NCBI GenBank assembly: GCA_023261685.1 | Contig: JAHFOM010000001.1 | Span: forward strand, 1-42,510 | Length of the DNA stretch: 42,510 bases | Direction of reading: 5' to 3' | Source: Candidatus Moraniibacteriota bacterium | GTDB taxonomy: Bacteria; Patescibacteriota; Minisyncoccia; Moranbacterales; UBA1568 | Shown here: positions 1 to 42,510 of the stretch, piece after piece | Numbering within the stretch: position 1 is the first letter of the stretch | Layout of the letters: every line of letters starts with the position of its first letter | Made by a program: the position numbers and the translations under genes | Notes under the pieces: model-generated | Database searches by the model: none | What the model saw: the letters and a program-made list of their open reading frames with translations, nothing else | Told to the model about the DNA's origin: nothing

Positions 1-891
1 CCCTATCCCGAAAGAAAGATTTCCAAACATACCCGCCCCGGCCGCTGTATGGGCGACACGTGACACGCCAGAGCGATCATTACCGATGAACGCTGACTTC
101 TTCAGTTCGATAGTTCCAGATCCGCCGTACGCCCCGACTTCCATACCCTCGCGCCGGTTATTGCGAAAACTATTTTTCTTGCCAAAAACAGATGCTCCGT
201 CAAGCACCAGCTTGGCGCCGCTCCCTTTATTGTCATTGAAACGATTATCTTCGAGCCATGCCTTGGTACCGAGAGCCAGATCTATACCGTCGCTGCCGTT
301 GGACACGATGTCGCTATTGATGAGCACGATGAAGCGCCTCTCTGAAAAGATACCAGCTTTGTCATTGTCAGAAATTCTTACTGTATCGATGAGCACGCGG
401 TGCTTCTTGTCTCTCGGAGCCGAATCGATATGAATACCGTCGCGATCACTTTTTTTCACAACTACGTCAAAAATATGCGCTTTGGCATCTTCCGCAATCC
501 GCACACCGTGGCGCCCGCCCTTGATTGTCACGTGACTGAGCTCCGTATCGTCCTTCATCGTCACCGTCGGCTTATCATTACTGTCGGACTCAATGATAAC
601 CTTGTCGCGCTTCTCACTCTCGCCAAAAACCTTCACTCCTTTAGGAATGGTGATGTTTTCTTCGTAGGTGCCATTCTTGACCCGCACTTCTGTTCCAGAC
701 TTGGCCTTGTGAAGCGCCTTGGAAATACTGTGGTAGGGCCGTGAGGCTGTCCCTTCTTCATCTCCTTTGGCATCGTTATCAACATAGACCACTTTGGAAC
801 CGCCAAACACAAAAACCGGTACCACCAAAAGCACCGTCACAAAAAGTCCGATAAAAACCTCTTTGGAAAGCCAAAATGCGCGCATCTGCAT
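1..891 (-). CDS. Parallel beta-helix (pectin-lyase-fold) repeat protein with N-terminal membrane anchor; C-terminus cut by window edge
   Basis: Absent from the ORF track because it has no in-window stop. My reverse-strand translation from the ATG at 889-891 (or 883-885) reads MQMRAFWLSKEVFIGLFVTVLLVVPVFVFGG (TM anchor). It continues VYVDNDAKGDEEGTASRPYHSISKALHKAKSGTEVRVKNGTYEENITIPKGVKVFGE, then repeated ~22-aa turns (HVTIKGGRHGVRI, VVVKKSDRDGIHI, VRISDNDKAGIF, IVSNGSDGIDL, NRFNDNKGSGAKL). The frame stays open to position 1. The + strand ORFs 86..433 and 400..744 are its shadows. Confidence 0.75.
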   Translation of the reverse strand, partial: MQMRAFWLSKEVFIGLFVTVLLVVPVFVFGGSKVVYVDNDAKGDEEGTASRPYHSISKALHKAKSGTEVRVKNGTYEENITIPKGVKVFGESEKRDKVIIESDSNDKPTVTMKDDTELSHVTIKGGRHGVRIAEDAKAHIFDVVVKKSDRDGIHIDSAPRDKKHRVLIDTVRISDNDKAGIFSERRFIVLINSDIVSNGSDGIDLALGTKAWLEDNRFNDNKGSGAKLVLDGASVFGKKNSFRNNRREGMEVGAYGGSGTIELKKSAFIGNDRSGVSRVAHTAAGAGMFGNLSFGIG

Positions 892-921
892 ACAAATAGA
901 GAATCAATGATTAAACATCAC

Positions 922-950
922 ATACTAGCAAATTTCCGCATTTTTGTCAA
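922..950 (-). promoter_or_regulatory. sigma70-type promoter TTGACA-N17-TAGTAT upstream of the beta-helix gene
   Basis: On the minus strand, TTGACA is the complement of 945-950 and TAGTAT the complement of 922-927. The spacer is exactly 17 nt, and the promoter lies ~30 nt upstream of the ATG at 891. Confidence 0.6.
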
Positions 951-1000
951 TACCGTTGTTTTCCGCTACAATAAAAGAGAAAGATATAGAACTATCATTG

Positions 1001-1140
1001 AAAAACACAGCTTTCAAAACACAAATGTCCAAACAAAACACAATCCCAGAAACACAAAATCCAAACGCCTGATTTTACTGTTTATGCTTTGAATATTGTG
1101 CTTTGTGATTTGTTTGGTTTTTGTGCTTTTGGATTTGAAC
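1001..1140. repeat. CA-rich/TG-rich quasi-palindromic intergenic repeat, copy 1
   Basis: The left arm is CACAAA-rich (AAAACACAATCCCAGAAACACAAAATCCAAAC, 1035-1066). The right arm is TTTGTG-rich (GCTTTGAATATTGTGCTTTGTGATTTGTTTGGTTTTTGTGCTTTTGGATTTGAAC). The arms are largely complementary. The same two-arm arrangement, with the same motifs, recurs at 23535-23668. Confidence 0.6.
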
Positions 1141-1168
1141 TTCTATTCATAATTTCTCTCAAAAACCT

Positions 1169-3277
1169 ATGCACCTCGAAACACTTTTTTCACCAAAATC
1201 CATCGCGGTCATCGGCGCTTCCACCACCGAGGGCTCCGTCGGCTGGAGCCTCACCGCCAATCTCTTCAAAAACGGCTACGCTGGAAAAATCTATCCCGTC
1301 AATCCGAAAACTGACACGCTCTTCGATATCCCCTGCTACCCAAACATCGCCGCCATCCCGGATGCTGTGGATGTCGCTATCATTATCATTCCCGCGGCAG
1401 CCGTTCCCGGCGCGCTCCGCGAAGCCGGCATCAAAGGCGTCAAGGGCGTCAGTATCATTTCCGCCGGCTTCAAGGAAAGTGGCGAGGCGGGCAGGCGACT
1501 CGAGGAAGAAATACTGGCGATAGCCAAAGAATACGACATCGCGCTCCTCGGTCCCAACTGCTTGGGATTTCTCCGTCCCGCGCTCGGGCTCAATGCTTCT
1601 TTCGCCAAACGGATGCCGACAGATGGAAACATCGCTTTTTTTTCACAGAGCGGAGCGTTGTGCACGGCGCTTCTCGACCTTTCCGCAGATATTCTGGGAT
1701 TCTCTCATTTCATCAGCATCGGCAACAAAACCATCATCGGCGAGAATGAACTCCTTTCCTTTTTGGCGCAAGACGAGCAGGTTCGGCTTATCAGTTTTTA
1801 TTCCGAAGGACTCACGAATAGCCAGAAATGCATCGCTACCGGACACGCTCTCCTCTCGCGGGCGCGCAGTCTTCCTGTCATCGCTCTCAAATCAGGCACC
1901 ACCGCGGCCGGTACGGAAGCATCGAGCTCGCATACCGGTGCGCTCGCCGGCAGCGATGCCGCTTACCACGCGCTCCTCAAGCAATCTCGAATAATCCGTG
2001 CCGATAGTCTTGAAAATCTTCTCGATCTTCTGGTAGTTTTTTCCAAGAATGCCCTCCCCGAAGGCAATCGCATCGGCATCATCACCAACGCCGGAGGACT
2101 CGGCGTACTTGCTACCGACAGTGCCGTGCAAAGCGGACTGACGCTCGCCAGGCTCTCTCCGGAAACCAAGGACAAACTTCGCGTTCTCCCTCCGGCCGCC
2201 AACATCCACAATCCGATAGACGTCTTAGGCGACGCGCTGGCTGATCGCTACTCTCTGGCCATCAATACACTCGTCGATGCCCCGGAAGTAGATATGCTTC
2301 TTGTCATCATTACGCCCCAAACGATGACCGAAGCCAAAGAAACTGCCGAAGCCATCGTCGATGCCAAAGCACGCTCAGCAAAACCCATTGTTGCCGTCTA
2401 TGCCGGGAAGGAATCATTGACAGAGGGTCTGGCTGTCCTGCAAAAAAACGATGTCGCGGTACTCACCTATCCCGAAGCCGGCGCGGAGGCGCTTGCCGCG
2501 CTCGCACAGGTCGGCGCGTGGCGCAGAAACGCTCTCCCCGCAACGTTTGCATTCGATGACATCGACCGGGATGCGGTAACTGCTATTATCACAGCAGCCA
2601 AACAAGAACAACGAGCGAGTCTCTCCGAAACAGAAGTATCCGCTCTTCTCAGAGCCTATGGTTTCCCGCTTCTTGAAAGTCATATCATACACAACAAAGA
2701 AGAGGCGCTGGTCATCACCAAGACATTTGGCAAGCCGACTGTTATGAAAATCATCTCACCGGACATCATCCACAAATCCGATGTCGGCGGAGTGATACTC
2801 GATGTCGCCCCGGACAAAGGAGGAGAGACGTATGAAACACTGATGACACAGGTGAAAGCCCATCTCCCGGAAGCGCGCATTACGGGCGTACTCATCGCCG
2901 AAATGGCAGAAAAAAATAATAGCCATGAAATCATCCTCGGACTAAAAAGAGAACCGGGGCTCGGCACGCTCGTGCTGACGGGACTCGGCGGTATTTTCGT
3001 AGAGACGTTCAAAGATGTAGCGATGCGCTTTGCTCCGCTCAATCAGGAAGATGCGAAGGAAATGCTCCATGAACTGAAAAGCTTCCCTATTTTGGAAGGC
3101 ACGCGCGGGCAAACGGGCATCCATATCGAAACGCTCATCACGATGATCGGACGCCTCTCGCAACTGGCGGCTGATTTTCCAGAAATCACGGAACTCGATA
3201 TCAATCCCGTTCTCGCCTTCTCCGATCCTCACAAATTTCGTGTTCTCGATGCCCGCATCACTATCGAATCAGTATAA
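1169..3277 (+). CDS. Acetate--CoA ligase (ADP-forming), fused alpha/beta subunits (NDP-forming acyl-CoA synthetase family)
   Basis: 702-aa ORF. N-terminal CoA-binding motif FSPKSIAVIGAS..GSVG. Succinyl-CoA-synthetase-like segments FFSQSGAL and SSHTGALAGS (phosphohistidine loop). C-terminal ATP-grasp-like domain (AYGFPLLES...KIISPDIIHKSDVGGV). Confidence 0.9.
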   Translation: MHLETLFSPKSIAVIGASTTEGSVGWSLTANLFKNGYAGKIYPVNPKTDTLFDIPCYPNIAAIPDAVDVAIIIIPAAAVPGALREAGIKGVKGVSIISAGFKESGEAGRRLEEEILAIAKEYDIALLGPNCLGFLRPALGLNASFAKRMPTDGNIAFFSQSGALCTALLDLSADILGFSHFISIGNKTIIGENELLSFLAQDEQVRLISFYSEGLTNSQKCIATGHALLSRARSLPVIALKSGTTAAGTEASSSHTGALAGSDAAYHALLKQSRIIRADSLENLLDLLVVFSKNALPEGNRIGIITNAGGLGVLATDSAVQSGLTLARLSPETKDKLRVLPPAANIHNPIDVLGDALADRYSLAINTLVDAPEVDMLLVIITPQTMTEAKETAEAIVDAKARSAKPIVAVYAGKESLTEGLAVLQKNDVAVLTYPEAGAEALAALAQVGAWRRNALPATFAFDDIDRDAVTAIITAAKQEQRASLSETEVSALLRAYGFPLLESHIIHNKEEALVITKTFGKPTVMKIISPDIIHKSDVGGVILDVAPDKGGETYETLMTQVKAHLPEARITGVLIAEMAEKNNSHEIILGLKREPGLGTLVLTGLGGIFVETFKDVAMRFAPLNQEDAKEMLHELKSFPILEGTRGQTGIHIETLITMIGRLSQLAADFPEITELDINPVLAFSDPHKFRVLDARITIESV

Positions 3278-4498
3278 TCATCTCGAAGATGGTCTCATCA
3301 ATGAAGCGTATATTTTCAAGAGCTCCCTGAGAAAATTTTCCGCAGTCAAATCACTCACACTCTCTGCCGCCCGTACCCGAATCGGTTCCAACGACAATGA
3401 AGGAAGCTTCTCGATCAAATCCTTCAGTGCCTGGGAATCGGAAGCCGGAAAAAGAAATCCATTGACTCCGTGGATAATCCTCTCTGTCATTCCGCCCCTC
3501 TCGGTCGCCAGCACCACGCATCCAGATTGCAAACTCTCAATCACCGTATAGGGGAAATTCTCATACCATACCGAAGGAATGATGACTGCCTGAACCCGCC
3601 GCTTCAATATTTCTAATTCCGTGCCATAGAGAGCTCCCAAGAAACTCACTCGGTCCATCATATTTTTTTCTCGTGTCAGCTGTTCCAGCTTTTTTCGTTC
3701 CGGTCCATCGCCGACTATCCACAACTTCTGTTCCTTCCCCAAAAGTGCCCACGTTTCTAGCAGCGTATCCACTCCTTTTTCCGAAGAAAGCCGTCCAAAA
3801 AATAAAAAAGTATTCGCTTCGCGCCCCGTTGCATCGGTCGGAACAGAAGCTGACAAAAGCGGATTCGGCAAAAAACTGATTTCCGCTCGAAAACCAAGCG
3901 AGTGATACTTCTCAATAAGAAACCGGCTCGGTGCGATGAAACGATCTACCACACCATAACTGCGAAGACATCGGTGGAGCCACTGTTCCATCGCGCACAC
4001 CAGACTCTTGAAGAAAGAATCTTTGACGCACCGATCGATGAGACAGCGGATGCCGGAGGTATGTTCCCAGATCTTTCCGCGCACAAACAGATTGTAATTC
4101 GGGGAAACGAGCTTGTAATCATGCAACGTCATCACGACGGGAATATGGTGCTTTTTGAGGGGCCAGAAAATCGCCGGGGAGAGCTGGTGGTAGATGTTGT
4201 GCAGATGCGCGATATCCGGATGAAAGTCCTCGATCAGCTTTTCCAGTTTCTTGTGGGCTTCGAAATTGAACAGTATTTTCCCGGCAAGAACAATCTTTTT
4301 CCAAAAAGAAAGTGCCTCCTGATACTCGATATTTTCGACAAAATATTTTTCCCACACGGTCGGTCGGTTCTCCGGATGATGCATAGAAAAAAAAGCTACC
4401 GTATGCCCGCGCTCTTCGAGCATCCGCGCCATATCAAAATAAGCGCGCTCGGCGCCACCCTTCAAAAAGTGGTATTTATTGATAAGAAGAATTCTCAT
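3278..4498 (-). CDS. Glycosyltransferase family 4
   Basis: 406-aa ORF. The N-terminus MRILLINKYHFLKGGAERAYFDMARMLEERGHTV is typical of GT4. The C-terminal EX7E motif is ENFPYTVIE, followed by GCVVLATERGG. Its stop codon abuts the stop of the convergent acetyl-CoA synthetase gene (3277/3278). Confidence 0.85.
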   Translation of the reverse strand: MRILLINKYHFLKGGAERAYFDMARMLEERGHTVAFFSMHHPENRPTVWEKYFVENIEYQEALSFWKKIVLAGKILFNFEAHKKLEKLIEDFHPDIAHLHNIYHQLSPAIFWPLKKHHIPVVMTLHDYKLVSPNYNLFVRGKIWEHTSGIRCLIDRCVKDSFFKSLVCAMEQWLHRCLRSYGVVDRFIAPSRFLIEKYHSLGFRAEISFLPNPLLSASVPTDATGREANTFLFFGRLSSEKGVDTLLETWALLGKEQKLWIVGDGPERKKLEQLTREKNMMDRVSFLGALYGTELEILKRRVQAVIIPSVWYENFPYTVIESLQSGCVVLATERGGMTERIIHGVNGFLFPASDSQALKDLIEKLPSLSLEPIRVRAAESVSDLTAENFLRELLKIYASLMRPSSR

Positions 4499-4563
4499 TG
4501 ACTTTGTTTCAGACCTGTGGCATTATACTATACATCCGCTTTTTTCGCAACGTACACATCCCT

Positions 4564-5223
4564 ATGAAGTATTTCCCCCTTGAAAAATTGGCTGCTGCTG
4601 TTTCGACGCGAAGTCGTCAAAAAAAATACGCTCAATTTCTCTCGTGTATCCGCCCGACAAAAGACACGACGATTCTCGATGTCGGCGTCAATACCACAGA
4701 GTACTCTCCTGCCGATAATTTTCTTGAAAAACACTACCCCTATCCAAAAAATATCACCGTCGTGGCAACTGGCAATCTCCAGGTATGGAACGCGCTCTAC
4801 CCAGAGATACGTAGTGTCGAGGCTGATGGTCGCGCTCTACCGTTCGAAGACGATCATTTTGATGTCGCTTACTCCAATGCCGTCATCGAGCATATCGGAG
4901 ACAACGCCGAGCAAGTACGCTTTCTCCGCGAACTCTGGCGCGTCAGTCGCTCTGGATTCCTGACAACCCCCAATCGTCTCTTCCCGATCGAAGTCCACAC
5001 GCGCGTCCCCCTGCTCCATCTCCTCCTCCCCAAAAAATATTTTGATTCCTTTCTGAAACGCATCGGCAAAGGCTGGGCGGCCGACGACTATATGCATCTC
5101 CTGTCAGAAAAAGAGCTCCGCTCCCTCTTCTCTCAAGCAGGCATAACGGGGTATACTCTCATACAGAACCGCTTCCTTGGTTTTCCGATGACCTTCACTA
5201 TCGTATGGAAAAAATACCAGTAA
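4564..5223 (+). CDS. Class I SAM-dependent methyltransferase
   Basis: ORF 4498..5223. The more plausible start is MKYFPLEKL at 4564. Motif I-like ILDVGVNT, and post-motif ADGRALPFEDDHFDVAYSNAVIEHI typical of the Methyltransf_11 type. Confidence 0.8.
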   Translation: MKYFPLEKLAAAVSTRSRQKKYAQFLSCIRPTKDTTILDVGVNTTEYSPADNFLEKHYPYPKNITVVATGNLQVWNALYPEIRSVEADGRALPFEDDHFDVAYSNAVIEHIGDNAEQVRFLRELWRVSRSGFLTTPNRLFPIEVHTRVPLLHLLLPKKYFDSFLKRIGKGWAADDYMHLLSEKELRSLFSQAGITGYTLIQNRFLGFPMTFTIVWKKYQ

Positions 5224-6569
5224 AAAATATCTGGGGAAACCCGTTCATCTGGCTGTTTTGCCTGGGATTTTTTTCGTTCGGCGTGACACTCTCTCTCATT
5301 TTTGATATCACCCTCATTCTCCCCTTGGTCGCTCTTGCTGCCATTCTCTGCCTGTTTCTCTTTTTCCGAAACCCACTCCTCTTACTCTCTCTTCTCATCA
5401 TAGTACGGATGTCGCTTGACTATTCGGCTCAGTATTTTTCGCTGACGCTCTTCGATATCAGCCTCTCCCTCTCCCAGCTTATCGGTATCGCGATAGCTTT
5501 TCTCGGTATCCTCATCATCACCCTCAAACACCGCGCCCTGCCCTCATTTCCACTCAAAACACCGTTCCTCATACTCTTTCTCTGGGGCAGTGCCACGCTC
5601 GCCTATTCTGTCGCTCCTTATGAAACCCTCGAAGAGCTTCTCCGTTTTTTCGACCTTTTCACTCTCTCGTTTCTGGCGTTCATTGGTATCGCCACGCCGT
5701 CCGACTTCAGAAAACTGTTGCTCGCTTTTTTTGCTTCCGCTTTCCTGCCGATTATTTTCGCTCTCTATCAATTTATTTTTTCCATCGGCTTCGCGGACGA
5801 TGCCGTCACCATCCCGCGCATTTTCGGCACCTTCAGCCACCCGAATATTTTCAGTCTCTATCTCTTCACGCTGATCGTTTTTGCGCTGCTCTTTTTGTTG
5901 ACCTTCATCCGTTCACAACGCGAACGCCTCTTCACGTCCATCCTGCTTGGTATCCTGACCATTACCCTCCTCCTGACATTCGCGCGCGTCGCTTGGGTGA
6001 TACTCTTTATTTTTACATTCCTCCTAGCACTCTTTCGCTACCGCTTACTGTTGATTCCACTCATTTTTTTTCCGCTCGTACTGTTCGCTTTTTCCCAAAA
6101 TTTCCAGGACCGCGTGATCGACAGCTTCACTCCCGATCCGGACAGCTCCATCGTCTGGCGCCAAAATCTCTGGTATGATGTCACGGCCAAATCCATCCAA
6201 GACGGCAATAGGTGGCTCGGCTCCGGTATGAATACCTTTCCCCTCGTTTCAGAAAGTTTGCGCGGTGCCCGTTTCGGCTCCAATGATGCGCACAATGACT
6301 TCGTCAAATTCTTCGTCGAGGGCGGTCTCATCGGTCTCTTTGTCTATGTCCTCTACTCTATCAGTATTATTGCTCTTTTGATCCGTCAGTATCGCGAGAG
6401 CGTCCATGACAGCGCGCTTCAGATCGCTTTCGGGATGATGCTCCTATTGTTCTGTTCGCTTAGTATCGCCAGCCTCTCCGACAATGTTTTCAAAAACACC
6501 CCCGTCCAATGGCTCTTCTTCATCGCCTTGGGCGGTCTCTTGGGACTCAGTAAAAAAAGTAAGCAATAA
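5205..6569 (+). CDS. O-antigen ligase (Wzy_C/RfaL-like) family polytopic membrane protein
   Basis: 454-aa, highly hydrophobic multi-TM ORF. It has a late loop and the signature-like segment NDAHNDFVKFFVEGGLIGL. It overlaps the methyltransferase gene by 19 nt. Confidence 0.8.
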   Translation: MEKIPVKNIWGNPFIWLFCLGFFSFGVTLSLIFDITLILPLVALAAILCLFLFFRNPLLLLSLLIIVRMSLDYSAQYFSLTLFDISLSLSQLIGIAIAFLGILIITLKHRALPSFPLKTPFLILFLWGSATLAYSVAPYETLEELLRFFDLFTLSFLAFIGIATPSDFRKLLLAFFASAFLPIIFALYQFIFSIGFADDAVTIPRIFGTFSHPNIFSLYLFTLIVFALLFLLTFIRSQRERLFTSILLGILTITLLLTFARVAWVILFIFTFLLALFRYRLLLIPLIFFPLVLFAFSQNFQDRVIDSFTPDPDSSIVWRQNLWYDVTAKSIQDGNRWLGSGMNTFPLVSESLRGARFGSNDAHNDFVKFFVEGGLIGLFVYVLYSISIIALLIRQYRESVHDSALQIAFGMMLLLFCSLSIASLSDNVFKNTPVQWLFFIALGGLLGLSKKSKQ

Positions 6570-6570
6570 A

Positions 6571-6615
6571 AAAAGGCCCTAGGAAAGATTTCGTTTGCAC
6601 GAATCTCCCTAGTGA
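6571..6615. terminator. Imperfect hairpin between convergent genes, with a T-tract on the minus strand (probable bidirectional terminator)
   Basis: CTAGGAAAGATTTCG (6579-6593) pairs with CGAATCTCCCTAG (6600-6612). On the minus strand the hairpin is followed by GGCCTTTTTTTATTGC. Confidence 0.5.
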
Positions 6616-6636
6616 CCTTGAGTTTCTTCTTCGCGA

Positions 6637-7287
6637 TTACTGTGTAATCGCCAGATAGTATTTTTGGTACTCTGTCACCGCCTCAGGAGTCAGCTCCACT
6701 GCCGACCCATTGACGTCCAATGAGATGAGCGTGGCAACATCCTTCCCGCCCTTGTTGCGTTCAAGAATGTGGCGGGAGGATCCAAAAGGGTGTGAACCCC
6801 ATGCAATCCGCTTGCCTTTGTCATCGACAATGACAAAGGTCAGAGCCGTGACCTTTCCGAAGCTCTCTTTGGTAAAAGTGAGCTGATTAGTGACCGTCTC
6901 CGCCATAGGGGCACAAGACGTTTTGGAGAGGTCATAACGTTGACTTCCGATACCGGCCCAATCATTGCCGGCGCCGGTTATGCAAAACTGCAATCCGGCG
7001 AACCGAGCCGAATCATCAGCATAACTGACAACTTCGACTGTGCCTTTCCCGGACTCGTCCGGATATTTTTTAGCCTTTTGACTACCAGATGGCTCGTTCA
7101 GCCAAACGCCGGCATTTTTGCTGAGCGTTATATTTAACACCCCGGGCGAAACGGTTTCCACGGTCATCGTGGTTTCTCCGCCGGAACCCACAATGGGTGC
7201 GCGTGACCCGAATTGGTGGGTGGTAGCGTCGGCCAACGCCGGTTGAGACAAGAGCAAGGCGCCAAGAACAAAAACGTACTGTTTCAT
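6637..7287 (-). CDS. Secreted hypothetical protein (signal peptide)
   Basis: The ORF track gives 6637..7350. I prefer the start at 7287, where MKQYVFVLGALLLSQPALA is a classic signal peptide preceded by AAAGGAGAGAAAAG. No recognisable domain. Confidence 0.7.
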   Translation of the reverse strand: MKQYVFVLGALLLSQPALADATTHQFGSRAPIVGSGGETTMTVETVSPGVLNITLSKNAGVWLNEPSGSQKAKKYPDESGKGTVEVVSYADDSARFAGLQFCITGAGNDWAGIGSQRYDLSKTSCAPMAETVTNQLTFTKESFGKVTALTFVIVDDKGKRIAWGSHPFGSSRHILERNKGGKDVATLISLDVNGSAVELTPEAVTEYQKYYLAITQ

Positions 7288-7404
7288 CTTTTCTCTCCTT
7301 TGAGAAAGGTTGCCGACAGGATTGTCGGTCAACCGGTTAAACTGAGTCAATTGGGAAACAACTCACGTTTAGTGAGTGTTTTTTACCCATTCACTAAACA
7401 TTTG

Positions 7405-7433
7405 ATTATACACCCTCCTACTCTTTTTGTCAA
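7405..7433 (-). promoter_or_regulatory. Perfect-consensus sigma70 promoter TTGACA-N17-TATAAT driving 6637..7287
   Basis: On the minus strand, TTGACA is the complement of 7428-7433 and TATAAT the complement of 7405-7410. The spacer is 17 nt. The -35 lies exactly 9 bp beyond the end of the repeat element at 7443. Confidence 0.75.
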
Positions 7434-7442
7434 GGGCAAGGG

Positions 7443-7674
7443 CTTACATTCTATCCTAAAGTGCAATGGTTCAACCGCCAAAAGAATTTTTTGGCTCTCG
7501 TTTCACACTGTGTGAAGAAGGTCTCTCGGCTCGAAAAAAGAAGCTTCTCCGCCATTGATTGGGGGCGACTTTTTTCTCGTTCAGCCGAGAGGTCCTGATG
7601 AGTGGTGGAATGGAGACAAAAAATTACTTTTGGTGGTTGAACTGAAATGAGCAAGTATTGCACTTCAGAATAGA
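7443..7674. repeat. Rod-like quasi-palindromic element, copy 1 (unclassified structured repeat)
   Basis: 232 bp, non-coding, and homologous to 15708-15943 (core roughly 85-90 percent identical by eye). It has long complementary arms and nested inner stems, with compensatory differences between the copies. Details are in the findings. Confidence 0.85.
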
Positions 7675-7714
7675 GCTCGGGGGGAGCTACCATAAACTAA
7701 AGGAATCCCTCCCC

Positions 7715-7755
7715 CTAAAAAAGAAAAAGGCGGGAACGTCATGATCGTTCCCGCC
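7715..7755 (-). terminator. Rho-independent terminator of the LysM-protein gene
   Basis: Stem GGCGGGAACG (7729-7738) pairs with CGTTCCCGCC (7746-7755). On the minus strand it is followed by TTTTTCTTTTTT. Confidence 0.85.
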
Positions 7756-7863
7756 TGATTTGATGCATTGCATCAGTAGTGAATTTTCTTCTCTGTTCCG
7801 ATTCCAGGCCGATAGCGTGACTTACTACCCTTTTTATAGGTCCTTGGACGGAGTGAAAAGATT

Positions 7864-9558
7864 TTATTGAGTTTTCGGTATGACCGGTACCATCACGAAA
7901 CCATTGCTCGTGACGACGGCACCGGTCGTATCGATGATCTGTTTGGCACGATGTTTGGTACGAAGGACTTTAGCACCCTTCATAGCGTCACACCACCAAC
8001 CCCATGCCTGTGCGTTACCGCCGGCAATAAAGTCGTGATCATAGCCGACACCGACACCGCAAATGCGATGCGGATCAGCTATACCGATGCGGGCGCTCCC
8101 TGACTCAGCTCCAGGTTTTTCGAGGAAATACCCAAGCTGGATGTAAGGATTGAACCATTTGCCTTCGTACAACCATTGGCGTACGCCGGCATTGAAATAG
8201 AGATCAAGCTTGGAAAGCTCATCCGTATCTTCAATCGGTCTTCCTTGCCAGGAATGCGAAACGTCTCTGGAGAAGGGAAACATCAGCGTCCCGAACACTT
8301 GTGTTTCAGGAAACCATTTTTCCCCTGCCATCCTCCGCTTATAGTTGTTATAAGAGAGAGACGGACCAAACATCCCGAATTCCCGATCGCTTTCGTAGTC
8401 GCCCTGTGTGAACGACTCATCCAGCTTCCCGACGAGGAGTTTGACTTCGCTGTCCCACCCATAATCGGAGATATACTCATAGCCAGGTCCAATGGTCAAA
8501 AACTTACCCTTGAACTTGCCATCACCGCTGTTAACTTTACCATTCCACCACGAGTTCTGTGTGCCTATGCCGACACCGTGAGTCCCGTGTTCTCCGCGCC
8601 AGGTACAGTACACAGCCGCGGAGAAAAATGTGGAATGTGCGTCGTTGCCAGAATGCTTGGGTTGGTGCTCCTGTCCGATGACCAGTTTGGGATCAATCGG
8701 ACAACGTTTGGATTTTTCTTCCAAAACAGGTTCTACGGGTATGGGCAGAAGCAAACTGACTTCCGGTACCACAGTCGGAGCCTCGGGTTTAGGGAGAGAA
8801 ACTGGAATGACCCAATTCCCACACCACAGCACCTGAGCAATGACTTTCCCCGTAGAGAGAGTATATTGTCTGGCAGCAATCGCAGTGCCGGGTTTGAGTG
8901 TGCCCCAATCGGCCCGGACTTTGTGCCAGATCTCATTCTTTCCAAATGAGACTGACTCAAAGCGGTCACCGGACACAAACTGCGTCCAGGTGAACTGCTT
9001 CTGCGCTACGAGACCTTTGAGCTCAAGAATCTCTTGAGCCGTCAGTCCGTGCTGTTTCCACGCTGTTTCATTGTCGCCTCGGAAAGGATTGCCACCGACA
9101 ACCTTCCAAGAGCAATACCCTTGTGCGTCGCGCTGGCAGTCCTTCTTTTTCTCTAGGACCGTATTACGAGCAGTCAGCGTCAATGTCTTTGCAGAAGCAG
9201 CATTGACCGCCATTGCCACCATGATCTCCTTCTGAGGAGACAGGAGCAATACCTGCCCAACATGGATCCGATTGCAATCCGACAGATTGTTGATCCGGCA
9301 GACAGTCTGCCAACTGCGCGGAGCAATCGTGCTCAATGTTTCTCCCTTACGGACAATATGTGTATCCGTGGGAGTAGCCGGTTGCTGTTTCGCTATCGGT
9401 GATTTTTTCAAAACCACCAGCGACGAGACCTCTGTTTCCTGAGGCGGTAACTCCAATGCTGCGCTCGGCATTATTCTCCGGAGCGGTTCTGCAGACACTG
9501 TTTGGTTCAACAAAGAACCTCCCAGTAGCAGCAGAGCACAGATCAAAAACCTAAACAT
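7864..9558 (-). CDS. Secreted LysM-domain protein with a large uncharacterised C-terminal region
   Basis: 564-aa ORF with an AGGAG-type RBS. Signal peptide MFRFLICALLLLGGSLLNQTVSA. LysM-like segment HIVRKGETLSTIAPRSWQTVCRINNLSDCNRIHVGQVLLL. The remainder has no recognised domain. Confidence 0.8.
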   Translation of the reverse strand: MFRFLICALLLLGGSLLNQTVSAEPLRRIMPSAALELPPQETEVSSLVVLKKSPIAKQQPATPTDTHIVRKGETLSTIAPRSWQTVCRINNLSDCNRIHVGQVLLLSPQKEIMVAMAVNAASAKTLTLTARNTVLEKKKDCQRDAQGYCSWKVVGGNPFRGDNETAWKQHGLTAQEILELKGLVAQKQFTWTQFVSGDRFESVSFGKNEIWHKVRADWGTLKPGTAIAARQYTLSTGKVIAQVLWCGNWVIPVSLPKPEAPTVVPEVSLLLPIPVEPVLEEKSKRCPIDPKLVIGQEHQPKHSGNDAHSTFFSAAVYCTWRGEHGTHGVGIGTQNSWWNGKVNSGDGKFKGKFLTIGPGYEYISDYGWDSEVKLLVGKLDESFTQGDYESDREFGMFGPSLSYNNYKRRMAGEKWFPETQVFGTLMFPFSRDVSHSWQGRPIEDTDELSKLDLYFNAGVRQWLYEGKWFNPYIQLGYFLEKPGAESGSARIGIADPHRICGVGVGYDHDFIAGGNAQAWGWWCDAMKGAKVLRTKHRAKQIIDTTGAVVTSNGFVMVPVIPKTQ

Positions 9559-9678
9559 CTTTTTTTCTCCTTCCAGAATTTCAGGGAAGGCTCAGAAGAG
9601 ATACCAGCTGAATGAAACAGCGGATACCCCAAGCAGAACCTGGTAGGGATTGCTGTTTCAGACTGCATACGTATCTCC

Positions 9679-10524
9679 TCATTTCATACAATCTTCTTTG
9701 GTCACTACACGCACATTTTGAATGGCGGCAAAAGCCAAGCTGATTGTTACCAGTCCCGGCGAGATGGGTGCTATTCCGCAGGATACCAATCGGTCGATAG
9801 GGTTATCGACCTTGGTGAAGCGGGACGCCACAATCTTGGTGTCCGGTCGCCCGGAATACACCACGCCGTTAATCACGAAGCGTCCCGGATCAAAAAGTTT
9901 TTCCAACTCGGAAAAAAATTTTTGACCGTTGGGGTCTTTCCTATCCATCCGCACCACTTGCGTGATCCGCGATGGATGTTGTTGGAAAAATCCCGCTGGA
10001 AGCGTTTTGCTCACCGGAAGAATCATCTGTTCACCGTAGACCGTCATCAGCCACGAGGCGTCAAGCGGAATGATAACCAGATTGCTTCCGACAAAGTTTC
10101 CCTCTGAAGGTAAGAGCACAAAGAAACCGCTGAGCGATGGGTTCAGCACCGCATCAAACATTTCTATGAACTCCCCACCATCGGTATAGCGAAGCGCCCG
10201 AAAGACCACTTTCTCCAAGGGCTTCAATGCTTTTTTTTGCTTGCCGTTCTCATCGGTACCGAGAACAACCTCGTAGACACGGTGCGTGTCCACGAACTCC
10301 TCCGACCAATAGGTCGGCACAGGATCCGGTAGCGCGACATACGCCACTGACAAAGCCTGCACTTGCGATATATCCCCTTTCAGGGTCATCGTGTGCCATG
10401 GCTCCTGGCGACCGATGGGTTCTTTGGCAGTTACTTCAAATCCGGCTTTTTTTCCAATGCTTGCACATCCAGAAAGAAGCACGGCAATGAGAAGCAACGG
10501 TACGTACCAATGCTTTCTCTTCAT
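9679..10524 (-). CDS. Hypothetical lipoprotein
   Basis: The ORF track gives 9679..10620. I prefer the start at 10524, MKRKHWYVPLLLIAVLLSGCAS, which has a lipobox (LLSGC) and is preceded by AGAGGAGAAGAAG. Confidence 0.7.
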   Translation of the reverse strand: MKRKHWYVPLLLIAVLLSGCASIGKKAGFEVTAKEPIGRQEPWHTMTLKGDISQVQALSVAYVALPDPVPTYWSEEFVDTHRVYEVVLGTDENGKQKKALKPLEKVVFRALRYTDGGEFIEMFDAVLNPSLSGFFVLLPSEGNFVGSNLVIIPLDASWLMTVYGEQMILPVSKTLPAGFFQQHPSRITQVVRMDRKDPNGQKFFSELEKLFDPGRFVINGVVYSGRPDTKIVASRFTKVDNPIDRLVSCGIAPISPGLVTISLAFAAIQNVRVVTKEDCMK

Positions 10525-10676
10525 CTTCTTCTCCTCTTTGTAAGTTTTTAAAAAACTCTGAAATTCATGAGAAAGATCAGAAACACTGAACCCTCCTCGG
10601 AAGAAAGGGACTTCCTGCAATCACGCAAGCGCCCCTCTCTTCCGAGGAGGCTTTGCTGTAAAGCCTCACTCTACAC

Positions 10677-11351
10677 TTATACCTCGGTACCAAGAATATC
10701 GTTCAAATGAATGGCGTTTGCATGCATGCTTTTTTTTCGTAAAGCTTCATATCTCAGCGTGATAAAAAATCCACTAAGGAAACACCCGGAAAAAAATCCG
10801 GCGAGAATAACTTTTATCATTTCGACGAACGTCGGGTTTTGCTGATTGATCGGACCGGACATCACGCGGATCTCCACGCTCTTTTCATCACCTCCGCGAA
10901 AGAGTGAGTTTTTTTGTGTCAGCACCTCTGCTATTCCGCTGATGACTCGCGAGGCATCACGTTCACGATCGTTTTTGACGGTGATACTGATAATGCCCAG
11001 TTCCAGATTTTTTTTGACACTGACCATCTTGCTCCACGCCTTGAGACGATCTTTCTTATCAAAAGGCAAAAATTCGCTGTTCACCTTGCCCGTCTCGACA
11101 ACCGTATCGATGAAACGCTCGCTGAAGAGCGCTTCGCTCAGCACCTTGCCCAAATACTCGGATGATTTGAACTGGGTATAAAAATCCTGTCCCCCGGCAT
11201 TCGTTTGAACGATGAGGAAATCCATCTCGGATTGAAACGGCTTTTCTATCATCACCAGCGCGAAAAAACTGATCCCGGCGAGCAGAGTCCCTGAAAGGAG
11301 TATGCTGCCTGCCTTTCCCTTTATGAGGGCAAAAAATTGCTGTATTTCCAT
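10677..11351 (-). CDS. Polysaccharide co-polymerase-like (Wzz/YveK-type) protein with two terminal TM helices
   Basis: 224 aa. It has an N-terminal TM (SILLSGTLLAGISFFALVMI), a soluble middle and a C-terminal TM (VILAGFFSGCFLSGFFITL). The call rests on topology and size only. Confidence 0.5.
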   Translation of the reverse strand: MEIQQFFALIKGKAGSILLSGTLLAGISFFALVMIEKPFQSEMDFLIVQTNAGGQDFYTQFKSSEYLGKVLSEALFSERFIDTVVETGKVNSEFLPFDKKDRLKAWSKMVSVKKNLELGIISITVKNDRERDASRVISGIAEVLTQKNSLFRGGDEKSVEIRVMSGPINQQNPTFVEMIKVILAGFFSGCFLSGFFITLRYEALRKKSMHANAIHLNDILGTEV

Positions 11352-11379
11352 AGGATTCAGTAATAATTTATGACTTCAT

Positions 11380-11408
11380 ATCCTACCAAATAATAAGAAA
11401 AATGTCAA
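11380..11408 (-). promoter_or_regulatory. sigma70-type promoter TTGACA-N17-TAGGAT for 10677..11351
   Basis: The complement of 11403-11408 is TTGACA and the complement of 11380-11385 is TAGGAT. The spacer is 17 nt. Confidence 0.65.
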
Positions 11409-11423
11409 GCGCTACCCCATATT

Positions 11424-11451
11424 AAAAATCCCCCGCCAAGAGGGATTTTTT
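11424..11451. terminator. Hairpin terminator after rseP (A/T tracts on both sides)
   Basis: The sequence AAAAATCCCCCGCCAAGAGGGATTTTTT forms a stem (ATCCC/GGGAT) flanked by A5 and T6. Confidence 0.75.
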
Positions 11452-11474
11452 AGACTGACTTTTCTTGTCCGGCG

Positions 11475-12626
11475 CTAGGAGAACAGTCCGCTGATTTTTT
11501 CGAGCAGGTGAAATGTAGAGAAATCACGCACGGTGATGACGACCATCAGCAATAGGAGCAGCATAAAACCTATCTGATGGATCATTCCTTCGGTTTTCCG
11601 GCGTATCGGCGACCCTTTGAGTTTCTCGATCAGGATGAAGAGGATGCGTCCGCCATCAAGCGCCGGAATCGGCAAGATATTGATGATGGCGAGATTGATA
11701 GAGAGGAGCGCGGCAAATTGGAGAAGATAGGCGATCCCGAGATCGCTCATCTGCTTGGTGAGATAGACGATGCCGACGGGACCAGTCACATCCACCGGCG
11801 CCCCCGTCCCTGCTCCGAACAAGCCGGCAAGCATCGATCCGAAAGCGCCGAGAATTGCCAGCGTGATGTTATAGGTAGCGACCGCTCCCTGATAGATGGA
11901 TTCATACCACGGATACGACACGGTAGCCGTCTCTGAAAAAGAAATCCCGAGACTTCCCTCGTTCGCCGGGTATTCCGTCCGTGGCATACCAGAAAGAACC
12001 ATTTCTTTGCCAAGCCGATTGATACGCATCTCTAGCATCTGTCCTCTGTGATCCGTGATGATCCCACTCACCTGCTCAAGAGTAGTGATCGGTGCCCCGG
12101 CAATGGTCAAAATCTCATCGCCGAGCTGGAGCCCCATCGCTTCGGCAGGCGTGCCTTTCTTGACTTCAAGGATCTGGATCTTGACATCGGAATACGCTGC
12201 CCGCTGACTCGAATCAATCGGCTGTGGCAAACCCAAAGTGAATACCGTGGTGATCAAGAACCACGCAAACAGCATATTCATCACGACACCCGCGCCGAGC
12301 ACCTTGACTCGCACCCATGCTGATTTTCGGGCAAAGCTGTCCAGATCATCATTTTGCCCGTCTTCGCCCTTGATCCGGACAAATCCGCCGAGCGGCAGCC
12401 AATTGAAAGAGTAAATCGTCTCTTTGACCCCGCCATCTTTACTTCCCCAGATGATTTTGTAGCGTCCCGTCTCCACATTCTTCACCACACCGATCAGACG
12501 TGGCGGAAAGCCAAAACCGAATTCATCTACTTTGATACCGTTTCGTCTCGCCGCGACGAAATGCCCGAGCTCGTGGACGAACACCAAGAGACCCAAGAGA
12601 ACAATGAAAATGAGGATTGTAAGCAT
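11475..12626 (-). CDS. rseP: RIP zinc metalloprotease RseP (M50 site-2 protease)
   Basis: 383 aa. HELGHFVAARRNG (HExxH) lies in the first TM. There is a central PDZ-like segment, and a C-terminal NILPIPALDGG motif. Confidence 0.9.
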   Translation of the reverse strand: MLTILIFIVLLGLLVFVHELGHFVAARRNGIKVDEFGFGFPPRLIGVVKNVETGRYKIIWGSKDGGVKETIYSFNWLPLGGFVRIKGEDGQNDDLDSFARKSAWVRVKVLGAGVVMNMLFAWFLITTVFTLGLPQPIDSSQRAAYSDVKIQILEVKKGTPAEAMGLQLGDEILTIAGAPITTLEQVSGIITDHRGQMLEMRINRLGKEMVLSGMPRTEYPANEGSLGISFSETATVSYPWYESIYQGAVATYNITLAILGAFGSMLAGLFGAGTGAPVDVTGPVGIVYLTKQMSDLGIAYLLQFAALLSINLAIINILPIPALDGGRILFILIEKLKGSPIRRKTEGMIHQIGFMLLLLLMVVITVRDFSTFHLLEKISGLFS

Positions 12627-12630
12627 AGAG

Positions 12631-12672
12631 GTAATAAAGGATAATGGATAAGTGATAGAAGATAATTGATAA
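12631..12672 (-). repeat. Six tandem heptamers (TTATCNN) immediately upstream of the rseP start codon
   Basis: The minus strand reads TTATCAA TTATCTT CTATCAC TTATCCA TTATCCT TTATTAC. That is 42 nt with strict 7-nt periodicity, ending 4 nt before the rseP ATG. Confidence 0.7.
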
Positions 12673-12724
12673 AAGAGAGAAGTTTTTTATCCTGCATCTT
12701 TTATCATGTATCATGCATCTCTTC

Positions 12725-13282
12725 TCACACAGTGAGAATCTCTTCCTCTTTCTTTTTGCGGACGGTCTCGAGTTTTTGATTATACTCGTCCACCACCTTC
12801 TGTAGTTCATCCTTACCTAAAAACTTGTCGTCTTCGGCGATAGCGCCCGTCCGCTCCAGTTCCTGAATGTCTTTCCAGATTTCTTCGCGGAGCGTCCGAA
12901 TGACGATTCGACTGTCTTCGAGACGATGATTGAGCAATTTTACCAACTCCTTGCGCCGGTCTTCGGTCAATGCCGGAAGCATAATGCGGATATTCTGCCC
13001 ATCATTACCCGGATTGAGCCCCAAATCGGAATCACGGATGGCCGATTCGATAAACACCAGCCCGCCTTTGTCCCACGGCTGGATGAGAATCTGGCGCGCC
13101 TCAGGAATATTGATGCTCGCAATCTGCTTGAGCGGAGTCTTGACTCCGTAATAGTCCACAAGCAGATTCTCCACCAAACCGGGATTGGCGCGGCCGGTAC
13201 GAATCTTGCTCGCTTCAAGCAGAAAATGCTCCACCGCCTCATCAAAACTTGCTATTTTTTCAGCAATCAACTCTTTTATCAT
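12725..13282 (-). CDS. frr: Ribosome recycling factor
   Basis: 185 aa. The family pattern runs through the whole length: FLLEASKIRTGRANPGLVENLLVDYYG, LNPGNDGQNIRIMLPALTEDRRKELVK, and a C-terminal KEEEIL. Confidence 0.95.
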   Translation of the reverse strand: MIKELIAEKIASFDEAVEHFLLEASKIRTGRANPGLVENLLVDYYGVKTPLKQIASINIPEARQILIQPWDKGGLVFIESAIRDSDLGLNPGNDGQNIRIMLPALTEDRRKELVKLLNHRLEDSRIVIRTLREEIWKDIQELERTGAIAEDDKFLGKDELQKVVDEYNQKLETVRKKKEEEILTV

Positions 13283-13333
13283 AGGATATTTCTTAACAAT
13301 AACATTTAACGCACCCTAATAGCCAATATACTC

Positions 13334-14464
13334 CTAAAACTTACGTAACGCGAAGTAGAGTATTTCCCGATGATTCGGGTCATATTCGATGACACTCACG
13401 GTGCGATTGATTTCCAGCTGTGTCGTCGCCCATTTCGTTCCGCCATCGACAGACCGGTAGAAAGCGTTTCCGGAAGCGTAGACGATTTCATCCGAATTGG
13501 CGGGGTTGACAGCTATCGCGCGTACCGGAAATTTCTTCGAACTCTCGATGATATCCAAAGCTTCCCACGTCCTGCCGCTGTCGCGACTGCGGAAGACACC
13601 ATTCTTCGCGCCGGTATAGAGCGTGCCTGGACGAGAAACGTCGCTCGCCAAAGCCGTCATACCATCAGGTTTTTGCGAAAGAGCGTCTTTGGATGATGAA
13701 ACACTTCCCGCGTTCTGTCCCTCATAGATGCTTTCGCTTCTTTCGTTGGGCATTCTTGATGTGTATGTTTCCTCTGCCTCGACGTTCCATGTTTTTCCGC
13801 CGTCCGTTGAGATATTGACTCCCTTATCCAAAACGAGCAAGGCTATTTTTTCCGGCGCGCCTCTTTCAAACAAAATTTTTGTCACCGGTCCCTTGGCCAC
13901 TCCGATATTGTCCCACGTCGCACCGCCGTTGGTACTCTTGATAATCACTCCGGCACTGGTCCCAGCATAGAGCACGTCCGAAATGTCGGGACTCGCCCCG
14001 AGCGCGGTGATGACGGTACCCTTGCCCGGCTCGGTATAGATTTCTTTCCAATTCTTCCCTCCGTCGTCAGAGCGATACATCTTGGCTATGTCATTATACA
14101 CGCCGCTGGCATAGATCTGGTCGCTATTGTCACGACCAAAAGTCAGCCCATAGTTTTTCAGCGGCGGAAACACGAGCGGTTCCCAGCGTTCACCGCCGTC
14201 CGTTGTCTTGAAGAGTCCGCTACTGATGGTGCCGATGTAGATGGTTTCCGGATGACGCGGATCAATGACGAGCGACAGCACATCAGCTGAAGATATTTTC
14301 CGCTGCTCATCAACCGTCACTTTCGGCACGAACGTCGCCCCAGAGTCAAAGGACTTCCAGATACTCCCACCACCAGAAGCTGTCCCCACAGTCGGCAGGT
14401 TGAGACTGCACCCGGACAAGAAGAAAGCCGATACCGAAACCAGAGCTATTTTCCAAAAACGCAT
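13334..14464 (-). CDS. BNR/Asp-box repeat beta-propeller lipoprotein
   Basis: 376 aa with the lipoprotein signal VSAFFLSGCS. It has at least six Asp-box (SxDxGxTW-like) repeats: TTDGGERWE, SDDGGKNWK, STNGGATWD, STDGGKTWN, SRDSGRTWE and SVDGGTKWA. Confidence 0.8.
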   Translation of the reverse strand: MRFWKIALVSVSAFFLSGCSLNLPTVGTASGGGSIWKSFDSGATFVPKVTVDEQRKISSADVLSLVIDPRHPETIYIGTISSGLFKTTDGGERWEPLVFPPLKNYGLTFGRDNSDQIYASGVYNDIAKMYRSDDGGKNWKEIYTEPGKGTVITALGASPDISDVLYAGTSAGVIIKSTNGGATWDNIGVAKGPVTKILFERGAPEKIALLVLDKGVNISTDGGKTWNVEAEETYTSRMPNERSESIYEGQNAGSVSSSKDALSQKPDGMTALASDVSRPGTLYTGAKNGVFRSRDSGRTWEALDIIESSKKFPVRAIAVNPANSDEIVYASGNAFYRSVDGGTKWATTQLEINRTVSVIEYDPNHREILYFALRKF

Positions 14465-14539
14465 ATTTGTCTCTCAAAAGATATGCTTTTAGTATACCAC
14501 ACCTCTTCATTTTCCCCTTTGGCATTTTTCCCACTGGGG

Positions 14540-14568
14540 TTGACTTTTTCAGAGAAAAGGAGTATAAT
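14540..14568 (+). promoter_or_regulatory. sigma70-type promoter TTGACT-N17-TATAAT for 14610..14960
   Basis: TTGACT lies at 14540-14545 and TATAAT at 14563-14568, with a 17-nt spacer. Confidence 0.7.
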
Positions 14569-14609
14569 ATAAGAAAGACTTCTTTAACAACCAATCAGAG
14601 GGGTATAGA

Positions 14610-14960
14610 ATGACGTATGAAATTGATGAAGATCTTCTTAGAGAAGTTCTCTACGAAAAAGAATGGGCGGAAGCTATCATCATCAGCGATGATTCGGCTC
14701 TTAAGCGGATAATAAGTATTGTCGGTCAATGGTGGGAGGAAAACAAAAATAATAAAAAATTAGGGAAGTATGCTTTCCCTCGTAAACTCAACTCCACCGT
14801 ACGTGGCGTGCTCTACCACGCTCCAAGGAAGGCTAAAAACCGGTACAAGGATCTCACAAACGCCTATTTTCAGGCAGAGCTGGCAAACAAAAGGGTTCTG
14901 GAAAAAGCCGCCAGAAAGGTGGAAGAAGAAAAGAGACAACCCTCATTTAACTTTGGATGA
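14610..14960 (+). CDS. Hypothetical protein (116 aa, charged, no recognisable domain)
   Basis: The ORF has a GAGGGG RBS 7 nt upstream, its own promoter and its own terminator. Confidence 0.55.
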   Translation: MTYEIDEDLLREVLYEKEWAEAIIISDDSALKRIISIVGQWWEENKNNKKLGKYAFPRKLNSTVRGVLYHAPRKAKNRYKDLTNAYFQAELANKRVLEKAARKVEEEKRQPSFNFG

Positions 14961-14996
14961 TACTATCCACCATCCAAACAGAGATCAAAAATAGAA

Positions 14997-15027
14997 CGCG
15001 CGAGGAAACTTTCTCGCGCTTTTTTCT
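14997..15027 (+). terminator. Rho-independent terminator
   Basis: Stem GCGCGAG (14998-15004) pairs with CTCGCGC (15013-15019) and is followed by TTTTTTC. Confidence 0.85.
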
Positions 15028-15052
15028 TTCCTCTTGTTTTCTCAATCAACTA

Positions 15053-15084
15053 TCACTATTTATGCAATTGTGCAAAAAGTGATA
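15053..15084. repeat. Imperfect 32-bp palindrome centred on GCAATTG
   Basis: The sequence is ATCACTATTTATGCAATTGTGCAAAAAGTGAT. The outer pair ATCACT/AGTGAT and the central GCAATTG are complementary. It shares the TGCAATTG core with the perfect palindrome 24 bp downstream. Confidence 0.6.
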
Positions 15085-15107
15085 TGTTGTAAATCACTCC
15101 TCTATTT

Positions 15108-15149
15108 CAAATATTACTTTTCTTGCAATTGCAAGAAAAGTAATATTTG
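15108..15149. repeat. Perfect 42-bp palindrome
   Basis: The sequence is CAAATATTACTTTTCTTGCAA|TTGCAAGAAAAGTAATATTTG. I checked it base by base: 21+21 with no mismatch and no spacer. Confidence 0.95.
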
Positions 15150-15171
15150 GTCAAAAAGAATAAACTTTGAG

Positions 15172-15218
15172 AAAAGAAAAAGGCCAGAAGCGATATTTCG
15201 CGACTGGCTCTTTTTTTC
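15172..15218. terminator. Bidirectional hairpin terminator (serves 15238..15594 on the minus strand)
   Basis: The sequence AAAAAGGCCAGAAGCGATATTTCGCGACTGGCTCTTTTTTT forms stems GCCAG/CTGGC and GCGA/TCGC, with an A-tract before and a T-tract after. Confidence 0.7.
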
Positions 15219-15237
15219 TTCGTTAGACACGAAATTT

Positions 15238-15594
15238 TTACTCCGTACTTTTTTTGACTTCAGCTTCTACTGCTTCACAGACAACGGGAGTTTTTACGAC
15301 GAATGTTCCCGGTTGCGCCTCGCCATCCACATAGCGGACCTTGAGGTCAACTGTGACTGAGCAGTCCCTGATGCCTTTCAGCGGGATCTGCGACAGATCT
15401 GCTTTTTCAGTAATACTCTTACGAAAGATTGCCTGCGCTCCATATTCTAGAGTAGGAGGTATTAGATACAAGAGCATGCCATATACCATAAGTAGTACCG
15501 GAAACAGAGTGATAGCTTTCTCAAAAAGAGCCCACAAAAAACCACATGTGAAAAGAATAAGCCCCATTAGCAGTAACCATTCAAATACATCCAT
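15238..15594 (-). CDS. Small membrane protein (two predicted TM helices plus a soluble C-terminal part), hypothetical
   Basis: The ORF track gives 15238..15666. I prefer the start at 15594 (MDVFEWLLLMGLILFTCGFLWALF), because GGAGG lies 8 nt upstream and a promoter at 15670-15698 lies inside the longer ORF. Confidence 0.6.
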   Translation of the reverse strand: MDVFEWLLLMGLILFTCGFLWALFEKAITLFPVLLMVYGMLLYLIPPTLEYGAQAIFRKSITEKADLSQIPLKGIRDCSVTVDLKVRYVDGEAQPGTFVVKTPVVCEAVEAEVKKSTE

Positions 15595-15669
15595 CTTTCC
15601 ATCCTCCGTAAAAGCGTGCCAAGATATGATACCTCGGCTCAAGTTGAAGTTGTTAAGGCACTTCAAATG

Positions 15670-15698
15670 ATACTAGCACAAAACAGCCATCCCGTCAA
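15670..15698 (-). promoter_or_regulatory. sigma70-type promoter TTGACG-N17-TAGTAT for 15238..15594
   Basis: The complement of 15693-15698 is TTGACG and the complement of 15670-15675 is TAGTAT, with a 17-nt spacer. The -35 lies exactly 9 bp beyond the left end (15708) of repeat copy 2. Confidence 0.7.
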
Positions 15699-15707
15699 TA
15701 CCCGAAG

Positions 15708-15943
15708 CTTACATTCCATTCTGAAGCACACCCATACTCACCTCAGTTCAGCCACCAAAAGAATTTTTTGGCTATCGTTTCACACTGTGTGAAGAAGGCC
15801 TCTCGGTTCGGAAAAATAAGCTTTTCCGCCATTGATTGGGGGCTGATGTTTCCGGTTAACCGAGAGGTCCTGATGAGTGGTGAAATGGAGACAAAAAATT
15901 ACTTTTGATGGTTGAACCATTGCACTTCAGGATAGGATGTAAG
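15708..15943. repeat. Rod-like quasi-palindromic element, copy 2
   Basis: 236 bp, homologous to 7443-7674, with both termini CTTACAT / ATGTAAG intact. The ~17-nt arm insertion lies on the opposite arm compared with copy 1. Confidence 0.85.
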
Positions 15944-15952
15944 GAGGAAACA

Positions 15953-15981
15953 TTGACTCTTGAAGAAAAATTCATTAGAAT
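15953..15981 (+). promoter_or_regulatory. sigma70-type promoter TTGACT-N17-TAGAAT for tRNA-Lys
   Basis: TTGACT lies at 15953-15958 and TAGAAT at 15976-15981, with a 17-nt spacer. The -35 lies exactly 9 bp beyond the right end (15943) of repeat copy 2. Confidence 0.75.
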
Positions 15982-16019
15982 ACGCACTGTTATCCGTTCT
16001 CTCGGATAATGCAAGATAT

Positions 16020-16092
16020 GGGTCGTTAGCTCAGTTGGTAGAGCAGTGGCCTTTTAAGCCAACGGTCGCAGGTTCGAATCCTGCACGACCCA
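16020..16092 (+). tRNA. tRNA-Lys (anticodon UUU)
   Basis: I folded the cloverleaf by hand. The acceptor stem is GGGTCGT/ACGACCC, the D arm GCTC..GAGC, the anticodon loop CTTTTAA and the T arm GCAGG TTCGAAT CCTGC. The discriminator is A and no CCA is encoded. Confidence 0.95.
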
Positions 16093-16106
16093 CACAAAAC
16101 TGAAAG

Positions 16107-16133
16107 ACTCCCCAGAAGGGAGTTTTTTGTTTT
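16107..16133 (+). terminator. Rho-independent terminator after tRNA-Lys
   Basis: Stem ACTCCC pairs with GGGAGT around the loop CAGAA, followed by TTTTTTGTTTT. Confidence 0.85.
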
Positions 16134-16174
16134 ATGCTATACTGTGACCAAGCAACAAAAGAAGGAGTAGAGAA

Positions 16175-16273
16175 ATGCCACACAATCCTTTTGATAACTG
16201 GCTGGGGAAAAATCGGGAACTCTTTATCGATGGCTACTTTGCAAACCGCATGGCAAAGGGCGACCCCCCCTGA
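16175..16273 (+). CDS. Possible 32-aa small protein (MPHNPFDNWLGKNRELFIDGYFANRMAKGDPP)
   Basis: This ORF is below the ORF-track size cutoff. AAGGAG lies 7 nt upstream of the ATG at 16175. There is no other support. Confidence 0.3.
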   Translation: MPHNPFDNWLGKNRELFIDGYFANRMAKGDPP

Positions 16274-16423
16274 CAACCGCGAACCACTGAGTCCCCTGCC
16301 AGACATACCTGCCGGAACAAGTATGCGGGTAGAGACGGGATTCCTCGCCGCCCTCCGCGCCGAGGAATAAAAAAGCTTCAAAAGAAATGAAGCATAAATA
16401 CTGCTGAGCAAACGCTCACACAC

Positions 16424-16457
16424 TCGCCCCGACATTGCATCGGGGCGAAAATTTTTT
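16424..16457 (+). terminator. Hairpin plus T-tract between the small ORF region and the serS 3' end
   Basis: Stem TCGCCCCGA pairs with TCGGGGCGA around the loop CATTGCA, followed by AAAATTTTTT. Confidence 0.55.
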
Positions 16458-16459
16458 CT

Positions 16460-17800
16460 CTATATGACAAGTTTTTCTTTCGGAAAACCAATCAGATCTT
16501 TCCCGACGAATGGGCGCAGGACTTCCGGTACGACCACGCTGCCATCGGCTTGCTGATAATTCTCAAGAATGGCGATGAAAATGCGCGGGCTCGGAAGCGC
16601 GGTATTGTTGAGCATATAGGCATAGTGCTTTTCCCCTGTCTTGGCATCTTTGTATTTCACGTTGAGACGGCGCGATTGCCAGTCGAGAAAATTGGAAGCC
16701 GAGCCAGTTTCGCCATAGCGGTTCATCCCCGGCATCCACGCCTCCAGATCGAACGCCCGGTACTTGCCCGCGCTCATATCCCCCGTGCAGATCTGCAGTT
16801 TGCGATAGGGAAGCCCGAGCTCGCGATGCATTGTTTCAGAGACTGCCAGCATTTCTTCTTGCAGTTTGTTTGCCCCGTCAATATCCGCCGGCGCGATGAT
16901 CACCTGCTCAACTTTCATAAATTCGTGAACGCGGTAGAGCCCTTTGGTATCCTTGCCGTACGAACCGATTTCACTGCGGTAACACGGACTGAAACCGGCC
17001 AGTTTCAACGGCAGATTCTTCTCTTCCAATACTTCTCCCGCATAATATGCGAGTAATGCCGGCTCCGATGTCCCGGCAAGAAATTTCGCCTCTTTGGAAG
17101 CACTGCCATCCGGATTTTTTTCCGCTGTAGCGACCTGATAGATTTCATCGGTTGCACCGTCATATTCCGCTCCCTTGAAATACCCGCTCCCGAATAACGG
17201 GAAGCTTTTCAAGAGCGTGGGCGGAAGCATCAATGTATAGCCCGCTGCCACCATTTTCTGCATCGCATAGAACATCACCCCCATCATCAAAAGCGCCCCG
17301 TCGTTTTTGACATAGTACCCGCGATAGCCGGCTACCTTGGCACCGCGCTCCAGATCAAGGATGTCCAACATTGCGCCGAGCTCGATGTGTGTCCGCGGGG
17401 CAAATGCAAATTGCGGTACCGCTCCGGAATTGAATACCTCGACATTATCCGCCTCATTTTTTCCGAGCGGCGTATCCGGCGACACAATGTTCGGCACCTG
17501 TGCCATCAATAGGTCGTATTCACGCTTCACCGCCGTGAGGAGAGGTTCTTGCTCATCGAGCTTTGTTTTGATTTCCTTCCCCTTGGCGATAATTTCCGCG
17601 CGTTCTTCATCCGTCTTCGCAGTCTGAATGAGATCATTGATGTCGTTTTTGAGCGATTTGAGCTCTTCAATCTCCTGAAGTAAAGCGATGCGCTCCTGAT
17701 CCTTGGCGAGCAATGCCTCCACATCAAAACCCAATCCCTTATCGGTAGCGACCTTGGCTATCACCTCTTTATTGTCTCGGATGAATTGAATATCAAGCAT
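16460..17800 (-). CDS. serS: Serine--tRNA ligase
   Basis: 446 aa. N-terminal coiled-coil arm beginning MLDIQFIRDNKE. Class II motifs include AGYRGYYVK and CYRSEIGSYGKDTKGLYRVHEF. Confidence 0.95.
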   Translation of the reverse strand: MLDIQFIRDNKEVIAKVATDKGLGFDVEALLAKDQERIALLQEIEELKSLKNDINDLIQTAKTDEERAEIIAKGKEIKTKLDEQEPLLTAVKREYDLLMAQVPNIVSPDTPLGKNEADNVEVFNSGAVPQFAFAPRTHIELGAMLDILDLERGAKVAGYRGYYVKNDGALLMMGVMFYAMQKMVAAGYTLMLPPTLLKSFPLFGSGYFKGAEYDGATDEIYQVATAEKNPDGSASKEAKFLAGTSEPALLAYYAGEVLEEKNLPLKLAGFSPCYRSEIGSYGKDTKGLYRVHEFMKVEQVIIAPADIDGANKLQEEMLAVSETMHRELGLPYRKLQICTGDMSAGKYRAFDLEAWMPGMNRYGETGSASNFLDWQSRRLNVKYKDAKTGEKHYAYMLNNTALPSPRIFIAILENYQQADGSVVVPEVLRPFVGKDLIGFPKEKLVI

Positions 17801-17845
17801 AGGTTGTGCTAAAGAATCAGAAATTATAAATCAAGAATCATGATG

Positions 17846-17919
17846 TGGTCGCTGGTGGATTCGAACCACCGACCCCAGCAATGTGAATGCTGTACTCTAA
17901 CCAGCTGAGCTAAGCGACC
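17846..17919 (-). tRNA. tRNA-Val (anticodon CAC)
   Basis: The reverse complement is GGTCGCT TA GCTC AGCTGGTTA GAGT A CAGCA TTCACAT TGCTG GGGTC GGTGG TTCGAAT CCACC AGCGACC A. It folds as a clean cloverleaf with no encoded CCA. Confidence 0.95.
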
Positions 17920-17949
17920 TTATTTTTTCTTTTCTTGATTCCTCATTCA

Positions 17950-19425
17950 CTATTCACTTTTCTCCTTCATCGGTGGGAAAATGACCGTTTCACGGATGGA
18001 GCGGTTCATCAAAATGGCGAACAGGCGCTCGCTCATCCCGAAGCCGAATGCCGGCGGCATCCCGTATTCGAGCGCTTCCAAAAAATCTTCATCCAGCATC
18101 ATTCCTTCCTTGTCCCCAGCGGCACGCAGCCGCATCTGCTCCTCAAAACGCCGGCGCTGGTCAGCCGGGTCATTGAGCTCTGCAAATCCATTACCGAGCT
18201 CGCTTTTCACGGCGATCGGCTGGAAGCGCAACACTTTTTTCGGATGCTGCGGATCGATTTTGGCAAGCGGAGACACATCGATCGGATGCCCGACCAAGAA
18301 ACATGGCTGAACCAACTTCTGCCTGACGGTTTTTTTATAGAGCGTGTCGATCATCCGTCCTTTGCCGTAGGCTGTTTCGTACTTGATACCAAGCTCGTCC
18401 GCCTTGGCCTTGAGAACTTCGACAGACACATCCGTTTCAAGATTTATTCCCGTCTCTCTCTCGAATTCCGTGAAGTAATCCACGCGGGGAAATGGCTGAT
18501 CCCAATCAACTGTCACGCCGTCATATTCCGTGGTCATCGCATCGCCCACCACGGCTCGCACGATGTCTTTGTAGAGCTTTTCTACCAGCTCCATCCCCTG
18601 CTCCATATCCATATAGGCGGCGTAAAACTCAGTATGATCAAATTCCTGCAGATGCTCCCGATCAATGCCTTCATTACGGAACACCCGCCCGATCTCAAAC
18701 ACGCGCTCATAACCGCCGACCAGCAGCCGCTTGAGAGAAAGCTCGAGCGAAATGCGCAGATAAAAATCCTGATCCAGCGCATTGTGATGCGTCTTGAACG
18801 GCTCAGCCTCCGCGCCCCCCGGAATATGTTCGAGCACTGGCGTCTGCACTTCGAGAAATTTCTCCCGCGTCAAAAACTGACGCACCGTCTGCCAGAAAAT
18901 ATTCTTCTTCACGAACAGCTCCCGCGTTTCCGGATTCATCAGGAGATCCAGATAGCGCCGACGCAAAAGCTCTTCTTCGTCTTTCAGTCCATAGAATTCC
19001 GTCGGGATGGGGCGGAGAGACTTGCCGAGAATTTTCCAATCACTCACTTCCAACGTTCGCTCTTCCTTCTTGGTCGCAAACAATATCCCGCGCGCCTCGA
19101 CAAAATCCCCCATCTCGATCGTATCGGCAAAAAGTTTCAGCTTCTCCGCACCGAGAATATTTTCGGAGAGAAAAATCTGTATGCGGGCGCTCCCGTCTTC
19201 GATATGCACGAAGCCGATCTTGCCCATCATCCGGAGCGATCGCACCCTCCCGACCAATACGAGCGACGCACCGTTCTCTGTAAAAGCATCAAAACCATCC
19301 AGCGCCTCCTGATTGGTGTGGGTCCGCTCCGTCTTCTCCGGATAGACATCGTCAAACACCTCCGCCAAACGGCTCAGTTTCGTCTGCTTGGTGGCGATGA
19401 TGTCCTCTCGTAAATCTTCTTTCAT
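17950..19425 (-). CDS. lysS: Lysine--tRNA ligase (class II)
   Basis: 491 aa. It has an OB-fold anticodon-binding N-terminal part and the class II core motif VFRNEGIDREHLQEFDHTEFY. Confidence 0.95.
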   Translation of the reverse strand: MKEDLREDIIATKQTKLSRLAEVFDDVYPEKTERTHTNQEALDGFDAFTENGASLVLVGRVRSLRMMGKIGFVHIEDGSARIQIFLSENILGAEKLKLFADTIEMGDFVEARGILFATKKEERTLEVSDWKILGKSLRPIPTEFYGLKDEEELLRRRYLDLLMNPETRELFVKKNIFWQTVRQFLTREKFLEVQTPVLEHIPGGAEAEPFKTHHNALDQDFYLRISLELSLKRLLVGGYERVFEIGRVFRNEGIDREHLQEFDHTEFYAAYMDMEQGMELVEKLYKDIVRAVVGDAMTTEYDGVTVDWDQPFPRVDYFTEFERETGINLETDVSVEVLKAKADELGIKYETAYGKGRMIDTLYKKTVRQKLVQPCFLVGHPIDVSPLAKIDPQHPKKVLRFQPIAVKSELGNGFAELNDPADQRRRFEEQMRLRAAGDKEGMMLDEDFLEALEYGMPPAFGFGMSERLFAILMNRSIRETVIFPPMKEKSE

Positions 19426-19434
19426 ATACAGCTC

Positions 19435-19463
19435 ATTGTAGACATTTTTGCCGGAAAAGACAA
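19435..19463 (-). promoter_or_regulatory. Candidate promoter TTGTCT-N17-TACAAT, only 9 nt from the lysS ATG (would give a near-leaderless mRNA)
   Basis: The complement of 19458-19463 is TTGTCT and the complement of 19435-19440 is TACAAT. No Shine-Dalgarno sequence precedes the ATG at 19425. Confidence 0.4.
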
Positions 19464-19521
19464 TAACCGAGCCTCAGAGAGTACTCGGTCATACCGGCGA
19501 AACACCTGCTCGCTTTCAAAG

Positions 19522-19977
19522 TTAAGCGATGGAAAGAATGTCGTATTTCATCTTGCCAGCAGGAGTCGTGACCTCTACGGTGTCACCCTTCTGCTTGCCG
19601 ATGAATTCCTTGCCAAGCGGAGATTCGTTGGAAATTTTTCCAACCGCCGGATCCACTTCGTTGGAACCGACGATTTCAAAATTCATTTCTTTGCCGCTGA
19701 CTTTGACCGTCAAGCGAGAACCGATACCGACAGACGAAGAGCTCTTCTGTTTGGTGGCCACCACGGAATCCTTGAGCATCCCTTCAAGCTCGGCGATACG
19801 TGTCTCATTTTCATTCTGTTGGCGTTTGGCTTCGCTGTATTCGGCGTTCTCCGAAAGATCGCCCTGCTCTTTAGCTTCCTTGATAGCGTCAGCGATCGTC
19901 TGACGCATCTTGATTTTGCGTTCATCGAGCTCAGCGTGCAATTTTTTCAAACCCTCCTCGGTAAAAATTCTTGCCAT
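19522..19977 (-). CDS. greA: Transcription elongation factor GreA
   Basis: 151 aa. N-terminal coiled coil (EGLKKLHAELDE...AKEQGDLSENAEYSEAK) and a C-terminal FKBP-like domain (ISNESPLGKEFIGKQKGDTVEV). Confidence 0.9.
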   Translation of the reverse strand: MARIFTEEGLKKLHAELDERKIKMRQTIADAIKEAKEQGDLSENAEYSEAKRQQNENETRIAELEGMLKDSVVATKQKSSSSVGIGSRLTVKVSGKEMNFEIVGSNEVDPAVGKISNESPLGKEFIGKQKGDTVEVTTPAGKMKYDILSIA

Positions 19978-20064
19978 TACTTTGTATTTAGAAAATAAGT
20001 GTTTTTCCTGTCTTGCAACAAAAATACTCCCCCAAAGAGAAAGAAGACGTCACAAAGTTTCCCT

Positions 20065-20092
20065 ATCATAGCAGAAACATATCCGCTGTCAA
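20065..20092 (-). promoter_or_regulatory. sigma70-type promoter TTGACA-N16-TATGAT upstream of greA
   Basis: The complement of 20087-20092 is TTGACA and the complement of 20065-20070 is TATGAT. Confidence 0.6.
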
Positions 20093-20116
20093 GCACCGCT
20101 TGTCTCAGAAAATCTT

Positions 20117-22027
20117 TCATTCGTCACTCCCCAAAATTTCCGGGCGGGAAAAATACCACTCGTAAACATCTTTAGTGACCGGTACGGCATTATACCCCTC
20201 TTCTCCCTGACCCTCTACCAAGACGATCATCGCGAGACTGGGATCTTCATACGGGGCGAATGATACGAACCAGCCATGAGTCTTCTTGTCGTTGCCGAAT
20301 TGGGCGGTGCCCGTCTTGCCAGCTACCGCTACCGGCAGCGCCCGCAAGGCCTGCGCCGTCCCCTGAGAGTCCATAATGGTTGCCCGCATACCTTCGCGCG
20401 CGATTTCTAGAATGTCCGGCCGGATGAAATCTTTCCGGATGACCATCTGATCGACCACTGTCGTCTTACCATCCGCGGAGCGTATCTCTCTGACTATCCT
20501 CGGCACATACAGCGTCCCACCATTGGCGATCGCCGCGATGGAATTCAATATCTGGAGCGGTGTCGCCAAGACGAATCCCTGCCCGATCGCCGCGTGATAG
20601 TCATCGCCGATATACCAGCGCTCCCCGATCACATCCTGTTTCCACGCTGGATCAGGGATCAATCCATCCGTTTCTCCCGGCACATCGATACCGGTTTTAT
20701 TGCCATACCCGAACAGATTTTCATATTTTTTCATCCGCTCCATACCGAGACCGGGGACGCTGCCGTATCCTCCGCCGATAGAATAAAAGAACACGTCGCT
20801 CGATACCGCGATAGCGCGCCTGACGTCAGTAAAACCGTGCGTTTTCCAGTCACCAAAAAAGAAATTGCCCACACTGATCCCGCCACGGCTTTCGATTTGC
20901 GTGCTCTCGTTGATGACGCCCTCAGTAAGCGCGGCAACAGCCAGTACCGGCTTGATCGTCGATCCCGGCGGGTATTCTCCTGCCACGGCGCGATTGAAGA
21001 GCGGGAGCGCCGGATCATTAATCAACCCTTGATACGCTTCTGATGAAATGCCTTCGGCGAACAAGTTGTTATCGAAACTCGGCAGACTCACCAGCGCTCG
21101 CACAGCGCCGCTTCGGGGGTCGAGAGCGATTGCCACCGCGCGCTTCAAGTCTTTTTTTTCAAGTAATTCCTGCAGACTGTCGAATATTTTCTTCTGCAGA
21201 TCGGCATCTATATTCAGGATGAGATCGCTCCCGGGCGTCGGCTGGATACTGCCAAGCTCTTTCTTCACTTGACCGAGAGCATCCACTTCCGCCTGCTGGT
21301 ACCCACGCTTGCCGCGGAGAAATGCTTCGTAGCTTTTTTCTATCCCCTGTTTTCCGATGGCATCCGTCAAGAGATACTCCGGATGAAGCTCCAATTCTTC
21401 TTTGCGAATCTTACCCTCATATCCGAGCAAATGAGAAAAAATAAGGCTGTCCGTATAATGACGCTTGGTCGTCTTGTACAGACTGATGCCCGGCAGATCC
21501 CGGCTCCGACTCAAGAAAAGCAGCGCTTCTTCCTGACTGACGCGTTCTTTGATAATGAGCGGTTGGAGCGATGTGCGATCAAACTTCCGAAAGAGTTCGT
21601 CAAGTACGCCCGGATCCAAAACAAAGGTCGAGGAAAGCAAACGCATCATTTCTTCCTGACGAAGCTGATCTTCCGGAATATCCGCCGGAGTAAAAATAAC
21701 ATCCATACTGGGCGTATTGTATACCAATTGTTTGCCGAAACGGTCATAGATGATACCTCGTGGTGCCGGGATGACCAGGGAACGCAGACTGTTCTCTTCT
21801 GCCGTTTGCTGATATTTGGCGCCCAAAATGACATTGAGGTACGCTATACGGACAGCCAGCACGGAAAGAGCGATAACCGCCATTCCCCAAAAAGACCGGA
21901 TGACGGCGCGTCTGAGGGGCCACTCGATCTTGGCGGCATCGCTCTCGGTCACCGTCAAAACCGCGTCGTCGATTTCCATTCCGCGCTTCTCCATCGTATA
22001 TTCGTTTTTTCGGCCAAAGAAGAACAT
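20117..22027 (-). CDS. mrdA: Penicillin-binding protein 2 (elongasome peptidoglycan D,D-transpeptidase)
   Basis: 636 aa with an N-terminal TM. Transpeptidase motifs GSTIKP (SxxK), SSD (SxN-like) and KTGTA (KTG). It lies directly downstream of mreBCD. Confidence 0.9.
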   Translation of the reverse strand: MFFFGRKNEYTMEKRGMEIDDAVLTVTESDAAKIEWPLRRAVIRSFWGMAVIALSVLAVRIAYLNVILGAKYQQTAEENSLRSLVIPAPRGIIYDRFGKQLVYNTPSMDVIFTPADIPEDQLRQEEMMRLLSSTFVLDPGVLDELFRKFDRTSLQPLIIKERVSQEEALLFLSRSRDLPGISLYKTTKRHYTDSLIFSHLLGYEGKIRKEELELHPEYLLTDAIGKQGIEKSYEAFLRGKRGYQQAEVDALGQVKKELGSIQPTPGSDLILNIDADLQKKIFDSLQELLEKKDLKRAVAIALDPRSGAVRALVSLPSFDNNLFAEGISSEAYQGLINDPALPLFNRAVAGEYPPGSTIKPVLAVAALTEGVINESTQIESRGGISVGNFFFGDWKTHGFTDVRRAIAVSSDVFFYSIGGGYGSVPGLGMERMKKYENLFGYGNKTGIDVPGETDGLIPDPAWKQDVIGERWYIGDDYHAAIGQGFVLATPLQILNSIAAIANGGTLYVPRIVREIRSADGKTTVVDQMVIRKDFIRPDILEIAREGMRATIMDSQGTAQALRALPVAVAGKTGTAQFGNDKKTHGWFVSFAPYEDPSLAMIVLVEGQGEEGYNAVPVTKDVYEWYFSRPEILGSDE

Positions 22028-22036
22028 ATAAAAAAA

Positions 22037-22588
22037 TTACTTTACATTCAAAAAATCATTCCGACTCATAACGCCGACAGACTGCTCAAAGCGCCTGATG
22101 CTGGCATACGCGAGCAAAAATATCGGTAGACTGAGAGCGATGGCGAATACAATGTCCGAGAAAGAAAATACCAGCCAGAGGCCGGAAAATATTTCCTGCA
22201 AACCGAGCAGGTCATCTGAGCGGAAAAAGAGAAAATCAAACAGTCTGTAGCCGAGCGCGCCGATACCGACAAAGAGAGCGTACAGGAACATTCCCATCCC
22301 TCGGTGCTCTACCAGAAGACGGCGCGAAAGAAAACTCGTGGTGTAAGCCAGCGGAAGCGCATACAGCGTGAGGACTCCCGGCATTCCGGTCGCCACAACA
22401 TCGAACAGCATCACCAGAGGAATGATCATAAAAAGTCCCTGAGGAAAACCAGAAAGGAGCACCCAGACCACCACGCTGGCAATAAGGATGAGAGGGGCGG
22501 GTGTCGCCGGAAGCAAGATATCAAAAAATGAAAACTCAAAAAACACGATAGCAAGAATAAGCAACAAGCGGAGGAAAAATATTTTCAT
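22037..22588 (-). CDS. mreD: Rod shape-determining protein MreD (by position and topology)
   Basis: The ORF track gives 22037..22657. I prefer the start MKIFFLRLLLILAIVFF at 22588. It is a small polytopic membrane protein lying between mreC and PBP2. Confidence 0.6.
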   Translation of the reverse strand: MKIFFLRLLLILAIVFFEFSFFDILLPATPAPLILIASVVVWVLLSGFPQGLFMIIPLVMLFDVVATGMPGVLTLYALPLAYTTSFLSRRLLVEHRGMGMFLYALFVGIGALGYRLFDFLFFRSDDLLGLQEIFSGLWLVFSFSDIVFAIALSLPIFLLAYASIRRFEQSVGVMSRNDFLNVK

Positions 22589-22714
22589 ACCCAGTGGGAC
22601 AACTTCGAATAAATATAATGAGATATAACAACTTCTCTCAATCTTTTTACTTTGCACATATTTCCCATAATTATGAGGCTTTTTTTACTTTCGCAGTTGT
22701 ACCACTGGGCATAC

Positions 22715-23533
22715 TTAATAAGTGTTTTCTATAACAAAAACATAGCGCAAGCGGTCGAACCTCACCGGCGTTATGATTGAAGCCTGCTGGAAAAGACGGT
22801 CACTCGAAAAACGCGTTTCTTGCAGTGTACCGATCAGGAGGCCCTGAGGCATATCGCCCCCGAGTCCCGAGGTTACCACCGTATCACCCGCTTTCAGGGC
22901 GTCCGCCTGCAAAACCATATCGTAGAGCAATCCCAAGCCGTACTCGCCCTTGACGATACCTTTGGCATCCGTGTCCAGAGTGAGACCGTTTATCAGGCTT
23001 TCCGGATTGGACAACAGCATCACTCTGGCATTAGATGGAAACACTTCGGCCACTTTACCTACGAGCACGCCCGCATCCACGATGACCGGCATCCCTTTGT
23101 GTATCCCATCAAGCGACCCTTGATTGATAGAAATCCAGTTACCGAGACCTGATACGTCCCGACCGATGACTTCCGCCGACTTGAGCGAGAATTGATTCCT
23201 CGGCAACAATCCGAGCTCGCGACGCAACGCTTCATTCTCTTTACTCACATCGACAAACTGAGAATGTTCCACGAAAAGCCGCAAACGTTCTTTTTCCAAG
23301 CGCTCATTTTCGCTCTTCAAATCACTGATAGAAGCAAAAAAACTGAACGTATCCCGAAGCTCGAAAGCCGTCACGGAAAAAATCTTCTGCAGAGGCAGCG
23401 TCACCGTCATCACCGACGTCCGGATCGGCGTCACAAGCCACCCCGGACCATACGCGACAACTATCCATAATACCGCGAAGAGAACCGCCGCGCGGAAAAA
23501 CTTTGTCTGAATGAACTTCCTGCGTACAGCCAT
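22715..23533 (-). CDS. mreC: Rod shape-determining protein MreC
   Basis: The ORF track gives 22715..23563. I prefer the start MAVRRKF at 23533. It has an N-terminal TM, a coiled coil (ENERLEKERLRLFVEH) and a beta-barrel part (GMPVIVDAGVLVGKVAEV ... GDTVVTSGLGG). Confidence 0.85.
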   Translation of the reverse strand: MAVRRKFIQTKFFRAAVLFAVLWIVVAYGPGWLVTPIRTSVMTVTLPLQKIFSVTAFELRDTFSFFASISDLKSENERLEKERLRLFVEHSQFVDVSKENEALRRELGLLPRNQFSLKSAEVIGRDVSGLGNWISINQGSLDGIHKGMPVIVDAGVLVGKVAEVFPSNARVMLLSNPESLINGLTLDTDAKGIVKGEYGLGLLYDMVLQADALKAGDTVVTSGLGGDMPQGLLIGTLQETRFSSDRLFQQASIITPVRFDRLRYVFVIENTY

Positions 23534-23534
23534 A

Positions 23535-23668
23535 GTGTGAAAAACACAAAACCCAGAACACAAAAACCAATACTTGAGGCACGAATTCTTTTTTCAAACA
23601 TTTGAGCTTTGTATTTTGAAAACTGTGCTTTGTTTGAAATTTGTGCTTTGAAAATTGTGTTTTATATA
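23535..23668. repeat. CA-rich/TG-rich quasi-palindromic intergenic repeat, copy 2 (fills the mreB-mreC spacer)
   Basis: AAAACACAAAACCCAGAACACAAAAACCAATAC (23541-23573) matches 1035-1066. It is followed by GCTTTGTATTTTGAAAACTGTGCTTTGTTTGAAATTTGTGCTTTGAAAATTGTGTTTT, which carries the same TGTGCTTTG units as 1085-1140. Confidence 0.6.
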
Positions 23669-23689
23669 TTACGATTCTTCACTCTCTTT

Positions 23690-24784
23690 TTATCCCAACG
23701 GGCTATCGGTTTCTTTCTCGATCAGCACTTCTTTCAAACTCTCCATATCATCGAGCACAATACCCGTACCGCGCACGACCGCCGTCAGCGGATCTTCCAT
23801 CAGACGCACCGGAATGCCGGTCTGATTGGCTATCAATTTGTCCAATCCCCGGATGAGACTGCCACCACCAGCGAGAATGATGCCCCGATGCATGATATCC
23901 GCCAAGAGTTCCGGCGGTGTTTCTTCCACGATGGTCTTGATATTGTTCACGATGATACGGATAGAGCGCGTGAGTGCTTCGCGGATCTGCTCATCATTCA
24001 CGACGACTTCTTTGGGCAACCCGGAAACCAGATCGCGCCCGCGCAGAGGAAACGTCAAGCGCTCGCGCTGAGGATAGGCGCTTCCGATAGCGATCTTGGC
24101 TTCTTCGGCGGTTTTTTCACCGATGAGAATATTGAATTCATCCCGACTGTAGCGCACGATATCTTCGTTCATCTCATCGCCCGCCACACGAAGGCTCCGT
24201 GAAGCGACGACGCCCCCAAGCGAAATCACAGCAATCTCTGTCGTCCCGCCTCCGATATCTACGACCATATTGCCCGTCGCATCGATGACCGGCAGACGCG
24301 CTCCGATAGCAGCCGCCATCGGCTCATCGATGAGAAATACCTGACGCGCACCTGCATTGAGCGTCGCTTCCATAACCGCGCGTTTTTCTACTTCCGTCAC
24401 ACCGGACGGAATACCAATCAATACGCGCGGACGACGCAAGAAAGCGAAATTCTCCGCCGTCACCTTGTTGATGAAGTAACGGAGCATCTGTTCGGTAATC
24501 TCAAAATCGCTCACTACACCATCGACGAGCGGTCGGGTCGCCACGATATGTCCTGGTGTTTTGCCGACCATTTTCTTGGCCTCCCTTCCGATAGCGAGGA
24601 TCTGTCCGGTGCGTTGATTGACGGCAACGACGGACGGCTCATTGATGACGATGCCCTTGCCTTTGACATACACGAGCGTATTGGCCGTGCCGAGGTCGAT
24701 GCCGATATCCTGCGTCAGATGCCCGAAAAACCGCTCAATGATGCCTTTTTGCAGATTTTTGAAAAAACGCTGTACGTTGGACAT
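23690..24784 (-). CDS. mreB: Rod shape-determining protein MreB (actin homologue)
   Basis: The ORF track gives 23690..24811, which would use a TTG start. I prefer the ATG start MSNVQRFF at 24784. Motifs: DIGIDLGTANTLVY, DIGGGTTEIAVISLGG and GIILAGGGSLIRGLD. Confidence 0.95.
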   Translation of the reverse strand: MSNVQRFFKNLQKGIIERFFGHLTQDIGIDLGTANTLVYVKGKGIVINEPSVVAVNQRTGQILAIGREAKKMVGKTPGHIVATRPLVDGVVSDFEITEQMLRYFINKVTAENFAFLRRPRVLIGIPSGVTEVEKRAVMEATLNAGARQVFLIDEPMAAAIGARLPVIDATGNMVVDIGGGTTEIAVISLGGVVASRSLRVAGDEMNEDIVRYSRDEFNILIGEKTAEEAKIAIGSAYPQRERLTFPLRGRDLVSGLPKEVVVNDEQIREALTRSIRIIVNNIKTIVEETPPELLADIMHRGIILAGGGSLIRGLDKLIANQTGIPVRLMEDPLTAVVRGTGIVLDDMESLKEVLIEKETDSPLG

Positions 24785-24860
24785 AATGACAGAGTGAAAA
24801 AAGGCACACAAAAACAGAAGTATTCACCATTCTAGCGCATTTCCCAGAAATACTCAAAAG

Positions 24861-25457
24861 TCAAGCATATTTTTTACGCGCAAGAAGCCAATCCGGCGTT
24901 GGGACAAACGTAATCGACTCCCAATGATCGATCTCCTCTTCAGTCACGTCATAGTGCATCTGATACACCGGCTCCACGCTCCCATACAGTGCTTTTGACC
25001 AATCAAATCCGAGATCTTGTGCTGTCTGCATCACTACCTCTTCACTTGCGCCCTCGATTTCCACAAAGGTTGGAATCCATGGCCATGTATCGATGGTTAT
25101 CTCGACCCCTCCATACATCCATTTTTCTCTTTTGGTTTCCTGAGAAGATTTCATCTGCATCCCAATCGCTTGCAAAAATGCATTCGTAGATTCAAAAGTA
25201 TCAACAGTCAAGGTTATCTCTTCTGTACCGTGAAGCGTCCGGTCATTCACTTGCTTGTAACTGAGCGTGACATATTCACCTTCATCGCGCACCCGCACCC
25301 AGCCCCCGACGGCATACAAACGCTTGTCCGGATAATCGAACACTTGCCGACGCATCAGTATTTCCGGATGTACCAATGTTGCTCCAATTTCTCGCAACCG
25401 CGCCCGCACCGCCACCAAATCGACATCCACAAATTTCGCCTCTATTTCTGTTGACAT
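24861..25457 (-). CDS. CYTH-domain protein (CyaB/ThTPase-like triphosphate tunnel enzyme)
   Basis: 198 aa. It has the N-terminal ExExK signature (MSTEIEAKF) and the size expected for a CYTH beta-barrel. Confidence 0.75.
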   Translation of the reverse strand: MSTEIEAKFVDVDLVAVRARLREIGATLVHPEILMRRQVFDYPDKRLYAVGGWVRVRDEGEYVTLSYKQVNDRTLHGTEEITLTVDTFESTNAFLQAIGMQMKSSQETKREKWMYGGVEITIDTWPWIPTFVEIEGASEEVVMQTAQDLGFDWSKALYGSVEPVYQMHYDVTEEEIDHWESITFVPTPDWLLARKKYA

Positions 25458-25464
25458 AGATTCC

Positions 25465-26466
25465 TCAATGTTTACGTATTTCCAATTTTACAGCCCCATG
25501 CTTCGCGGAAAGCACGATGTCACCACCGATGGGAAAGGTGAACATTGACTGCGTGTGTCCGAAATCAAGATTGGCAACGACCGGAATGCCCTCCAATTCT
25601 TTTTTAGTTTTGATAATTTCCGTCAGCACACTCTCTGAAATTCCACTTGCCCGCTGAAACCTCCCGATCACCATTCCTCTCACACCCTCAAATCCCGGCT
25701 GATGAATCAAGGATTGCAGATCCCGATCGAGCAATTCCGGATTTGCCATCTCATCGTCCTCGATAAAGAGTATGGAGTTATGCAAATTGGGGAAGTACTC
25801 CGTCCCCTGCAAAAGATTGAACGTACAAAGATTGGCGCCCAACACCATTCCCTTTGCAGTTCCCTCATTGATAACTATCGGTCCAGCATTTTTGATGAAA
25901 TTCCTATTCTCCTGATCTTTGTAATAGGCATCATCGCTCCACTCTTGCGAAGGCAGTATCTGATATGATTCCTCTAAAAAAAGACATTTTTTGAAATATT
26001 CCAAGGTATAGTCAAAACCGATTTTCTCACTAAATGTCGCGTATGCCGGTCCGGAATAATTCACCAGTCCCGTCTTGGCAAAGATGGCGTTACCGAGCGC
26101 CGTAATATCCGAGTAACCGCAAAAGATTTTTGGATTGTTTCTGATAATATCCCAGTCGATAGAGCGCAGCAGCTGGTTACTGTTGAATCCACCGATAACG
26201 GCGAAAACCGCCTTCACTTCAGGATCAGCAAAAGCGGCGTGCAGGTCATCGATGCGTGATGTGATACTCGAAGAATGAAATTCGTTCATCTCCTCCACGT
26301 GTCTGCCAAAACTCAACCGCAGCCCGAGCGAGGCAAACCGTTCATCGGCAATCTTCCTATTTTCCGGAGTAATAATGCCCAAAGAACACGCCGGCGCGAC
26401 AACCCTCACCACATCCCCTTTCTCCAATTTTTTTGGAAATATCCTCTGCATAGGAAAACTCTGCAA
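25465..26466 (-). CDS. LD-carboxypeptidase (peptidase S66, LdcA/MccF-like)
   Basis: 333 aa. Motifs: VRVVAPACSLG, the nucleophile motif GYSDITAL, and the C-terminal FGHTQSMFTFPIG. Confidence 0.85.
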   Translation of the reverse strand: MQSFPMQRIFPKKLEKGDVVRVVAPACSLGIITPENRKIADERFASLGLRLSFGRHVEEMNEFHSSSITSRIDDLHAAFADPEVKAVFAVIGGFNSNQLLRSIDWDIIRNNPKIFCGYSDITALGNAIFAKTGLVNYSGPAYATFSEKIGFDYTLEYFKKCLFLEESYQILPSQEWSDDAYYKDQENRNFIKNAGPIVINEGTAKGMVLGANLCTFNLLQGTEYFPNLHNSILFIEDDEMANPELLDRDLQSLIHQPGFEGVRGMVIGRFQRASGISESVLTEIIKTKKELEGIPVVANLDFGHTQSMFTFPIGGDIVLSAKHGAVKLEIRKH

Positions 26467-26525
26467 AACGATGAGAAGTTATCAGGAGAAAACCGTATCA
26501 TAGACCCCTCTGCCTCTCAACAAAT

Positions 26526-27857
26526 CTACGGTGTAAGGCGCTTCACGTCGCGAGGAAAGAGGACGGCCTCTTTGATACTGCCCAGTCCAAGCAATTTCTG
26601 GATGATACGCTCGGACCCAAGACCCCAGCCTCCATGCGGAGGTGTACCATATTTGAAAATATCCAAATAATCTTTGAATGCTTCTGGATCCATCCCGCGT
26701 TTTTTAATACTCTCCACAAGCATCTGATAGTCGTGGATACGCTGTCCCCCTGACGCGATTTCGATCCCGCGGAACAACAGATCAAAGGTATCCGTATAAT
26801 TCGGATCACCAGCACTTGGCATACTGTAGAAAGGACGTATAGCTCTCGGATAATGTGTCAGAAAAACAAAATCTGAACCGTATGTTTTTGCGACGTACTC
26901 TCCAATCATCCGTTCTCCCTCGCTATCGATATCTTCGCCATCAGTCTCTTTACTATATTCTTTTTTGAGAATTTTCACCGCCTCCGACAGACGTATACGC
27001 GGGATGGTCACACTTGGCGGAATGGTAGCGCCATATCTCTCAAGATCCTTCCTCCCTCTCTCGCCGATAGCAGCAACAACGTCCATCATCACACCCTCTA
27101 GTTCTGTCATAATATCCTCGAAACTGGCAATGAAGCCCATTTCTGCATCCAGCCCAGTATATTCATTGACGTGACGTGTGGTAAAGTGCGGTTCTGCCCG
27201 AAATACCGTCCCGATTTCAAACACCCGTTCAAATGCACTCATCGCCGCCTGCTTGTAGAACTGCGGGCTCTGAGCCAAAAAGGCTTCACGATCAAAATAC
27301 TGTATCTTGAAAAAGTTTGCCCCACCCTCAGTCGCAGCTGGTACGATTTTCGGCGTCTTGATTTCCATAAATCCCCTCGTACGACACGCTACCGCGTATG
27401 CGTCAAGAAGTATGGCATACAGAGAAAAAATAGAATGCACTTTTTCATTCCGCAATGCCAGCGTCCGATTATTCAGCAATGTCTCTAACTGCAGATTGAA
27501 TTCCGGATTCGAAACATCAATCGGCAATTCTTCACCGGGGCGCGCCACTATCTCTATACTCTCCACCTCTATCTCCACGCTCATAGGTCCTGCTTCTGCA
27601 TCTCCAGACTTACTCGGTCGCGCTTTCACCAGACCGATCACCGTCAGCGCATACTCACTCCGCACCTCTTTGGCACCCTCAATAACATTTGGTTTGTCCG
27701 GCAATACGACCAGCTGGACCGTGCCACTCCGGTCGCGCAACTCAAAAAAAATCAACTTCCCATGATCGCGCCTGACAGAAACCCAGCCACAGAGCATCAC
27801 GGTTTCCCCAATATGCTTCGCTGTTTCAGTAATCAGTATGCGTTTCAGTGCTTCCAT
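26526..27857 (-). CDS. aspS: Aspartate--tRNA ligase, archaeal/eukaryal (type 2) form
   Basis: The ORF track gives 26526..27920. I prefer the start MEALKRIL at 27857. N-terminal OB fold (GWVSVRRDHGKLIFFELRDRSG). Motif 2 is FRAEPHFTTRHVNEY and motif 3 is GGWGLGSERI. At ~443 aa it lacks the bacterial insertion domain. AsnRS cannot be fully excluded. Confidence 0.8.
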   Translation of the reverse strand: MEALKRILITETAKHIGETVMLCGWVSVRRDHGKLIFFELRDRSGTVQLVVLPDKPNVIEGAKEVRSEYALTVIGLVKARPSKSGDAEAGPMSVEIEVESIEIVARPGEELPIDVSNPEFNLQLETLLNNRTLALRNEKVHSIFSLYAILLDAYAVACRTRGFMEIKTPKIVPAATEGGANFFKIQYFDREAFLAQSPQFYKQAAMSAFERVFEIGTVFRAEPHFTTRHVNEYTGLDAEMGFIASFEDIMTELEGVMMDVVAAIGERGRKDLERYGATIPPSVTIPRIRLSEAVKILKKEYSKETDGEDIDSEGERMIGEYVAKTYGSDFVFLTHYPRAIRPFYSMPSAGDPNYTDTFDLLFRGIEIASGGQRIHDYQMLVESIKKRGMDPEAFKDYLDIFKYGTPPHGGWGLGSERIIQKLLGLGSIKEAVLFPRDVKRLTP

Positions 27858-27933
27858 ATATATCGTTGACAATGACTTAAACAATATCCCCAGCATACCA
27901 AAAAGCGAAGCCTGAAACAAGGGGTTTCTCCGC

Positions 27934-29715
27934 CTATTCGATGAACCCGTCCGTCTGCTGCTGCCAAAAATTATAATAGTGCCCCTGTTTCAAAAGCAGT
28001 TCCTGGTGCGATCCTTGCTCGACGATCTCGCCATCTTCGATCACGACGATGCGGTCCATTTTCTGCACCGTGCTGAGCCGATGCGCCACCACGATCGTCG
28101 TCTTGTTTTTCATCAATTGATCAAGTGCTTCGCGGATAGCCAGCTCGCTTTCCGAGTCAAGAGAGCTCGTCGCCTCATCGAGCACGAGAATCGGCGCGTT
28201 TTTCAAAATAGCTCTCGCGATAGCGACGCGCTGACGCTCGCCGCCGGAGAGCTTCACTCCGCGCTCTCCCACCAGCGTCTCATATCCGAGAGGCGTCCGC
28301 GAGATGAACGTATGCGCCCGCGCCTGTTTTGCCGCCGCCACTATTTCCTCTTGCGATGCTCCGGGATTCCCATAGGCGATGTTTTCTCTGAGCGTCCGAT
28401 GAAACAACGCCGGATCCTGCGGCACATACGCGATGTTCGCCCGCAAATCATCCTGCGTAATATGACGCACGTCCTGACCGTCCAGAGTGATCGCGCCACC
28501 ATCCACATCGATGAAACGCAAGAGCAGCTTGATGATCGTGGTCTTGCCCGCTCCGGAATGACCGACGATACCGATCTTCTCCCCGGGCTTCACTGCGAGC
28601 GAAAAGTTCTCGAACACCGCCTCACCCTTGCCGTACGAAAAATCAATATGCTCGAATGCCACCGCTCCCCGGCTAATACGGCTCGGCTCCGGATTGACGG
28701 GATCAGGAATATCCAGTTCGGTATCGAATATGTCGACCATCTCACTCGCATCGGTCAAAGCCTGTGTCATTTTCGTAAAAGACTTTCCTAATTGGAACAG
28801 GTGACCGAATAATCCCGTCAGATATATTTGCACCAGCACCACGGTACCCGCCGAGACTTCCCCAGAAAGCCACAACCGCACCACAAAATACATCCCAAAT
28901 ACCTCAAGCAAACCAAGGAGGATCGTTTGCACAAGAAATTGGGTATTCTGGAAATTCCATGCCCGCCGGCGCGCATATTCCTCTTTTGCGGTAGTCGCCT
29001 CAAAATACTCCCGTTCCCGGTGTTTCGCCGAAAACGCCTTGATACTAACAATATTCGCCAGCGCATCTGAGAGCGCACCGGTCACCCGGGAATCTTCGGC
29101 GGCGCGTGCGAGGTCAAGTGGCGTCTTCTTTTTGATAAAGTAAAAAATCAGCCCCACATACAGCACACACCAACCGAAAAAAAAGATTCCGAGCAGAGGC
29201 ATCGTCGCAAGGAGTACGACGAAAATACCGCCGAGGCGTAGAAAACCGAACCACAGAGTAAAGACGCTTTCGTCCTGCAGTATCTCAAAAGCCCGCGCAA
29301 AACGTTTGGCTTTCGCAACCAGCGATCCAGAAAAATTTTCCGTGAAAAACGTGTACGAGTGATCCTGCAAACGAGCAAAGGCGACATCGGTCACATTCTT
29401 CAAAATATGGCTCTGGGAATACGAGAGGAGGAAATCGCCGGTCCGATACAGGATATTGTAAAGAAAGATGAACATCCCGAGAACAATCACCCAATAGAAA
29501 GCCTGTTCACTCGCCAAAGGCGCATCCGCTCCCCGCTCGATGACATCAATCAATCCTTTGTAGGCAAACGGCGCGATAATATCAGAAAGAATCACCGCGC
29601 TTCCGTACACGAAAAAATACATACCGATAGCGAATCGGTACTTCTTGATATGCGGCCAGTAATAATGGAATATCCGCCGAACGCCCAAAGACGCCGACGA
29701 AGCTTTCTCTTCCAT
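27934..29715 (-). CDS. ABC exporter, fused permease/ATPase (MsbA-like type I exporter)
   Basis: 593 aa with a 6-TM N-terminal half. Walker A is GHSGAGKTT, the signature is LSGGERQR and Walker B is ILVLDEATS. Confidence 0.9.
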   Translation of the reverse strand: MEEKASSASLGVRRIFHYYWPHIKKYRFAIGMYFFVYGSAVILSDIIAPFAYKGLIDVIERGADAPLASEQAFYWVIVLGMFIFLYNILYRTGDFLLSYSQSHILKNVTDVAFARLQDHSYTFFTENFSGSLVAKAKRFARAFEILQDESVFTLWFGFLRLGGIFVVLLATMPLLGIFFFGWCVLYVGLIFYFIKKKTPLDLARAAEDSRVTGALSDALANIVSIKAFSAKHREREYFEATTAKEEYARRRAWNFQNTQFLVQTILLGLLEVFGMYFVVRLWLSGEVSAGTVVLVQIYLTGLFGHLFQLGKSFTKMTQALTDASEMVDIFDTELDIPDPVNPEPSRISRGAVAFEHIDFSYGKGEAVFENFSLAVKPGEKIGIVGHSGAGKTTIIKLLLRFIDVDGGAITLDGQDVRHITQDDLRANIAYVPQDPALFHRTLRENIAYGNPGASQEEIVAAAKQARAHTFISRTPLGYETLVGERGVKLSGGERQRVAIARAILKNAPILVLDEATSSLDSESELAIREALDQLMKNKTTIVVAHRLSTVQKMDRIVVIEDGEIVEQGSHQELLLKQGHYYNFWQQQTDGFIE

Positions 29716-29761
29716 AGAATCTTTTACACGAAAAAAACCGGCCCAGGGAGGAGGAACGGAC

Positions 29762-30571
29762 TTATTGCTGTCCCTTGAAAAAATCGTTGACGGCGTAAGT
29801 GAGCTCGCTCGGGGTGATCTGCGTCTTAAGAAAGGATTTATTGACTAAGCCTGATTCTGAGAGCATCCGAATGGTTTCATCTTCAAGAGAAGCGGACATT
29901 ACAAAAATCGGAACGGCTTTCTTGGCTTCGACTTCTTTCAACCGTTTCACGATCTCTCGTCCATCCATCCCCGGCATCATCACGTCCGTTATAATCATAT
30001 CGTAATTACCATTCAGCGCTTCATGTAGACCGGATACGCCCTCCGGTTTCGTCACTACCTCGTAGCCTTCATCCCGCAGACGCTTGCCGAACATCTCGAC
30101 AAAGACGGCTTCATCTTCGATAAACAAAATGCGCTTACCGAGCTTCGGGTGTTCGGCGGGGTCCTGTTCCTGACGGGAAAAATTCTTCTTCTGCTCGCTA
30201 AATTGGTTCAAAAAACGGTTGACTTCAGCCACTACTTCCGAGGGCGAGAATTCCGTCTTGGAAATGAAACCGTCCGCGCCGAGCTTGAGACACTCCTCAC
30301 GGTCTTCCGAACTGCTCAAATTGCTGAATATCACTACCTTCAGATCCTCTGGATATGCGGGATCCGTCCGCAATGCCCTGAGCACCTCCGTTCCGCTGAG
30401 TTCGGGAATCACCAGATCAAGTAGTATCAGGTCAAACTTCTGCTCCAGTACCTCTTTGAGGACTGCCCGACCGGAAGCCACATTGAGCACCTCAAAACCG
30501 GAACTCTCAAATTTCTTCTTATAAATCTCCGCGATAAACTGGTCATCTTCGACGAAAAGAATCTTGGACAT
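29762..30571 (-). CDS. Response regulator with two tandem receiver (REC) domains and no output domain
   Basis: 269 aa. REC1 is MSKILFVEDD...LILLDLVIPELSG. REC2 is KRILFIEDE...MIITDVMMPGMDG...PIFVMSAS. Confidence 0.85.
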   Translation of the reverse strand: MSKILFVEDDQFIAEIYKKKFESSGFEVLNVASGRAVLKEVLEQKFDLILLDLVIPELSGTEVLRALRTDPAYPEDLKVVIFSNLSSSEDREECLKLGADGFISKTEFSPSEVVAEVNRFLNQFSEQKKNFSRQEQDPAEHPKLGKRILFIEDEAVFVEMFGKRLRDEGYEVVTKPEGVSGLHEALNGNYDMIITDVMMPGMDGREIVKRLKEVEAKKAVPIFVMSASLEDETIRMLSESGLVNKSFLKTQITPSELTYAVNDFFKGQQ

Positions 30572-30668
30572 CGGATTATATCAAAATAATTTATGATTCC
30601 TCATGTAGCCTGCCTCTATCTAAAGAATACCAAAAAATCAATCCTCTCCAAAACAATATGTACAAGGA

Positions 30669-31061
30669 CTACATAACTTCCCGAACATAGTCCACTGCCT
30701 TCTGAGGCGTCGTGAGAGATTTGATGAGGTAGAACCGTGTTTCAAACCCACCTATCTTCCTGATAATCTTGTCATCATCGACGTTCGTCAACATAATAAC
30801 AGGAGTTTTCGCCAATTGCTTATCGGGATCTGATTGTAATTCCTCCAATACTTCGATACCATTTTTTACCGGCATCTGAATATCCAGCAATATGACATCT
30901 GGTCTGGTTTCACGTATAACTCTCATTCCCACTTCGCCGTTCTCCGCCGAAGAGACACTAAATCCGTCCTGAGTAAATTTCATCACATAGATGTCACGGA
31001 TATCCTGATCATCCTCGATGATACAGACTTTCTTCTTTTCCCACACGTCTTGTTCGGTCAT
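30669..31061 (-). CDS. Single-domain response regulator (REC only)
   Basis: 130 aa with KKVCIIEDDQD...VILLDIQMPVKNG...PVIMLTN. Confidence 0.85.
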   Translation of the reverse strand: MTEQDVWEKKKVCIIEDDQDIRDIYVMKFTQDGFSVSSAENGEVGMRVIRETRPDVILLDIQMPVKNGIEVLEELQSDPDKQLAKTPVIMLTNVDDDKIIRKIGGFETRFYLIKSLTTPQKAVDYVREVM

Positions 31062-31156
31062 ACTACTCTCTTTTTATGCCTGATAGAGATACTTTCACGA
31101 AATAATCCCATTCAAACTACTAAAAACTACAATAGTCTACTTGCTTCTACACACTC

Positions 31157-31184
31157 AATATAGCACATATTGACAGTTTTTCAA
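31157..31184 (-). promoter_or_regulatory. Candidate promoter TTGAAA-N16-TATATT for the REC genes
   Basis: The complement of 31179-31184 is TTGAAA and the complement of 31157-31162 is TATATT. Confidence 0.4.
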
Positions 31185-31205
31185 GAAACAGAAGCCTCAC
31201 TTCCC

Positions 31206-31322
31206 TATCCCCGAAAAAGAAGACTGATCGGAGGTACCGGCTTGGATTTTCAGATTGACGAGGAGGAGCTCGATGATGAAGCAAGAGCCTTTGCCCTGAC
31301 CGTCGGACTTTATTTAACAGCC
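31206..31322 (-). pseudogene. Detached histidine-kinase 3' tail, copy A (in-frame C-terminal fragment only)
   Basis: In the kinase frame it translates as IKSDGQGKGSCFIIELLLVNLKIQAGTSDQSSFSGIGK*. It is bounded upstream by a TAA stop. It is homologous to the real 3' end of the kinase gene at 33340-33462. The tracked ORF 31147..31329 reads a different frame of the same DNA. Confidence 0.65.
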
Positions 31323-31362
31323 CTTGCAAATCCCCGAGCGTAAGCTCGTGGGAGATTCATGC

Positions 31363-31716
31363 TCAGCTTGATGCATCTTCGGCTTTTTTTAGCGGATACC
31401 GCGTAAGTGATTGTTTGAGCACATTGGTATCCTCAGTCGCGGTTTTCCATACCGCCATGAGATCTATACCAAAGTAATCATGGATGAGCTTGTCACGCAT
31501 ACCGCAAATATCTTTCCATGGAACCTCCGGCGTCGCATCACAACATTCCGCTGAAAGTCGTTTTGCGGCTTCTCCGATAATTTCAAGTTTTCGCATCACA
31601 CCGTCCTGAAGAAGCGTATTTTCCGAAAACTGCTCAAAACCAAGCCCTGTGACATAACGCGCGATATCGTCAACTGCCCCTATGATGTGGCCGATATACA
31701 AATTATCCTTTTTCAT
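31363..31716 (-). CDS. hepT: HepT-family (DUF86/HEPN) toxin
   Basis: The ORF track gives 31363..31824. I prefer the start MKKDNLYIGH at 31716. It carries the Rx4HxY motif RDKLIHDY and overlaps the upstream MNT gene by 14 nt. Confidence 0.85.
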   Translation of the reverse strand: MKKDNLYIGHIIGAVDDIARYVTGLGFEQFSENTLLQDGVMRKLEIIGEAAKRLSAECCDATPEVPWKDICGMRDKLIHDYFGIDLMAVWKTATEDTNVLKQSLTRYPLKKAEDASS

Positions 31717-31993
31717 AAATCGTTTGGATATCGCGTAGCACTTCGTCTCGGATAAGCGGATGCAAAGAATCCTCCGTGACAAGATCAACGTCACGACCAA
31801 CTTTCTCTGAGAGTTCCCGCTCAAGGTGAATCAATTCGAGCAGGCTCATCGGTCTGTCCAATCGCACAAGGATATCAATATCACTCGTCGCCCCCGCTTC
31901 TCCTCGGGCGACTGAACCAAAAACACCAGCGTAGGACACCCCGCCAGCCACGAACAACGGCTTCAAAAATTGCAGTTCAAGGGTCTGTTTCAT
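31703..31993 (-). CDS. mntA: MNT-family nucleotidyltransferase antitoxin
   Basis: 96 aa with the minimal nucleotidyltransferase signature GVFGSVARGEAGATSDIDILV. Confidence 0.9.
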   Translation of the reverse strand: MKQTLELQFLKPLFVAGGVSYAGVFGSVARGEAGATSDIDILVRLDRPMSLLELIHLERELSEKVGRDVDLVTEDSLHPLIRDEVLRDIQTIYEKG

Positions 31994-31999
31994 ACGCTG

Positions 32000-32028
32000 A
32001 TTGTAGCAAGTCTCTTGTGGAAAATCAA
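32000..32028 (-). promoter_or_regulatory. Promoter TTGATT-N17-TACAAT, 6 nt from the MNT ATG (implies a leaderless transcript)
   Basis: The complement of 32023-32028 is TTGATT and the complement of 32000-32005 is TACAAT. The ATG lies at 31991-31993 and has no Shine-Dalgarno sequence. Confidence 0.6.
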
Positions 32029-32039
32029 GGCTTTCTTCT

Positions 32040-32165
32040 CTACTTCCCCAACCCCGCGAAAGAAGCCTGATCGGAGGTGCCGACTGCTATTTTCGGATTG
32101 ACGAGGGGGAGCTCGATGATGAAGCGGGCGCCTTTGCATGGACCAGCACCTTCTCCGTGGCATCC
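32040..32165 (-). pseudogene. Detached histidine-kinase 3' tail, copy B (in-frame C-terminal fragment only)
   Basis: It translates as ...GCHGEGAGPCKGARFIIELPLVNPKIAVGTSDQASFAGLGK* and is homologous to 33340-33462. It starts about 25 nt after the stop of the M20 gene. Confidence 0.65.
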
Positions 32166-32190
32166 TCTTTCAAAATTTTTACCACAATAT

Positions 32191-33279
32191 TCAACTCCGC
32201 TCCAAAAACTCGATCAATATCTCATACATCTCGTAAAGAGAGTTTGTATCTACCCATTCCCCACTCTGATGCGCTCCACCTCCTTTCGGTCTATAGAGAG
32301 ATGCAGGAACGCCGGACTCGGTAAAAAAGATTGCATCGCTCGTTCCGTTCTCATATACGAACGAAATATCCTTTTTCGTACGCTCACGAAGAATGCGTAC
32401 CAGAGTCTGTACATAGTGGTCATCTTCTACCGAAGAAAACATACCATTTTCAGCAATCATCTCAACCGCTCCTCTGGATCCAATTATCTTTTTTACGAGC
32501 GTAACAATTGCTTTCAGATCTTTACTCTGTATATACCGGATGTCGAAATACCCCAGCGCACATTCCGGTATTTGATTCAAACTGTTCTCACTCTCTATCC
32601 GCGTCAGTACCACGCTTGTCCGCCATGATTCTTTGGCGTTTGGCTCAGGAAATTTTTTCGCAATAATTTCCTGCAGACGCACCATTTTCAACAGGGGGTT
32701 GTCACCTTGCCACGGTTCTGAGGCGTGTGCGCTTTTCCCTGGTACTATCACCTTGATCTGAGCAAGCCCTTTCTGTTTTAAGACAATCCCCGTTTCATGA
32801 CCACCATCGGCTATAAATGCAAAGCATCCGCGATACCTTTCTTTTTCCAAAAGCATTCGCGTTCCGTATCCGGTCGTCTCTTCATCAGACGTTAGCATAA
32901 TCGCAATTTCTTTGTCTCCCCCTTTTTTCCGGTATTCGACGGTAGCATAGAGATATGCAACGATACCAGCCTTCATATCATATGCACCACGACCGTACAA
33001 CTTTGTGCCTTTCAATATCGGTTTGAAAAGTAATTTCTCCCCCGGTACGACATCAATATGTCCTGAAAAAATTATATCCACTGTCTTTTTTGCAGTCGTT
33101 GACAGAACAAGGGCAGGGTGCCCACGAAAAACATACCTCTTTATATAAAAGTCTTCCTTGAAAAGGTTTCCCAAGATAGCGAGACACACTTCCTGTTCCT
33201 TAATATTCGGTTCAGTCGATTCAATCGCCATCAGACGTTTCGAAAGACTGATAATCTGTTTTTTCAATTCTTGTGTCAT
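32191..33279 (-). CDS. M20-family metallopeptidase (ArgE/DapE/CPG2-like deacylase)
   Basis: 362 aa with metal-ligand motifs GHIDVVPG, GRGAYDMKAG and TSDEETTG. Confidence 0.85.
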   Translation of the reverse strand: MTQELKKQIISLSKRLMAIESTEPNIKEQEVCLAILGNLFKEDFYIKRYVFRGHPALVLSTTAKKTVDIIFSGHIDVVPGEKLLFKPILKGTKLYGRGAYDMKAGIVAYLYATVEYRKKGGDKEIAIMLTSDEETTGYGTRMLLEKERYRGCFAFIADGGHETGIVLKQKGLAQIKVIVPGKSAHASEPWQGDNPLLKMVRLQEIIAKKFPEPNAKESWRTSVVLTRIESENSLNQIPECALGYFDIRYIQSKDLKAIVTLVKKIIGSRGAVEMIAENGMFSSVEDDHYVQTLVRILRERTKKDISFVYENGTSDAIFFTESGVPASLYRPKGGGAHQSGEWVDTNSLYEMYEILIEFLERS

Positions 33280-33339
33280 AGTCTGTGATTTACACTAAAA
33301 ATTTTTGGTTGAGAAAAGTATTTTTATAAAGCCCTGATG

Positions 33340-33462
33340 CTACTTCTTCCCCACCCCAGAGAAAGAAGCCTGATCAGAGGTGCCAGCCTTGATTTTCGGA
33401 TTGATGAGGGGGAGCTCGATAATGAATCTTGCGCCTTTGCCCGGACCGTCTGATTCCACGTG
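33340..33462 (-). repeat. Histidine-kinase 3' tail, copy C (the one still attached to the gene)
   Basis: It encodes IHVESDGPGKGARFIIELPLINPKIKAGTSDQASFSGVGKK*. By eye it is roughly 75-80 percent identical in nucleotides to copies A and B. Confidence 0.8.
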
Positions 33463-35049
33463 GATATGACCGCCGTGCGCTTCGACGAAGTTCTTGCCGA
33501 CGAAGAGTCCGAGTCCCGTACCGGAGACCACCATCTTGGTCGTTTCATTGCTCCGGCTGAATTTCTCAAACAATTTATTCTTGTCTTCGGGGTGAATGCC
33601 GATACCAGTGTCTGAGACGATGATGCGCGCTACCCGGTCATCCCCCTCCACTGATACTGTGACTCCCCCCTCCTTGGTATACTTCAGAGCATTGTCGATC
33701 AGATTGGACACGACTTCTTTGATCTTGCCCGCATCCAGCGTGAGCTTGGGCAGTCCGACTTTCGGCAGATGGATCTTGAGCGAGAGCTTCTTGTTCTTCG
33801 CCGCCAGAGCGAACATATCCACGAGCTCCGCCACCAGTGGCTCCAGCTGTGTCGGTGCAAAAGCATACTGGATGCGTCCCGCTTCAATGCGCGAGATATT
33901 GAGGAGATCTTCTACCAATTGCACGAGCCGGCTGTTGATGGTATAGAGTTTGTCGAGTACGTCTTGGATCGCCACGGGGACTTTGCCATAGGAGCCTTCG
34001 AGGATGAGCGAGACATAGCCCTTGATAGCGGTCAGCGGCGTGCGCAACTGGTGCGAAGCGATGGAGATGAATTCCGATTTTGCCATATCGAGCTCGCGCA
34101 AGCGGTCATTGGCGACTGCCAGACTGTTCGAAAGTTTCTGGAGTTCTTCCTTGCGCTCTACTTCCGCTTTAACCGACCGGATGAGAATCCAACCAGCCAC
34201 CAGCGTAATGATGAGCGTAATACTGACCAAGATATAGTTCATCATACTAGTCACCACTGTCAGCATCGCGGCAATGAGGAGAAACTGCGTCACCACCAGC
34301 GCCTGCGCCCCGATGAGCTTGATATCAAAGGCTTTGAATTTGACGATGAGGTAGGCGAGGAAACCAATAAATACTGGCATTCCAAAAAGTCCATATTGTT
34401 CCCATTCAAAATTATCAAACAGACTCGCCCAATAACTACTTATAGAAAAGGAGAGGAGGAAGAAACCAATTCCTATTGTAAACAACAAAATTTTTCGCTT
34501 TTCTTCACGCTTAATCGCTTTTCTGTAGCGAAAGAATGAAACTCCTAAAATCCAAAATAATAATAAAAAGCCCACGATATAGTAGTAATCCGTGTAGAGT
34601 TTTGCTTCTGTTGATTCACAATTTGGAACATCAAATCCACTTAAATGAAAGTTGGTCATCGATAAAATAATCACTGGGAGCAATAGCATCCCAAAAATCA
34701 ACTTTTTATTAAGAGAAATATCACATCCATTTAGAAAAGAATAAAAGAGATAGACGGCTGATACATATATCAACATATAAATAACCCCCAAATATGCCCA
34801 TGTAAACATTATTTTGCTCCCATCCGTAGTCGTCCAAATAATCAAATCAAAATACGACCATAGTGAAAAAAATATAGAGAGCATCAAAAGTAAGCGGGCT
34901 GAGATATTTTTTCTATTTTTGACAAAAACAAACAAAGCTAACAATAAGGATACTGCCGCTGTCGGTATGTGAGAATAATACAATAACAATGGGTTTGATT
35001 GAATAAACTGATAGCAACTTTCGATATTGGTGACTAAGTTGAAATTCAT
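33340..35049 (-). CDS. Sensor histidine kinase with an N-terminal ~7-TM sensor domain
   Basis: 569 aa. H-box SIASHQLRTPLTAIKGY, N-box NLIDNALKYT, G1 DTGIGI and G2 GTGLGL. The N-terminal ~270 aa are polytopic membrane. Confidence 0.9.
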   Translation of the reverse strand: MNFNLVTNIESCYQFIQSNPLLLYYSHIPTAAVSLLLALFVFVKNRKNISARLLLMLSIFFSLWSYFDLIIWTTTDGSKIMFTWAYLGVIYMLIYVSAVYLFYSFLNGCDISLNKKLIFGMLLLPVIILSMTNFHLSGFDVPNCESTEAKLYTDYYYIVGFLLLFWILGVSFFRYRKAIKREEKRKILLFTIGIGFFLLSFSISSYWASLFDNFEWEQYGLFGMPVFIGFLAYLIVKFKAFDIKLIGAQALVVTQFLLIAAMLTVVTSMMNYILVSITLIITLVAGWILIRSVKAEVERKEELQKLSNSLAVANDRLRELDMAKSEFISIASHQLRTPLTAIKGYVSLILEGSYGKVPVAIQDVLDKLYTINSRLVQLVEDLLNISRIEAGRIQYAFAPTQLEPLVAELVDMFALAAKNKKLSLKIHLPKVGLPKLTLDAGKIKEVVSNLIDNALKYTKEGGVTVSVEGDDRVARIIVSDTGIGIHPEDKNKLFEKFSRSNETTKMVVSGTGLGLFVGKNFVEAHGGHIHVESDGPGKGARFIIELPLINPKIKAGTSDQASFSGVGKK

Positions 35050-35096
35050 ACTTGTTGATTCAAAAAATTTTGTATTTATATAAAATAATTTTTCTA

Positions 35097-35972
35097 CTAT
35101 ATTTTATCTAGTAAAGCATAAATTTTTAGCCGCTTAAAATCTATGCTGGACTCTTTGAAATTTAAGTTTTTAAATAAAGAAGATTTATAATGATAAACTA
35201 CTAAATCATTCTCACTTTTTTTTGGAACCAACGAAACTACAAGTGGCTTTACCCCAAATAATCCATATACTTTCTTAAAAGCAGGGGTGATAACTTCCTG
35301 CACAAAGCTTCCCTCATTCTTATCAGACAAATAATTTTCAAATAAAATACCATAGCAAATCAATAAAGCAAAATAATACTCATAGTATCTCTTGGCAACA
35401 CCACCATGCTTACTATACCATTCTGACATATCAAATACTGCCCCATCTAAATTCACACCGTTTCCTCGTAGCAATTCATGATGAAAATCAACAAGATTCA
35501 TCTCCGATAAAGTTAGAACATCACAAATTTTCTTACTTTCTGCCTGATTAAAATCAACTATCTTCTCAACAAATAACTTATCTCCAGCGTGCTTCCCTAC
35601 TCCATCTCGAAATACCAGTTTCCCTAAATAGTATTTACTAAGATTTCGAAAAGTAAACTTGTCCTGCAAGTATTCTAGAAAAACGTATTTCAGTCCTGAC
35701 GCCTCTGCCATATCCAAAAACCATGAAGTTTCATTGTTTGGAGAAGCAACATGTCTTGCGAGTATCGCTCGTGGCTCAGATAGGAAAACCTCCGGTATAT
35801 CCCCTCCCAAAAAATCCTCCACCTTCTTCCGCAACTCCTTGTCATTCCACCGCCTCCAAATCTCTTCCTTGGCTACCGAGAGCGGGGTATAGATGCCCAG
35901 ATCCACCGCTGTCTGCACCGTTTCTGTTGTCTTCGCTATCTCTGTTTCCTGCGTTTGCTTCTTGTCAGTCAT
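35097..35972 (-). CDS. Hypothetical protein (291 aa, no recognisable domain)
   Basis: A long ORF in the AT-rich block with its own candidate promoter. Its codon composition matches the neighbouring AT-rich genes. Confidence 0.6.
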   Translation of the reverse strand: MTDKKQTQETEIAKTTETVQTAVDLGIYTPLSVAKEEIWRRWNDKELRKKVEDFLGGDIPEVFLSEPRAILARHVASPNNETSWFLDMAEASGLKYVFLEYLQDKFTFRNLSKYYLGKLVFRDGVGKHAGDKLFVEKIVDFNQAESKKICDVLTLSEMNLVDFHHELLRGNGVNLDGAVFDMSEWYSKHGGVAKRYYEYYFALLICYGILFENYLSDKNEGSFVQEVITPAFKKVYGLFGVKPLVVSLVPKKSENDLVVYHYKSSLFKNLNFKESSIDFKRLKIYALLDKI

Positions 35973-36081
35973 ACCCTTTCGGAATTACTCATTAACTCCC
36001 ATACTCATCAGCATACTCAGCCACCGTGCCACAAAAAACAAAACAACATACCTAAAAACAAGCATCCTTATCACTGCTTTG

Positions 36082-36109
36082 ATTATACAATAAACCCCTC
36101 TTTTTGCAA
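36082..36109 (-). promoter_or_regulatory. Candidate promoter TTGCAA-N16-TATAAT for 35097..35972
   Basis: The complement of 36082-36087 is TATAAT, immediately preceded by TG. The -35-like TTGCAA lies at 36104-36109, inside a small hairpin (CCCCT/AGGGG). Confidence 0.45.
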
Positions 36110-36200
36110 GGGGGGAAAGGCAGGAGCAAACCTATTCAGAGAGGCACTCAAGCCCTGACACTCCCATACAACCCGCCCTCCTTGATATATTTCAAAACAT

Positions 36201-36965
36201 CTACAATAATTCCTTCTCTATCACCTCAAATAACGGCCTCATATATTCATCCAGTTTGATACCATGTTGATCAAAAAATTGAGCAAAGTCCGTCCTCTTC
36301 TTATCAAGCATGACAATCTCGCCAAATTCCGGCTGCTCGTCATTTTTCTGTAATTGCAAAACAAAATCTTCGTACCTCTGCATAAACTGCAGACTCATTT
36401 CATTAAGAATGACTCTGTACACGACCGTCATTTTGTCCGTCGGTCCGCCTTCTTTGAAATACGCCAGATCAAACGACTTGATTCTTGATTGATCCCCGAT
36501 GTCGATCCCGAGCTCTTCTGCCAGTTCTTTTTTGATATTATGCTCAAAGTCAAAAACATCACCCCGCAAATCATCACTATCGATCCCACCTCCACAGAGC
36601 TGGTAGATGCCAGCACGAGACGTCTGCTCCCCCATTTTTCCAAACACTATTTTCCCATCTTCTGTCTCCACGAGTGCCGCCGTATGGATAATGTGCACGC
36701 CGTATTCATCAAGCGTATCCACATTCTGACAGTAGAGATAGTGGGCATAATCCGTTTTTTCTACCACTATTTCCATACGATCTTCGAACGTTTCTTTTTT
36801 TGTGACCGTAAAAACATCGCCGCGTTTGTAAGATTTGCCACTTTGAAGCAGCGTGTCCCAATAGGCATCAATCTTTCCCTGTATATCCGGAGGAAGCATC
36901 ACCTCCTGATTACTGAAACGCACGATGAGTTTTTTTGTCAGTGGGGAAACTACAAAGTCTTTCAT
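36201..36965 (-). CDS. Nudix-like hydrolase domain protein (functional call tentative)
   Basis: 254 aa. The segment GGGIDSDDLRGDVFDFEHNIKKELAEELGI resembles a Nudix box (Gx5Ex7REUxEExGU) but with irregular spacing and K in place of R. It has a 4-nt overlap with the upstream kinase gene. Confidence 0.45.
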   Translation of the reverse strand: MKDFVVSPLTKKLIVRFSNQEVMLPPDIQGKIDAYWDTLLQSGKSYKRGDVFTVTKKETFEDRMEIVVEKTDYAHYLYCQNVDTLDEYGVHIIHTAALVETEDGKIVFGKMGEQTSRAGIYQLCGGGIDSDDLRGDVFDFEHNIKKELAEELGIDIGDQSRIKSFDLAYFKEGGPTDKMTVVYRVILNEMSLQFMQRYEDFVLQLQKNDEQPEFGEIVMLDKKRTDFAQFFDQHGIKLDEYMRPLFEVIEKELL

Positions 36966-37948
36966 AAGGTCTGATTGAGCTTGTTAAAAAAATTCCACGT
37001 TTCTAACGCACGAGCTTCATTGTGCGCCTCCTGACTTGCATATTTCTTATTATCCCAAGAAAAATAAGATTGCTCTACGGAATCAATAATAAAGCGCAGA
37101 CATAATTCGAGTGTAACATACTTTATACAAGATACGACTTGAACATATGAAACTTTTCCTGTTTTACTGTTCGCAGAATTATACCCAGTAAGGAATCTCT
37201 CGGTTGCTTTCTTAAAGTCAGACCTGCTGGATAATGACAAAAGTGACCGGAGACAATCTCCAATATCAATGTAGATAGATCCGATCATAAAAGTATCATA
37301 GTCTATGAAAACAAGGGGGGCATGCTGTTTCGTAAATAGAATATTTTCTATTCGTGGGTCACCATGAATAATCTGCTGTTTTTCAGAAAGGATGTCAAAA
37401 TACTTTTCAAGATTATTTACTGTATCACCAAGTATGTTTTGTAGCTGAGGAGTATACCTACTTTTGTTTATGGATATAGCTTTCTGAATATAGAAATTTT
37501 TTTGATGAAAGCCATTGAGAATATGTTTTGGCTTGTAATGAAGATCTGCAAGGTCTTTATGTAGCAGACCCAACAGCAAACCCACATTTCTGTGAAGACT
37601 CTTAGAAATGTGTTTTTGTGAAAAACTAATGCCATTGACATATTCATATACTCTCCATAAACTGTCGTCTCTCTCATAAAACATTGTACACTGCCGTGAT
37701 CGCAATAATCGTGGGCAATCCCACTTTCTTTTCAGTAAATGTTGCGTTATAACATCAATATCATACATTAATTTCTTTTTGAGCATTTGATGTAATTTCT
37801 GTATTACAAACTCCTTACCATAGATGTTTTTTACGTAAAATGTTTTATTGATAAGCCCACCCTTAAGAACCTCTGCCTTAGAAATACGACCAATATCATA
37901 ACTTTGTATGACTCTTTTAATCTCATCATTAAAGATTGATGTAATCAT
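36962..37948 (-). CDS. Aminoglycoside-phosphotransferase/choline-kinase-fold small-molecule kinase
   Basis: 328 aa with the catalytic loop IIHGDPRIENILF (HxDxxxxN) and the metal-binding FIDYDT. Confidence 0.8.
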   Translation of the reverse strand: MITSIFNDEIKRVIQSYDIGRISKAEVLKGGLINKTFYVKNIYGKEFVIQKLHQMLKKKLMYDIDVITQHLLKRKWDCPRLLRSRQCTMFYERDDSLWRVYEYVNGISFSQKHISKSLHRNVGLLLGLLHKDLADLHYKPKHILNGFHQKNFYIQKAISINKSRYTPQLQNILGDTVNNLEKYFDILSEKQQIIHGDPRIENILFTKQHAPLVFIDYDTFMIGSIYIDIGDCLRSLLSLSSRSDFKKATERFLTGYNSANSKTGKVSYVQVVSCIKYVTLELCLRFIIDSVEQSYFSWDNKKYASQEAHNEARALETWNFFNKLNQTL

Positions 37949-38633
37949 AAGGAAATGCCTTTATGGATATTTCGTCGAATATAACATTTGGCGATGTTTT
38001 TGAAATGTACAAAATAAGCTCTGCAATATCATCCGTCTGCAGTATATTTTCTTCTACAGCATTATCTACAGAGCGCGACATGTCAGTAAGTACGCTTCCT
38101 GGAGAAACGAGCATACATCGGATTCCAGTAGAAAAGTTCTCTTTTTGCAATGATTTTACAAGTCCCATCAATCCTGCCTTGCTGGATGCGTAAGAGCAGT
38201 CCTTCTCTGTTCCGGAAGATCCCCACCTAGATCCAATGAGAATGATGGTACCCTTTATACTTTTATCTCGGAAATATTGTGTTCCAAATTTTGCTACGTG
38301 AAAGGATCCTGTTAGATTTACATCTATCGTGGATTTCCAATCATCACGATCTGTTTTTTCTGAATTTTTAAGTTTCAATATCCCAGCACAATTCACTATA
38401 CACTGAAAATCTTCCCTATTCGACTGTTGAAAAAAGTTAGATACATCAGAAAAATTTGTTACATCAAGAGTCTGATAAAAAAAGCTGTTACTTTTCTGAA
38501 TATCTTCCGGTAAAGAATTGCTAATATCAACACCGTAAACGACAAATCCATTATCAAGAAACTTTCGAGCAATACTCCTACCCATACCCCCACAAACACC
38601 TACAATAAGTATTCCATTTTTAGAAGGCATCAT
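37929..38633 (-). CDS. Short-chain dehydrogenase/reductase (SDR)
   Basis: 234 aa. The cofactor loop is VGVCGGMGRSIA and the catalytic YxxxK is YASSKAG. It overlaps both neighbouring genes, by 20 nt and 14 nt. Confidence 0.85.
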   Translation of the reverse strand: MMPSKNGILIVGVCGGMGRSIARKFLDNGFVVYGVDISNSLPEDIQKSNSFFYQTLDVTNFSDVSNFFQQSNREDFQCIVNCAGILKLKNSEKTDRDDWKSTIDVNLTGSFHVAKFGTQYFRDKSIKGTIILIGSRWGSSGTEKDCSYASSKAGLMGLVKSLQKENFSTGIRCMLVSPGSVLTDMSRSVDNAVEENILQTDDIAELILYISKTSPNVIFDEISIKAFPYDYINL

Positions 38634-39612
38634 AAAATTTTTGAAAGGGGGGATTATCTATTGGGGAATAGTTAGAACTTGTGAGGTACTCTTTATCCCT
38701 CTTGCTTAGGTTACCAATCTTGTTTTTATTATAGACAAAGAAATGCCCATTTCTCGATACATAATTTATTTCGACGTTATTAAATAATGACTCGTGTATA
38801 GCCTCATTCATATCATTTTCTCCATATAAAATAGGTATGCGAGATTTTTGCTTAGCAAGAAACCCTGTAATGATATCAATTACTTTGGCGGAGGGAGTCT
38901 CTATACTACAGATATCACCATGTCCCCCATTCTCTATTGCAAACATAGTGAGATCAATAACATTTTGAGCAGTTAACATATAACGTGTCATACGTTTATC
39001 GCGTATCGTCACTGGCTTGTTTTCAACTATCTTTTTTTCAATAACATCTGTAAGCGATCCATTTGAATGAAGAATATTACCAAACCTGATAGCGATAAAC
39101 TTAATATGTGGGATATTTGCATTCTCTCCTAAAATTTCTAGAAATCGTTTTGAGGCTCCCATTGTGGATGAGGATTGTGCTGCTTTATCAGAAGAACATA
39201 AAATAACTCTCTCTATAAAATTACAGTTTCGCACAACCTTCATGATATTTGAAAAAGCAACAATATTTTCAAAAGCCATCTTTTCTGGATAGCAATACCC
39301 GGTAGACACATGTTTTAATGAGGCACAATGGATAACAATATTGACCTCGTATTTACAGAGAATTTCTTCTATAAATCTTGCATCAAGAACATCCCCAAAT
39401 TCAATATGAAACCGCTCTTTACTTTCAGACTCCCTTTTAATCTCCATAAGTTTTGCTAGAGCATCTTCCGATCGATCAATAGCACATATTTCATTTCCCT
39501 GAGATAAAAGAAATTTAGATAGGCTTAACCCTACTGTTCCGCCAGCTCCAGTGATAAGAATTTTTTTCATATGCTTTACATATGCTTTATAAGAGTATAA
39601 AAAATTGAGCAT
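38620..39612 (-). CDS. Polysacc_synt_2 family NDP-sugar 4,6-dehydratase/epimerase (CapD/PseB/WbpM-like)
   Basis: 330 aa, with an alternative start MKKILITGAGG at 39570. Motifs: ILITGAGGTVG, CASLKHV..YPEKMAFENI, SSDKAAQSSSTMGASK (the MxxxK variant typical of this family) and RFGNILHSNGS. Confidence 0.8.
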   Translation of the reverse strand: MLNFLYSYKAYVKHMKKILITGAGGTVGLSLSKFLLSQGNEICAIDRSEDALAKLMEIKRESESKERFHIEFGDVLDARFIEEILCKYEVNIVIHCASLKHVSTGYCYPEKMAFENIVAFSNIMKVVRNCNFIERVILCSSDKAAQSSSTMGASKRFLEILGENANIPHIKFIAIRFGNILHSNGSLTDVIEKKIVENKPVTIRDKRMTRYMLTAQNVIDLTMFAIENGGHGDICSIETPSAKVIDIITGFLAKQKSRIPILYGENDMNEAIHESLFNNVEINYVSRNGHFFVYNKNKIGNLSKRDKEYLTSSNYSPIDNPPFQKFYDAF

Positions 39613-39636
39613 CCTGGCGGTGCAGAATGCTCATAG

Positions 39637-40377
39637 TCAACCAGATGTTGGGATTCCAAAATACTTTATTATAAGATTGGAATTTTTCGAAAGAAAATCA
39701 AGATCTTCTAACGTCCCAAAATCAAAAAAGAACTTATTATTCATAATACTCCATACATCGGGGATGAGCCTTTCCATTGATTCTCGTTCAACATAAACAT
39801 CGTGGCTAGTATCAATGTTATCCAAGAACCTCTTTGTGTCCAAAACATAGAACCCCATCGTGCTCGAGGGAACACCTGAACACGTATTGTTTTTATCATA
39901 AAGTGACAGAATACTTCTTGTTTTTCTGTCTACTTTGACAAGACCGTAATTTGGAACATTCTTCTTGGTAGTAGTAAGCACAAGGCACGCCGCTTTTCTC
40001 TCAATGTGTTCCTTGCAAATTTTTCGCAAGTCAACACTCCATATATTATCACCAGTCAAAAGCAACGTATGATTATGTCTCACTTCAGACACCCCGGTAA
40101 AAGAACTAAAGGCAGTGCTTTTGGGATAGTCTTCCTCTACAAACCGTACTGACGAAGGAAAATTATTGTGAATTTCTTCCTCAATGAGCCATCCATTACA
40201 GGCGTTACTTCCTGTAACAATCACTTCGCTGATACCGTTTCGCAATAACCAAAAGACTAGATATCGCAAAAACGGAACCCCTCCAAAAGGGAGCATGCAC
40301 TTCGGTTTTTGCTCACAAATTTTACCAAGGCGACTTGCTCTTCCAGATGCTATGATAACTGCAGAAAAATGCACCAT
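39637..40377 (-). CDS. Sugar-phosphate nucleotidyltransferase (NTP_transferase family)
   Basis: 246 aa with the N-terminal signature AVIIASGRASRLG...KPKCMLPFGG. An AGGAGG RBS lies 4 nt upstream. It is the first gene of the AT-rich operon. Confidence 0.8.
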   Translation of the reverse strand: MVHFSAVIIASGRASRLGKICEQKPKCMLPFGGVPFLRYLVFWLLRNGISEVIVTGSNACNGWLIEEEIHNNFPSSVRFVEEDYPKSTAFSSFTGVSEVRHNHTLLLTGDNIWSVDLRKICKEHIERKAACLVLTTTKKNVPNYGLVKVDRKTRSILSLYDKNNTCSGVPSSTMGFYVLDTKRFLDNIDTSHDVYVERESMERLIPDVWSIMNNKFFFDFGTLEDLDFLSKNSNLIIKYFGIPTSG

Positions 40378-40500
40378 TTAACCCTCCTGATATGATTGTT
40401 GATGAACTGGTTTAATAGTAGATCAAAGCGTAGTTTTGTCAAGTGAGTGAGAGTAAACCAGAATTCAAACCCCGAAGCCCATTTTTTGAAGGATGGTTGC

Positions 40501-40545
40501 AAGTAAAAAATAAAAAACGGGTGGAAACAAGATTGTCCCCACCCG
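40501..40545 (-). terminator. Rho-independent terminator of 40571..41137
   Basis: Stem CGGGTGG (40518-40524) pairs with CCACCCG (40539-40545). On the minus strand it is followed by TTTTTTATTTTTT. It coincides with the GC-content drop. Confidence 0.8.
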
Positions 40546-40570
40546 CACTACTCTTTCTCTACAAATACTT

Positions 40571-41137
40571 TCACCCAGCGAACAACGGTGCCAGCACCGT
40601 GCGCCACAGCCAGAGGGCGAAGGTTACTAAGACTGTCCAGCGCAGCGTCCAATAGGCATTGGATACGATGACACTCGACCAAAAGATCGTGTAGTCTCTT
40701 TTGCTGAGACCGTTGAACCGGTTGCTTTCCTTGCGCAGGTACACGGTGACCATAAACGGATCCGCGTATACTGAGAGGGCGAAGAAAGCCGACACGTCAC
40801 CGAGTTTCAGGAATTTCCCGATCCAGCGGTTGCCGGAAAACTGGTGCTGGACGTTTTTGACGGCTTCGAACCCAAACCAATCCTTTTTCAGCCAATCGTA
40901 CAGCCGTAAATAGCCGTAACAAAAGAGCGCTGACAGAGGAGCCATAATAGTGAAAACTACCAATGAGCCGTAAGCGGTGCCAAAAGTAGACACAGCGTAG
41001 GCTGAGACTGCTCCGTAGACGAACTGGTCGAAAAAGATTTCTTCACCTTTCTTGACCGTATGGCCGAGAGCGATAGTGCCTATCTGTTCTTTGCGCGCCA
41101 CGATTTTCGCAGCGAATGATTTCACTGCTTGTAGCAC
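40571..41137 (-). CDS. Hypothetical membrane protein (about four TM helices)
   Basis: The ORF track gives 40571..41188, which starts on TTG only ~7 nt from the predicted transcription start. I prefer the GTG at 41137, which has GGAGG 6 nt upstream. Confidence 0.6.
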   Translation of the reverse strand: MLQAVKSFAAKIVARKEQIGTIALGHTVKKGEEIFFDQFVYGAVSAYAVSTFGTAYGSLVVFTIMAPLSALFCYGYLRLYDWLKKDWFGFEAVKNVQHQFSGNRWIGKFLKLGDVSAFFALSVYADPFMVTVYLRKESNRFNGLSKRDYTIFWSSVIVSNAYWTLRWTVLVTFALWLWRTVLAPLFAG

Positions 41138-41201
41138 GATGCACCTCCACTTGTTGAAAAAGAACCGTTCCTTAGCAACTGATTTCAATTGCTAACCGTG
41201 T

Positions 41202-41230
41202 AGTATACACCAAAAAAACCACCCTGTCAA
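41202..41230 (-). promoter_or_regulatory. sigma70-type promoter TTGACA-N17-TATACT for 40571..41137
   Basis: The complement of 41225-41230 is TTGACA and the complement of 41202-41207 is TATACT, with a 17-nt spacer. Confidence 0.7.
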
Positions 41231-41275
41231 ACAAAAAGTGCTCCTTTTGCTTCATATAAGGGATATTTCTCTTTT

Positions 41276-42178
41276 TTACTCCCTATGTACTTCTATATCC
41301 GGCAGTATCTCACCATTCCGCACGAAGCGCTCCAGCCACAGGGCAGCCATTGCTCGAGATTCTTGCCAACTCTCTTTGAGGAAATGATCATTGCCCTCGA
41401 ACAGCACGAGACGATGCGGGATTTTCACATCAAGCAGTTTCTCAGAAAAATGGAGAGCCGTGCGCGGATCGACACGCCAATCAGATGTGCCATACATCAG
41501 AAGTATTGGTACGTTCCTTGGGAGCTTCTCCGTCCAACAGACTACTGATCTTTTTTCCCGCTCTTCTTTTGATCCGCCGAACATCTTCTCATAGTGCGCC
41601 GTCATCTCCTTACGAAATGTATCATCACGATAGTCCAACACTCCGGAAATCACGACGGCCGCCTTCGCCCAATTCGTTTCCGCCAGCAGGCGAAAGGTGG
41701 CAGTCGCGCCGCGGCTGGCGCAGTACAAACCGATGCGAGTGTTATCCGCCATCTCATCCGTATCGATAAATTCCTTCAGTGCCAAGACAGACTGGAAATC
41801 CTCCCCACCCATCTCATCTTTTGCCCCGTCTTCGGAAAAACCCATACACTGCGATCCGATGACGATATAGCCAGCCTTGATGATCACAGTCGCGAAGCCG
41901 GAAAAAATATGCTTGGCATCAATGTGTCCGAACAAACCGGACCCGCCACGGTTGAGAATCACTACCGGGTGTTTTTCCTGTCCGGAGAGATTTTTGAGTC
42001 GCGCGTAGAAACCGTTGTATTTTTTCCCATTCACCAAGTACTCGAAATCCACCACTTCTATCTCGTCAGCATTGGCACGCGCTTTCTCGTGATTCTTGGA
42101 CGGGATCAATGCGAGTGTCGTGTTGTCCAAAACGATATCCCGGACGGAAAGCAGTTTGTGAGCAAAAGAAAGTTGCAT
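41276..42178 (-). CDS. Alpha/beta hydrolase (S9 / dienelactone-hydrolase-like)
   Basis: 300 aa. The nucleophile elbow is GLYCASRGA, the acid is in YGTSDWRVD and the histidine is in EGNDHFL. Confidence 0.8.
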   Translation of the reverse strand: MQLSFAHKLLSVRDIVLDNTTLALIPSKNHEKARANADEIEVVDFEYLVNGKKYNGFYARLKNLSGQEKHPVVILNRGGSGLFGHIDAKHIFSGFATVIIKAGYIVIGSQCMGFSEDGAKDEMGGEDFQSVLALKEFIDTDEMADNTRIGLYCASRGATATFRLLAETNWAKAAVVISGVLDYRDDTFRKEMTAHYEKMFGGSKEEREKRSVVCWTEKLPRNVPILLMYGTSDWRVDPRTALHFSEKLLDVKIPHRLVLFEGNDHFLKESWQESRAMAALWLERFVRNGEILPDIEVHRE

Positions 42179-42194
42179 AAAAAGTAGTCTAGAT

Positions 42195-42510
42195 CTATTT
42201 CCTGCTCTGCCGATAAGGATGCATGGGGTAGGTGCCGAGGAGCCGGACTTCTTCTGAAAAAAACCGCAGCTCTGCCAGCGCGAGTTTCATAGCCGTATCA
42301 TTCGGATGAGCTTCCGCTTCTATATAAAACTCTGCTGACTGAAATCCTTCACCGAGATAACTCTCAAGTTTGAGAAGATTGATCCCATTGGTCGCAAATC
42401 CCCCGATGGCTTTGTACAAAGCAGCCGGCACGCTGCGCAAGCGAAAGAAAATGCTCGTGATAACTTTTGCATCAGTACCTTGTTCGGGGATACGCGCCTC
42501 ACGAGCGATA
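42195..42510 (-). CDS. pheA: Prephenate dehydratase, C-terminal (ACT domain) part; N-terminus lies outside the window
   Basis: The frame is open to the window edge. It reads ...ITSIFFRLRSVPAALYKAIGGFATNGINLLKLESY...AEFYIEAEAHPNDTAMKLALAELRFFSEEVRLLGTYP, typical of the PDT ACT regulatory domain. Confidence 0.8.
   Translation of the reverse strand, partial: IAREARIPEQGTDAKVITSIFFRLRSVPAALYKAIGGFATNGINLLKLESYLGEGFQSAEFYIEAEAHPNDTAMKLALAELRFFSEEVRLLGTYPMHPYRQSRK

Follow-up and report, generated by a model that had tools for sequence, protein, structure and literature searches.

The window analysed here is a 42.5-kb stretch of DNA from an uncultured, Moranbacteria-like bacterium of the Candidate Phyla Radiation (CPR). 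It contains two copies of a rod-like repeat that is probably a lineage-specific, non-coding, dispersed palindromic DNA element, MITE-like in nature and Correia-like in architecture. The rods form a new family with apparent promoter-edge targeting. As a repeat family they are ordinary, many bacteria having lineage-specific MITE-like palindromes. At five independent loci the rod lies, with single-nucleotide precision, 9 bp upstream of the −35 box of a native promoter, and comparisons with empty sites in relatives back this up. Related loci are referred to below by their L numbers.

Copies and architecture of the rod

The preliminary description of this DNA reported two copies, and alignment of both confirmed them at 7443–7680 and 15708–15943, the right arm of copy 1 extending a few bases further than first given, to about 7680. 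Their cores (7478–7632 and 15755–15907) are 90.4% identical and the whole units about 82%, with unlike right termini (..AGAATAGAGCTCGG in copy 1 and ..GGATAGGATGTAAG in copy 2). An independent assembly (L019; ENA ERZ27279942) matches the whole 576-bp intergenic region of copy 1 at 576/576 positions, so copy 1 is not an assembly artefact; the L019 rod is a same-strain duplicate of it.

A search for further homologues, as the preliminary description had proposed, gave seven contig matches, all in one MAG (CAYGEA01), and none in other genomes. This MAG shares about 8 kb of synteny with the window, at 95.7–97.5% identity over most of it and 87.8% over the rod–tRNA-Lys–SerRS part, which places the two in one species-level lineage. 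The copy set comes from that lineage and comprises at least seven distinct rod loci. Genes flanking the other copies in the MAG are unrelated to those of the window; the loci are dispersed and non-orthologous, and the rod occurs singly, as a 236-bp unit, and not in clusters. The rods of L002, L003, L005, L006, L007 and L020 coincide with assembly breaks, either adjoining the end of a contig or being cut off by it.

No rod was found by exact-pattern search in JGI metagenomes (5′ core and 3′ core as patterns) or in IMG/VR viral contigs, nor by blastn (word size 11; query, the copy 2 region 15700–15950) against PLSDB plasmids and INPHARED phages. In the window and L001–L013, nhmmer (E ≤ 10) detected no diverged or partial copies beyond the known ones, and a covariance model (R1) run over 143 kb, including later loci, recovered only the known copies and that of L019. 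No long palindromes were found in the relatives L011, L012, L014 and L015. Neither the 42.5-kb window nor the screened flanking ORFs of the MAG loci yielded a transposase or recombinase, and no RAYT-like gene was found in the window. The copies have no ORF or reading frame in common; an 80-aa ORF at 7451–7693 (− strand) was rejected as a gene, its frames and stop codons varying among copies.

Rod copies are about 236–240 bp long and consist of a short (S) arm, a core of 152–155 bp that is a hairpin in its own right, and a long (L) arm that exceeds the S arm by about 13 nt. In copy 1, read on the + strand, the S arm (7443–7477; terminus CTTACATTC) is followed by a core with apex type A (7478–7632), edged by the palindromic A/T stems CCAAAAGAATTTTTTGG and CAAAAAATTACTTTTG, and by the L arm (7633–7680), which has a subfamily-1 terminus and carries the extra segment at 7643–7656. 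In copy 2, also on the + strand, the L arm comes first (15708–15754; terminus CTTACATTC, extra segment 15731–15742), followed by a core with apex type B (15755–15907) and the S arm (15908–15943; terminus GGATGTAAG). The two cores match in direct orientation (90%, versus 65% as reverse complement), and the arms correspond crosswise rather than side by side: the left arm of copy 1 is 88.9% identical to the reverse complement of the copy 2 right arm, but 57.4% in direct comparison. The perfect 15-bp palindrome seen earlier, TTCACACTGTGTGAA, is present in both copies (7502–7516 and 15779–15793). It has no strand, is confined to the 5′ half of the core, and is invariant in all copies that retain the region.

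Rod ends are inverted repeats (CTTACATYC...GRATGTAAG), of the kind that delimit MITEs, as in copy 2 (CTTACATTC...GGATGTAAG) and the related termini of L001, L005, L006 and L007. Copy 1, L002/L003 and L004 each have one terminus that is degenerate or belongs to another type. Outer termini have decayed at the right of copy 1, L002 and L004, and in L007, as expected for ageing copies of a mobile element. Identity among copies is 90–100% in the core and only 57–77% in the arms, a gradient opposite to that of a typical MITE since the terminal repeats are the least conserved part. This reversal could reflect a sequence-specific core function, gene conversion, or homogenisation by the assembler.

The copies fall into two subfamilies, defined by apex type (A or B) and terminus type, and with the arms as reference the core of one is inverted with respect to that of the other. 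In relation to the neighbouring genes, the core + strand is antisense in subfamily 1 (copy 1, L002/L003) and sense in subfamily 2. The core is bounded by inverted, near-palindromic A/T sites of 17–19 bp.

Other readings of these parts were discarded. The extra loop of the L arm, as a guide to flanking sequence, gave only chance matches of 4–5 nt by eye. An inward promoter in the L-arm insert was not called by the promoter scan, and its −10-like hexamers are not conserved. A hammerhead or box C/D-like motif from CUGAUGAG...GAAA matched no ribozyme or K-turn family, and stem II is impossible; the resemblance of GTTTCAC..GTGAA to parS is limited to one half-site.

Promoter spacing and rod-less relatives

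A promoter-like site (spacer 17) lies at an offset of exactly 9 bp from the rod in five of nine complete flanks, and at offset 8 in a sixth; by background density, 9.2e-4 such sites are expected per position and strand. In L007, TTGACG is found at offset 9, before the end of the contig is reached. The flanking promoters all read outward, and it is usually the S arm that is on the promoter side, the L arm facing the 3′ end of the upstream gene.

The promoter and terminator reported beside copy 1 both exist, and both are on the − strand. The promoter (TTGACA-17-TATAAT, 7433–7405) points away from the element, toward the gene for a 216-aa secreted protein (6637–7287, −), and is separated from the S-arm terminus by a native 9-bp spacer (7434–7442, −) that is identical in the rod-less L014. 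The intrinsic terminator (7756–7728) lies outside the repeat and belongs to the upstream LysM-protein gene (7864–9558, −); it is kept in L014 and L015, both without a rod. At copy 2, a native 9-bp spacer (15944–15952) and a promoter (TTGACT-17-TAGAAT, 15953–15981) make up a + strand unit (15944–15981) that drives tRNA-Lys(ttt) at 16020–16093. On its L-arm side, a 9-bp spacer (15699–15707) and a promoter (TTGACG-17-TAGTAT, 15698–15670) form a − strand unit (15670–15707) directed away from the arm, toward a 118-aa gene (15238–15594, −).

In relatives, promoters that adjoin rods here occur with no rod or with just an S-arm remnant, which shows that the rod is an insertion. At the rpmF-nusB-rnc locus, L001 has a 238-bp rod between the murJ stop and TTATGCGTC-TTGTCA; the corresponding sites in L021, L022 and L023 run from murJ or another gene through ..GTC to TTG(T/C)CA-17-TA(C/G)AGT with no rod. 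At the tRNA-Lys locus, the TTGACT-17-TAGAAT promoter is without a rod in L011 and with one in the window and L006. At the copy 1 locus, L014 has about 32 nt of S arm next to the 9-bp spacer and promoter, but neither core nor L arm. Presence of the rod thus varies among related genomes, with rod-less alleles in L011, L014, L021, L022 and L023. As promoter and 9-bp spacer are present at rod-less orthologous sites, the promoter is not carried by the element. Apart from the L014 remnant, the window and loci contained no solo S-arm motif, and the motif was for this reason rejected as a general promoter-upstream signal.

No direct repeat marks the L001 junctions when compared with the empty site of L021, and no target-site duplication was seen at the junctions of copy 2, copy 1 or L007; an AAG considered as such at copy 2 was not reproduced at other copies. 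The lack of duplication counts against a classical DDE cut-and-paste event.

The precision of the spacing suggests that a promoter edge serves as the landmark for target choice. Alternatively, selection for a function linked to the promoter, instead of targeting, could have produced the exact 9-bp spacing. We tentatively propose that rods may be 'promoter hunters', for which the −35 hexamer, or the sigma factor or RNA polymerase on it, would be the ruler that sets insertion at exactly 9 bp upstream, with a preferred orientation and no target duplication. Copies would be mobilised in trans by a putative enzyme able to measure a fixed distance from the −35 box or a protein bound there, and the invariant core is possibly the binding site of that enzyme, as a DNA or RNA hairpin. 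The core may have been inverted when the A/T stems at its edges, which are perfectly palindromic, recombined or served for template switching during replication. Effects on the host, if any, would be exerted via the adjacent promoter or via hairpins formed in read-through transcripts. Integration of Ty3 at Pol III genes is promoter-tethered; if the proposal is true, rods would represent a bacterial counterpart of this behaviour in a reduced CPR genome. A full-text literature search found no description of promoter-edge target choice for bacterial elements, and a mechanistic basis could make it usable for promoter-proximal DNA insertion.

The same spacing can be read as that of a domesticated promoter-upstream DNA module, in which the rod is kept for its action in cis on the adjacent promoter. 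It might serve as a platform for protein binding, for example at the palindrome TTCACACTGTGTGAA or at the S-arm terminus (about −45 to −63), or it might form a cruciform that takes up supercoils or shields the promoter from the upstream gene. In favour of such a module, the rod stays in constant 9-bp register with the −35 box, S arm proximal. L014 retained the S arm, spacer and promoter after losing the core and L arm, and between the window and L006 the rod and promoter are better conserved than the tRNA-Lys leader. The core is invariant even at unpaired positions and in its perfect palindrome, and copy 2 has strong cruciform potential when folded as DNA. Against this, relatives use the same promoters without any rod, and even close relatives vary in its presence. 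Owing to the flipped core, one subfamily has its 15-bp palindrome about 90 bp farther from the −35 box than the other. Genes downstream share no theme (tRNA-Lys, rpmF-nusB-rnc, unknown secreted proteins), and no binding protein was identified. A domesticated module is considered unlikely.

Hairpin folding and alternative readings

The preliminary description drew the unit as one long imperfect hairpin, and each copy does fold into one, on either strand. Folded as RNA, copy 1 reaches −98.7 kcal/mol on the + strand (z −10.1) and −91.1 on the − strand (z −10.0), and copy 2 reaches −93.9 (z −8.1) and −87.9 (z −7.2), respectively, and none of 200 shuffles was as stable as the real copies. For copy 2 folded as DNA the value is −48.9 kcal/mol (z −7.3). 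In each of the six full copies the core + strand has the more stable fold, by 3–9 kcal/mol, with 4–6 G-U pairs compared to 0–2 on the − strand. This bias would fit a single-stranded functional form, and the six copies amount to effectively one observation since all cores derive from one ancestor.

Two compensatory differences between the copies, CGGCT/AGCCG versus CGGTT/AACCG and CGAAAAAAG/CTTTTTT.. versus CGGAAA/TTTCCG, are real, but the earlier suggestion based on them, that the fold is under selection, was not established. Two-sided changes occur in five of 69 pairs, and three of these five stem from one A/B subfamily split, so that covariation is weak and mostly attributable to that split. 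The number of pairs changed on both sides was matched by 110 of 500 shuffles and is not significant on a robust measure. Long DNA palindromes can gain symmetric changes via template switching or gene conversion. The hairpin may reflect a DNA palindrome, acting as a single-stranded hairpin or cruciform substrate and subject to palindrome correction, rather than a selected RNA fold. For RNA-motif discovery this is a caution: a DNA palindrome can present itself as a very stable rod whose changes seem compensatory, and flipping of arms and core can mimic covariation.

A structured non-coding RNA gene or element, with the core + strand functional as a 6S-like rod, an RNase III substrate or a protein-binding RNA, is distinctly unlikely. 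It would account for the very stable fold (z about −8 to −10), for the consistently favoured + strand with its concentration of G-U pairs, and for the compensatory changes in apex stems and transition-type changes through G-U in the arms; a conserved internal loop (GUGUGAAGAA / UGAUGAGUGG) could, judging by its sequence, form tandem sheared G-A pairs. Yet Rfam 15 at gathering thresholds returned two tRNAs and nothing else in the window, and at E ≤ 10 gave only chance-level matches on either copy. The promoter scan found no sigma-70-type promoter inside or pointing into rods, the flanking promoters lead outward, and rods have no conserved terminator. Nor is the functional strand consistent, being antisense to neighbouring genes in one subfamily and sense in the other, and copy 1 is cut off by a terminator from the sole gene able to read into it. 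An RNA gene would also have to be multi-copy, strain-variable and missing in relatives, with covariation that is not significant. The likeness to 6S RNA lies in a length of about 200 nt and a rod-shaped fold with an internal loop; 6S RNA differs in being a single-copy gene that has a promoter and a terminator of its own, and in its large central bubble.

Alternatively, the core of about 155 bp, which has A/T-rich inverted ends of its own, could be a young mobile unit nested, in either direction, at the centre of older S/L-arm palindromes beside promoters, as some insertion sequences target the centres of REP palindromes (PMC1525189). The drop in identity from 96–100% in the core within a subfamily to 57–77% in the arms is sharp, and cores are found in both orientations relative to the arms. 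No palindrome consisting of S and L arms alone occurs in the window or fetched loci, however, L014 having the S arm only, and the empty sites of relatives lack arms too. Identity also falls off gradually outward without a fixed boundary, and cores in the MAG may have been homogenised by the assembler, leaving a nested element very unlikely.

An invertible switch, in which a site-specific recombinase flips the core at its A/T stems for phase variation, would explain the two core orientations relative to arms and promoter and the inverted 17–19-bp sites, and inversion has been reported for Correia elements (PMC10969869), but it is highly improbable, as orientation follows subfamily (pointing to one or few old events), is the same wherever two assemblies cover one locus (copy 1 and L019; copy 2 and L006), and involves a core that has no promoter and no recombinase gene found nearby.

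Relation to known elements

Among the three options first put forward (a 6S-like RNA, a MITE or a DNA switch), the MITE-like reading is the one supported, by dispersed multiple copies that interrupt assemblies, absence from the corresponding loci of relatives, lack of coding capacity and inverted ends. The 6S-like option was weakened by the lack of an Rfam match, of an internal promoter and of a consistent core strand. Compared with the features of MITEs (PMC10969869), rods have the size (236–240 bp) and non-coding character, without a common ORF, and dispersed copies with presence or absence among related genomes point to mobility; target duplications are lacking. Counting against the MITE-like reading are the absence of a transposase or recombinase, such as a parent insertion sequence with matching ends would supply in trans, among the nearby genes examined, the absence of target duplication, and termini that are the least conserved part. 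Full-text literature searches for MITEs or structured non-coding RNAs of the Candidate Phyla Radiation yielded no paper.

The statement that the rod fits no class was too strong, as inverted ends around a directional core near promoters closely parallel the Correia elements (CREE/NEMIS) of Neisseria (PMC2649163). Both are short palindromes without coding capacity that recur in intergenic regions, with inverted terminal repeats and a conserved directional core, have two alternative end types that combine differently, and usually lie just 5′ of genes with promoters at one or both ends. Further parallels are strain-variable presence, solo end repeats left by deletion, inversion (reported for Correia elements) and transcripts that would form long hairpins; an IHF site and RNase III cleavage are known from Correia elements (PMC2649163, PMC10969869). 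The resemblance is architectural only. There is no sequence similarity in the 26-bp repeat ends or the core, and the host is a CPR bacterium, not Neisseria. The rod, at 236 bp, is paired almost end to end, whereas Correia elements are 104–157 bp. Correia elements duplicate a TA target, unlike the rod, and their promoters are partly built by the element, while the rod's promoter and 9-bp spacer are wholly native and the −35 box is at a fixed distance.

The best precedent for the 9-bp, orientation-biased placement is given by the IS1202-family 'dif hunters' (ISAjo2, ISAba71), which insert 5 bp from the XerC-bound site in a fixed orientation (PMC10132070). These are autonomous insertion sequences of 1.5 kb with a TnsB-like DDE transposase and 5-bp target duplications, in contrast to the non-coding, 236-bp rod without duplications, and the landmark of the rod is a promoter element and not a Xer site.

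The ERIC/IRU, BOX and RUP repeats are likewise small, non-autonomous, lineage-restricted intergenic hairpins able to affect the expression of neighbouring genes (PMC10969869). None is reported at one exact distance from a −35 hexamer, and in most of them the terminal inverted repeats are well conserved and a target duplication is present, whereas the rod has its least conserved sequence at the termini and shows no duplication. REP and BIME sequences are a different class, being imperfect palindromes of 20–40 nt that are often clustered and associated with a RAYT (Y1 HUH) gene, whereas the rod is a single unit of 236 bp.

Copies and anatomy of the rod

The preliminary description had reported a unit that recurs in the window, and both copies of this rod, a hairpin-forming repeat of about 236 bp, were found on reading the sequence, copy 1 at 7443-7680 (+) and copy 2 at 15708-15943 (+). 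In alignment they are 82% identical over the whole unit and 90.4% across a 153-155-bp core. The proposed single long imperfect hairpin was recovered by RNA folding of both copies on either strand (copy 1: + strand -98.7 kcal/mol, z -10.1; - strand -91.1, z -10.0; copy 2: + strand -93.9, z -8.1; - strand -87.9, z -7.2), and copy 2 folded as DNA gave -48.9 kcal/mol (z -7.3). The perfect 15-bp palindrome and the stem differences between the copies are also as described. The 576-bp intergenic region holding copy 1 shows zero differences in L019, an independent ENA assembly of the same strain, while the Logan contig L020 breaks off precisely at the rod's first bases, so the element is real and assembly-breaking.

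An alignment of nine copies divides the rod into a core and two outer arms. The core (152-155 bp) is edged by the A/T stems CCAAAAGAATTTTTTGG and CAAAAAATTACTTTTG, the S arm is about 35 nt long, and the L arm is about 47 nt, with ~13 extra nt that lack an S-arm counterpart. CTTACATYC...GRATGTAAG is the sequence at the outer ends, and the L terminus deviates (..AGAATAGARCTCRG) in subfamily 1 (copy 1, and L002/L003 of the MAG CAYGEA01). Cores are 96-100% identical inside a subfamily and about 90% across subfamilies, although identical cores inside CAYGEA01 may partly be assembler collapse of repeats. Variation is confined almost wholly to the apical stem, which is of type A (CGGCTCGAAAAAAG...) or type B (CGGTTCGGAAAAAT...), with a third apical loop in the MAG locus L006.

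The window comes from the chromosome of a CPR bacterium and is housekeeping in character, with genes for LysRS, SerRS, AsnRS/AspRS-type synthetases, MreB/MreC, PBP2, GreA and RRF, a two-component system and polysaccharide genes; the best named relatives of LysRS and NusB are 'Candidatus Moranbacteria/Moraniibacteriota' MAGs. When a 24-mer of the 3' core was scanned against GTDB, each species being represented by one genome, it gave seven matches, every one in CAYGEA01 and most at or running off contig ends. This MAG shares ~8 kb of synteny with the window, at 95.7-97.5% identity for the most part and at 87.8% in the stretch holding the rod, tRNA-Lys and SerRS; the known copies thus all come from a single species-level lineage, on which all conclusions about the rod rest. 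The remaining copies lie at loci whose flanking genes bear no relation to those in the window. Core patterns had no match in JGI metagenomes (two patterns) or IMG/VR, the rod had none in plasmids or phages, and Rfam gave none at gathering thresholds or at E<=10. Searches with nhmmer (window plus L001-L013) and a covariance model (143 kb) returned nothing beyond the known copies and L019, a same-strain duplicate of copy 1. CAYGEA01 is titled 'uncultured Bdellovibrionales', a label that is probably wrong given its nucleotide identity to the window and the Moranbacteria/CPR affiliation of the window's LysRS and NusB relatives.

Position of the rod relative to native promoters

Three rod loci could be compared with relatives: rpmF-nusB-rnc, tRNA-Lys and the copy-1 locus. 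At the first, the relatives' loci L021, L022 and L023 have a promoter (..GTC-TTG(T/C)CA-17-TA(C/G)AGT) directly after the upstream gene. In L001 of CAYGEA01, the murJ stop codon (+10 nt) is followed by a 238-bp rod and then by TTATGCGTC-TTGTCA-17-TACAGT, the 9-mer being homologous to the native TGATACGTC in L021; the junctions, compared with the L021 site, show no flanking direct repeat. At tRNA-Lys, the relative L011 carries AGGAAAACA-TTGACT-17-TAGAAT back to back with a divergent BNR-gene promoter, without a rod. In the window and in L006 a rod ends 9 bp ahead of the L011-type -35 box, and the window has an additional ~1.2 kb with two small ORFs. At the copy-1 locus, the relative L014, its flanks otherwise near-identical to the window, keeps the promoter, the 9 bp and about 32 nt of the S arm, without core and L arm, a remnant resembling solo Correia repeats left by deletion (PMC2649163). 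Judged from these comparisons, the rod is an insertion beside native promoters.

Outward flanks were scored by promoter-scanner criteria. Five of nine complete flanks (the S sides of copy 1, L001 and L002, and both sides of copy 2) have a promoter-like site at an offset of exactly 9 with a 17-nt spacer; in a sixth, the L side of L004, the site starts from offset 8, and the S side of L007 shows TTGACG at offset 9 before the contig ends. With a background density of 9.2e-4 such sites per position and strand, this pattern is, by our own arithmetic, very unlikely to arise by chance even at hundred-fold intergenic enrichment. The intervening nine-mers are unconserved, the -35 hexamer being the only common feature. 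At five independent loci the promoter lies on the S-arm side, and the L arm mostly points toward the upstream gene's 3' end (LysM plus terminator, murJ, an ORF of unknown function, ruvX, ygjP-like); copy 2 is centred between two divergent promoters, each 9 bp away. The exact register, together with native promoter and spacer, points to ruler-type target selection, in which the insertion site would be chosen by distance from the promoter edge. For such fixed-distance placement the closest precedent comes from IS1202-family elements, whose insertions lie 5 bp away from XerC sites and have a single orientation (PMC10132070). That the rod, so placed, is a domesticated cis-acting promoter module is conceivable but unlikely.

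Promoters with extended similarity to the rod-adjacent ones also occur at 36078-36113 and 4003-4024 (e.g., CTTG(A)CAAAAAGAG...TGTATAATCAAA; GACTCTTGAAGAAA), which suggests a lineage-typical extended consensus rather than a common mobile origin.

Nature of the element

The evidence best supports a non-autonomous mobile palindrome of MITE type, built along Correia-like lines. The rod and Correia elements share inverted ends, a conserved directional core, alternative end types, promoter association, strain-variable presence and solo-end remnants (PMC2649163, PMC10969869). Target duplication, a classical MITE criterion, is lacking, and the conservation gradient is inverted (core > termini), so the rod is called MITE-like, short of a proven MITE. 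Neither the 42.5-kb window nor the flanking ORFs screened at the MAG loci yielded a transposase.

That the rod is an RNA element is decidedly unlikely. The rods contain no sigma-70-type promoter and none is directed into them, every adjacent one faces outward, and the copies share neither a conserved terminator nor an ORF. Copy 1 is cut off by a strong terminator from the sole gene able to read in, the better-folding core strand is sense to its neighbours in subfamily 2 and antisense in subfamily 1, and the rod is dispensable at a given locus. Compensatory changes had been taken as a sign of a selected fold, but they fall short of establishing one: 97.6% of cells are paired across copies, both sides changed in only 5 of 69 pairs, three of these being the single A/B split, and 110 of 500 shuffles reached the observed number. 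In long DNA palindromes, template switching or gene conversion can also alter both sides symmetrically. In each of the six full copies the + strand is the more stable by 3-9 kcal/mol, and its core has 4-6 G-U pairs where the - strand has 0-2, effectively one observation since all cores have one ancestor. The internal loop GUGUGAAGAA/UGAUGAGUGG is invariant. Strand bias and loop speak for a single-stranded functional form, which a DNA hairpin (with G-T pairs) or RNA would fit equally.

Arms are only 57-77% identical, also between copies with identical cores. This drop from core to arms would fit a nested origin, with the core within the arms, but such an origin is very improbable. By alignment, the relation between the subfamilies is chimeric. 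The left arm of copy 1 is 88.9% identical to the reverse complement of the right arm of copy 2 (versus 57.4% to its left arm), and the L-arm inserts also align crosswise, whereas the cores match at 90% directly and 65% in reverse complement. Relative to the arms, then, the two subfamilies carry the core in opposite orientations, with break points inside the palindromic A/T stems. An active inversion switch is most improbable, as orientation goes with apex and terminus type and the inversion looks like one or few old events rather than ongoing switching.

Other features of the window and CAYGEA01

In L011 (10900-11160) 114 bp lie between the BNR-repeat gene and its divergent neighbour tRNA-Lys; the corresponding distance in the window (14465-15943) is ~1.5 kb, with two small ORFs without Pfam hits and copy 2, and this segment looks like an insertion-prone spot. 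A loopless perfect 42-bp palindrome (CAAATATTACTTTTCTTGCAA|TTGCAAGAAAAGTAATATTTG) at 15108-15149 lies between convergent small ORFs of unknown function, 14610-14960 (+) and 15238-15594 (-). When L006 (700-3420) is compared with window 16460-19425, the MAG lacks tRNA-Val and the SerRS-LysRS intergenic region (window 17621-18016), and its two synthetase genes form a single 889-aa ORF. The tRNA-Lys leader and acceptor stem also deviate, with flanks ~96% identical; local recombination or assembly error could account for these differences.

Three direct repeats of ~110 nt (31197-31317, 32040-32160 and 33343-33463; 74-81% identical) look like duplicated gene-end fragments from successive cassette insertions. 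The last is the 3' end of a histidine-kinase gene (33340-35049, -), and the first two lie in short ORFs flanking a HepT-like toxin gene (31363-31824), upstream of an M20 peptidase gene (32191-33279). A 9-bp stem-loop at 7361-7395 (-) (GTTTAGTGA...TCACTAAAC), kept in L014, lies within the ~110-nt 5' leader of a gene for a 216-aa secreted protein (6637-7287, -) and may be a regulatory leader structure.

Follow-up and report, generated by a model that had tools for sequence, protein, structure and literature searches.

REP/BIME and REPIN repeats of proteobacteria, together with ERIC sequences, are intergenic hairpin-forming repeats of unequal inverted units (Y/Z-type), often found after terminators and propagated without coding capacity of their own; IS1397 inserts in the loops of BIMEs. 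Invertons, of which the Mpi-controlled polysaccharide promoters of Bacteroides fragilis are an example, are homologous segments of ~150–230 bp between inverted repeats that lie upstream of genes and occur in both orientations among the loci of one genome, with a recombinase possibly encoded elsewhere. Correia elements (CREE, nemis) of Neisseria are short non-coding sequences (about 105–157 bp) whose ends are inverted repeats and whose conserved core is directional. Their copies are symmetric or asymmetric, as the ends come in two alternative types; many stand directly 5′ of genes, solo repeats remain as deletion remnants, and end symmetry varies between strains (PMC2649163). Inversion of a Correia element was reported by Elbeyioglu 2017, as cited in PMC10969869. 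The repeat described here is like Correia elements on these points, and it shares with REP/BIME, REPIN and ERIC the hairpin-forming intergenic structure of unequal inverted units, the placement after terminators and the lack of coding capacity, and with invertons the size, the inverted-repeat borders, the position upstream of genes and the two orientations in one genome.

We analyzed a 42,510-nucleotide stretch of DNA (the window), whose host, judged from SerRS homologues, is a Candidatus Moranbacteria (CPR) bacterium. The window holds two copies of a ~230-bp, non-coding, quasi-palindromic, hairpin-shaped repeat found at eight loci in two strains, that is, the two window copies and six more from related MAGs and assemblies (window, L001–L006, L011–L013). 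The repeat differs from Correia elements in phylum and has no sequence similarity to them: the 26-bp Correia repeat, the core ends CCGGTACGG/TCAGGACAA and the Neisseria host of the CREE family (PMC2649163) are all absent. Its arms are 42–54 bp with a 12–13-nt indel, a TA duplication is not seen, promoters are not formed by the element ends but lie wholly outside at a fixed 9-bp distance, and its core evolves in concert separately from the arms. Unlike REP and REPIN sequences, it has no GTAG-type motif at the arm ends and no RAYT (no Y1 transposase domain occurs in the window ORFs); it is also much longer than REP/BIME/REPIN, with a distinct conserved core and a precise position relative to promoters. 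As in MITEs, the repeat is short, non-coding and multicopy, with terminal inverted repeats (CTTACAT.../...ATGTAAG, eight loci). The flanks read contain no consistent direct repeat that could be a target-site duplication (ACTG stands on both sides in L002 only), and no transposase is encoded in the 42.5-kb window or the scattered loci of the family; both absences, across these loci and the window, count against a composite repeat.

The element is built of three nested modules, each bounded by inverted repeats: two unequal outer arms, of which the short one (S) equals the long one (Lg) minus a clean 12–13-nt block; a conserved 153-bp basal core, CCAAAAG to CTTTTGG; and a 52-nt apical hairpin of type A or type B. 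Copy 1 (7443–7680) reads short arm–core–long arm, and copy 2 (15708–15943) long arm–core–short arm (see the table).

Coordinates of the two element copies and adjacent signals in the window
Feature	Position	Strand	Details	Basis
Copy 1 short (S) arm	7443..7484	+	Terminus CTTACATTCTATCCTAAAG, block TGCAAT, inner repeat GGTTCAACCGCCAAAAG	Unique exact match, arm table
Copy 1 core	7478..7633	+	156 nt, CCAAAAG to CTTTTGG, type-A apex	
Copy 1 long (Lg) arm	7627..7680	+	13-nt extra block X at 7644–7656; variant terminus ...GAATAGAGCTCGG	
Copy 2 long (Lg) arm	15708..15761	+	Terminus 15708–15726, inner repeat AGTTCAGCCACCAAAAG; degenerate block CACACC; extra block X at 15733–15744	
Copy 2 core	15755..15908	+	154 nt, type-B apex, orientation as in copy 1	
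Copy 2 short (S) arm	15902..15943	+	CTTTTGATGGTTGAACCATTGCACTTCAGGATAGGATGTAAG	
Outward promoter	7405..7433	-	TTGACA-17-TATAAT; −35 9 bp past S terminus of copy 1	
Intrinsic terminator	7728..7756	-	Terminator of upstream LysM gene	
Outward promoter of tRNA-Lys (16020–16093)	15953..15981	+	TTGACT-17-TAGAAT; −35 9 bp past S terminus of copy 2	
Second outward promoter	15670..15698	-	TTGACG-17-TAGTAT; −35 9 bp past Lg terminus of copy 2	

The cores of the two copies are ~90% identical in direct orientation. Specifically, the direct repeats 7469–7566/15746–15843 and 7578–7642/15853–15917 are 92% identical, and thus both cores lie in the + orientation. The outer arms match inverted (7443–7506 and 15880–15943 are 81% complementary), the short-arm string has a single match, and a four-way alignment opens a gap of 13 columns in one arm of each copy, the left one in copy 1 and the right one in copy 2. 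The first-pass annotation had described two copies with distinguishable arms, cores in the same orientation and an extra segment on the right in copy 1 and on the left in copy 2; all of this stands, with the correction that the segment, given there as 15–18 nt, has a net length of 12–13 nt. The extra blocks of the two copies are identical at 9 of 14 positions as reverse complements, as had been proposed, compared with at most 5 of 14 in any direct register, and only 0.2% of random 14-mers from the window reach 9 of 14. Across the family, too, the X blocks of the two layouts are homologous as reverse complements only.

When more copies were collected and arm versus core orientation was tabulated, the same two layouts recurred in the six further loci, bearing out the claim that the core is flipped relative to the arms. 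Layout A (S–core–Lg) is present at three loci and layout B (Lg–core–S) at five, with L004, whose right arm is lost at a contig end, counted as layout A; no copy among the eight loci is Lg/Lg or S/S. When the outermost 25 nt are compared, copy 1's left arm differs at 2 positions from the right arm of copy 2 (reverse complement) and at 7 from its left arm, which agrees with the earlier suggestion that arm SNPs favor the swapped pairing. The segment from GTTCAACC to CCAAAAG does not: the 3 versus 5 differences reported for it recount as 3 versus 3. The deletion junction of the S arm (GCAAT|RGTYCA) is the same on whichever side of the core it lies, and an ATCC signature marks 5 of 7 S arms and 0 of 7 Lg arms (p = 0.02). 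These comparisons support the view that the two arm types behave as units. Arm identities among copies range from 58 to 89%; S arms are not clustered by layout, a point against a composite repeat, and the left arm of copy 1 is nearest to the right arm of copy 2 (89% identity). Although copy 1 and L002 belong to different strains and occupy different loci, their Lg arms have in common an intact TGCAAT block and the terminus CYGAGYTC (the variant terminus of copy 1 recurs in L002), both of which are missing from all five layout-B Lg arms (p = 0.048). Apex B was found in layout B only, although at eight loci this association is not significant (p = 0.14); with eight loci, all of these statistics are weak.

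The S arm always faces an outward σ70-like promoter, with 9 bp between the element end and the −35, and the core points either way relative to this promoter. Arm polarity towards the neighboring genes is fixed: the Lg arm lies on the side of the upstream gene or terminator and the S arm, past the core, on that of the next promoter, with those 9 bp between it and the −35. Copy 1 sits between the terminator of the LysM gene and the next promoter, which drives an ORFan gene (7287–6637). The tRNA-Lys promoter beside copy 2 is native, since it is conserved in a relative without the element. Both copies therefore have the outward promoter beside the short arm that the first pass noted, but such a promoter is not peculiar to that arm, as copy 2 has another beside its long arm, driving an ORFan gene (15594–15238). 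The exact 9-bp spacing has no explanation if the element is a composite repeat. Inside the cores of copies 1 and 2 there are no σ70-like sites on either strand.

The cores are 99–100% identical within a genome and apex type and 95.5–97.4% identical between strains. Those of L001, L003 and L006 are identical, whereas their arms are just 71–76% identical, and identity jumps from ~70% in the arms to ~100% in the core exactly at CCAAAAG/CTTTTGG. As judged from these identities, the cores evolve in concert and the arms do not. Folding z-scores are about −8. In all copies the + strand of the core folds ~10 kcal/mol better than the − strand, with 4–6 G–U pairs compared to 0–2, and apex types A and B differ by three compensatory pairs. 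The strand asymmetry and compensatory pairs hint at a single-stranded (RNA or ssDNA) function, which a composite repeat does not explain.

Each locus shows one orientation in all three plus four independent assemblies, these being consensus sequences only: the window strain has identical elements in its three assemblies (window, L007, L008), and the four of the sister strain (L005, L011, L012, L013) are likewise identical to each other. At the ortholog of copy 2, the only orthologous locus tested for layout, Lg–core–S was kept between strains at ~5% SerRS divergence, and the apex module changed from B to A. The ortholog of copy 1 in the sister strain is not an empty site but a left-arm remnant; the microhomologies AAAGAAT and AAGGAAT bound the 214-bp deletion that produced it. 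The element is thus dispensable at a given locus.

Among the genomes examined, the repeat is restricted to one lineage of tiny Moranbacteria genomes. It was not found in relatives with 84–90% SerRS identity, in which the loci are rearranged, and a scan of genome contigs revealed no other species representative with the element. Searches of JGI metagenomes and of viral, phage and plasmid sequences likewise returned no copy. In Rfam, only two tRNAs of the window reach the gathering threshold, the element has no match, and nothing credible appears along the whole of copy 1 at E ≤ 10. A protein homologue search found none for the element, and a reading frame across it is interrupted in other copies. 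Hence it is non-coding, neither a protein gene nor a member of a known RNA family.

The reading that we favor, at about even odds, is that the flip is a historical recombination product of a palindromic repeat and not a programmed switch. Recombination across the inner inverted repeat would have reversed the core with respect to the arms. Within the proposed crossover repeat, the GAATTTT/AAATTAC asymmetry goes with the core in every copy, and thus any exchange would lie further out, within (A/G)GTYCARCCRCCAAAAG. The flip would have given two subfamilies, A (S–core–Lg) and B (Lg–core–S), both of which would then have spread as whole elements and been stably inherited, while later gene conversion between copies may have homogenized the cores, not the arms, within each genome, and swapped apex modules. 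It is this stable inheritance of both subfamilies, together with conversion limited to the core, that would make the flip historical. Layout goes with arm features that lie beyond the flipped part, as inheritance by descent predicts and toggling does not. The sharp step in identity between arm and core is not predicted by simple whole-element transposition, so either core-limited gene conversion or selection on the core is needed. We infer that recombination was the mechanism, that it happened once in an ancestor and that a trans-acting transposase mobilizes the element. Against this reading, the exchange would have had an inverted repeat of just ~17 bp to use, which is borderline for RecA-type recombination and would be more usual for site-specific enzymes.

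The first-pass annotation offered inversion across the inner repeat and reciprocal deletion as its two readings. Inversion survives insofar as the core is flipped; that it is currently invertible is not supported, because assemblies (as consensus sequences) and strains agree and layout follows outside features. Active switching accordingly looks unlikely, and an equally improbable form of it is a programmed multi-locus switch in which the 153-bp cassette, as an inverton, is flipped at the inner repeats by a trans-encoded site-specific recombinase, altering expression from the adjacent promoter. Much of the anatomy would suit such a switch: the inner repeats CCAAAAGAATTTTTTGG/CAAAAAATTACTTTTGG, with the arms, bound the core segment as inverted repeats bound an inverton, both orientations occur within one genome at different loci, conservation is high in the cassette and lower around it with a sharp boundary at the repeats, exchange is confined to ≤17 bp, every copy stands at a fixed distance from a promoter, and arm polarity is fixed while core polarity varies. 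Unlike invertons, however, the segment has no internal promoter on either strand, and the adjacent promoters are complete without it; both orientations at one locus were not seen in the three plus four assemblies (consensus only) or between strains at the copy 2 locus; orientation goes together with apex type (p = 0.14) and with features of the arms beyond the cassette; and one copy was simply deleted in the sister strain. No recombinase or transposase Pfam domain occurs in the main ORFs of the window, as the first pass had stated for invertases and recombinases, and no serine or tyrosine invertase domain in the window ORFs or neighboring loci. Reciprocal deletion, in which an ancestral element carried the block once per arm, as a perfect long stem, and different lineages lost it from the left or from the right with no inversion, would explain why Lg arms form two groups by side, and copies do decay by deletion. 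Copies with the block on both arms were to have favored it, yet 0 of 8 loci have the block on both arms or on neither. Moreover, the junction is identical on both sides, S arms on opposite sides are closest relatives (2 versus 7 differences over 25 nt; 89% identity) and S-specific SNPs travel with the S arm, making this reading very improbable.

Two further readings treat the core as an entity of its own. The arms might be an older hairpin repeat, into whose center the 153-bp core inserts in either orientation, on the model of IS1397; the core would then be a small unit in its own right, mobile or homing, with terminal repeats of 16–17 bp (CCAAAAGAATTTTTTGG and CAAAAAATTACTTTTGG). The identical cores of L001, L003 and L006 between arms of 71–76% identity, the sharp core boundary, the independence of core orientation from arm polarity, the change of the inner module between strains at the copy 2 locus while the arms stayed, and a strand-asymmetric fold compatible with a single-strand intermediate all fit. 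Against this, neither the 42.5-kb window nor the other fetched loci contain a hairpin made of arms only (the sole solo arm is a deletion remnant), cores never lie outside arms at the loci examined, and insertion in random orientation does not predict the correlation of layout with Lg-arm subtype; we consider the idea doubtful. Alternatively, the core could be a ~150-nt RNA gene read from the + strand, its closing helix extended by arms that tolerate a bulge on either side. The z-scores, the more stable and G–U-richer + strand, the compensatory pairs and a core far more conserved than the arms point that way. However, there is no Rfam family match; neither strand of the core has a promoter directed at it, and the promoters adjoining both ends of copy 2 point outward; in layout A, flanking transcription would read the wrong strand; and, as RNA, the X block of one layout is the complement of the other's and not its equivalent. 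The family is also missing from close relatives, with one copy deleted in the sister strain, and compensatory changes in a DNA palindrome can arise by template switching. A structured RNA gene family is thus decidedly unlikely.

Returning to the preferred reading, we give a probability of roughly 0.5 to the two loci being copies of a lineage-specific, MITE-like composite repeat, in kind closest to Correia elements. The element is young and restricted to one lineage.

The two copies of this ~230-bp quasi-palindromic repeat consist of a ~153-bp core, running from CCAAAAG to CTTTTGG, between a short arm (S) and a long arm (Lg) that carries an extra block. The first-pass annotation held that the core is flipped relative to these distinguishable arms, and independent comparisons agree. 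The repeat finder returned two direct repeats in the interior, each 92% identical, and an inverted match of the outer parts with 81% complementarity (see the table). When both strands of each copy were aligned together (four sequences), copy 1 showed a 13-column gap in its left arm and copy 2 in its right arm. Over the outer 25 nt, the left arm of copy 1 shows 2 differences from the reverse complement of the copy 2 right arm and 7 from the copy 2 left arm, and this swapped pairing indicates that the core is flipped relative to the arms. The extra blocks are, as proposed, homologous as reverse complements: 9 of 14 positions are identical with one block reverse-complemented, a match reached by only 0.2% of random 14-mers from the window, versus at most 5 of 14 in any direct register. 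The observation was correct and careful, with two figures to amend. The net length of the extra segment is 12–13 nt rather than ~15–18 nt, and a recount of SNPs in the inner 16 nt gave 3 versus 3, not 3 versus 5.

Positions of the repeat copies, their parts and neighboring features
Feature	Sequence	Position	Remark
Copy 1	Window	7443-7680
Copy 2	Window	15708-15943
String annotated as short arm	Window	7443-7484	Single occurrence
Direct repeats	Window	7469-7566/15746-15843; 7578-7642/15853-15917
Inverted outer parts	Window	7443-7506/15880-15943
Promoter sites abutting element ends	Window	7405-7443; 15670-15708; 15943-15981
Inner arm motifs GTTCAAC/GTTGAAC	Window	7469-7475/7636-7642	Equivalents in copy 2
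Core internal loop	Window	7510-7521 with 7594-7603	Example
80-aa frame	Window	7451-7693	Minus strand
G-rich hairpin	Window	7673-7710
Left-arm remnant	L017, sister-strain locus	6578-6644	Ortholog of window 7443-7700
Two ORFan genes and copy 2	Window	14465-15707	~1.2 kb
BNR-repeat gene to tRNA-Lys	L025, relative	8734-8846	~110 bp apart
Second, partial tRNA-Lys 3′ end	L016, relative	~9020-9045 and 9822-9897
Second, partial tRNA-Lys 3′ end	L025, relative	~8560-8585 and 8658-8733
~120-nt segment, three copies	Window	31197-31317; 32040-32160; 33343-33463	74-79% identical
Histidine-kinase gene	Window	33340-35049
Low-G+C block	Window	36001-40000	G+C 0.37 vs about 0.49 elsewhere

We compared eight loci, all oriented by the core. 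The order S-core-Lg (layout A) is present in copy 1, L002 and L004, whose right arm runs off the contig, and Lg-core-S (layout B) in copy 2, its sister-strain ortholog (L005 and L011–L013), L001, L003, whose short arm is truncated, and L006. The S arm corresponds to an Lg arm from which a 12–13-nt block between GCAAT and RGTYCA is cleanly missing, and its junction is identical on whichever side of the core it stands; ATCC occurs in five of seven S arms and in none of seven Lg arms (p = 0.02). Because the asymmetry of the innermost repeat (GAATTTT/AAATTAC) travels with the core in every case, any exchange must have occurred within the ~17 bp (A/G)GTYCARCCRCCAAAAG. A 52-nt hairpin at the apex forms an additional module within the core; it comes in types A and B, which three fully compensatory base pairs set apart. 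On the plus strand, the conserved loop inside the core, GUGUGAAGAAGG / CCUGAUGAGU, would allow two tandem G-A/A-G steps with A-U pairs between them, a putative K-turn or C/D-box-like arrangement. The inner arm motifs fit the attC consensus RYYYAAC/GTTRRRY. An integron attC is unlikely, since the fit holds in some copies only (others have GTCCAGC/GCTGGAC) and size and context are wrong; the likeness is probably a coincidence.

The segment had also been proposed to be invertible, which holds as an evolutionary event but is not supported as a current mechanism. Two other assemblies of the window strain, from different samples, match the window exactly in copy 1 and copy 2; such differences as exist over 15.7 kb lie elsewhere. 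The sister-strain assemblies agree among themselves, and the one orthologous locus that is informative has the same layout in both strains. The two layout-A copies that are complete come from different loci and different strains, and their Lg arms share an intact TGCAAT block and a CYGAGYTC terminus; these characters lie outside the flipped part and are absent from five of five layout-B Lg arms (p = 0.048). Apex type B is confined to layout B, there is no promoter inside the core, and no invertase or recombinase is encoded in the window, as had been annotated, or in the neighboring loci. Together, these data favor two subfamilies that would each have inherited their layout, although the assemblies are consensus sequences, with which low-frequency switching would be compatible, and look-ups for the window strain returned only contigs already compared. 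Most probably, the flip is a commonplace by-product of the evolution of an inverted-repeat element. The ORFan neighbors (118, 116 and 216 aa) have no Pfam, PHROG or NCBIfam match, arguing that they hide no transposase.

Cores are 99–100% identical within a genome and apex type (those of L001 and L006 are the same) and 95.5–97.4% identical between strains, whereas the arms are only 58–89% identical. Thus, the core evolves in concert, independently of the arms. At the copy 2 locus, the sister strain keeps Lg-core-S with arms about 88% identical but its apex is of type A, as against type B in the window, indicating that modules are exchanged between copies. At the copy 1 locus, all that it retains is a diverged remnant of the left arm; the core, the right arm and the G-rich hairpin were lost through a 214-bp deletion bounded by the microhomologies AAAGAAT and AAGGAAT. 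Single copies are therefore dispensable. Compensatory evolution at the level of the arms was rejected, as within-copy arm identity (73%) is not above between-copy identity. Each copy folds as one long imperfect hairpin (plus strand, −95 to −103 kcal/mol; z about −8). The plus strand of the core is consistently predicted to be about 10 kcal/mol more stable than the minus strand, with 4–6 versus 0–2 G-U pairs, which hints at selection on one single strand, either RNA or ssDNA.

Outward promoters were surveyed by a script scan with criteria identical to those of the promoter tool. A σ70-like outward promoter, with its −35 starting 9 bp beyond the element terminus (8 bp in L003), was found on the left of copy 1, on both sides of copy 2, at L001-right, L002-left and L003-left, and at both ends of the copy 2 ortholog; at L006-right, TTGACG stands at 9 bp before the locus end cuts the site off. 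All intact S arms (that of L003 is truncated) face such a promoter, the site at L004 and L006 being below threshold or cut off. The annotated promoter beside the short arm is present in both copies, and the long arm of copy 2 adjoins one too. The promoter sequences are unrelated from locus to locus and the tRNA-Lys promoter is kept in a relative without the element, so the promoters are native and do not belong to the element, which occupies about −45 and beyond relative to them. Flanking transcription runs from an upstream gene or terminator through Lg, core and S to the promoter; the core points in the same direction in layout B and the opposite one in layout A. With few exceptions, intact element ends adjoin a promoter in this way. 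The 9-bp spacing is far beyond chance, and its exactness at unrelated native promoters suggests targeting or function precise to the base pair.

The element family is young and confined to one lineage. When one genome per GTDB species was scanned for its pattern, the core turned up in just two metagenome-assembled genomes (MAGs), both of one study (L001–L006). These MAGs are titled "uncultured Bdellovibrionales," probably in error, as L005 is syntenic with the window and 88–97% identical, and the window SerRS clusters with that of Candidatus Moranbacteria. By its SerRS homologs, the organism belongs to Candidatus Moranbacteria/Moraniibacteriota, within the CPR. The element is absent from the syntenic region of relatives at 84–90% SerRS identity, viral contigs and phage and plasmid collections gave no match, and a JGI metagenome scan gave one chance match, inside a recN-like coding region. 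Besides the L017 remnant, an nhmmer profile of the eight copies detected no extra or degenerate copies in the window and all loci, nor did a solo-arm search within the window. Rfam, at gathering and permissive thresholds, returned only tRNAs and noise. A hammerhead ribozyme, prompted by CUGAUGAG...GAAA, was rejected for want of space for stem II and of an Rfam match, as was a small minus-strand protein (80 aa), whose frame is shifted in copy 2 and L005, lacks a conserved start, and as bait had no homolog among 5.8 billion proteins.

Other features were observed in the window and in loci of relatives. Copy 2 and two ORFan genes (116 and 118 aa; no family match) lie between a BNR-repeat gene and tRNA-Lys, which nearly adjoin in a relative with 84% SerRS identity. 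The 216-aa gene adjoining copy 1 forms a single cluster among 5.8 billion proteins. In relatives, a second, partial tRNA-Lys 3′ end downstream of SerRS looks like the attachment-site scar of elements integrated at tRNA-Lys. On the minus strand, the ~120-nt segment corresponds to the 3′-terminal portion of the histidine-kinase gene; two of its copies occur downstream of inserted, unrelated genes (HepT-like, M20 peptidase), and the copies look like scars of cassette insertion at the kinase 3′ end. The low-G+C block carries genes for sugar-nucleotide and polysaccharide biosynthesis and may have been acquired horizontally as an island.

The best overall fit, to which we assign a probability of about 0.5, is a composite MITE-like repeat with an ancestral flip across the inner inverted repeat and gene conversion limited to the core. 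The core would have been turned once, or rarely, through recombination across that repeat, giving subfamilies A and B, which would have spread and now be stable, and core-limited conversion would produce both the concerted core evolution and the apex swaps. A core that moves on its own, nested within an older hairpin, would also account for the sharp conservation step, but no empty hairpins were found and layout correlates with arm subtype, making this unlikely. Reciprocal loss from an ancestral long stem, the other reading first offered, is hardly credible: no Lg/Lg or S/S copy occurs among the eight loci, the junctions are identical, and S arms from opposite sides are mutual closest relatives.

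Invertons share the geometry of the element, but every inverton test run came out negative, and a programmed inverton family is improbable given the same layout in all assemblies of a locus, the inherited arm characters, and the lack of a core promoter or recombinase. We consider a structured RNA family equally improbable despite the stable fold, because no promoter faces the core, layout A would have the wrong strand read, and relatives lack the element or have lost it by deletion. A long shot is a promoter-docking module of CPR bacteria, its arms in fixed orientation 9 bp upstream of the −35 of unrelated native promoters, with a reversible 153-bp cassette that a recombinase encoded elsewhere would flip, giving multi-locus phase variation in a ~1-Mb genome.

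Among known systems, the closest analog of the composite repeat is the Correia element (CREE) of Neisseria, in which variant ends give symmetric or asymmetric copies around a directional conserved core, deletions leave solo-repeat remnants, and a location 5′ of genes is common (PMC2649163); inversion has been reported as well (Elbeyioglu 2017, as cited in PMC10969869). The present element stands outside that family, being unrelated in sequence and host and showing no target duplication. It differs further in that its promoters are wholly external at a fixed 9 bp and in the separate concerted evolution of its core. What remains most interesting is not the flip but the base-pair-precise, oriented placement of this CPR-specific repeat upstream of native promoters, together with the cassette-like behavior of its core.

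CPR/Patescibacteria genomes are small and streamlined, and to our knowledge repeat families are almost undescribed in them; a literature search on CPR and MITEs found no report of such an element. The element family shows modular, palindrome-mediated reshuffling, with the core flipped and the apex swapped. If its placement reflects targeting or function, it would represent a novel means of linking a mobile or regulatory module to promoters, and if the core flips in vivo, it would constitute a multi-locus switch in an organism thought to be minimally regulated.

Follow-up and report, generated by a model that had tools for sequence, protein, structure and literature searches.

The window analysed here is a stretch of 42,510 nt whose genes include serS, lysS, frr, mrdA, mreB, mreC and greA. 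The closest named homologues of its SerS protein all belong to Candidatus Moranbacteria/Moraniibacteriota (Patescibacteria / CPR). Between a gene for a 118-aa protein and a tRNA-Lys gene, the window carries a foldback element, hereafter copy 2, which is one member of a repeat family. The features of this locus are the following:

15238..15594, minus strand: gene for a 118-aa protein with a hydrophobic N-terminal half, preceded by a GGAGG ribosome-binding site, without family match
15670..15698, minus strand: promoter TTGACG-N17-TAGTAT with a TG extension, aimed at the 118-aa gene (promoter scan)
15699..15707, minus strand: 9-nt linker from the left terminus of the element to the -35 hexamer (promoter scan)
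15708..15943, no strand: element copy 2, a full foldback repeat of 236 bp (sequence, repeat comparison and folding)
15708..15744, plus strand: outer arm of the bulged type, made of the terminal repeat CTTACATTCCATTCTGAAG and a one-sided loop of ~14 nt (..CCATACTCACCTC)
15745..15918, plus strand: 174-bp core in the '+' orientation, with the alpha apex variant; the most conserved part of the family
15919..15943, plus strand: outer arm without bulge, ATTGCACTTCAGGATAGGATGTAAG, the arm type that usually adjoins the promoter
15944..15952, plus strand: 9-nt linker from the right terminus to the -35 hexamer, of a sequence that varies between copies
15953..15981, plus strand: tRNA-Lys promoter TTGACT-N17-TAGAAT (promoter scan), kept in element-free relatives
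16020..16093, plus strand: tRNA-Lys (UUU) (tRNA/RNA annotation)

The original prediction had given copy 2 a length of 236 bp with both ends intact, and had seen in it nearly the whole spacer of a divergent promoter pair. Both points hold: the termini, read again here, are CTTACATTCC on the left (15708-15717) and GGATGTAAG on the right (15935-15943), and copy 2 takes up the whole interval from one -35 hexamer to the other, leaving free only 9 nt at either end (15699-15707 and 15944-15952). The two outward promoters that had been proposed (TTGACG-N17-TAGTAT at 15670-15698 on the minus strand, TTGACT-N17-TAGAAT at 15953-15981 on the plus strand) are the very sites returned by our scan. Their hexamers make them candidate promoters of the sigma-70 type, with -35 and -10 motifs 17 bp apart (16-18 bp being usual for this type) and a gene or tRNA downstream in the correct orientation. 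Both fire away from the element, and the scan of copy 2 found no promoter-like site inside the element and none pointing into it. The layout promoter, arm, core, arm, promoter is therefore real.

On the left of copy 2, the 118-aa protein matched no family in Pfam or NCBIfam. Its gene is convergent with a gene for a 116-aa protein (14610-14960), also without family match, and both are missing from relatives with 82-84% SerS identity; window 14610-15594 is a lineage-specific insertion of ~1.3 kb that adjoins copy 2. Downstream of the 118-aa gene lies a perfect 40-bp palindrome, AAATATTACTTTTCTTGCAATTGCAAGAAAAGTAATATTT (window 15109-15148). Since a 95%-identical copy of it is also present at an unrelated MAG locus (L002, ~1304-1341), this palindrome represents a second small repeat family.

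Over its 236 bp, copy 2 folds as a single long imperfect hairpin with a rod-like shape. Predicted RNA folds reach -97.5 kcal/mol on the plus strand (z -6.7) and -89.6 kcal/mol on the minus strand (z -5.7), and the single-strand DNA fold reaches -48.9 kcal/mol (z -7.3). The fold is not continuous: it contains a one-sided bulge of 14 nt, an internal loop of 9 nt, and several other internal loops or mismatches. Cruciform extrusion, which had been proposed on the grounds that negative supercoiling between divergent promoters would favour it, is probably disfavoured for the element as a whole, since the 14-nt bulge and the internal loops and mismatches of the predicted fold would penalise it.

No family of Rfam 15 matches the element at gathering scores. 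When E-values up to 10 were admitted over 15600-16100, two non-tRNA matches appeared, both far under their gathering cut-offs and neither of them a ribozyme family: Plastid-ycf2 (RF04354; 23.9 bits, E 0.013), antisense to the tRNA gene, and mir-1010 (RF03283; 14.3 bits, E 5.8), at 15868-15932 inside the element. A hammerhead, a K-turn or a box C/D motif had been considered in view of CUGAUGAG and GAAA in the core; these candidates were dropped, with no ribozyme match at E up to 10 and no helix II.

Copy 2 had been presented as the second copy of a rod-like element, and indeed another copy, confirmed together with the long-hairpin fold, lies closer to the start of the window:

7405..7433, minus strand: copy 1 promoter TTGACA-N17-TATAAT (12/12 consensus positions), driving gene 6637-7287 (promoter scan)
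7443..7681, no strand: element copy 1 (repeat comparison)
7443-7467: non-bulged arm of copy 1
7468-7643: core of copy 1, inverted relative to the arms when compared with copy 2, with the beta apex variant
7644-7681: bulged arm of copy 1

The copy 1 promoter begins 9 nt outside the left terminus of the element, and copy 1 sits behind a strong terminator. In total about 12 copies (at least 12), 230-257 bp long, were recovered at unrelated loci of the window and of the MAGs CAYGEA01 and CAZIBB01. This set was found via an 18-mer of the core and represents one species-level Moranbacteria lineage: across 185,579 species-representative genomes, the exact 18-mer occurred, chance hits aside, only in CAYGEA01 and CAZIBB01. 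The family was not found in E. coli genomes, phages, plasmids or IMG/VR (viral contigs). In JGI metagenomes, an exact 23-mer gave no match, and a gapped motif gave a single one, inside a coding gene, by chance. Many of the MAG copies are located at contig ends. No ORF common to the copies was found, and a homolog search with a protein from L001 returned only fragments.

The two MAGs (L001-L022) are labelled 'uncultured Bdellovibrionales' in public databases, whereas SerS and synteny place them in Candidatus Moranbacteria. Because the ENA assemblies with a 95%-identical SerS belong to the strain of CAYGEA01, the public taxon label of CAYGEA01 and CAZIBB01 appears to be incorrect.

Comparison of the copies shows that the element is built of two parts, a core and a pair of outer arms. 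One arm measures 25 nt; the other, of ~37 nt, bears the one-sided loop of ~14 nt. Together they carry terminal inverted repeats (CTTACATTCCATTCTGAAG ... CTTCAGGATAGGATGTAAG). Between copies, outer arms are 62-67% identical, with a difference between promoter-proximal arms (78%) and distal arms (62%). The 174-bp core has a mean identity of 87%, and of up to 99%, the value found among the cores of L001, L011 and L022. The termini are thus less conserved than the core. Complementarity between the two arms of a copy was no higher than complementarity to the arms of other copies, which indicates that the arms decay independently. Selection for pairing of the outer arms, which we had considered, is unsupported on the same count.

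The apex of the core exists as two variants, alpha and beta, with compensatory double changes at five base pairs, and the asymmetric internal loops of the core, including a CUGAUGA motif, are invariant. The '+' strand of the core is the more stable one in 8/8 copies, by 7-14 kcal/mol in seven of them and by 1.3 in L025. It also has more G-U pairs in every copy (5-11, vs 0-4 on the '-' strand). As this strand asymmetry is inherited among young copies, the copies do not constitute independent evidence. Relative to the arms and the promoter, the core lies in one orientation in five copies and in the other in 3-4. L002 and L004, for instance, have proximal arms identical at 24/25 positions and ~56 nt of promoter homology, and their cores are in opposite orientations; L016 and L014 also differ in core orientation despite the relatedness of their arms. 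This independence of core orientation from arm relatedness points to repeated inversion or replacement of the core. In L002 (198-225), a 20-nt insertion with a small hairpin of its own is centred in the local perfect palindrome of the core, TTCACAC-T-GTGTGAA, which suggests that the local core hairpin may be a real structural unit.

We then turn to the position of the element relative to promoters. In a strict scan, a -35 hexamer started exactly 9 nt outside the terminus at 7 of the 17 evaluable termini, namely copy 2 left, copy 2 right, copy 1 left, L001, L002, L004 and L016. Two further termini fit this register near the threshold (L014, with TTGCGT-17-TATGAT, and L022, cut by the contig end), and for L011, whose terminus is degenerate, the register is 5-9 nt according to the terminal base chosen. 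All register promoters point outward from the element and have genes or a tRNA downstream in the right orientation. Promoter-like sites occur at a density of 0.09% per position over all sequence and of 0.2% outside long open-reading-frame stretches. With these densities, the binomial probability of finding at least 7 of 17 termini at one offset is 1e-17 and 4e-15, respectively. Given the 17-bp spacer, the terminal base of the element falls at about position -45 from the transcription start.

Homology between copies ends abruptly at the terminus. Pairwise identity was 79% over the last 10 nt of the arm, and dropped to 23% in the 9-nt linker, a random level (25% expected from composition). It was 72% in the -35 hexamer, 31% in the 17-nt spacer (31% expected), 74% in the -10 hexamer and 27% in the 17 nt downstream of it (28% expected). 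Since linker, spacer and downstream region are at random level, the promoters are unrelated sequences that have only their hexamers and their position in common, the exception being L002 and L004 with their ~56 nt of shared promoter homology. Of the flanking sequence, only the -35 hexamer is conserved as a motif, separated from the terminus by 9 nt of variable linker.

A promoter adjoins the non-bulged arm in 8/9 cases and the bulged arm in 2/8 (Fisher p = 0.015). Most copies have a single promoter, and their opposite end usually abuts the preceding gene, at its 3' end or terminator; the stop codon of that gene in L001 is 14 nt from the element. Promoters at both ends were found at copy 2 only, among the copies recovered. 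The divergent pair of copy 2, which the original prediction had taken as the context of the element, is present, but it does not define the family, and it is a special case of the broader 9-nt register rule. As to the DNA-level role (insulator or switch) that had been held as plausible as an RNA product, what stands is a relation to promoters at the DNA level that is not accidental, with exactly 9 nt at 7-9 independent termini.

Orthologous tRNA-Lys loci had been designated as a place where the element might be present or absent in relatives. Our comparison rests on relatives with 95%, 84% and 82% SerS identity, the contigs of the 89-90% relatives ending within or beside the tRNA-Lys promoter. 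In the 95% relative (L025), the element is at the same place, 88% identical, between nearly identical flanks. In the 84% (L030) and 82% (L035) relatives, the tRNA-Lys locus is without element and its promoter TTGACT-N17-TAGAAT is kept, with both hexamers identical and 13/17 (L030) or 12/17 (L035) identical positions in the spacer. There, the tRNA-Lys promoter stands back to back with the promoter of a neighbouring BNR-repeat gene. Being conserved in the element-free L030 and L035, the tRNA-Lys promoter predates the element; copy 2 therefore came to lie beside a promoter that already existed.

The family is also polymorphic within the species. At the copy-1 locus, the window strain has the full element and the MAG strain has only the 26-nt proximal arm, AATGGCACTTCAGAATGGAATGTAAG, in four independent assemblies (L037:6578-6603, and also L038, L040 and L042; window equivalent 7443-7467). 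This solo arm is exactly 9 nt from the same TTGACA-N17-TATAAT promoter, within flanks that are 98-100% identical to the window, and it differs from the window arm at 5/26 positions. In a fifth assembly, the linker is preceded by a different sequence again. The apex at the copy-2 locus is alpha in the window and beta in the other strain; core orientation is the same in the window and L025, the only orthologous pair comparable. At orthologous loci, then, the element changes faster than its flanks. The same element junctions were present in independent assemblies from several samples. No clean empty site was recovered in a near-identical strain, the sole within-species 'absent' allele retaining one arm, nor was an empty site for copy 1 found in the 84% relative, where the copy-1 locus itself is not conserved. 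Three features go beyond the original prediction: the constant spacing of 9 nt, the division into arms and a core that lies in either orientation, and this polymorphism within the species.

Several other arrangements were noticed in the window and its relatives. At the greA promoter, which is conserved, another inverted-repeat structure of ~125 bp directly abuts the -35 hexamer TTGACA in the 84% and 82% relatives (L030:4613-4737, L035:3441-3575), and in L035 the upstream motif, TTGAC included, is duplicated and inverted. In the window (20070-20117), only 23 nt separate the mrdA stop from the greA -35 hexamer. Promoter-docked hairpin elements may thus be common in this clade. Between serS and tRNA-Lys, partial duplicates of the tRNA-Lys 3' end are found at L029:8938-8970, L030:8547-8580 and L035:7385-7420 and 7495-7520, and the duplicate in L029 adjoins an additional 266-aa gene. 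Integrative elements that used tRNA-Lys as attachment site may have left these duplicates as scars.

Further along the window, a 121-nt repeat is present in three copies that are 74-79% identical (31197-31317, 32040-32160 and 33343-33463). One of them is the 3' end of a histidine-kinase gene (33340-35049). The other two lie beside HepT-like and M20 peptidase genes and resemble orphaned pieces of the same C-terminal coding sequence. Finally, window 34000-40000 has a G+C content of 0.36-0.39, vs ~0.49 elsewhere, and contains kinase-like, NUDIX-like and unannotated genes; it may have been horizontally acquired.

How could these observations on the element be explained? We give about an even chance to the proposal that it is a lineage-restricted, non-coding, non-autonomous foldback repeat, broadly MITE-like, which inserts at ~-45 of promoters. 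Copies sit with their terminal base 9 bp from the -35 hexamer, on its upstream side, at ~-45 relative to the transcription start; as this spot is intergenic and the core promoter is left intact, it would be a safe haven in a gene-dense genome. Copy 2 lies 9 bp from the pre-existing tRNA-Lys promoter, and the same distance separates its other end from the divergent promoter on the left. Once inserted, the outer arms would decay independently, the 174-bp core would be kept homogeneous between copies by conversion or replacement and recurrently inverted between its own inverted repeats, and partial deletion might leave the promoter-proximal arm behind. The register would come from targeted integration, for example if an integrase recognised the -35 hexamer or the border of the bound RNA polymerase; the targeting, and with it the enzyme or polymerase contact, is what we infer. 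Several findings count against this proposal: the termini are less conserved than the core, the opposite of ends read by a transposase, no full copy shows a target-site duplication, the window has no transposase, integrase or recombinase gene, and no clean empty site was recovered from a near-identical strain. Alternatively, if promoter function depends in part on the terminus, selection could have fixed the spacing.

The main rival follows this last line, and makes the element a co-opted cis-regulatory module. The arm, at ~-45 to -70, would act as a binding site or as a substitute for an upstream element, the hairpin would shield the promoter against read-through or supercoiling that comes from the neighbouring gene, and selection would keep the spacing; the insulator of the original prediction falls under this reading. 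This could account for the better conservation of proximal arms (78%, vs 62% for distal ones) and for the persistence of the solo proximal arm, at the correct spacing, in the MAG strain after loss of the rest. An insulating hairpin would also suit the several copies that occupy the gap from the end of a gene to the promoter that follows, as in L001 with its stop 14 nt away, and copy 2, which separates two divergent promoters. However, the arm is not A/T-rich, unlike an UP element, and since the tRNA-Lys promoter is conserved in relatives without the element, it probably works without it. Moreover, selection alone leaves unexplained why the same sequence is found at the same base of ~10 unrelated promoters, and the core, which is the most conserved part, lies at variable distance and in variable orientation from the promoter. 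We consider a regulatory module unlikely; it and targeted insertion are not mutually exclusive.

Two other proposals have less support than this one. The first, which we find improbable, is that of an invertible DNA switch, in which the core would flip between inverted repeats and alter the expression of the adjacent gene, in the style of phase variation. The presence of the core in both orientations (five copies vs 3-4), unlinked to arm relatedness (L002/L004, L016/L014) and so implying repeated inversion, agrees with it, as does the in-situ inversion reported for Correia elements (PMC10969869). On the other hand, the core contains no promoter-like site on either strand, the window contains no invertase gene, and the only comparable orthologous pair, window and L025, shares the same orientation.

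The second, whose probability we place lower still, is that the rod itself is the product, as a structured non-coding RNA gene or a functional single-stranded DNA intermediate, the association with promoters being secondary. The greater stability of the core '+' strand in every copy with its excess of G-U pairs (5-11 vs 0-4), the five compensatory base-pair changes between apex variants and the invariant asymmetric internal loops, CUGAUGA among them, would be expected of such a product. Yet the strand asymmetry exists by descent among young copies, the flanking promoters fire outward with none inside the element or pointing into it, and copy 1 lies behind a strong terminator. In addition, core orientation is not constant relative to neighbouring transcription, and apart from the two sub-threshold hits described above, no Rfam match was obtained even at E up to 10, hammerhead and ribozyme models included.

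Chance or an assembly artefact, which could be suspected from the many MAG copies at contig ends and the mislabelling of the MAGs, has a negligible probability, given the same junctions in independent assemblies from several samples and a chance probability below 1e-14; chance is excluded because the element is a repeat family and the register recurs at unrelated loci.

Coming back to the preferred reading, a MITE-like repeat that would insert upstream of promoters, the family can be compared with known systems. Like prokaryotic MITEs and foldback repeats (Correia/CREE, ERIC, RUP, BOX), it is short (<500 bp), non-coding, intergenic and palindromic, is dispersed in multiple copies, has terminal inverted repeats, forms a stable hairpin and affects the neighbourhood of promoters. 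It differs from MITEs by the absence of any target-site duplication or cognate IS found, by termini that diverge faster than the interior, and by a fixed 9-bp register to the -35 hexamers of unrelated promoters. No direct repeat flanks copy 2, copy 1, L001, L002 or L022, and a target-site duplication of 9 bp, of the kind known from IS4 or IS1, was looked for and is absent. No transposase, integrase or recombinase/invertase gene was found in the 42.5-kb window, and plasmid and phage collections contained nothing similar to the element. A review of prokaryotic MITEs describes only a general intergenic preference, and promoters located inside elements such as Correia (PMC10969869); Correia elements carry their own promoter, whereas the promoters here are outside the element.

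Like REPIN and REP-RAYT systems, the family consists of hairpin-forming intergenic repeats that make up within-genome populations and evolve in concert. REPs are described (PMC3733652, PMC8049555) as units of 20-40 nt with a GTAG or CGTC tag and conserved arms, set as inverted doublets, typically at gene 3' ends. In contrast, the unit studied here measures 236 bp, has termini CTTAC/GTAAG, is least conserved in its arms (62-67%, vs 87-99% in the interior) and is positioned upstream of promoters. Nor does it have the arrangement of IS200/IS605-derived palindrome-associated elements, which insert immediately 3' of a fixed tetra- or pentanucleotide and have subterminal, not terminal, hairpins. Like invertons, it has a segment bounded by inverted repeats that occurs in both orientations beside genes. 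Unlike an inverton, this segment forms a palindrome in its own right and contains no promoter, and the window holds no invertase or other recombinase gene; both orientations were seen only between paralogous copies.

Three further scenarios were rejected. A nested element, with the core inserted into an older small hairpin, was set aside because ~200 kb contained no solo outer hairpin that could have been such a landing site; the only piece that stands alone is the 26-nt arm of the MAG strain, where the window has copy 1. A promoter carried by the element and mobile with it does not fit, as linker, spacer and downstream region show random identity and the tRNA-Lys promoter exists without the element. 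A hybrid promoter, in which the element would supply an outward -35 hexamer, was discarded because this hexamer falls beyond the homology boundary.

For the placement itself, an analogy exists among eukaryotic retroelements. Ty3, Ty1 and the Dictyostelium TRE elements insert just ahead of transcription units, tRNA genes among them, at a constant short spacing, so that promoter complexes offer them safe havens where the genome is compact; a known integrase contacts the Pol III machinery. The analogy concerns the mechanism only. The present case has a bacterial host, sigma-70-type promoters and an element without coding capacity, and its targeting is presumed. It is possible, though we advance it tentatively and hold it rather doubtful, that this family is the first bacterial mobile element to use the promoter as a landmark, by reading the -35 hexamer or the upstream edge or kink of bound RNA polymerase holoenzyme, and to integrate at ~-45, with a separately mobile or convertible core that flips inside the docked hairpin. 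Such landmark reading would be a prokaryotic counterpart of the targeting of Pol III genes by Ty3 and TRE.

In the text of the open-access literature, we found no bacterial repeat reported to keep a base-exact distance to unrelated promoters, intergenic preference being already known. If the register does reflect targeting, it would reveal a new mechanism of target selection, by recognition of the promoter or of RNA polymerase, and would show how selfish DNA can survive in a streamlined genome of ~1 Mb. If it reflects function instead, the element would be a portable promoter-upstream module. Under targeting, the elements would also offer natural markers for the active promoters of uncultured Patescibacteria, a group in which, to our knowledge, promoters have hardly been mapped.

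Follow-up and report, generated by a model that had tools for sequence, protein, structure and literature searches.

The 3′ end of a histidine kinase gene as a probable docking site for foreign genes in Moranbacteria

The stretch of DNA analysed here (the window, 42,510 nucleotides of a Candidatus Moraniibacteriota contig) includes a minus-strand locus in which a sensor histidine kinase gene is followed by two small sets of cargo genes, each bounded by a partial copy of the kinase 3′ end, and then by response-regulator genes. Its features, listed from the kinase downstream, are:

33340..35049, minus strand: sensor histidine kinase HK, 569 aa, the anchor gene (Pfam HisKA and HATPase_c)
33340..33462, minus strand: tail C, the live 3′ end of HK (repeat search, alignments, informative sites)
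32191..33279, minus strand: cargo 1, an M20-family metallopeptidase, 362 aa (Pfam Peptidase_M20 and M20_dimer)
32040..32160, minus strand: tail B, an orphan, the displaced native HK end (best match to the HK tail of the closest relative, L002)
32000..32028, minus strand: promoter-like site (TTGATT, 17-nt spacer, TG-TACAAT; consensus match only)
31703..31993, minus strand: cargo 2a, MNT nucleotidyltransferase antitoxin, 96 aa (Pfam NTP_transf_2 and Polbeta)
31363..31716, minus strand: cargo 2b, HepT-like RNase toxin, 117 aa (Pfam HepT-like; gene call in contig L001)
31332..31352, minus strand: solo IS200-type end hairpin (CCCACGAGC-TTAC-GCTCGGGG; motif search and folding)
31197..31313, minus strand: tail A, the oldest orphan HK end (repeat search, alignments, block shared with L002)
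31157..31184, minus strand: promoter-like site (TTGAAA, 16-nt spacer, TG-TATATT; 10/12 consensus matches)
30669..31061, minus strand: single-domain response regulator REC130, 130 aa, the native downstream flank (Pfam Response_reg)
29762..30571, minus strand: double-REC response regulator REC269, 269 aa (Pfam)

HK combines HisKA and HATPase_c domains with adjacent response-regulator genes and conserved synteny, as expected of a two-component sensor kinase, and its orthologues were found across Moranbacteria. REC269 is its conserved partner, lying immediately after HK in 21 relatives. MNT and HepT (PF01909, E 5e-15; PF01934, E 5e-25) are adjacent, overlap at 31703-31716 and have the gene order of a predicted type VII toxin-antitoxin pair. 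One promoter-like site directly follows the stop of tail B, upstream of MNT, and the other directly follows tail A, upstream of REC130 and within a block conserved in L002. The IS200-type hairpin lies at the junction of cargo 2 and tail A; it occurs once in the window, where no copy is expected by chance, and folds with z = -2.9. Homologues of the M20 peptidase in relatives (70-79%) close a PALP / ATP-grasp / MR_MLE / M20 operon that has no kinase in its vicinity, and their contexts contained neither an HK-M20 donor nor an M20-HK arrangement. A Pfam scan of the window ORFs of at least 110 aa found no recombinase or transposase domain, including intI and an IS91-like transposase.

A repeat search of the window recovered the tails as a three-copy direct-repeat family of 121 nt (31197-31317, 32040-32160 and 33343-33463), spaced 843 and 1303 nt apart. 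In local alignments over ~103-121 nt the three share 81-83% pairwise identity, with blastn E-values of ~1e-25, so the similarity is not due to chance. Read on the minus strand, each of them keeps the frame of HK up to a terminal stop codon, which is TAG in C (33340-33342) and B (32040-32042) and TGA in A (31197-31199), and their similarity ends 0-6 nt past it. Tail B has no start codon. An earlier reading made from the sequence alone (the sequence-only reading) had described three in-frame copies that end abruptly at their stops, the M20 peptidase between C and B, the MNT-HepT pair between B and A, REC genes downstream and no recombinase in the window, and all of this was recovered; its tail A (31206-31322) was placed ~9 nt off. 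The tails do not correspond to a known RNA, since an Rfam search of the window at the gathering threshold, and of the region at E <= 1, yielded nothing beyond two tRNAs and noise. When folded as single strands, in either orientation, the tails did worse than shuffled sequences (z = +1.1 to +1.9) and gave no attC-like fold, and they contain no conserved core and no inverted-repeat or hairpin structure. Tail C and the stretch that follows tail B share an inverted match of 13 nt, which was judged to be at chance level.

The divergence between tail copies, in the window as in relatives, is predominantly synonymous. Tails C and B differ by 10 synonymous and 9 non-synonymous changes on 26.5 and 78.5 sites, respectively (dS 0.53, dN 0.12), and the sequence-only reading had already noted several synonymous codon swaps between them, next to conservative replacements. 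The pairs of live and orphan tails in four relatives gave dS 0.66 and dN 0.02 (L024; 27 synonymous vs 4 non-synonymous changes), dS 1.19 and dN 0.014 (L015; 13 vs 1), dS 0.37 and dN 0.05 (L042), and dS 0.65 and dN 0.11 (L005), so that dS ranges from 0.4 to 1.2, dN from 0.01 to 0.12 and dN/dS from 0.01 to 0.24 across pairs. Because the differences are mostly synonymous, one copy per pair came from another lineage. The two copies thus diverged while both were parts of functional genes in different lineages, and the orphans, judged by their substitution pattern, are young. The young orphans of L024, L015 and L042 are already short, which fits orphans that were "born short".

The foreign copy in the window can be told from the native one by using the HK tail of L002 as a proxy for the native sequence. 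HK is 90-96% identical to its L002 counterpart in the body, and 79-83% identical over the last ~100 nt. The L002 HK tail is matched at 82.8% by tail C but at 91.7% over 96 nt by the orphan tail B (B vs C: 82.9%). At informative sites, C is native-like upstream of -99 (21:1) and B is native-like downstream of -88 (15:1). HK is thus a chimera, with a native-like body down to ~33441 and a last ~90 nt (33340 to ~33430) that is foreign and was imported together with M20. Tail B is its counterpart, being native-like from 32040 to ~32127 and carrying at ~32138-32158 a weakly homologous "donor-left" piece (16/25 nt matching). The reciprocal chimerism for the M20 event lies at about -97 to -89, in a crossover interval at ~33431-33440 that falls in a 9-10-nt identical block within GCAAAGGCG; this block could equally be a recombinase core or a microhomology. 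A reciprocal chimera of this kind bears the mark of one reciprocal (Campbell-type) crossover, by which tail C and M20 were delivered. For this event, therefore, the idea that the incoming element supplied a replacement gene end is directly borne out, with the live tail foreign from about -88 and the orphan native.

Tail A is decayed. Its homology to HK begins at ~-110, it has acquired P to L changes and an in-frame stop upstream, and from -83 on it lies inside a 6.7-kb downstream block that is 95.4% identical between the window and L002 and begins inside the last orphan. Tail A is therefore orthologous to o2, the last orphan of L002; it is decaying neutrally (dN/dS ~0.75 against o2) and is the oldest orphan in the window. 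The HK cores of the two genomes are ~90% identical, and everything between HK and the block is unrelated; the MNT and HepT proteins at the same position are only 40% and 38% identical, respectively. Together these differences indicate that cassette turnover is fast.

To place the locus among its relatives, we surveyed 79 GTDB loci and ~30 contigs of other collections, all of the compared genomes being metagenome-assembled. The commonest state of the HK-REC junction was an empty site, with a gap of 30-170 nt between HK and REC269 at 21 loci, and ~12 related lineages carry inserts of 1-5.7 kb. Orphan HK fragments were found 11 times, in 9 lineages, and 5 insert-bearing lineages had no detectable orphan. 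All 11 orphans represent the extreme 3′ (C-terminal) end of the 1.7-kb gene and measure less than 270 nt, with no 5′, internal or long piece among them, and their nucleotide similarity stops +1 to +6 past the stop. The 5′ boundaries of the repeats vary (about 25, 44, 85, 97, 110, 119, 120, 144-180, 190, 240 and 268 nt). In the clade of the window they cluster at -85 to -119, with orphan o1 of L002 beginning exactly at -97, and this clustering may reflect a local preference. Tail repeats delimit different cargo in L002/L003, L005, L015, L024, L042, L045, L011 and L108, so the empty sites and exchanged contents that the sequence-only reading had proposed to look for at syntenic kinase-REC loci do occur. 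The slots hold an M20 peptidase, four different MNT-HepT or MNT-HEPN pairs, a coiled-coil ORF, rSAM with GNAT, UGDH with a methyltransferase, a polyprenyl synthase with NUDIX, and PhyH with an NTP-transferase and NUDIX, and the last cargo gene ends 0-130 nt ahead of each orphan. In 12 contigs whose kinase is identical (P0051), the array did not vary and reads HK / MNT-HepT / orphan / REC throughout. A metagenome-contig scan with the kinase protein yielded only 13 distant loci. Separately, an orphan of the dnaJ 3′ end was seen in a Paceibacterota genome.

Since relatives carry the same scar around different genes, the HK gene end is best described as a recurrent docking site, and we consider it probable that foreign genes enter the HK-REC junction of Moranbacteria by Campbell-type recombination without a dedicated integrase. 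The donor would be DNA from a related lineage in which a fragment homologous to the kinase 3′ end is followed by cargo. One reciprocal crossover with the resident gene end, the donor being circular or repeat-bearing, would let the donor's gene end complete the kinase ORF, with the cargo coming after it. The resident end that is pushed aside would be joined to the left portion of the donor fragment and would persist as an untranslated orphan immediately ahead of the native genes downstream and of their promoter. The window would have undergone this at least twice: an older event would have left orphan A, already present in the common ancestor with L002, with the cargo of that slot exchanged since, and a recent event would have brought in tail C and the M20 peptidase and displaced B. 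Once formed, an orphan could serve as a right-hand homology arm, and the tail-cargo-tail unit could then spread or be swapped by ordinary recombination. Within this proposal we infer a circular donor, and host homologous or short-homology recombination appears likelier than a dedicated integrase. Several observations count against the Campbell-type model. Exact identity between the tails extends over no more than 18 nt, and at ~80% overall they are a poor RecA-type substrate. Neither a circular form or excision product nor a donor genome with HK (tail C) joined to M20 was found. The 5 insert-bearing lineages that have no detectable orphan, and L005, in which the orphan is the incongruent copy (see below), also speak against it.

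The low identity of the tails is also among the points in favour of classical site-specific integration, in which the inserts would be integrase-less (CIME-like or satellite-like) island derivatives mobilised by a tyrosine or serine integrase acting in trans on the kinase 3′ end as attB. Such a history would account for the duplicated target end and restored ORF, for tandem accretion with the newest element beside the gene, for the M20-event crossover within the short identical block in GCAAAGGCG and for the clustered 5′ boundaries in the clade of the window (including the L002 orphan at -97), and the tRNA-targeting tycheposons provide a documented case of integrations in sequence with partial copies of the target left behind (10.1101/2020.12.28.424599). 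We nevertheless regard it as unlikely. Pfam searches, including precomputed Pfam annotation for ~20 loci, found no integrase in the window, in ~12 cargo sets or within ±10 kb at ~100 related loci, and the 79 GTDB loci, the ~30 contigs and a viral-contig scan contained no cognate integrase-bearing element with the same att site. The viral-contig scan, in which tail peptides were aligned, gave no confirmed match and thus no phage attP candidate, and neither phages nor plasmids with the tail were found. With repeats that range about tenfold in length across lineages (25-268 nt) and tails that differ in sequence, many distinct integrases would have to be assumed. These variable boundaries, the lack of an integrase and the tails' failure to form attC-like folds or hairpins argue against classical site-specific islands, and the analogy with integrase-driven tRNA and tmRNA islands drawn in the sequence-only reading was not upheld.

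A distinctly improbable alternative is that A and B are deletion relics, the decayed ends of second full-length kinases (tandem paralogues or xenologues) downstream of the cargo that lost their 5′ parts. Tandem full-length kinase paralogues do exist in L011, L019, L032 and L069, and the end of similarity at the stop codon would be expected under this account anyway, because non-coding DNA at dS ~0.5 is unalignable. L005 lends it further weight, as there the orphan rather than the live tail is phylogenetically incongruent with the kinase body: the orphan is 85% identical to window-type kinases (72-75% for the resident kinase) and is followed by internal relics of APH and NUDIX-like genes, so that replacements of larger blocks may have left some of the orphans behind. 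The informative sites of L005 form a mosaic (window-like, then L005-like, then L002-like) that does not resolve to a single event, and the notion of end replacement, which holds for the M20 event, fails in this relative, where the whole kinase block appears to have been replaced. Against the relic account, the tandem paralogues are only 33-47% identical and thus ancient rather than intermediates, and close relatives do not carry three full-length kinases at the locus, the arrangement that the sequence-only reading had named as decisive against its own interpretation. All 11 orphans stay below 270 nt and keep the exact 3′ end, with no 5′, middle or long fragment among them, and the barely decayed orphans of L024 and L015 are already short and abut the preceding cargo gene. 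For the window, the account is contradicted by the reciprocal chimera, as it does not predict a kinase that is chimeric at the orphan boundary.

Highly improbable, in our assessment, is that the cassettes were mobilised by an IS200/IS605-type element (HUH Y1 transposase) or that the structure is a metagenome assembly chimera. Two solo hairpins, one where cargo 2 meets tail A in the window and one separating the HK stop from the cargo in L005, together with an intact IS200 in L105, where two copies of the same hairpin flank a Y1_Tnp transposase gene beside an M20 homologue, speak for the former. However, IS200/IS605 transposition makes no duplication and needs two ends, whereas the window has a single hairpin, most cassettes have none and no flanking pairs were seen; TnpA was seen in the relative L105 only, and this route was rejected. 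An assembly artefact was likewise rejected, because the structure recurs in independent assemblies and studies, including the independent ENA contig L001 (10 differences in 19,171 nt), and no two window tails have an exact run of more than 18 nt in common. Duplication of the kinase end in situ on insertion (by slippage, tandem duplication or a long target-site duplication), although it would leave inserted DNA flanked by direct repeats, is barely credible and is refuted by the foreign origin of one copy per pair, since neutral decay of a local copy cannot yield the observed dS and dN/dS, tail B is closer to the kinase tail of L002 than to tail C, and the segments enclosed by the copies show no relation to what follows them.

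CPR bacteria (Patescibacteria) have tiny genomes with few recognised mobile elements, and their strain-specific gene acquisition is poorly understood. The HK locus offers a reproducible gene-entry route in at least 9 lineages, which leaves a datable scar; the kinase gene survives whole, its end being replaced by one that arrives with the foreign DNA. Toxin-antitoxin pairs are frequent among the cargo, the rest being small metabolic modules, and as the cargo lies between a sensor kinase and its response regulators its expression may be coupled to the signalling operon. We tentatively raise the possibility that CPR bacteria gain and swap accessory genes through "gene-end cassettes" without a cassette-encoded recombinase, the kinase locus being the most active example of a general mechanism. 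Such a cassette would pair cargo with the duplicated final 25-270 nt of a conserved core gene and would enter the gene end by a single crossover; the orphan would from then on provide it with a right-hand homology arm of its own, which would make it transferable and exchangeable among relatives. The dnaJ orphan in Paceibacterota hints at such generality. An orphan end that stops at the stop codon is a simple searchable marker that could map insertion sites genome-wide and date gene gain in uncultured bacteria, and the reciprocal-chimera signature lets the recombination event be read from the sequence.

The closest parallels are found among elements that target gene 3′ ends. Phage 21 and e14, studied by Campbell and colleagues, reportedly integrate into the 3′ end of E. 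coli icd. There as here the target is protein-coding, the incoming alternative 3′ end (~100-165 nt in icd) keeps the ORF intact, the new and displaced ends differ mostly by synonymous changes and an orphan is left at the far junction. Unlike these phages, which have their own integrase and one fixed crossover site, the locus described here has no integrase, carries 0.35-3.7 kb of ordinary accessory genes as cargo, varies in repeat length and forms two-cassette arrays. Accretion of CIMEs and ICEs at the fda 3′ end in Streptococcus thermophilus likewise involves integrase-less DNA bounded by att-like direct repeats of a gene 3′ end that accumulates in tandem; CIMEs, however, have short, near-identical repeats (~80% here) and coexist with cognate ICEs that provide the integrase, and no cognate integrase-bearing element was found in the surveyed relatives. 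Prochlorococcus tycheposons and their degraded remnants target tRNA genes, where sequential integration leaves partial target copies (10.1101/2020.12.28.424599). Partial target copies between cargo modules, in a streamlined genome with few classical mobile elements, are common to both systems, and in tRNA and tmRNA islands as here successive integrations at one gene end push older elements away. The present locus differs in that the target is a kinase ORF, no tyrosine recombinase or replication module was seen in any copy and the boundaries are not fixed. Set against islands of the icd and tRNA type, it has 3′-end direct repeats of which one copy restores the ORF, and it lacks an integrase inside the insert, a fixed crossover core and a constant repeat length.

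Other systems share the arrangement of the cargo rather than the target. The locus has neither the intI/attI and folding attC of an integron cassette array nor the paired end hairpins and Y1 TnpA of IS200/IS605 elements or PATEs. In complex class 1 integrons (ISCR1), a partial duplication of the 3′-conserved segment surrounds captured genes and is attributed to a circular intermediate that entered the resident copy by homologous recombination. Cargo between full and truncated copies of a conserved segment is found in both cases, and the favoured mechanism is alike; an IS91-like rolling-circle transposase adjoins the ISCR1 cargo, whereas only the solo IS200-type hairpin was found here and no IS91-like transposase. 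Homology-facilitated illegitimate recombination and flexible-island hotspots are anchored by core genes, and as here a conserved core gene anchors unrelated DNA from relatives, with hotspot genes that differ by strain. Such systems normally leave no duplicated gene end, whereas at this locus it is the rule (11 orphans, ~14 insert-bearing lineages). Finally, the orphan C-terminal modules of Rhs and CdiA resemble the tails in being partial 3′ fragments downstream of a full gene with small genes interleaved. Those modules combine conserved 5′ homology with a variable toxin tip and swap the C-terminus; at the kinase locus, by contrast, the repeated part is the conserved extreme end of the gene and the variable part consists of whole downstream genes.

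In the window, the histidine kinase (HK), the genes that follow it and the copies of its 3' end (tails) are arranged on the minus strand as follows:

33340-35049, minus strand, HK with HisKA and HATPase_c domains
33343-33463, minus strand, tail repeat C, the live kinase end
32191-33279, minus strand, M20 peptidase
32040-32160, minus strand, tail repeat B, orphan
31703-31993, minus strand, MNT
31363-31716, minus strand, HepT
31197-31317, minus strand, tail repeat A, orphan
30669-31061, minus strand, single-domain response regulator
29762-30571, minus strand, double-REC regulator

Beyond the double-REC regulator, the minus-strand order continues with an ABC transporter and then AspRS. A repeat search recovered one direct-repeat family of this kind in the window (three copies, 121 nt), which bears out the three tails described in the sequence-only reading, whose coordinates held for B and C and were off by about 9 nt for A. 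The tails are 81–83% identical pairwise over 103–121 nt, and all three keep the kinase frame and terminate at a stop codon, with similarity gone 0–6 nt past the stop. Promoter-like sites follow tails A and B. An assembly chimera is excluded, since an independent ENA contig (L001; L-numbers denote fetched contigs or loci) has the same tail and cargo structure, with 10 differences from the window in 19,171 nt, and the longest identical stretch common to any two window tails is 18 bases. Tail B is also crossed, in another frame, by a 57-aa ATG ORF (31990-32163, minus strand) whose TGA overlaps the MNT ATG (ATGA) in what looks like translational coupling; the overlap is probably fortuitous.

Homologues of the kinase carry the names Moranbacteria or Moraniibacteriota (Patescibacteria/CPR), and a C-terminal extension ('...ELPxxNPKIxxGTSDQ...') is conserved among the orthologues. 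In 21 species-level relatives (e.g., L004), the double-REC gene lies 30–170 nt past the kinase and is followed by AspRS, which is presumably the empty, ancestral state; in about 12 lineages, 1–5.7 kb is inserted between the kinase and the double-REC regulator. Four loci (L011, L032, L019, and L069) hold two full-length kinase paralogues, in tandem or within 6 kb, which are 33–47% identical and anciently diverged. Querying each locus with its own kinase identified 11 orphan tails in 9 lineages, the window's two included.

Gene order from the kinase onwards in the other orphan-bearing loci
L002 (the window's closest relative) and L003: HK, MNT2-HepT2, orphan, 114/128-aa coiled-coil ORF, orphan, response regulator REC130
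L005: HK, 405-aa ORF, UDP-glucose dehydrogenase, methyltransferase, orphan, REC
L024: HK, radical SAM, GNAT, 231-aa ORF, orphan
L042: HK, B12-rSAM, polyprenyl synthase, NUDIX, orphan
L015: HK, SPASM fragment, methyltransferase, orphan
L045: HK, MNT-HEPN, mini-orphan, second MNT-HEPN
L011: HK2, PhyH, NTP-transferase, NUDIX, mini-orphan, REC
L108 (12 contigs): HK, MNT-HepT, frameshifted orphan of about 190 nt, REC

The last kinase codon is present in all 11 orphans and nucleotide similarity stops +1 to +6 after the stop; no 5' or internal kinase fragment occurs among them, and their 5' boundary ranges from about 25 to 268 nt. No orphan was detectable in five insert-bearing lineages (L006, L008, L009, L078, and L098). 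A recombinase or transposase domain was found in none of the cargo sets and in none of the window's ORFs, in agreement with the earlier statement that the window holds no recombinase. Within ~1.5 Mb of fetched loci, the pattern of a gene end followed by an orphan is nearly restricted to the kinase, the one other case being dnaJ in L075 (Paceibacterota). There, dnaJ occupies 98-874, and about 480 nt downstream, at 1357-1422, lies an orphan that repeats its final ~23 codons, stop included (FSPPTKLSRSAKKAIEDLREEGL plus stop), the same type of scar at another conserved gene. Among the cargo, radical SAM plus methyltransferase genes recur 3' of the kinase in distant lineages, and the kinase stop in L015 is directly followed by a 3' fragment (77 aa; 11632-11865) of a radical-SAM/SPASM gene, similar to the C-terminus of the radical-SAM gene that L024 and L098 carry intact as cargo.

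Divergence between live tail and orphan, estimated from Nei-Gojobori counts, was dominated by synonymous change (dS and dN, respectively, of 0.66 and 0.02 in L024, 1.19 and 0.014 in L015, 0.37 and 0.05 in L042, 0.65 and 0.11 in L005, and 0.53 and 0.12 for the window C-B pair). This implies that both copies diverged inside functional kinases of separate lineages, and that the orphans are young relative to the live-orphan divergence, and it excludes slippage, tandem duplication, and target-site duplication. On these counts, one copy in each pair is foreign.

For the M20 insertion, the two copies bear the signature of a single, reciprocal crossover at the resident gene end. The kinases of the window and L002 are 90–96% identical in the core and 79–83% over the last ~100 nt, and orphan B matches the L002 kinase tail better than any other sequence (91.7% over 96 nt, vs. 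82.9% to tail C of its own genome). Using the L002 tail as a proxy for the native sequence, we compared B and C site by site: upstream of −99 (nt relative to the kinase stop) the native-like copy is C (21:1 sites), downstream of −88 it is B (15:1 sites), and the exchange point falls within the shared GCAAAGGCG (window about 33431-33440 and 32128-32137). The first ~22 nt of B (−119 to −98) are a weak in-frame kinase homologue (16/25 nt). This gives C as attL (native-left plus donor-right) and B as attR (donor-left plus native-right). A circular or repeat-bearing donor, carrying a 119-nt kinase-end homologue and M20, would thus have been joined to the resident kinase end by a single reciprocal crossover. 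Were there two independent crossovers instead, their coincidence within 10 nt would not be expected, and were B the deletion relic of a second kinase, the live kinase would not be chimeric exactly at the orphan boundary. No donor in which M20 comes after tail C was found; in relatives, M20 is the last gene of a PALP/ATP-grasp/MR_MLE/M20 operon.

L005 is a more complex case. Here the orphan shares 85% identity with tails of the window type, whereas the live tail agrees with its kinase body (72–75% vs. 70%). Between orphan and REC gene (13594-13843) lie relics internal to two genes, 137 nt APH-like and 122 nt NUDIX-like, which match the window's genes at 90% and 82%, closer than the L005 core genes do (70–76%). 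The 8-nt overlap at the join of the two relics suggests a deletion mediated by microhomology. The locus resembles one in which an entire block was replaced, with the right junction inside the old kinase end; gene conversion may have followed.

Comparison of close relatives points to fast cassette turnover. Over its last 1050 nt, the window's kinase is 89.7% identical to that of L002, and a 6.7-kb downstream block is 95.4% identical, starting at −83 within the last orphan, so that window A and the last L002 orphan are one old scar; their dN/dS of about 0.75 reads as neutral decay. All DNA between kinase and last orphan is unrelated, and protein identity between the two MNT-HepT pairs is only 40% for MNT and 38% for HepT. 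Identity between L002 and L003 is 98.6% from about nucleotide 730 of the kinase on, and the two are unalignable upstream of it (breakpoint L002 8730) in the sensor domain and upstream genes; the kinase's 5' ~730 nt (window about 34320-35049) encode the membrane sensor part. Unalignable DNA there, against 90–98.6% identity downstream, marks a second recombination boundary within the kinase, where the sensor domain is exchanged along with upstream accessory genes, and the conserved kinase core thus lies between two variable regions. Immediately upstream of the kinase (window about 35100-40300; L001 2215-7414) lies a further strain-variable island, a block of ~5–6 kb with genes for an NTP-transferase, an epimerase, an SDR, an APH-like kinase, a NUDIX-like protein, and a 291-aa ORF; L003 lacks it but has the flanking Peptidase_S9 region, at 89% identity.

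The structure and history claimed in the sequence-only reading, a cassette-like integration at a gene 3' end that supplies a replacement end, twice in tandem, are supported. Three observations tell against simple RecA recombination: identity between the tails is only about 80%, and no exact match between them exceeds 18 nt; the crossover lies in a 9–10 nt block, possibly microhomology or a recombinase core; and window-clade boundaries cluster at −85 to −119. The integrase-type mechanism that the reading implied, a dedicated site-specific integrase acting at the kinase end, is not supported: none was found in the neighbourhood of these loci, the boundaries range over a factor of about ten, tail sequences differ between lineages, no phage was found carrying a tail, and the tails lack hairpin or inverted-repeat structure.

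Outside the tails, a conserved IS200-type hairpin (CCCNCGRGC-TTAC-GCYCGGGG; copies differ by a compensatory A-T to G-C change) occurs at window 31332-31352 (minus strand), L005 9855-9875, L018 4875-4968, and L105 7124-7144 and 7631-7651. The window copy is solo and sits exactly between HepT and tail A, the solo L005 copy lies at the cassette junction between kinase stop and cargo, and the L105 copies flank an intact IS200 (Y1_Tnp, E 2e-31) 3' of an M20 homologue. HUH-transposase elements thus visit these junctions, and they do not explain the duplicated gene ends. Elsewhere in the window, a ~175-nt element occurs twice (7469-7642 and 15746-15917; 92% identical, sharp ends GTTCA...TGAAC), with a tRNA gene (16020-16092) at about 100 nt from the second copy. 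It folds as one long and highly stable hairpin (−84.8 kcal/mol, z = −8.4), holds CUGAUGAG and CGAAA motifs, and matches no Rfam family, the hammerhead included; the element is either MITE-like or an unclassified structured one.

In outcome, the kinase cassettes are like phage 21 and e14 at icd, which supply a protein-coding gene with a replacement 3' end that differs by synonymous changes. In their likely mechanism, they resemble ISCR1 complex integrons, in which a circular molecule has recombined with a conserved segment, leaving a truncated duplicate behind. Accretion at tRNA islands, tycheposons included, again has a like outcome: each new integration displaces earlier ones further inward, and partial copies of the target stay behind (10.1101/2020.12.28.424599). 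Membership tests placed the kinase cassettes in none of these three systems, as neither an integrase, a fixed core, attC, nor a rolling-circle transposase was found at them. The kinase end is a recurrent and readable route by which CPR bacteria gain genes, apparently free of a recombinase, and its crossover signature is clean.
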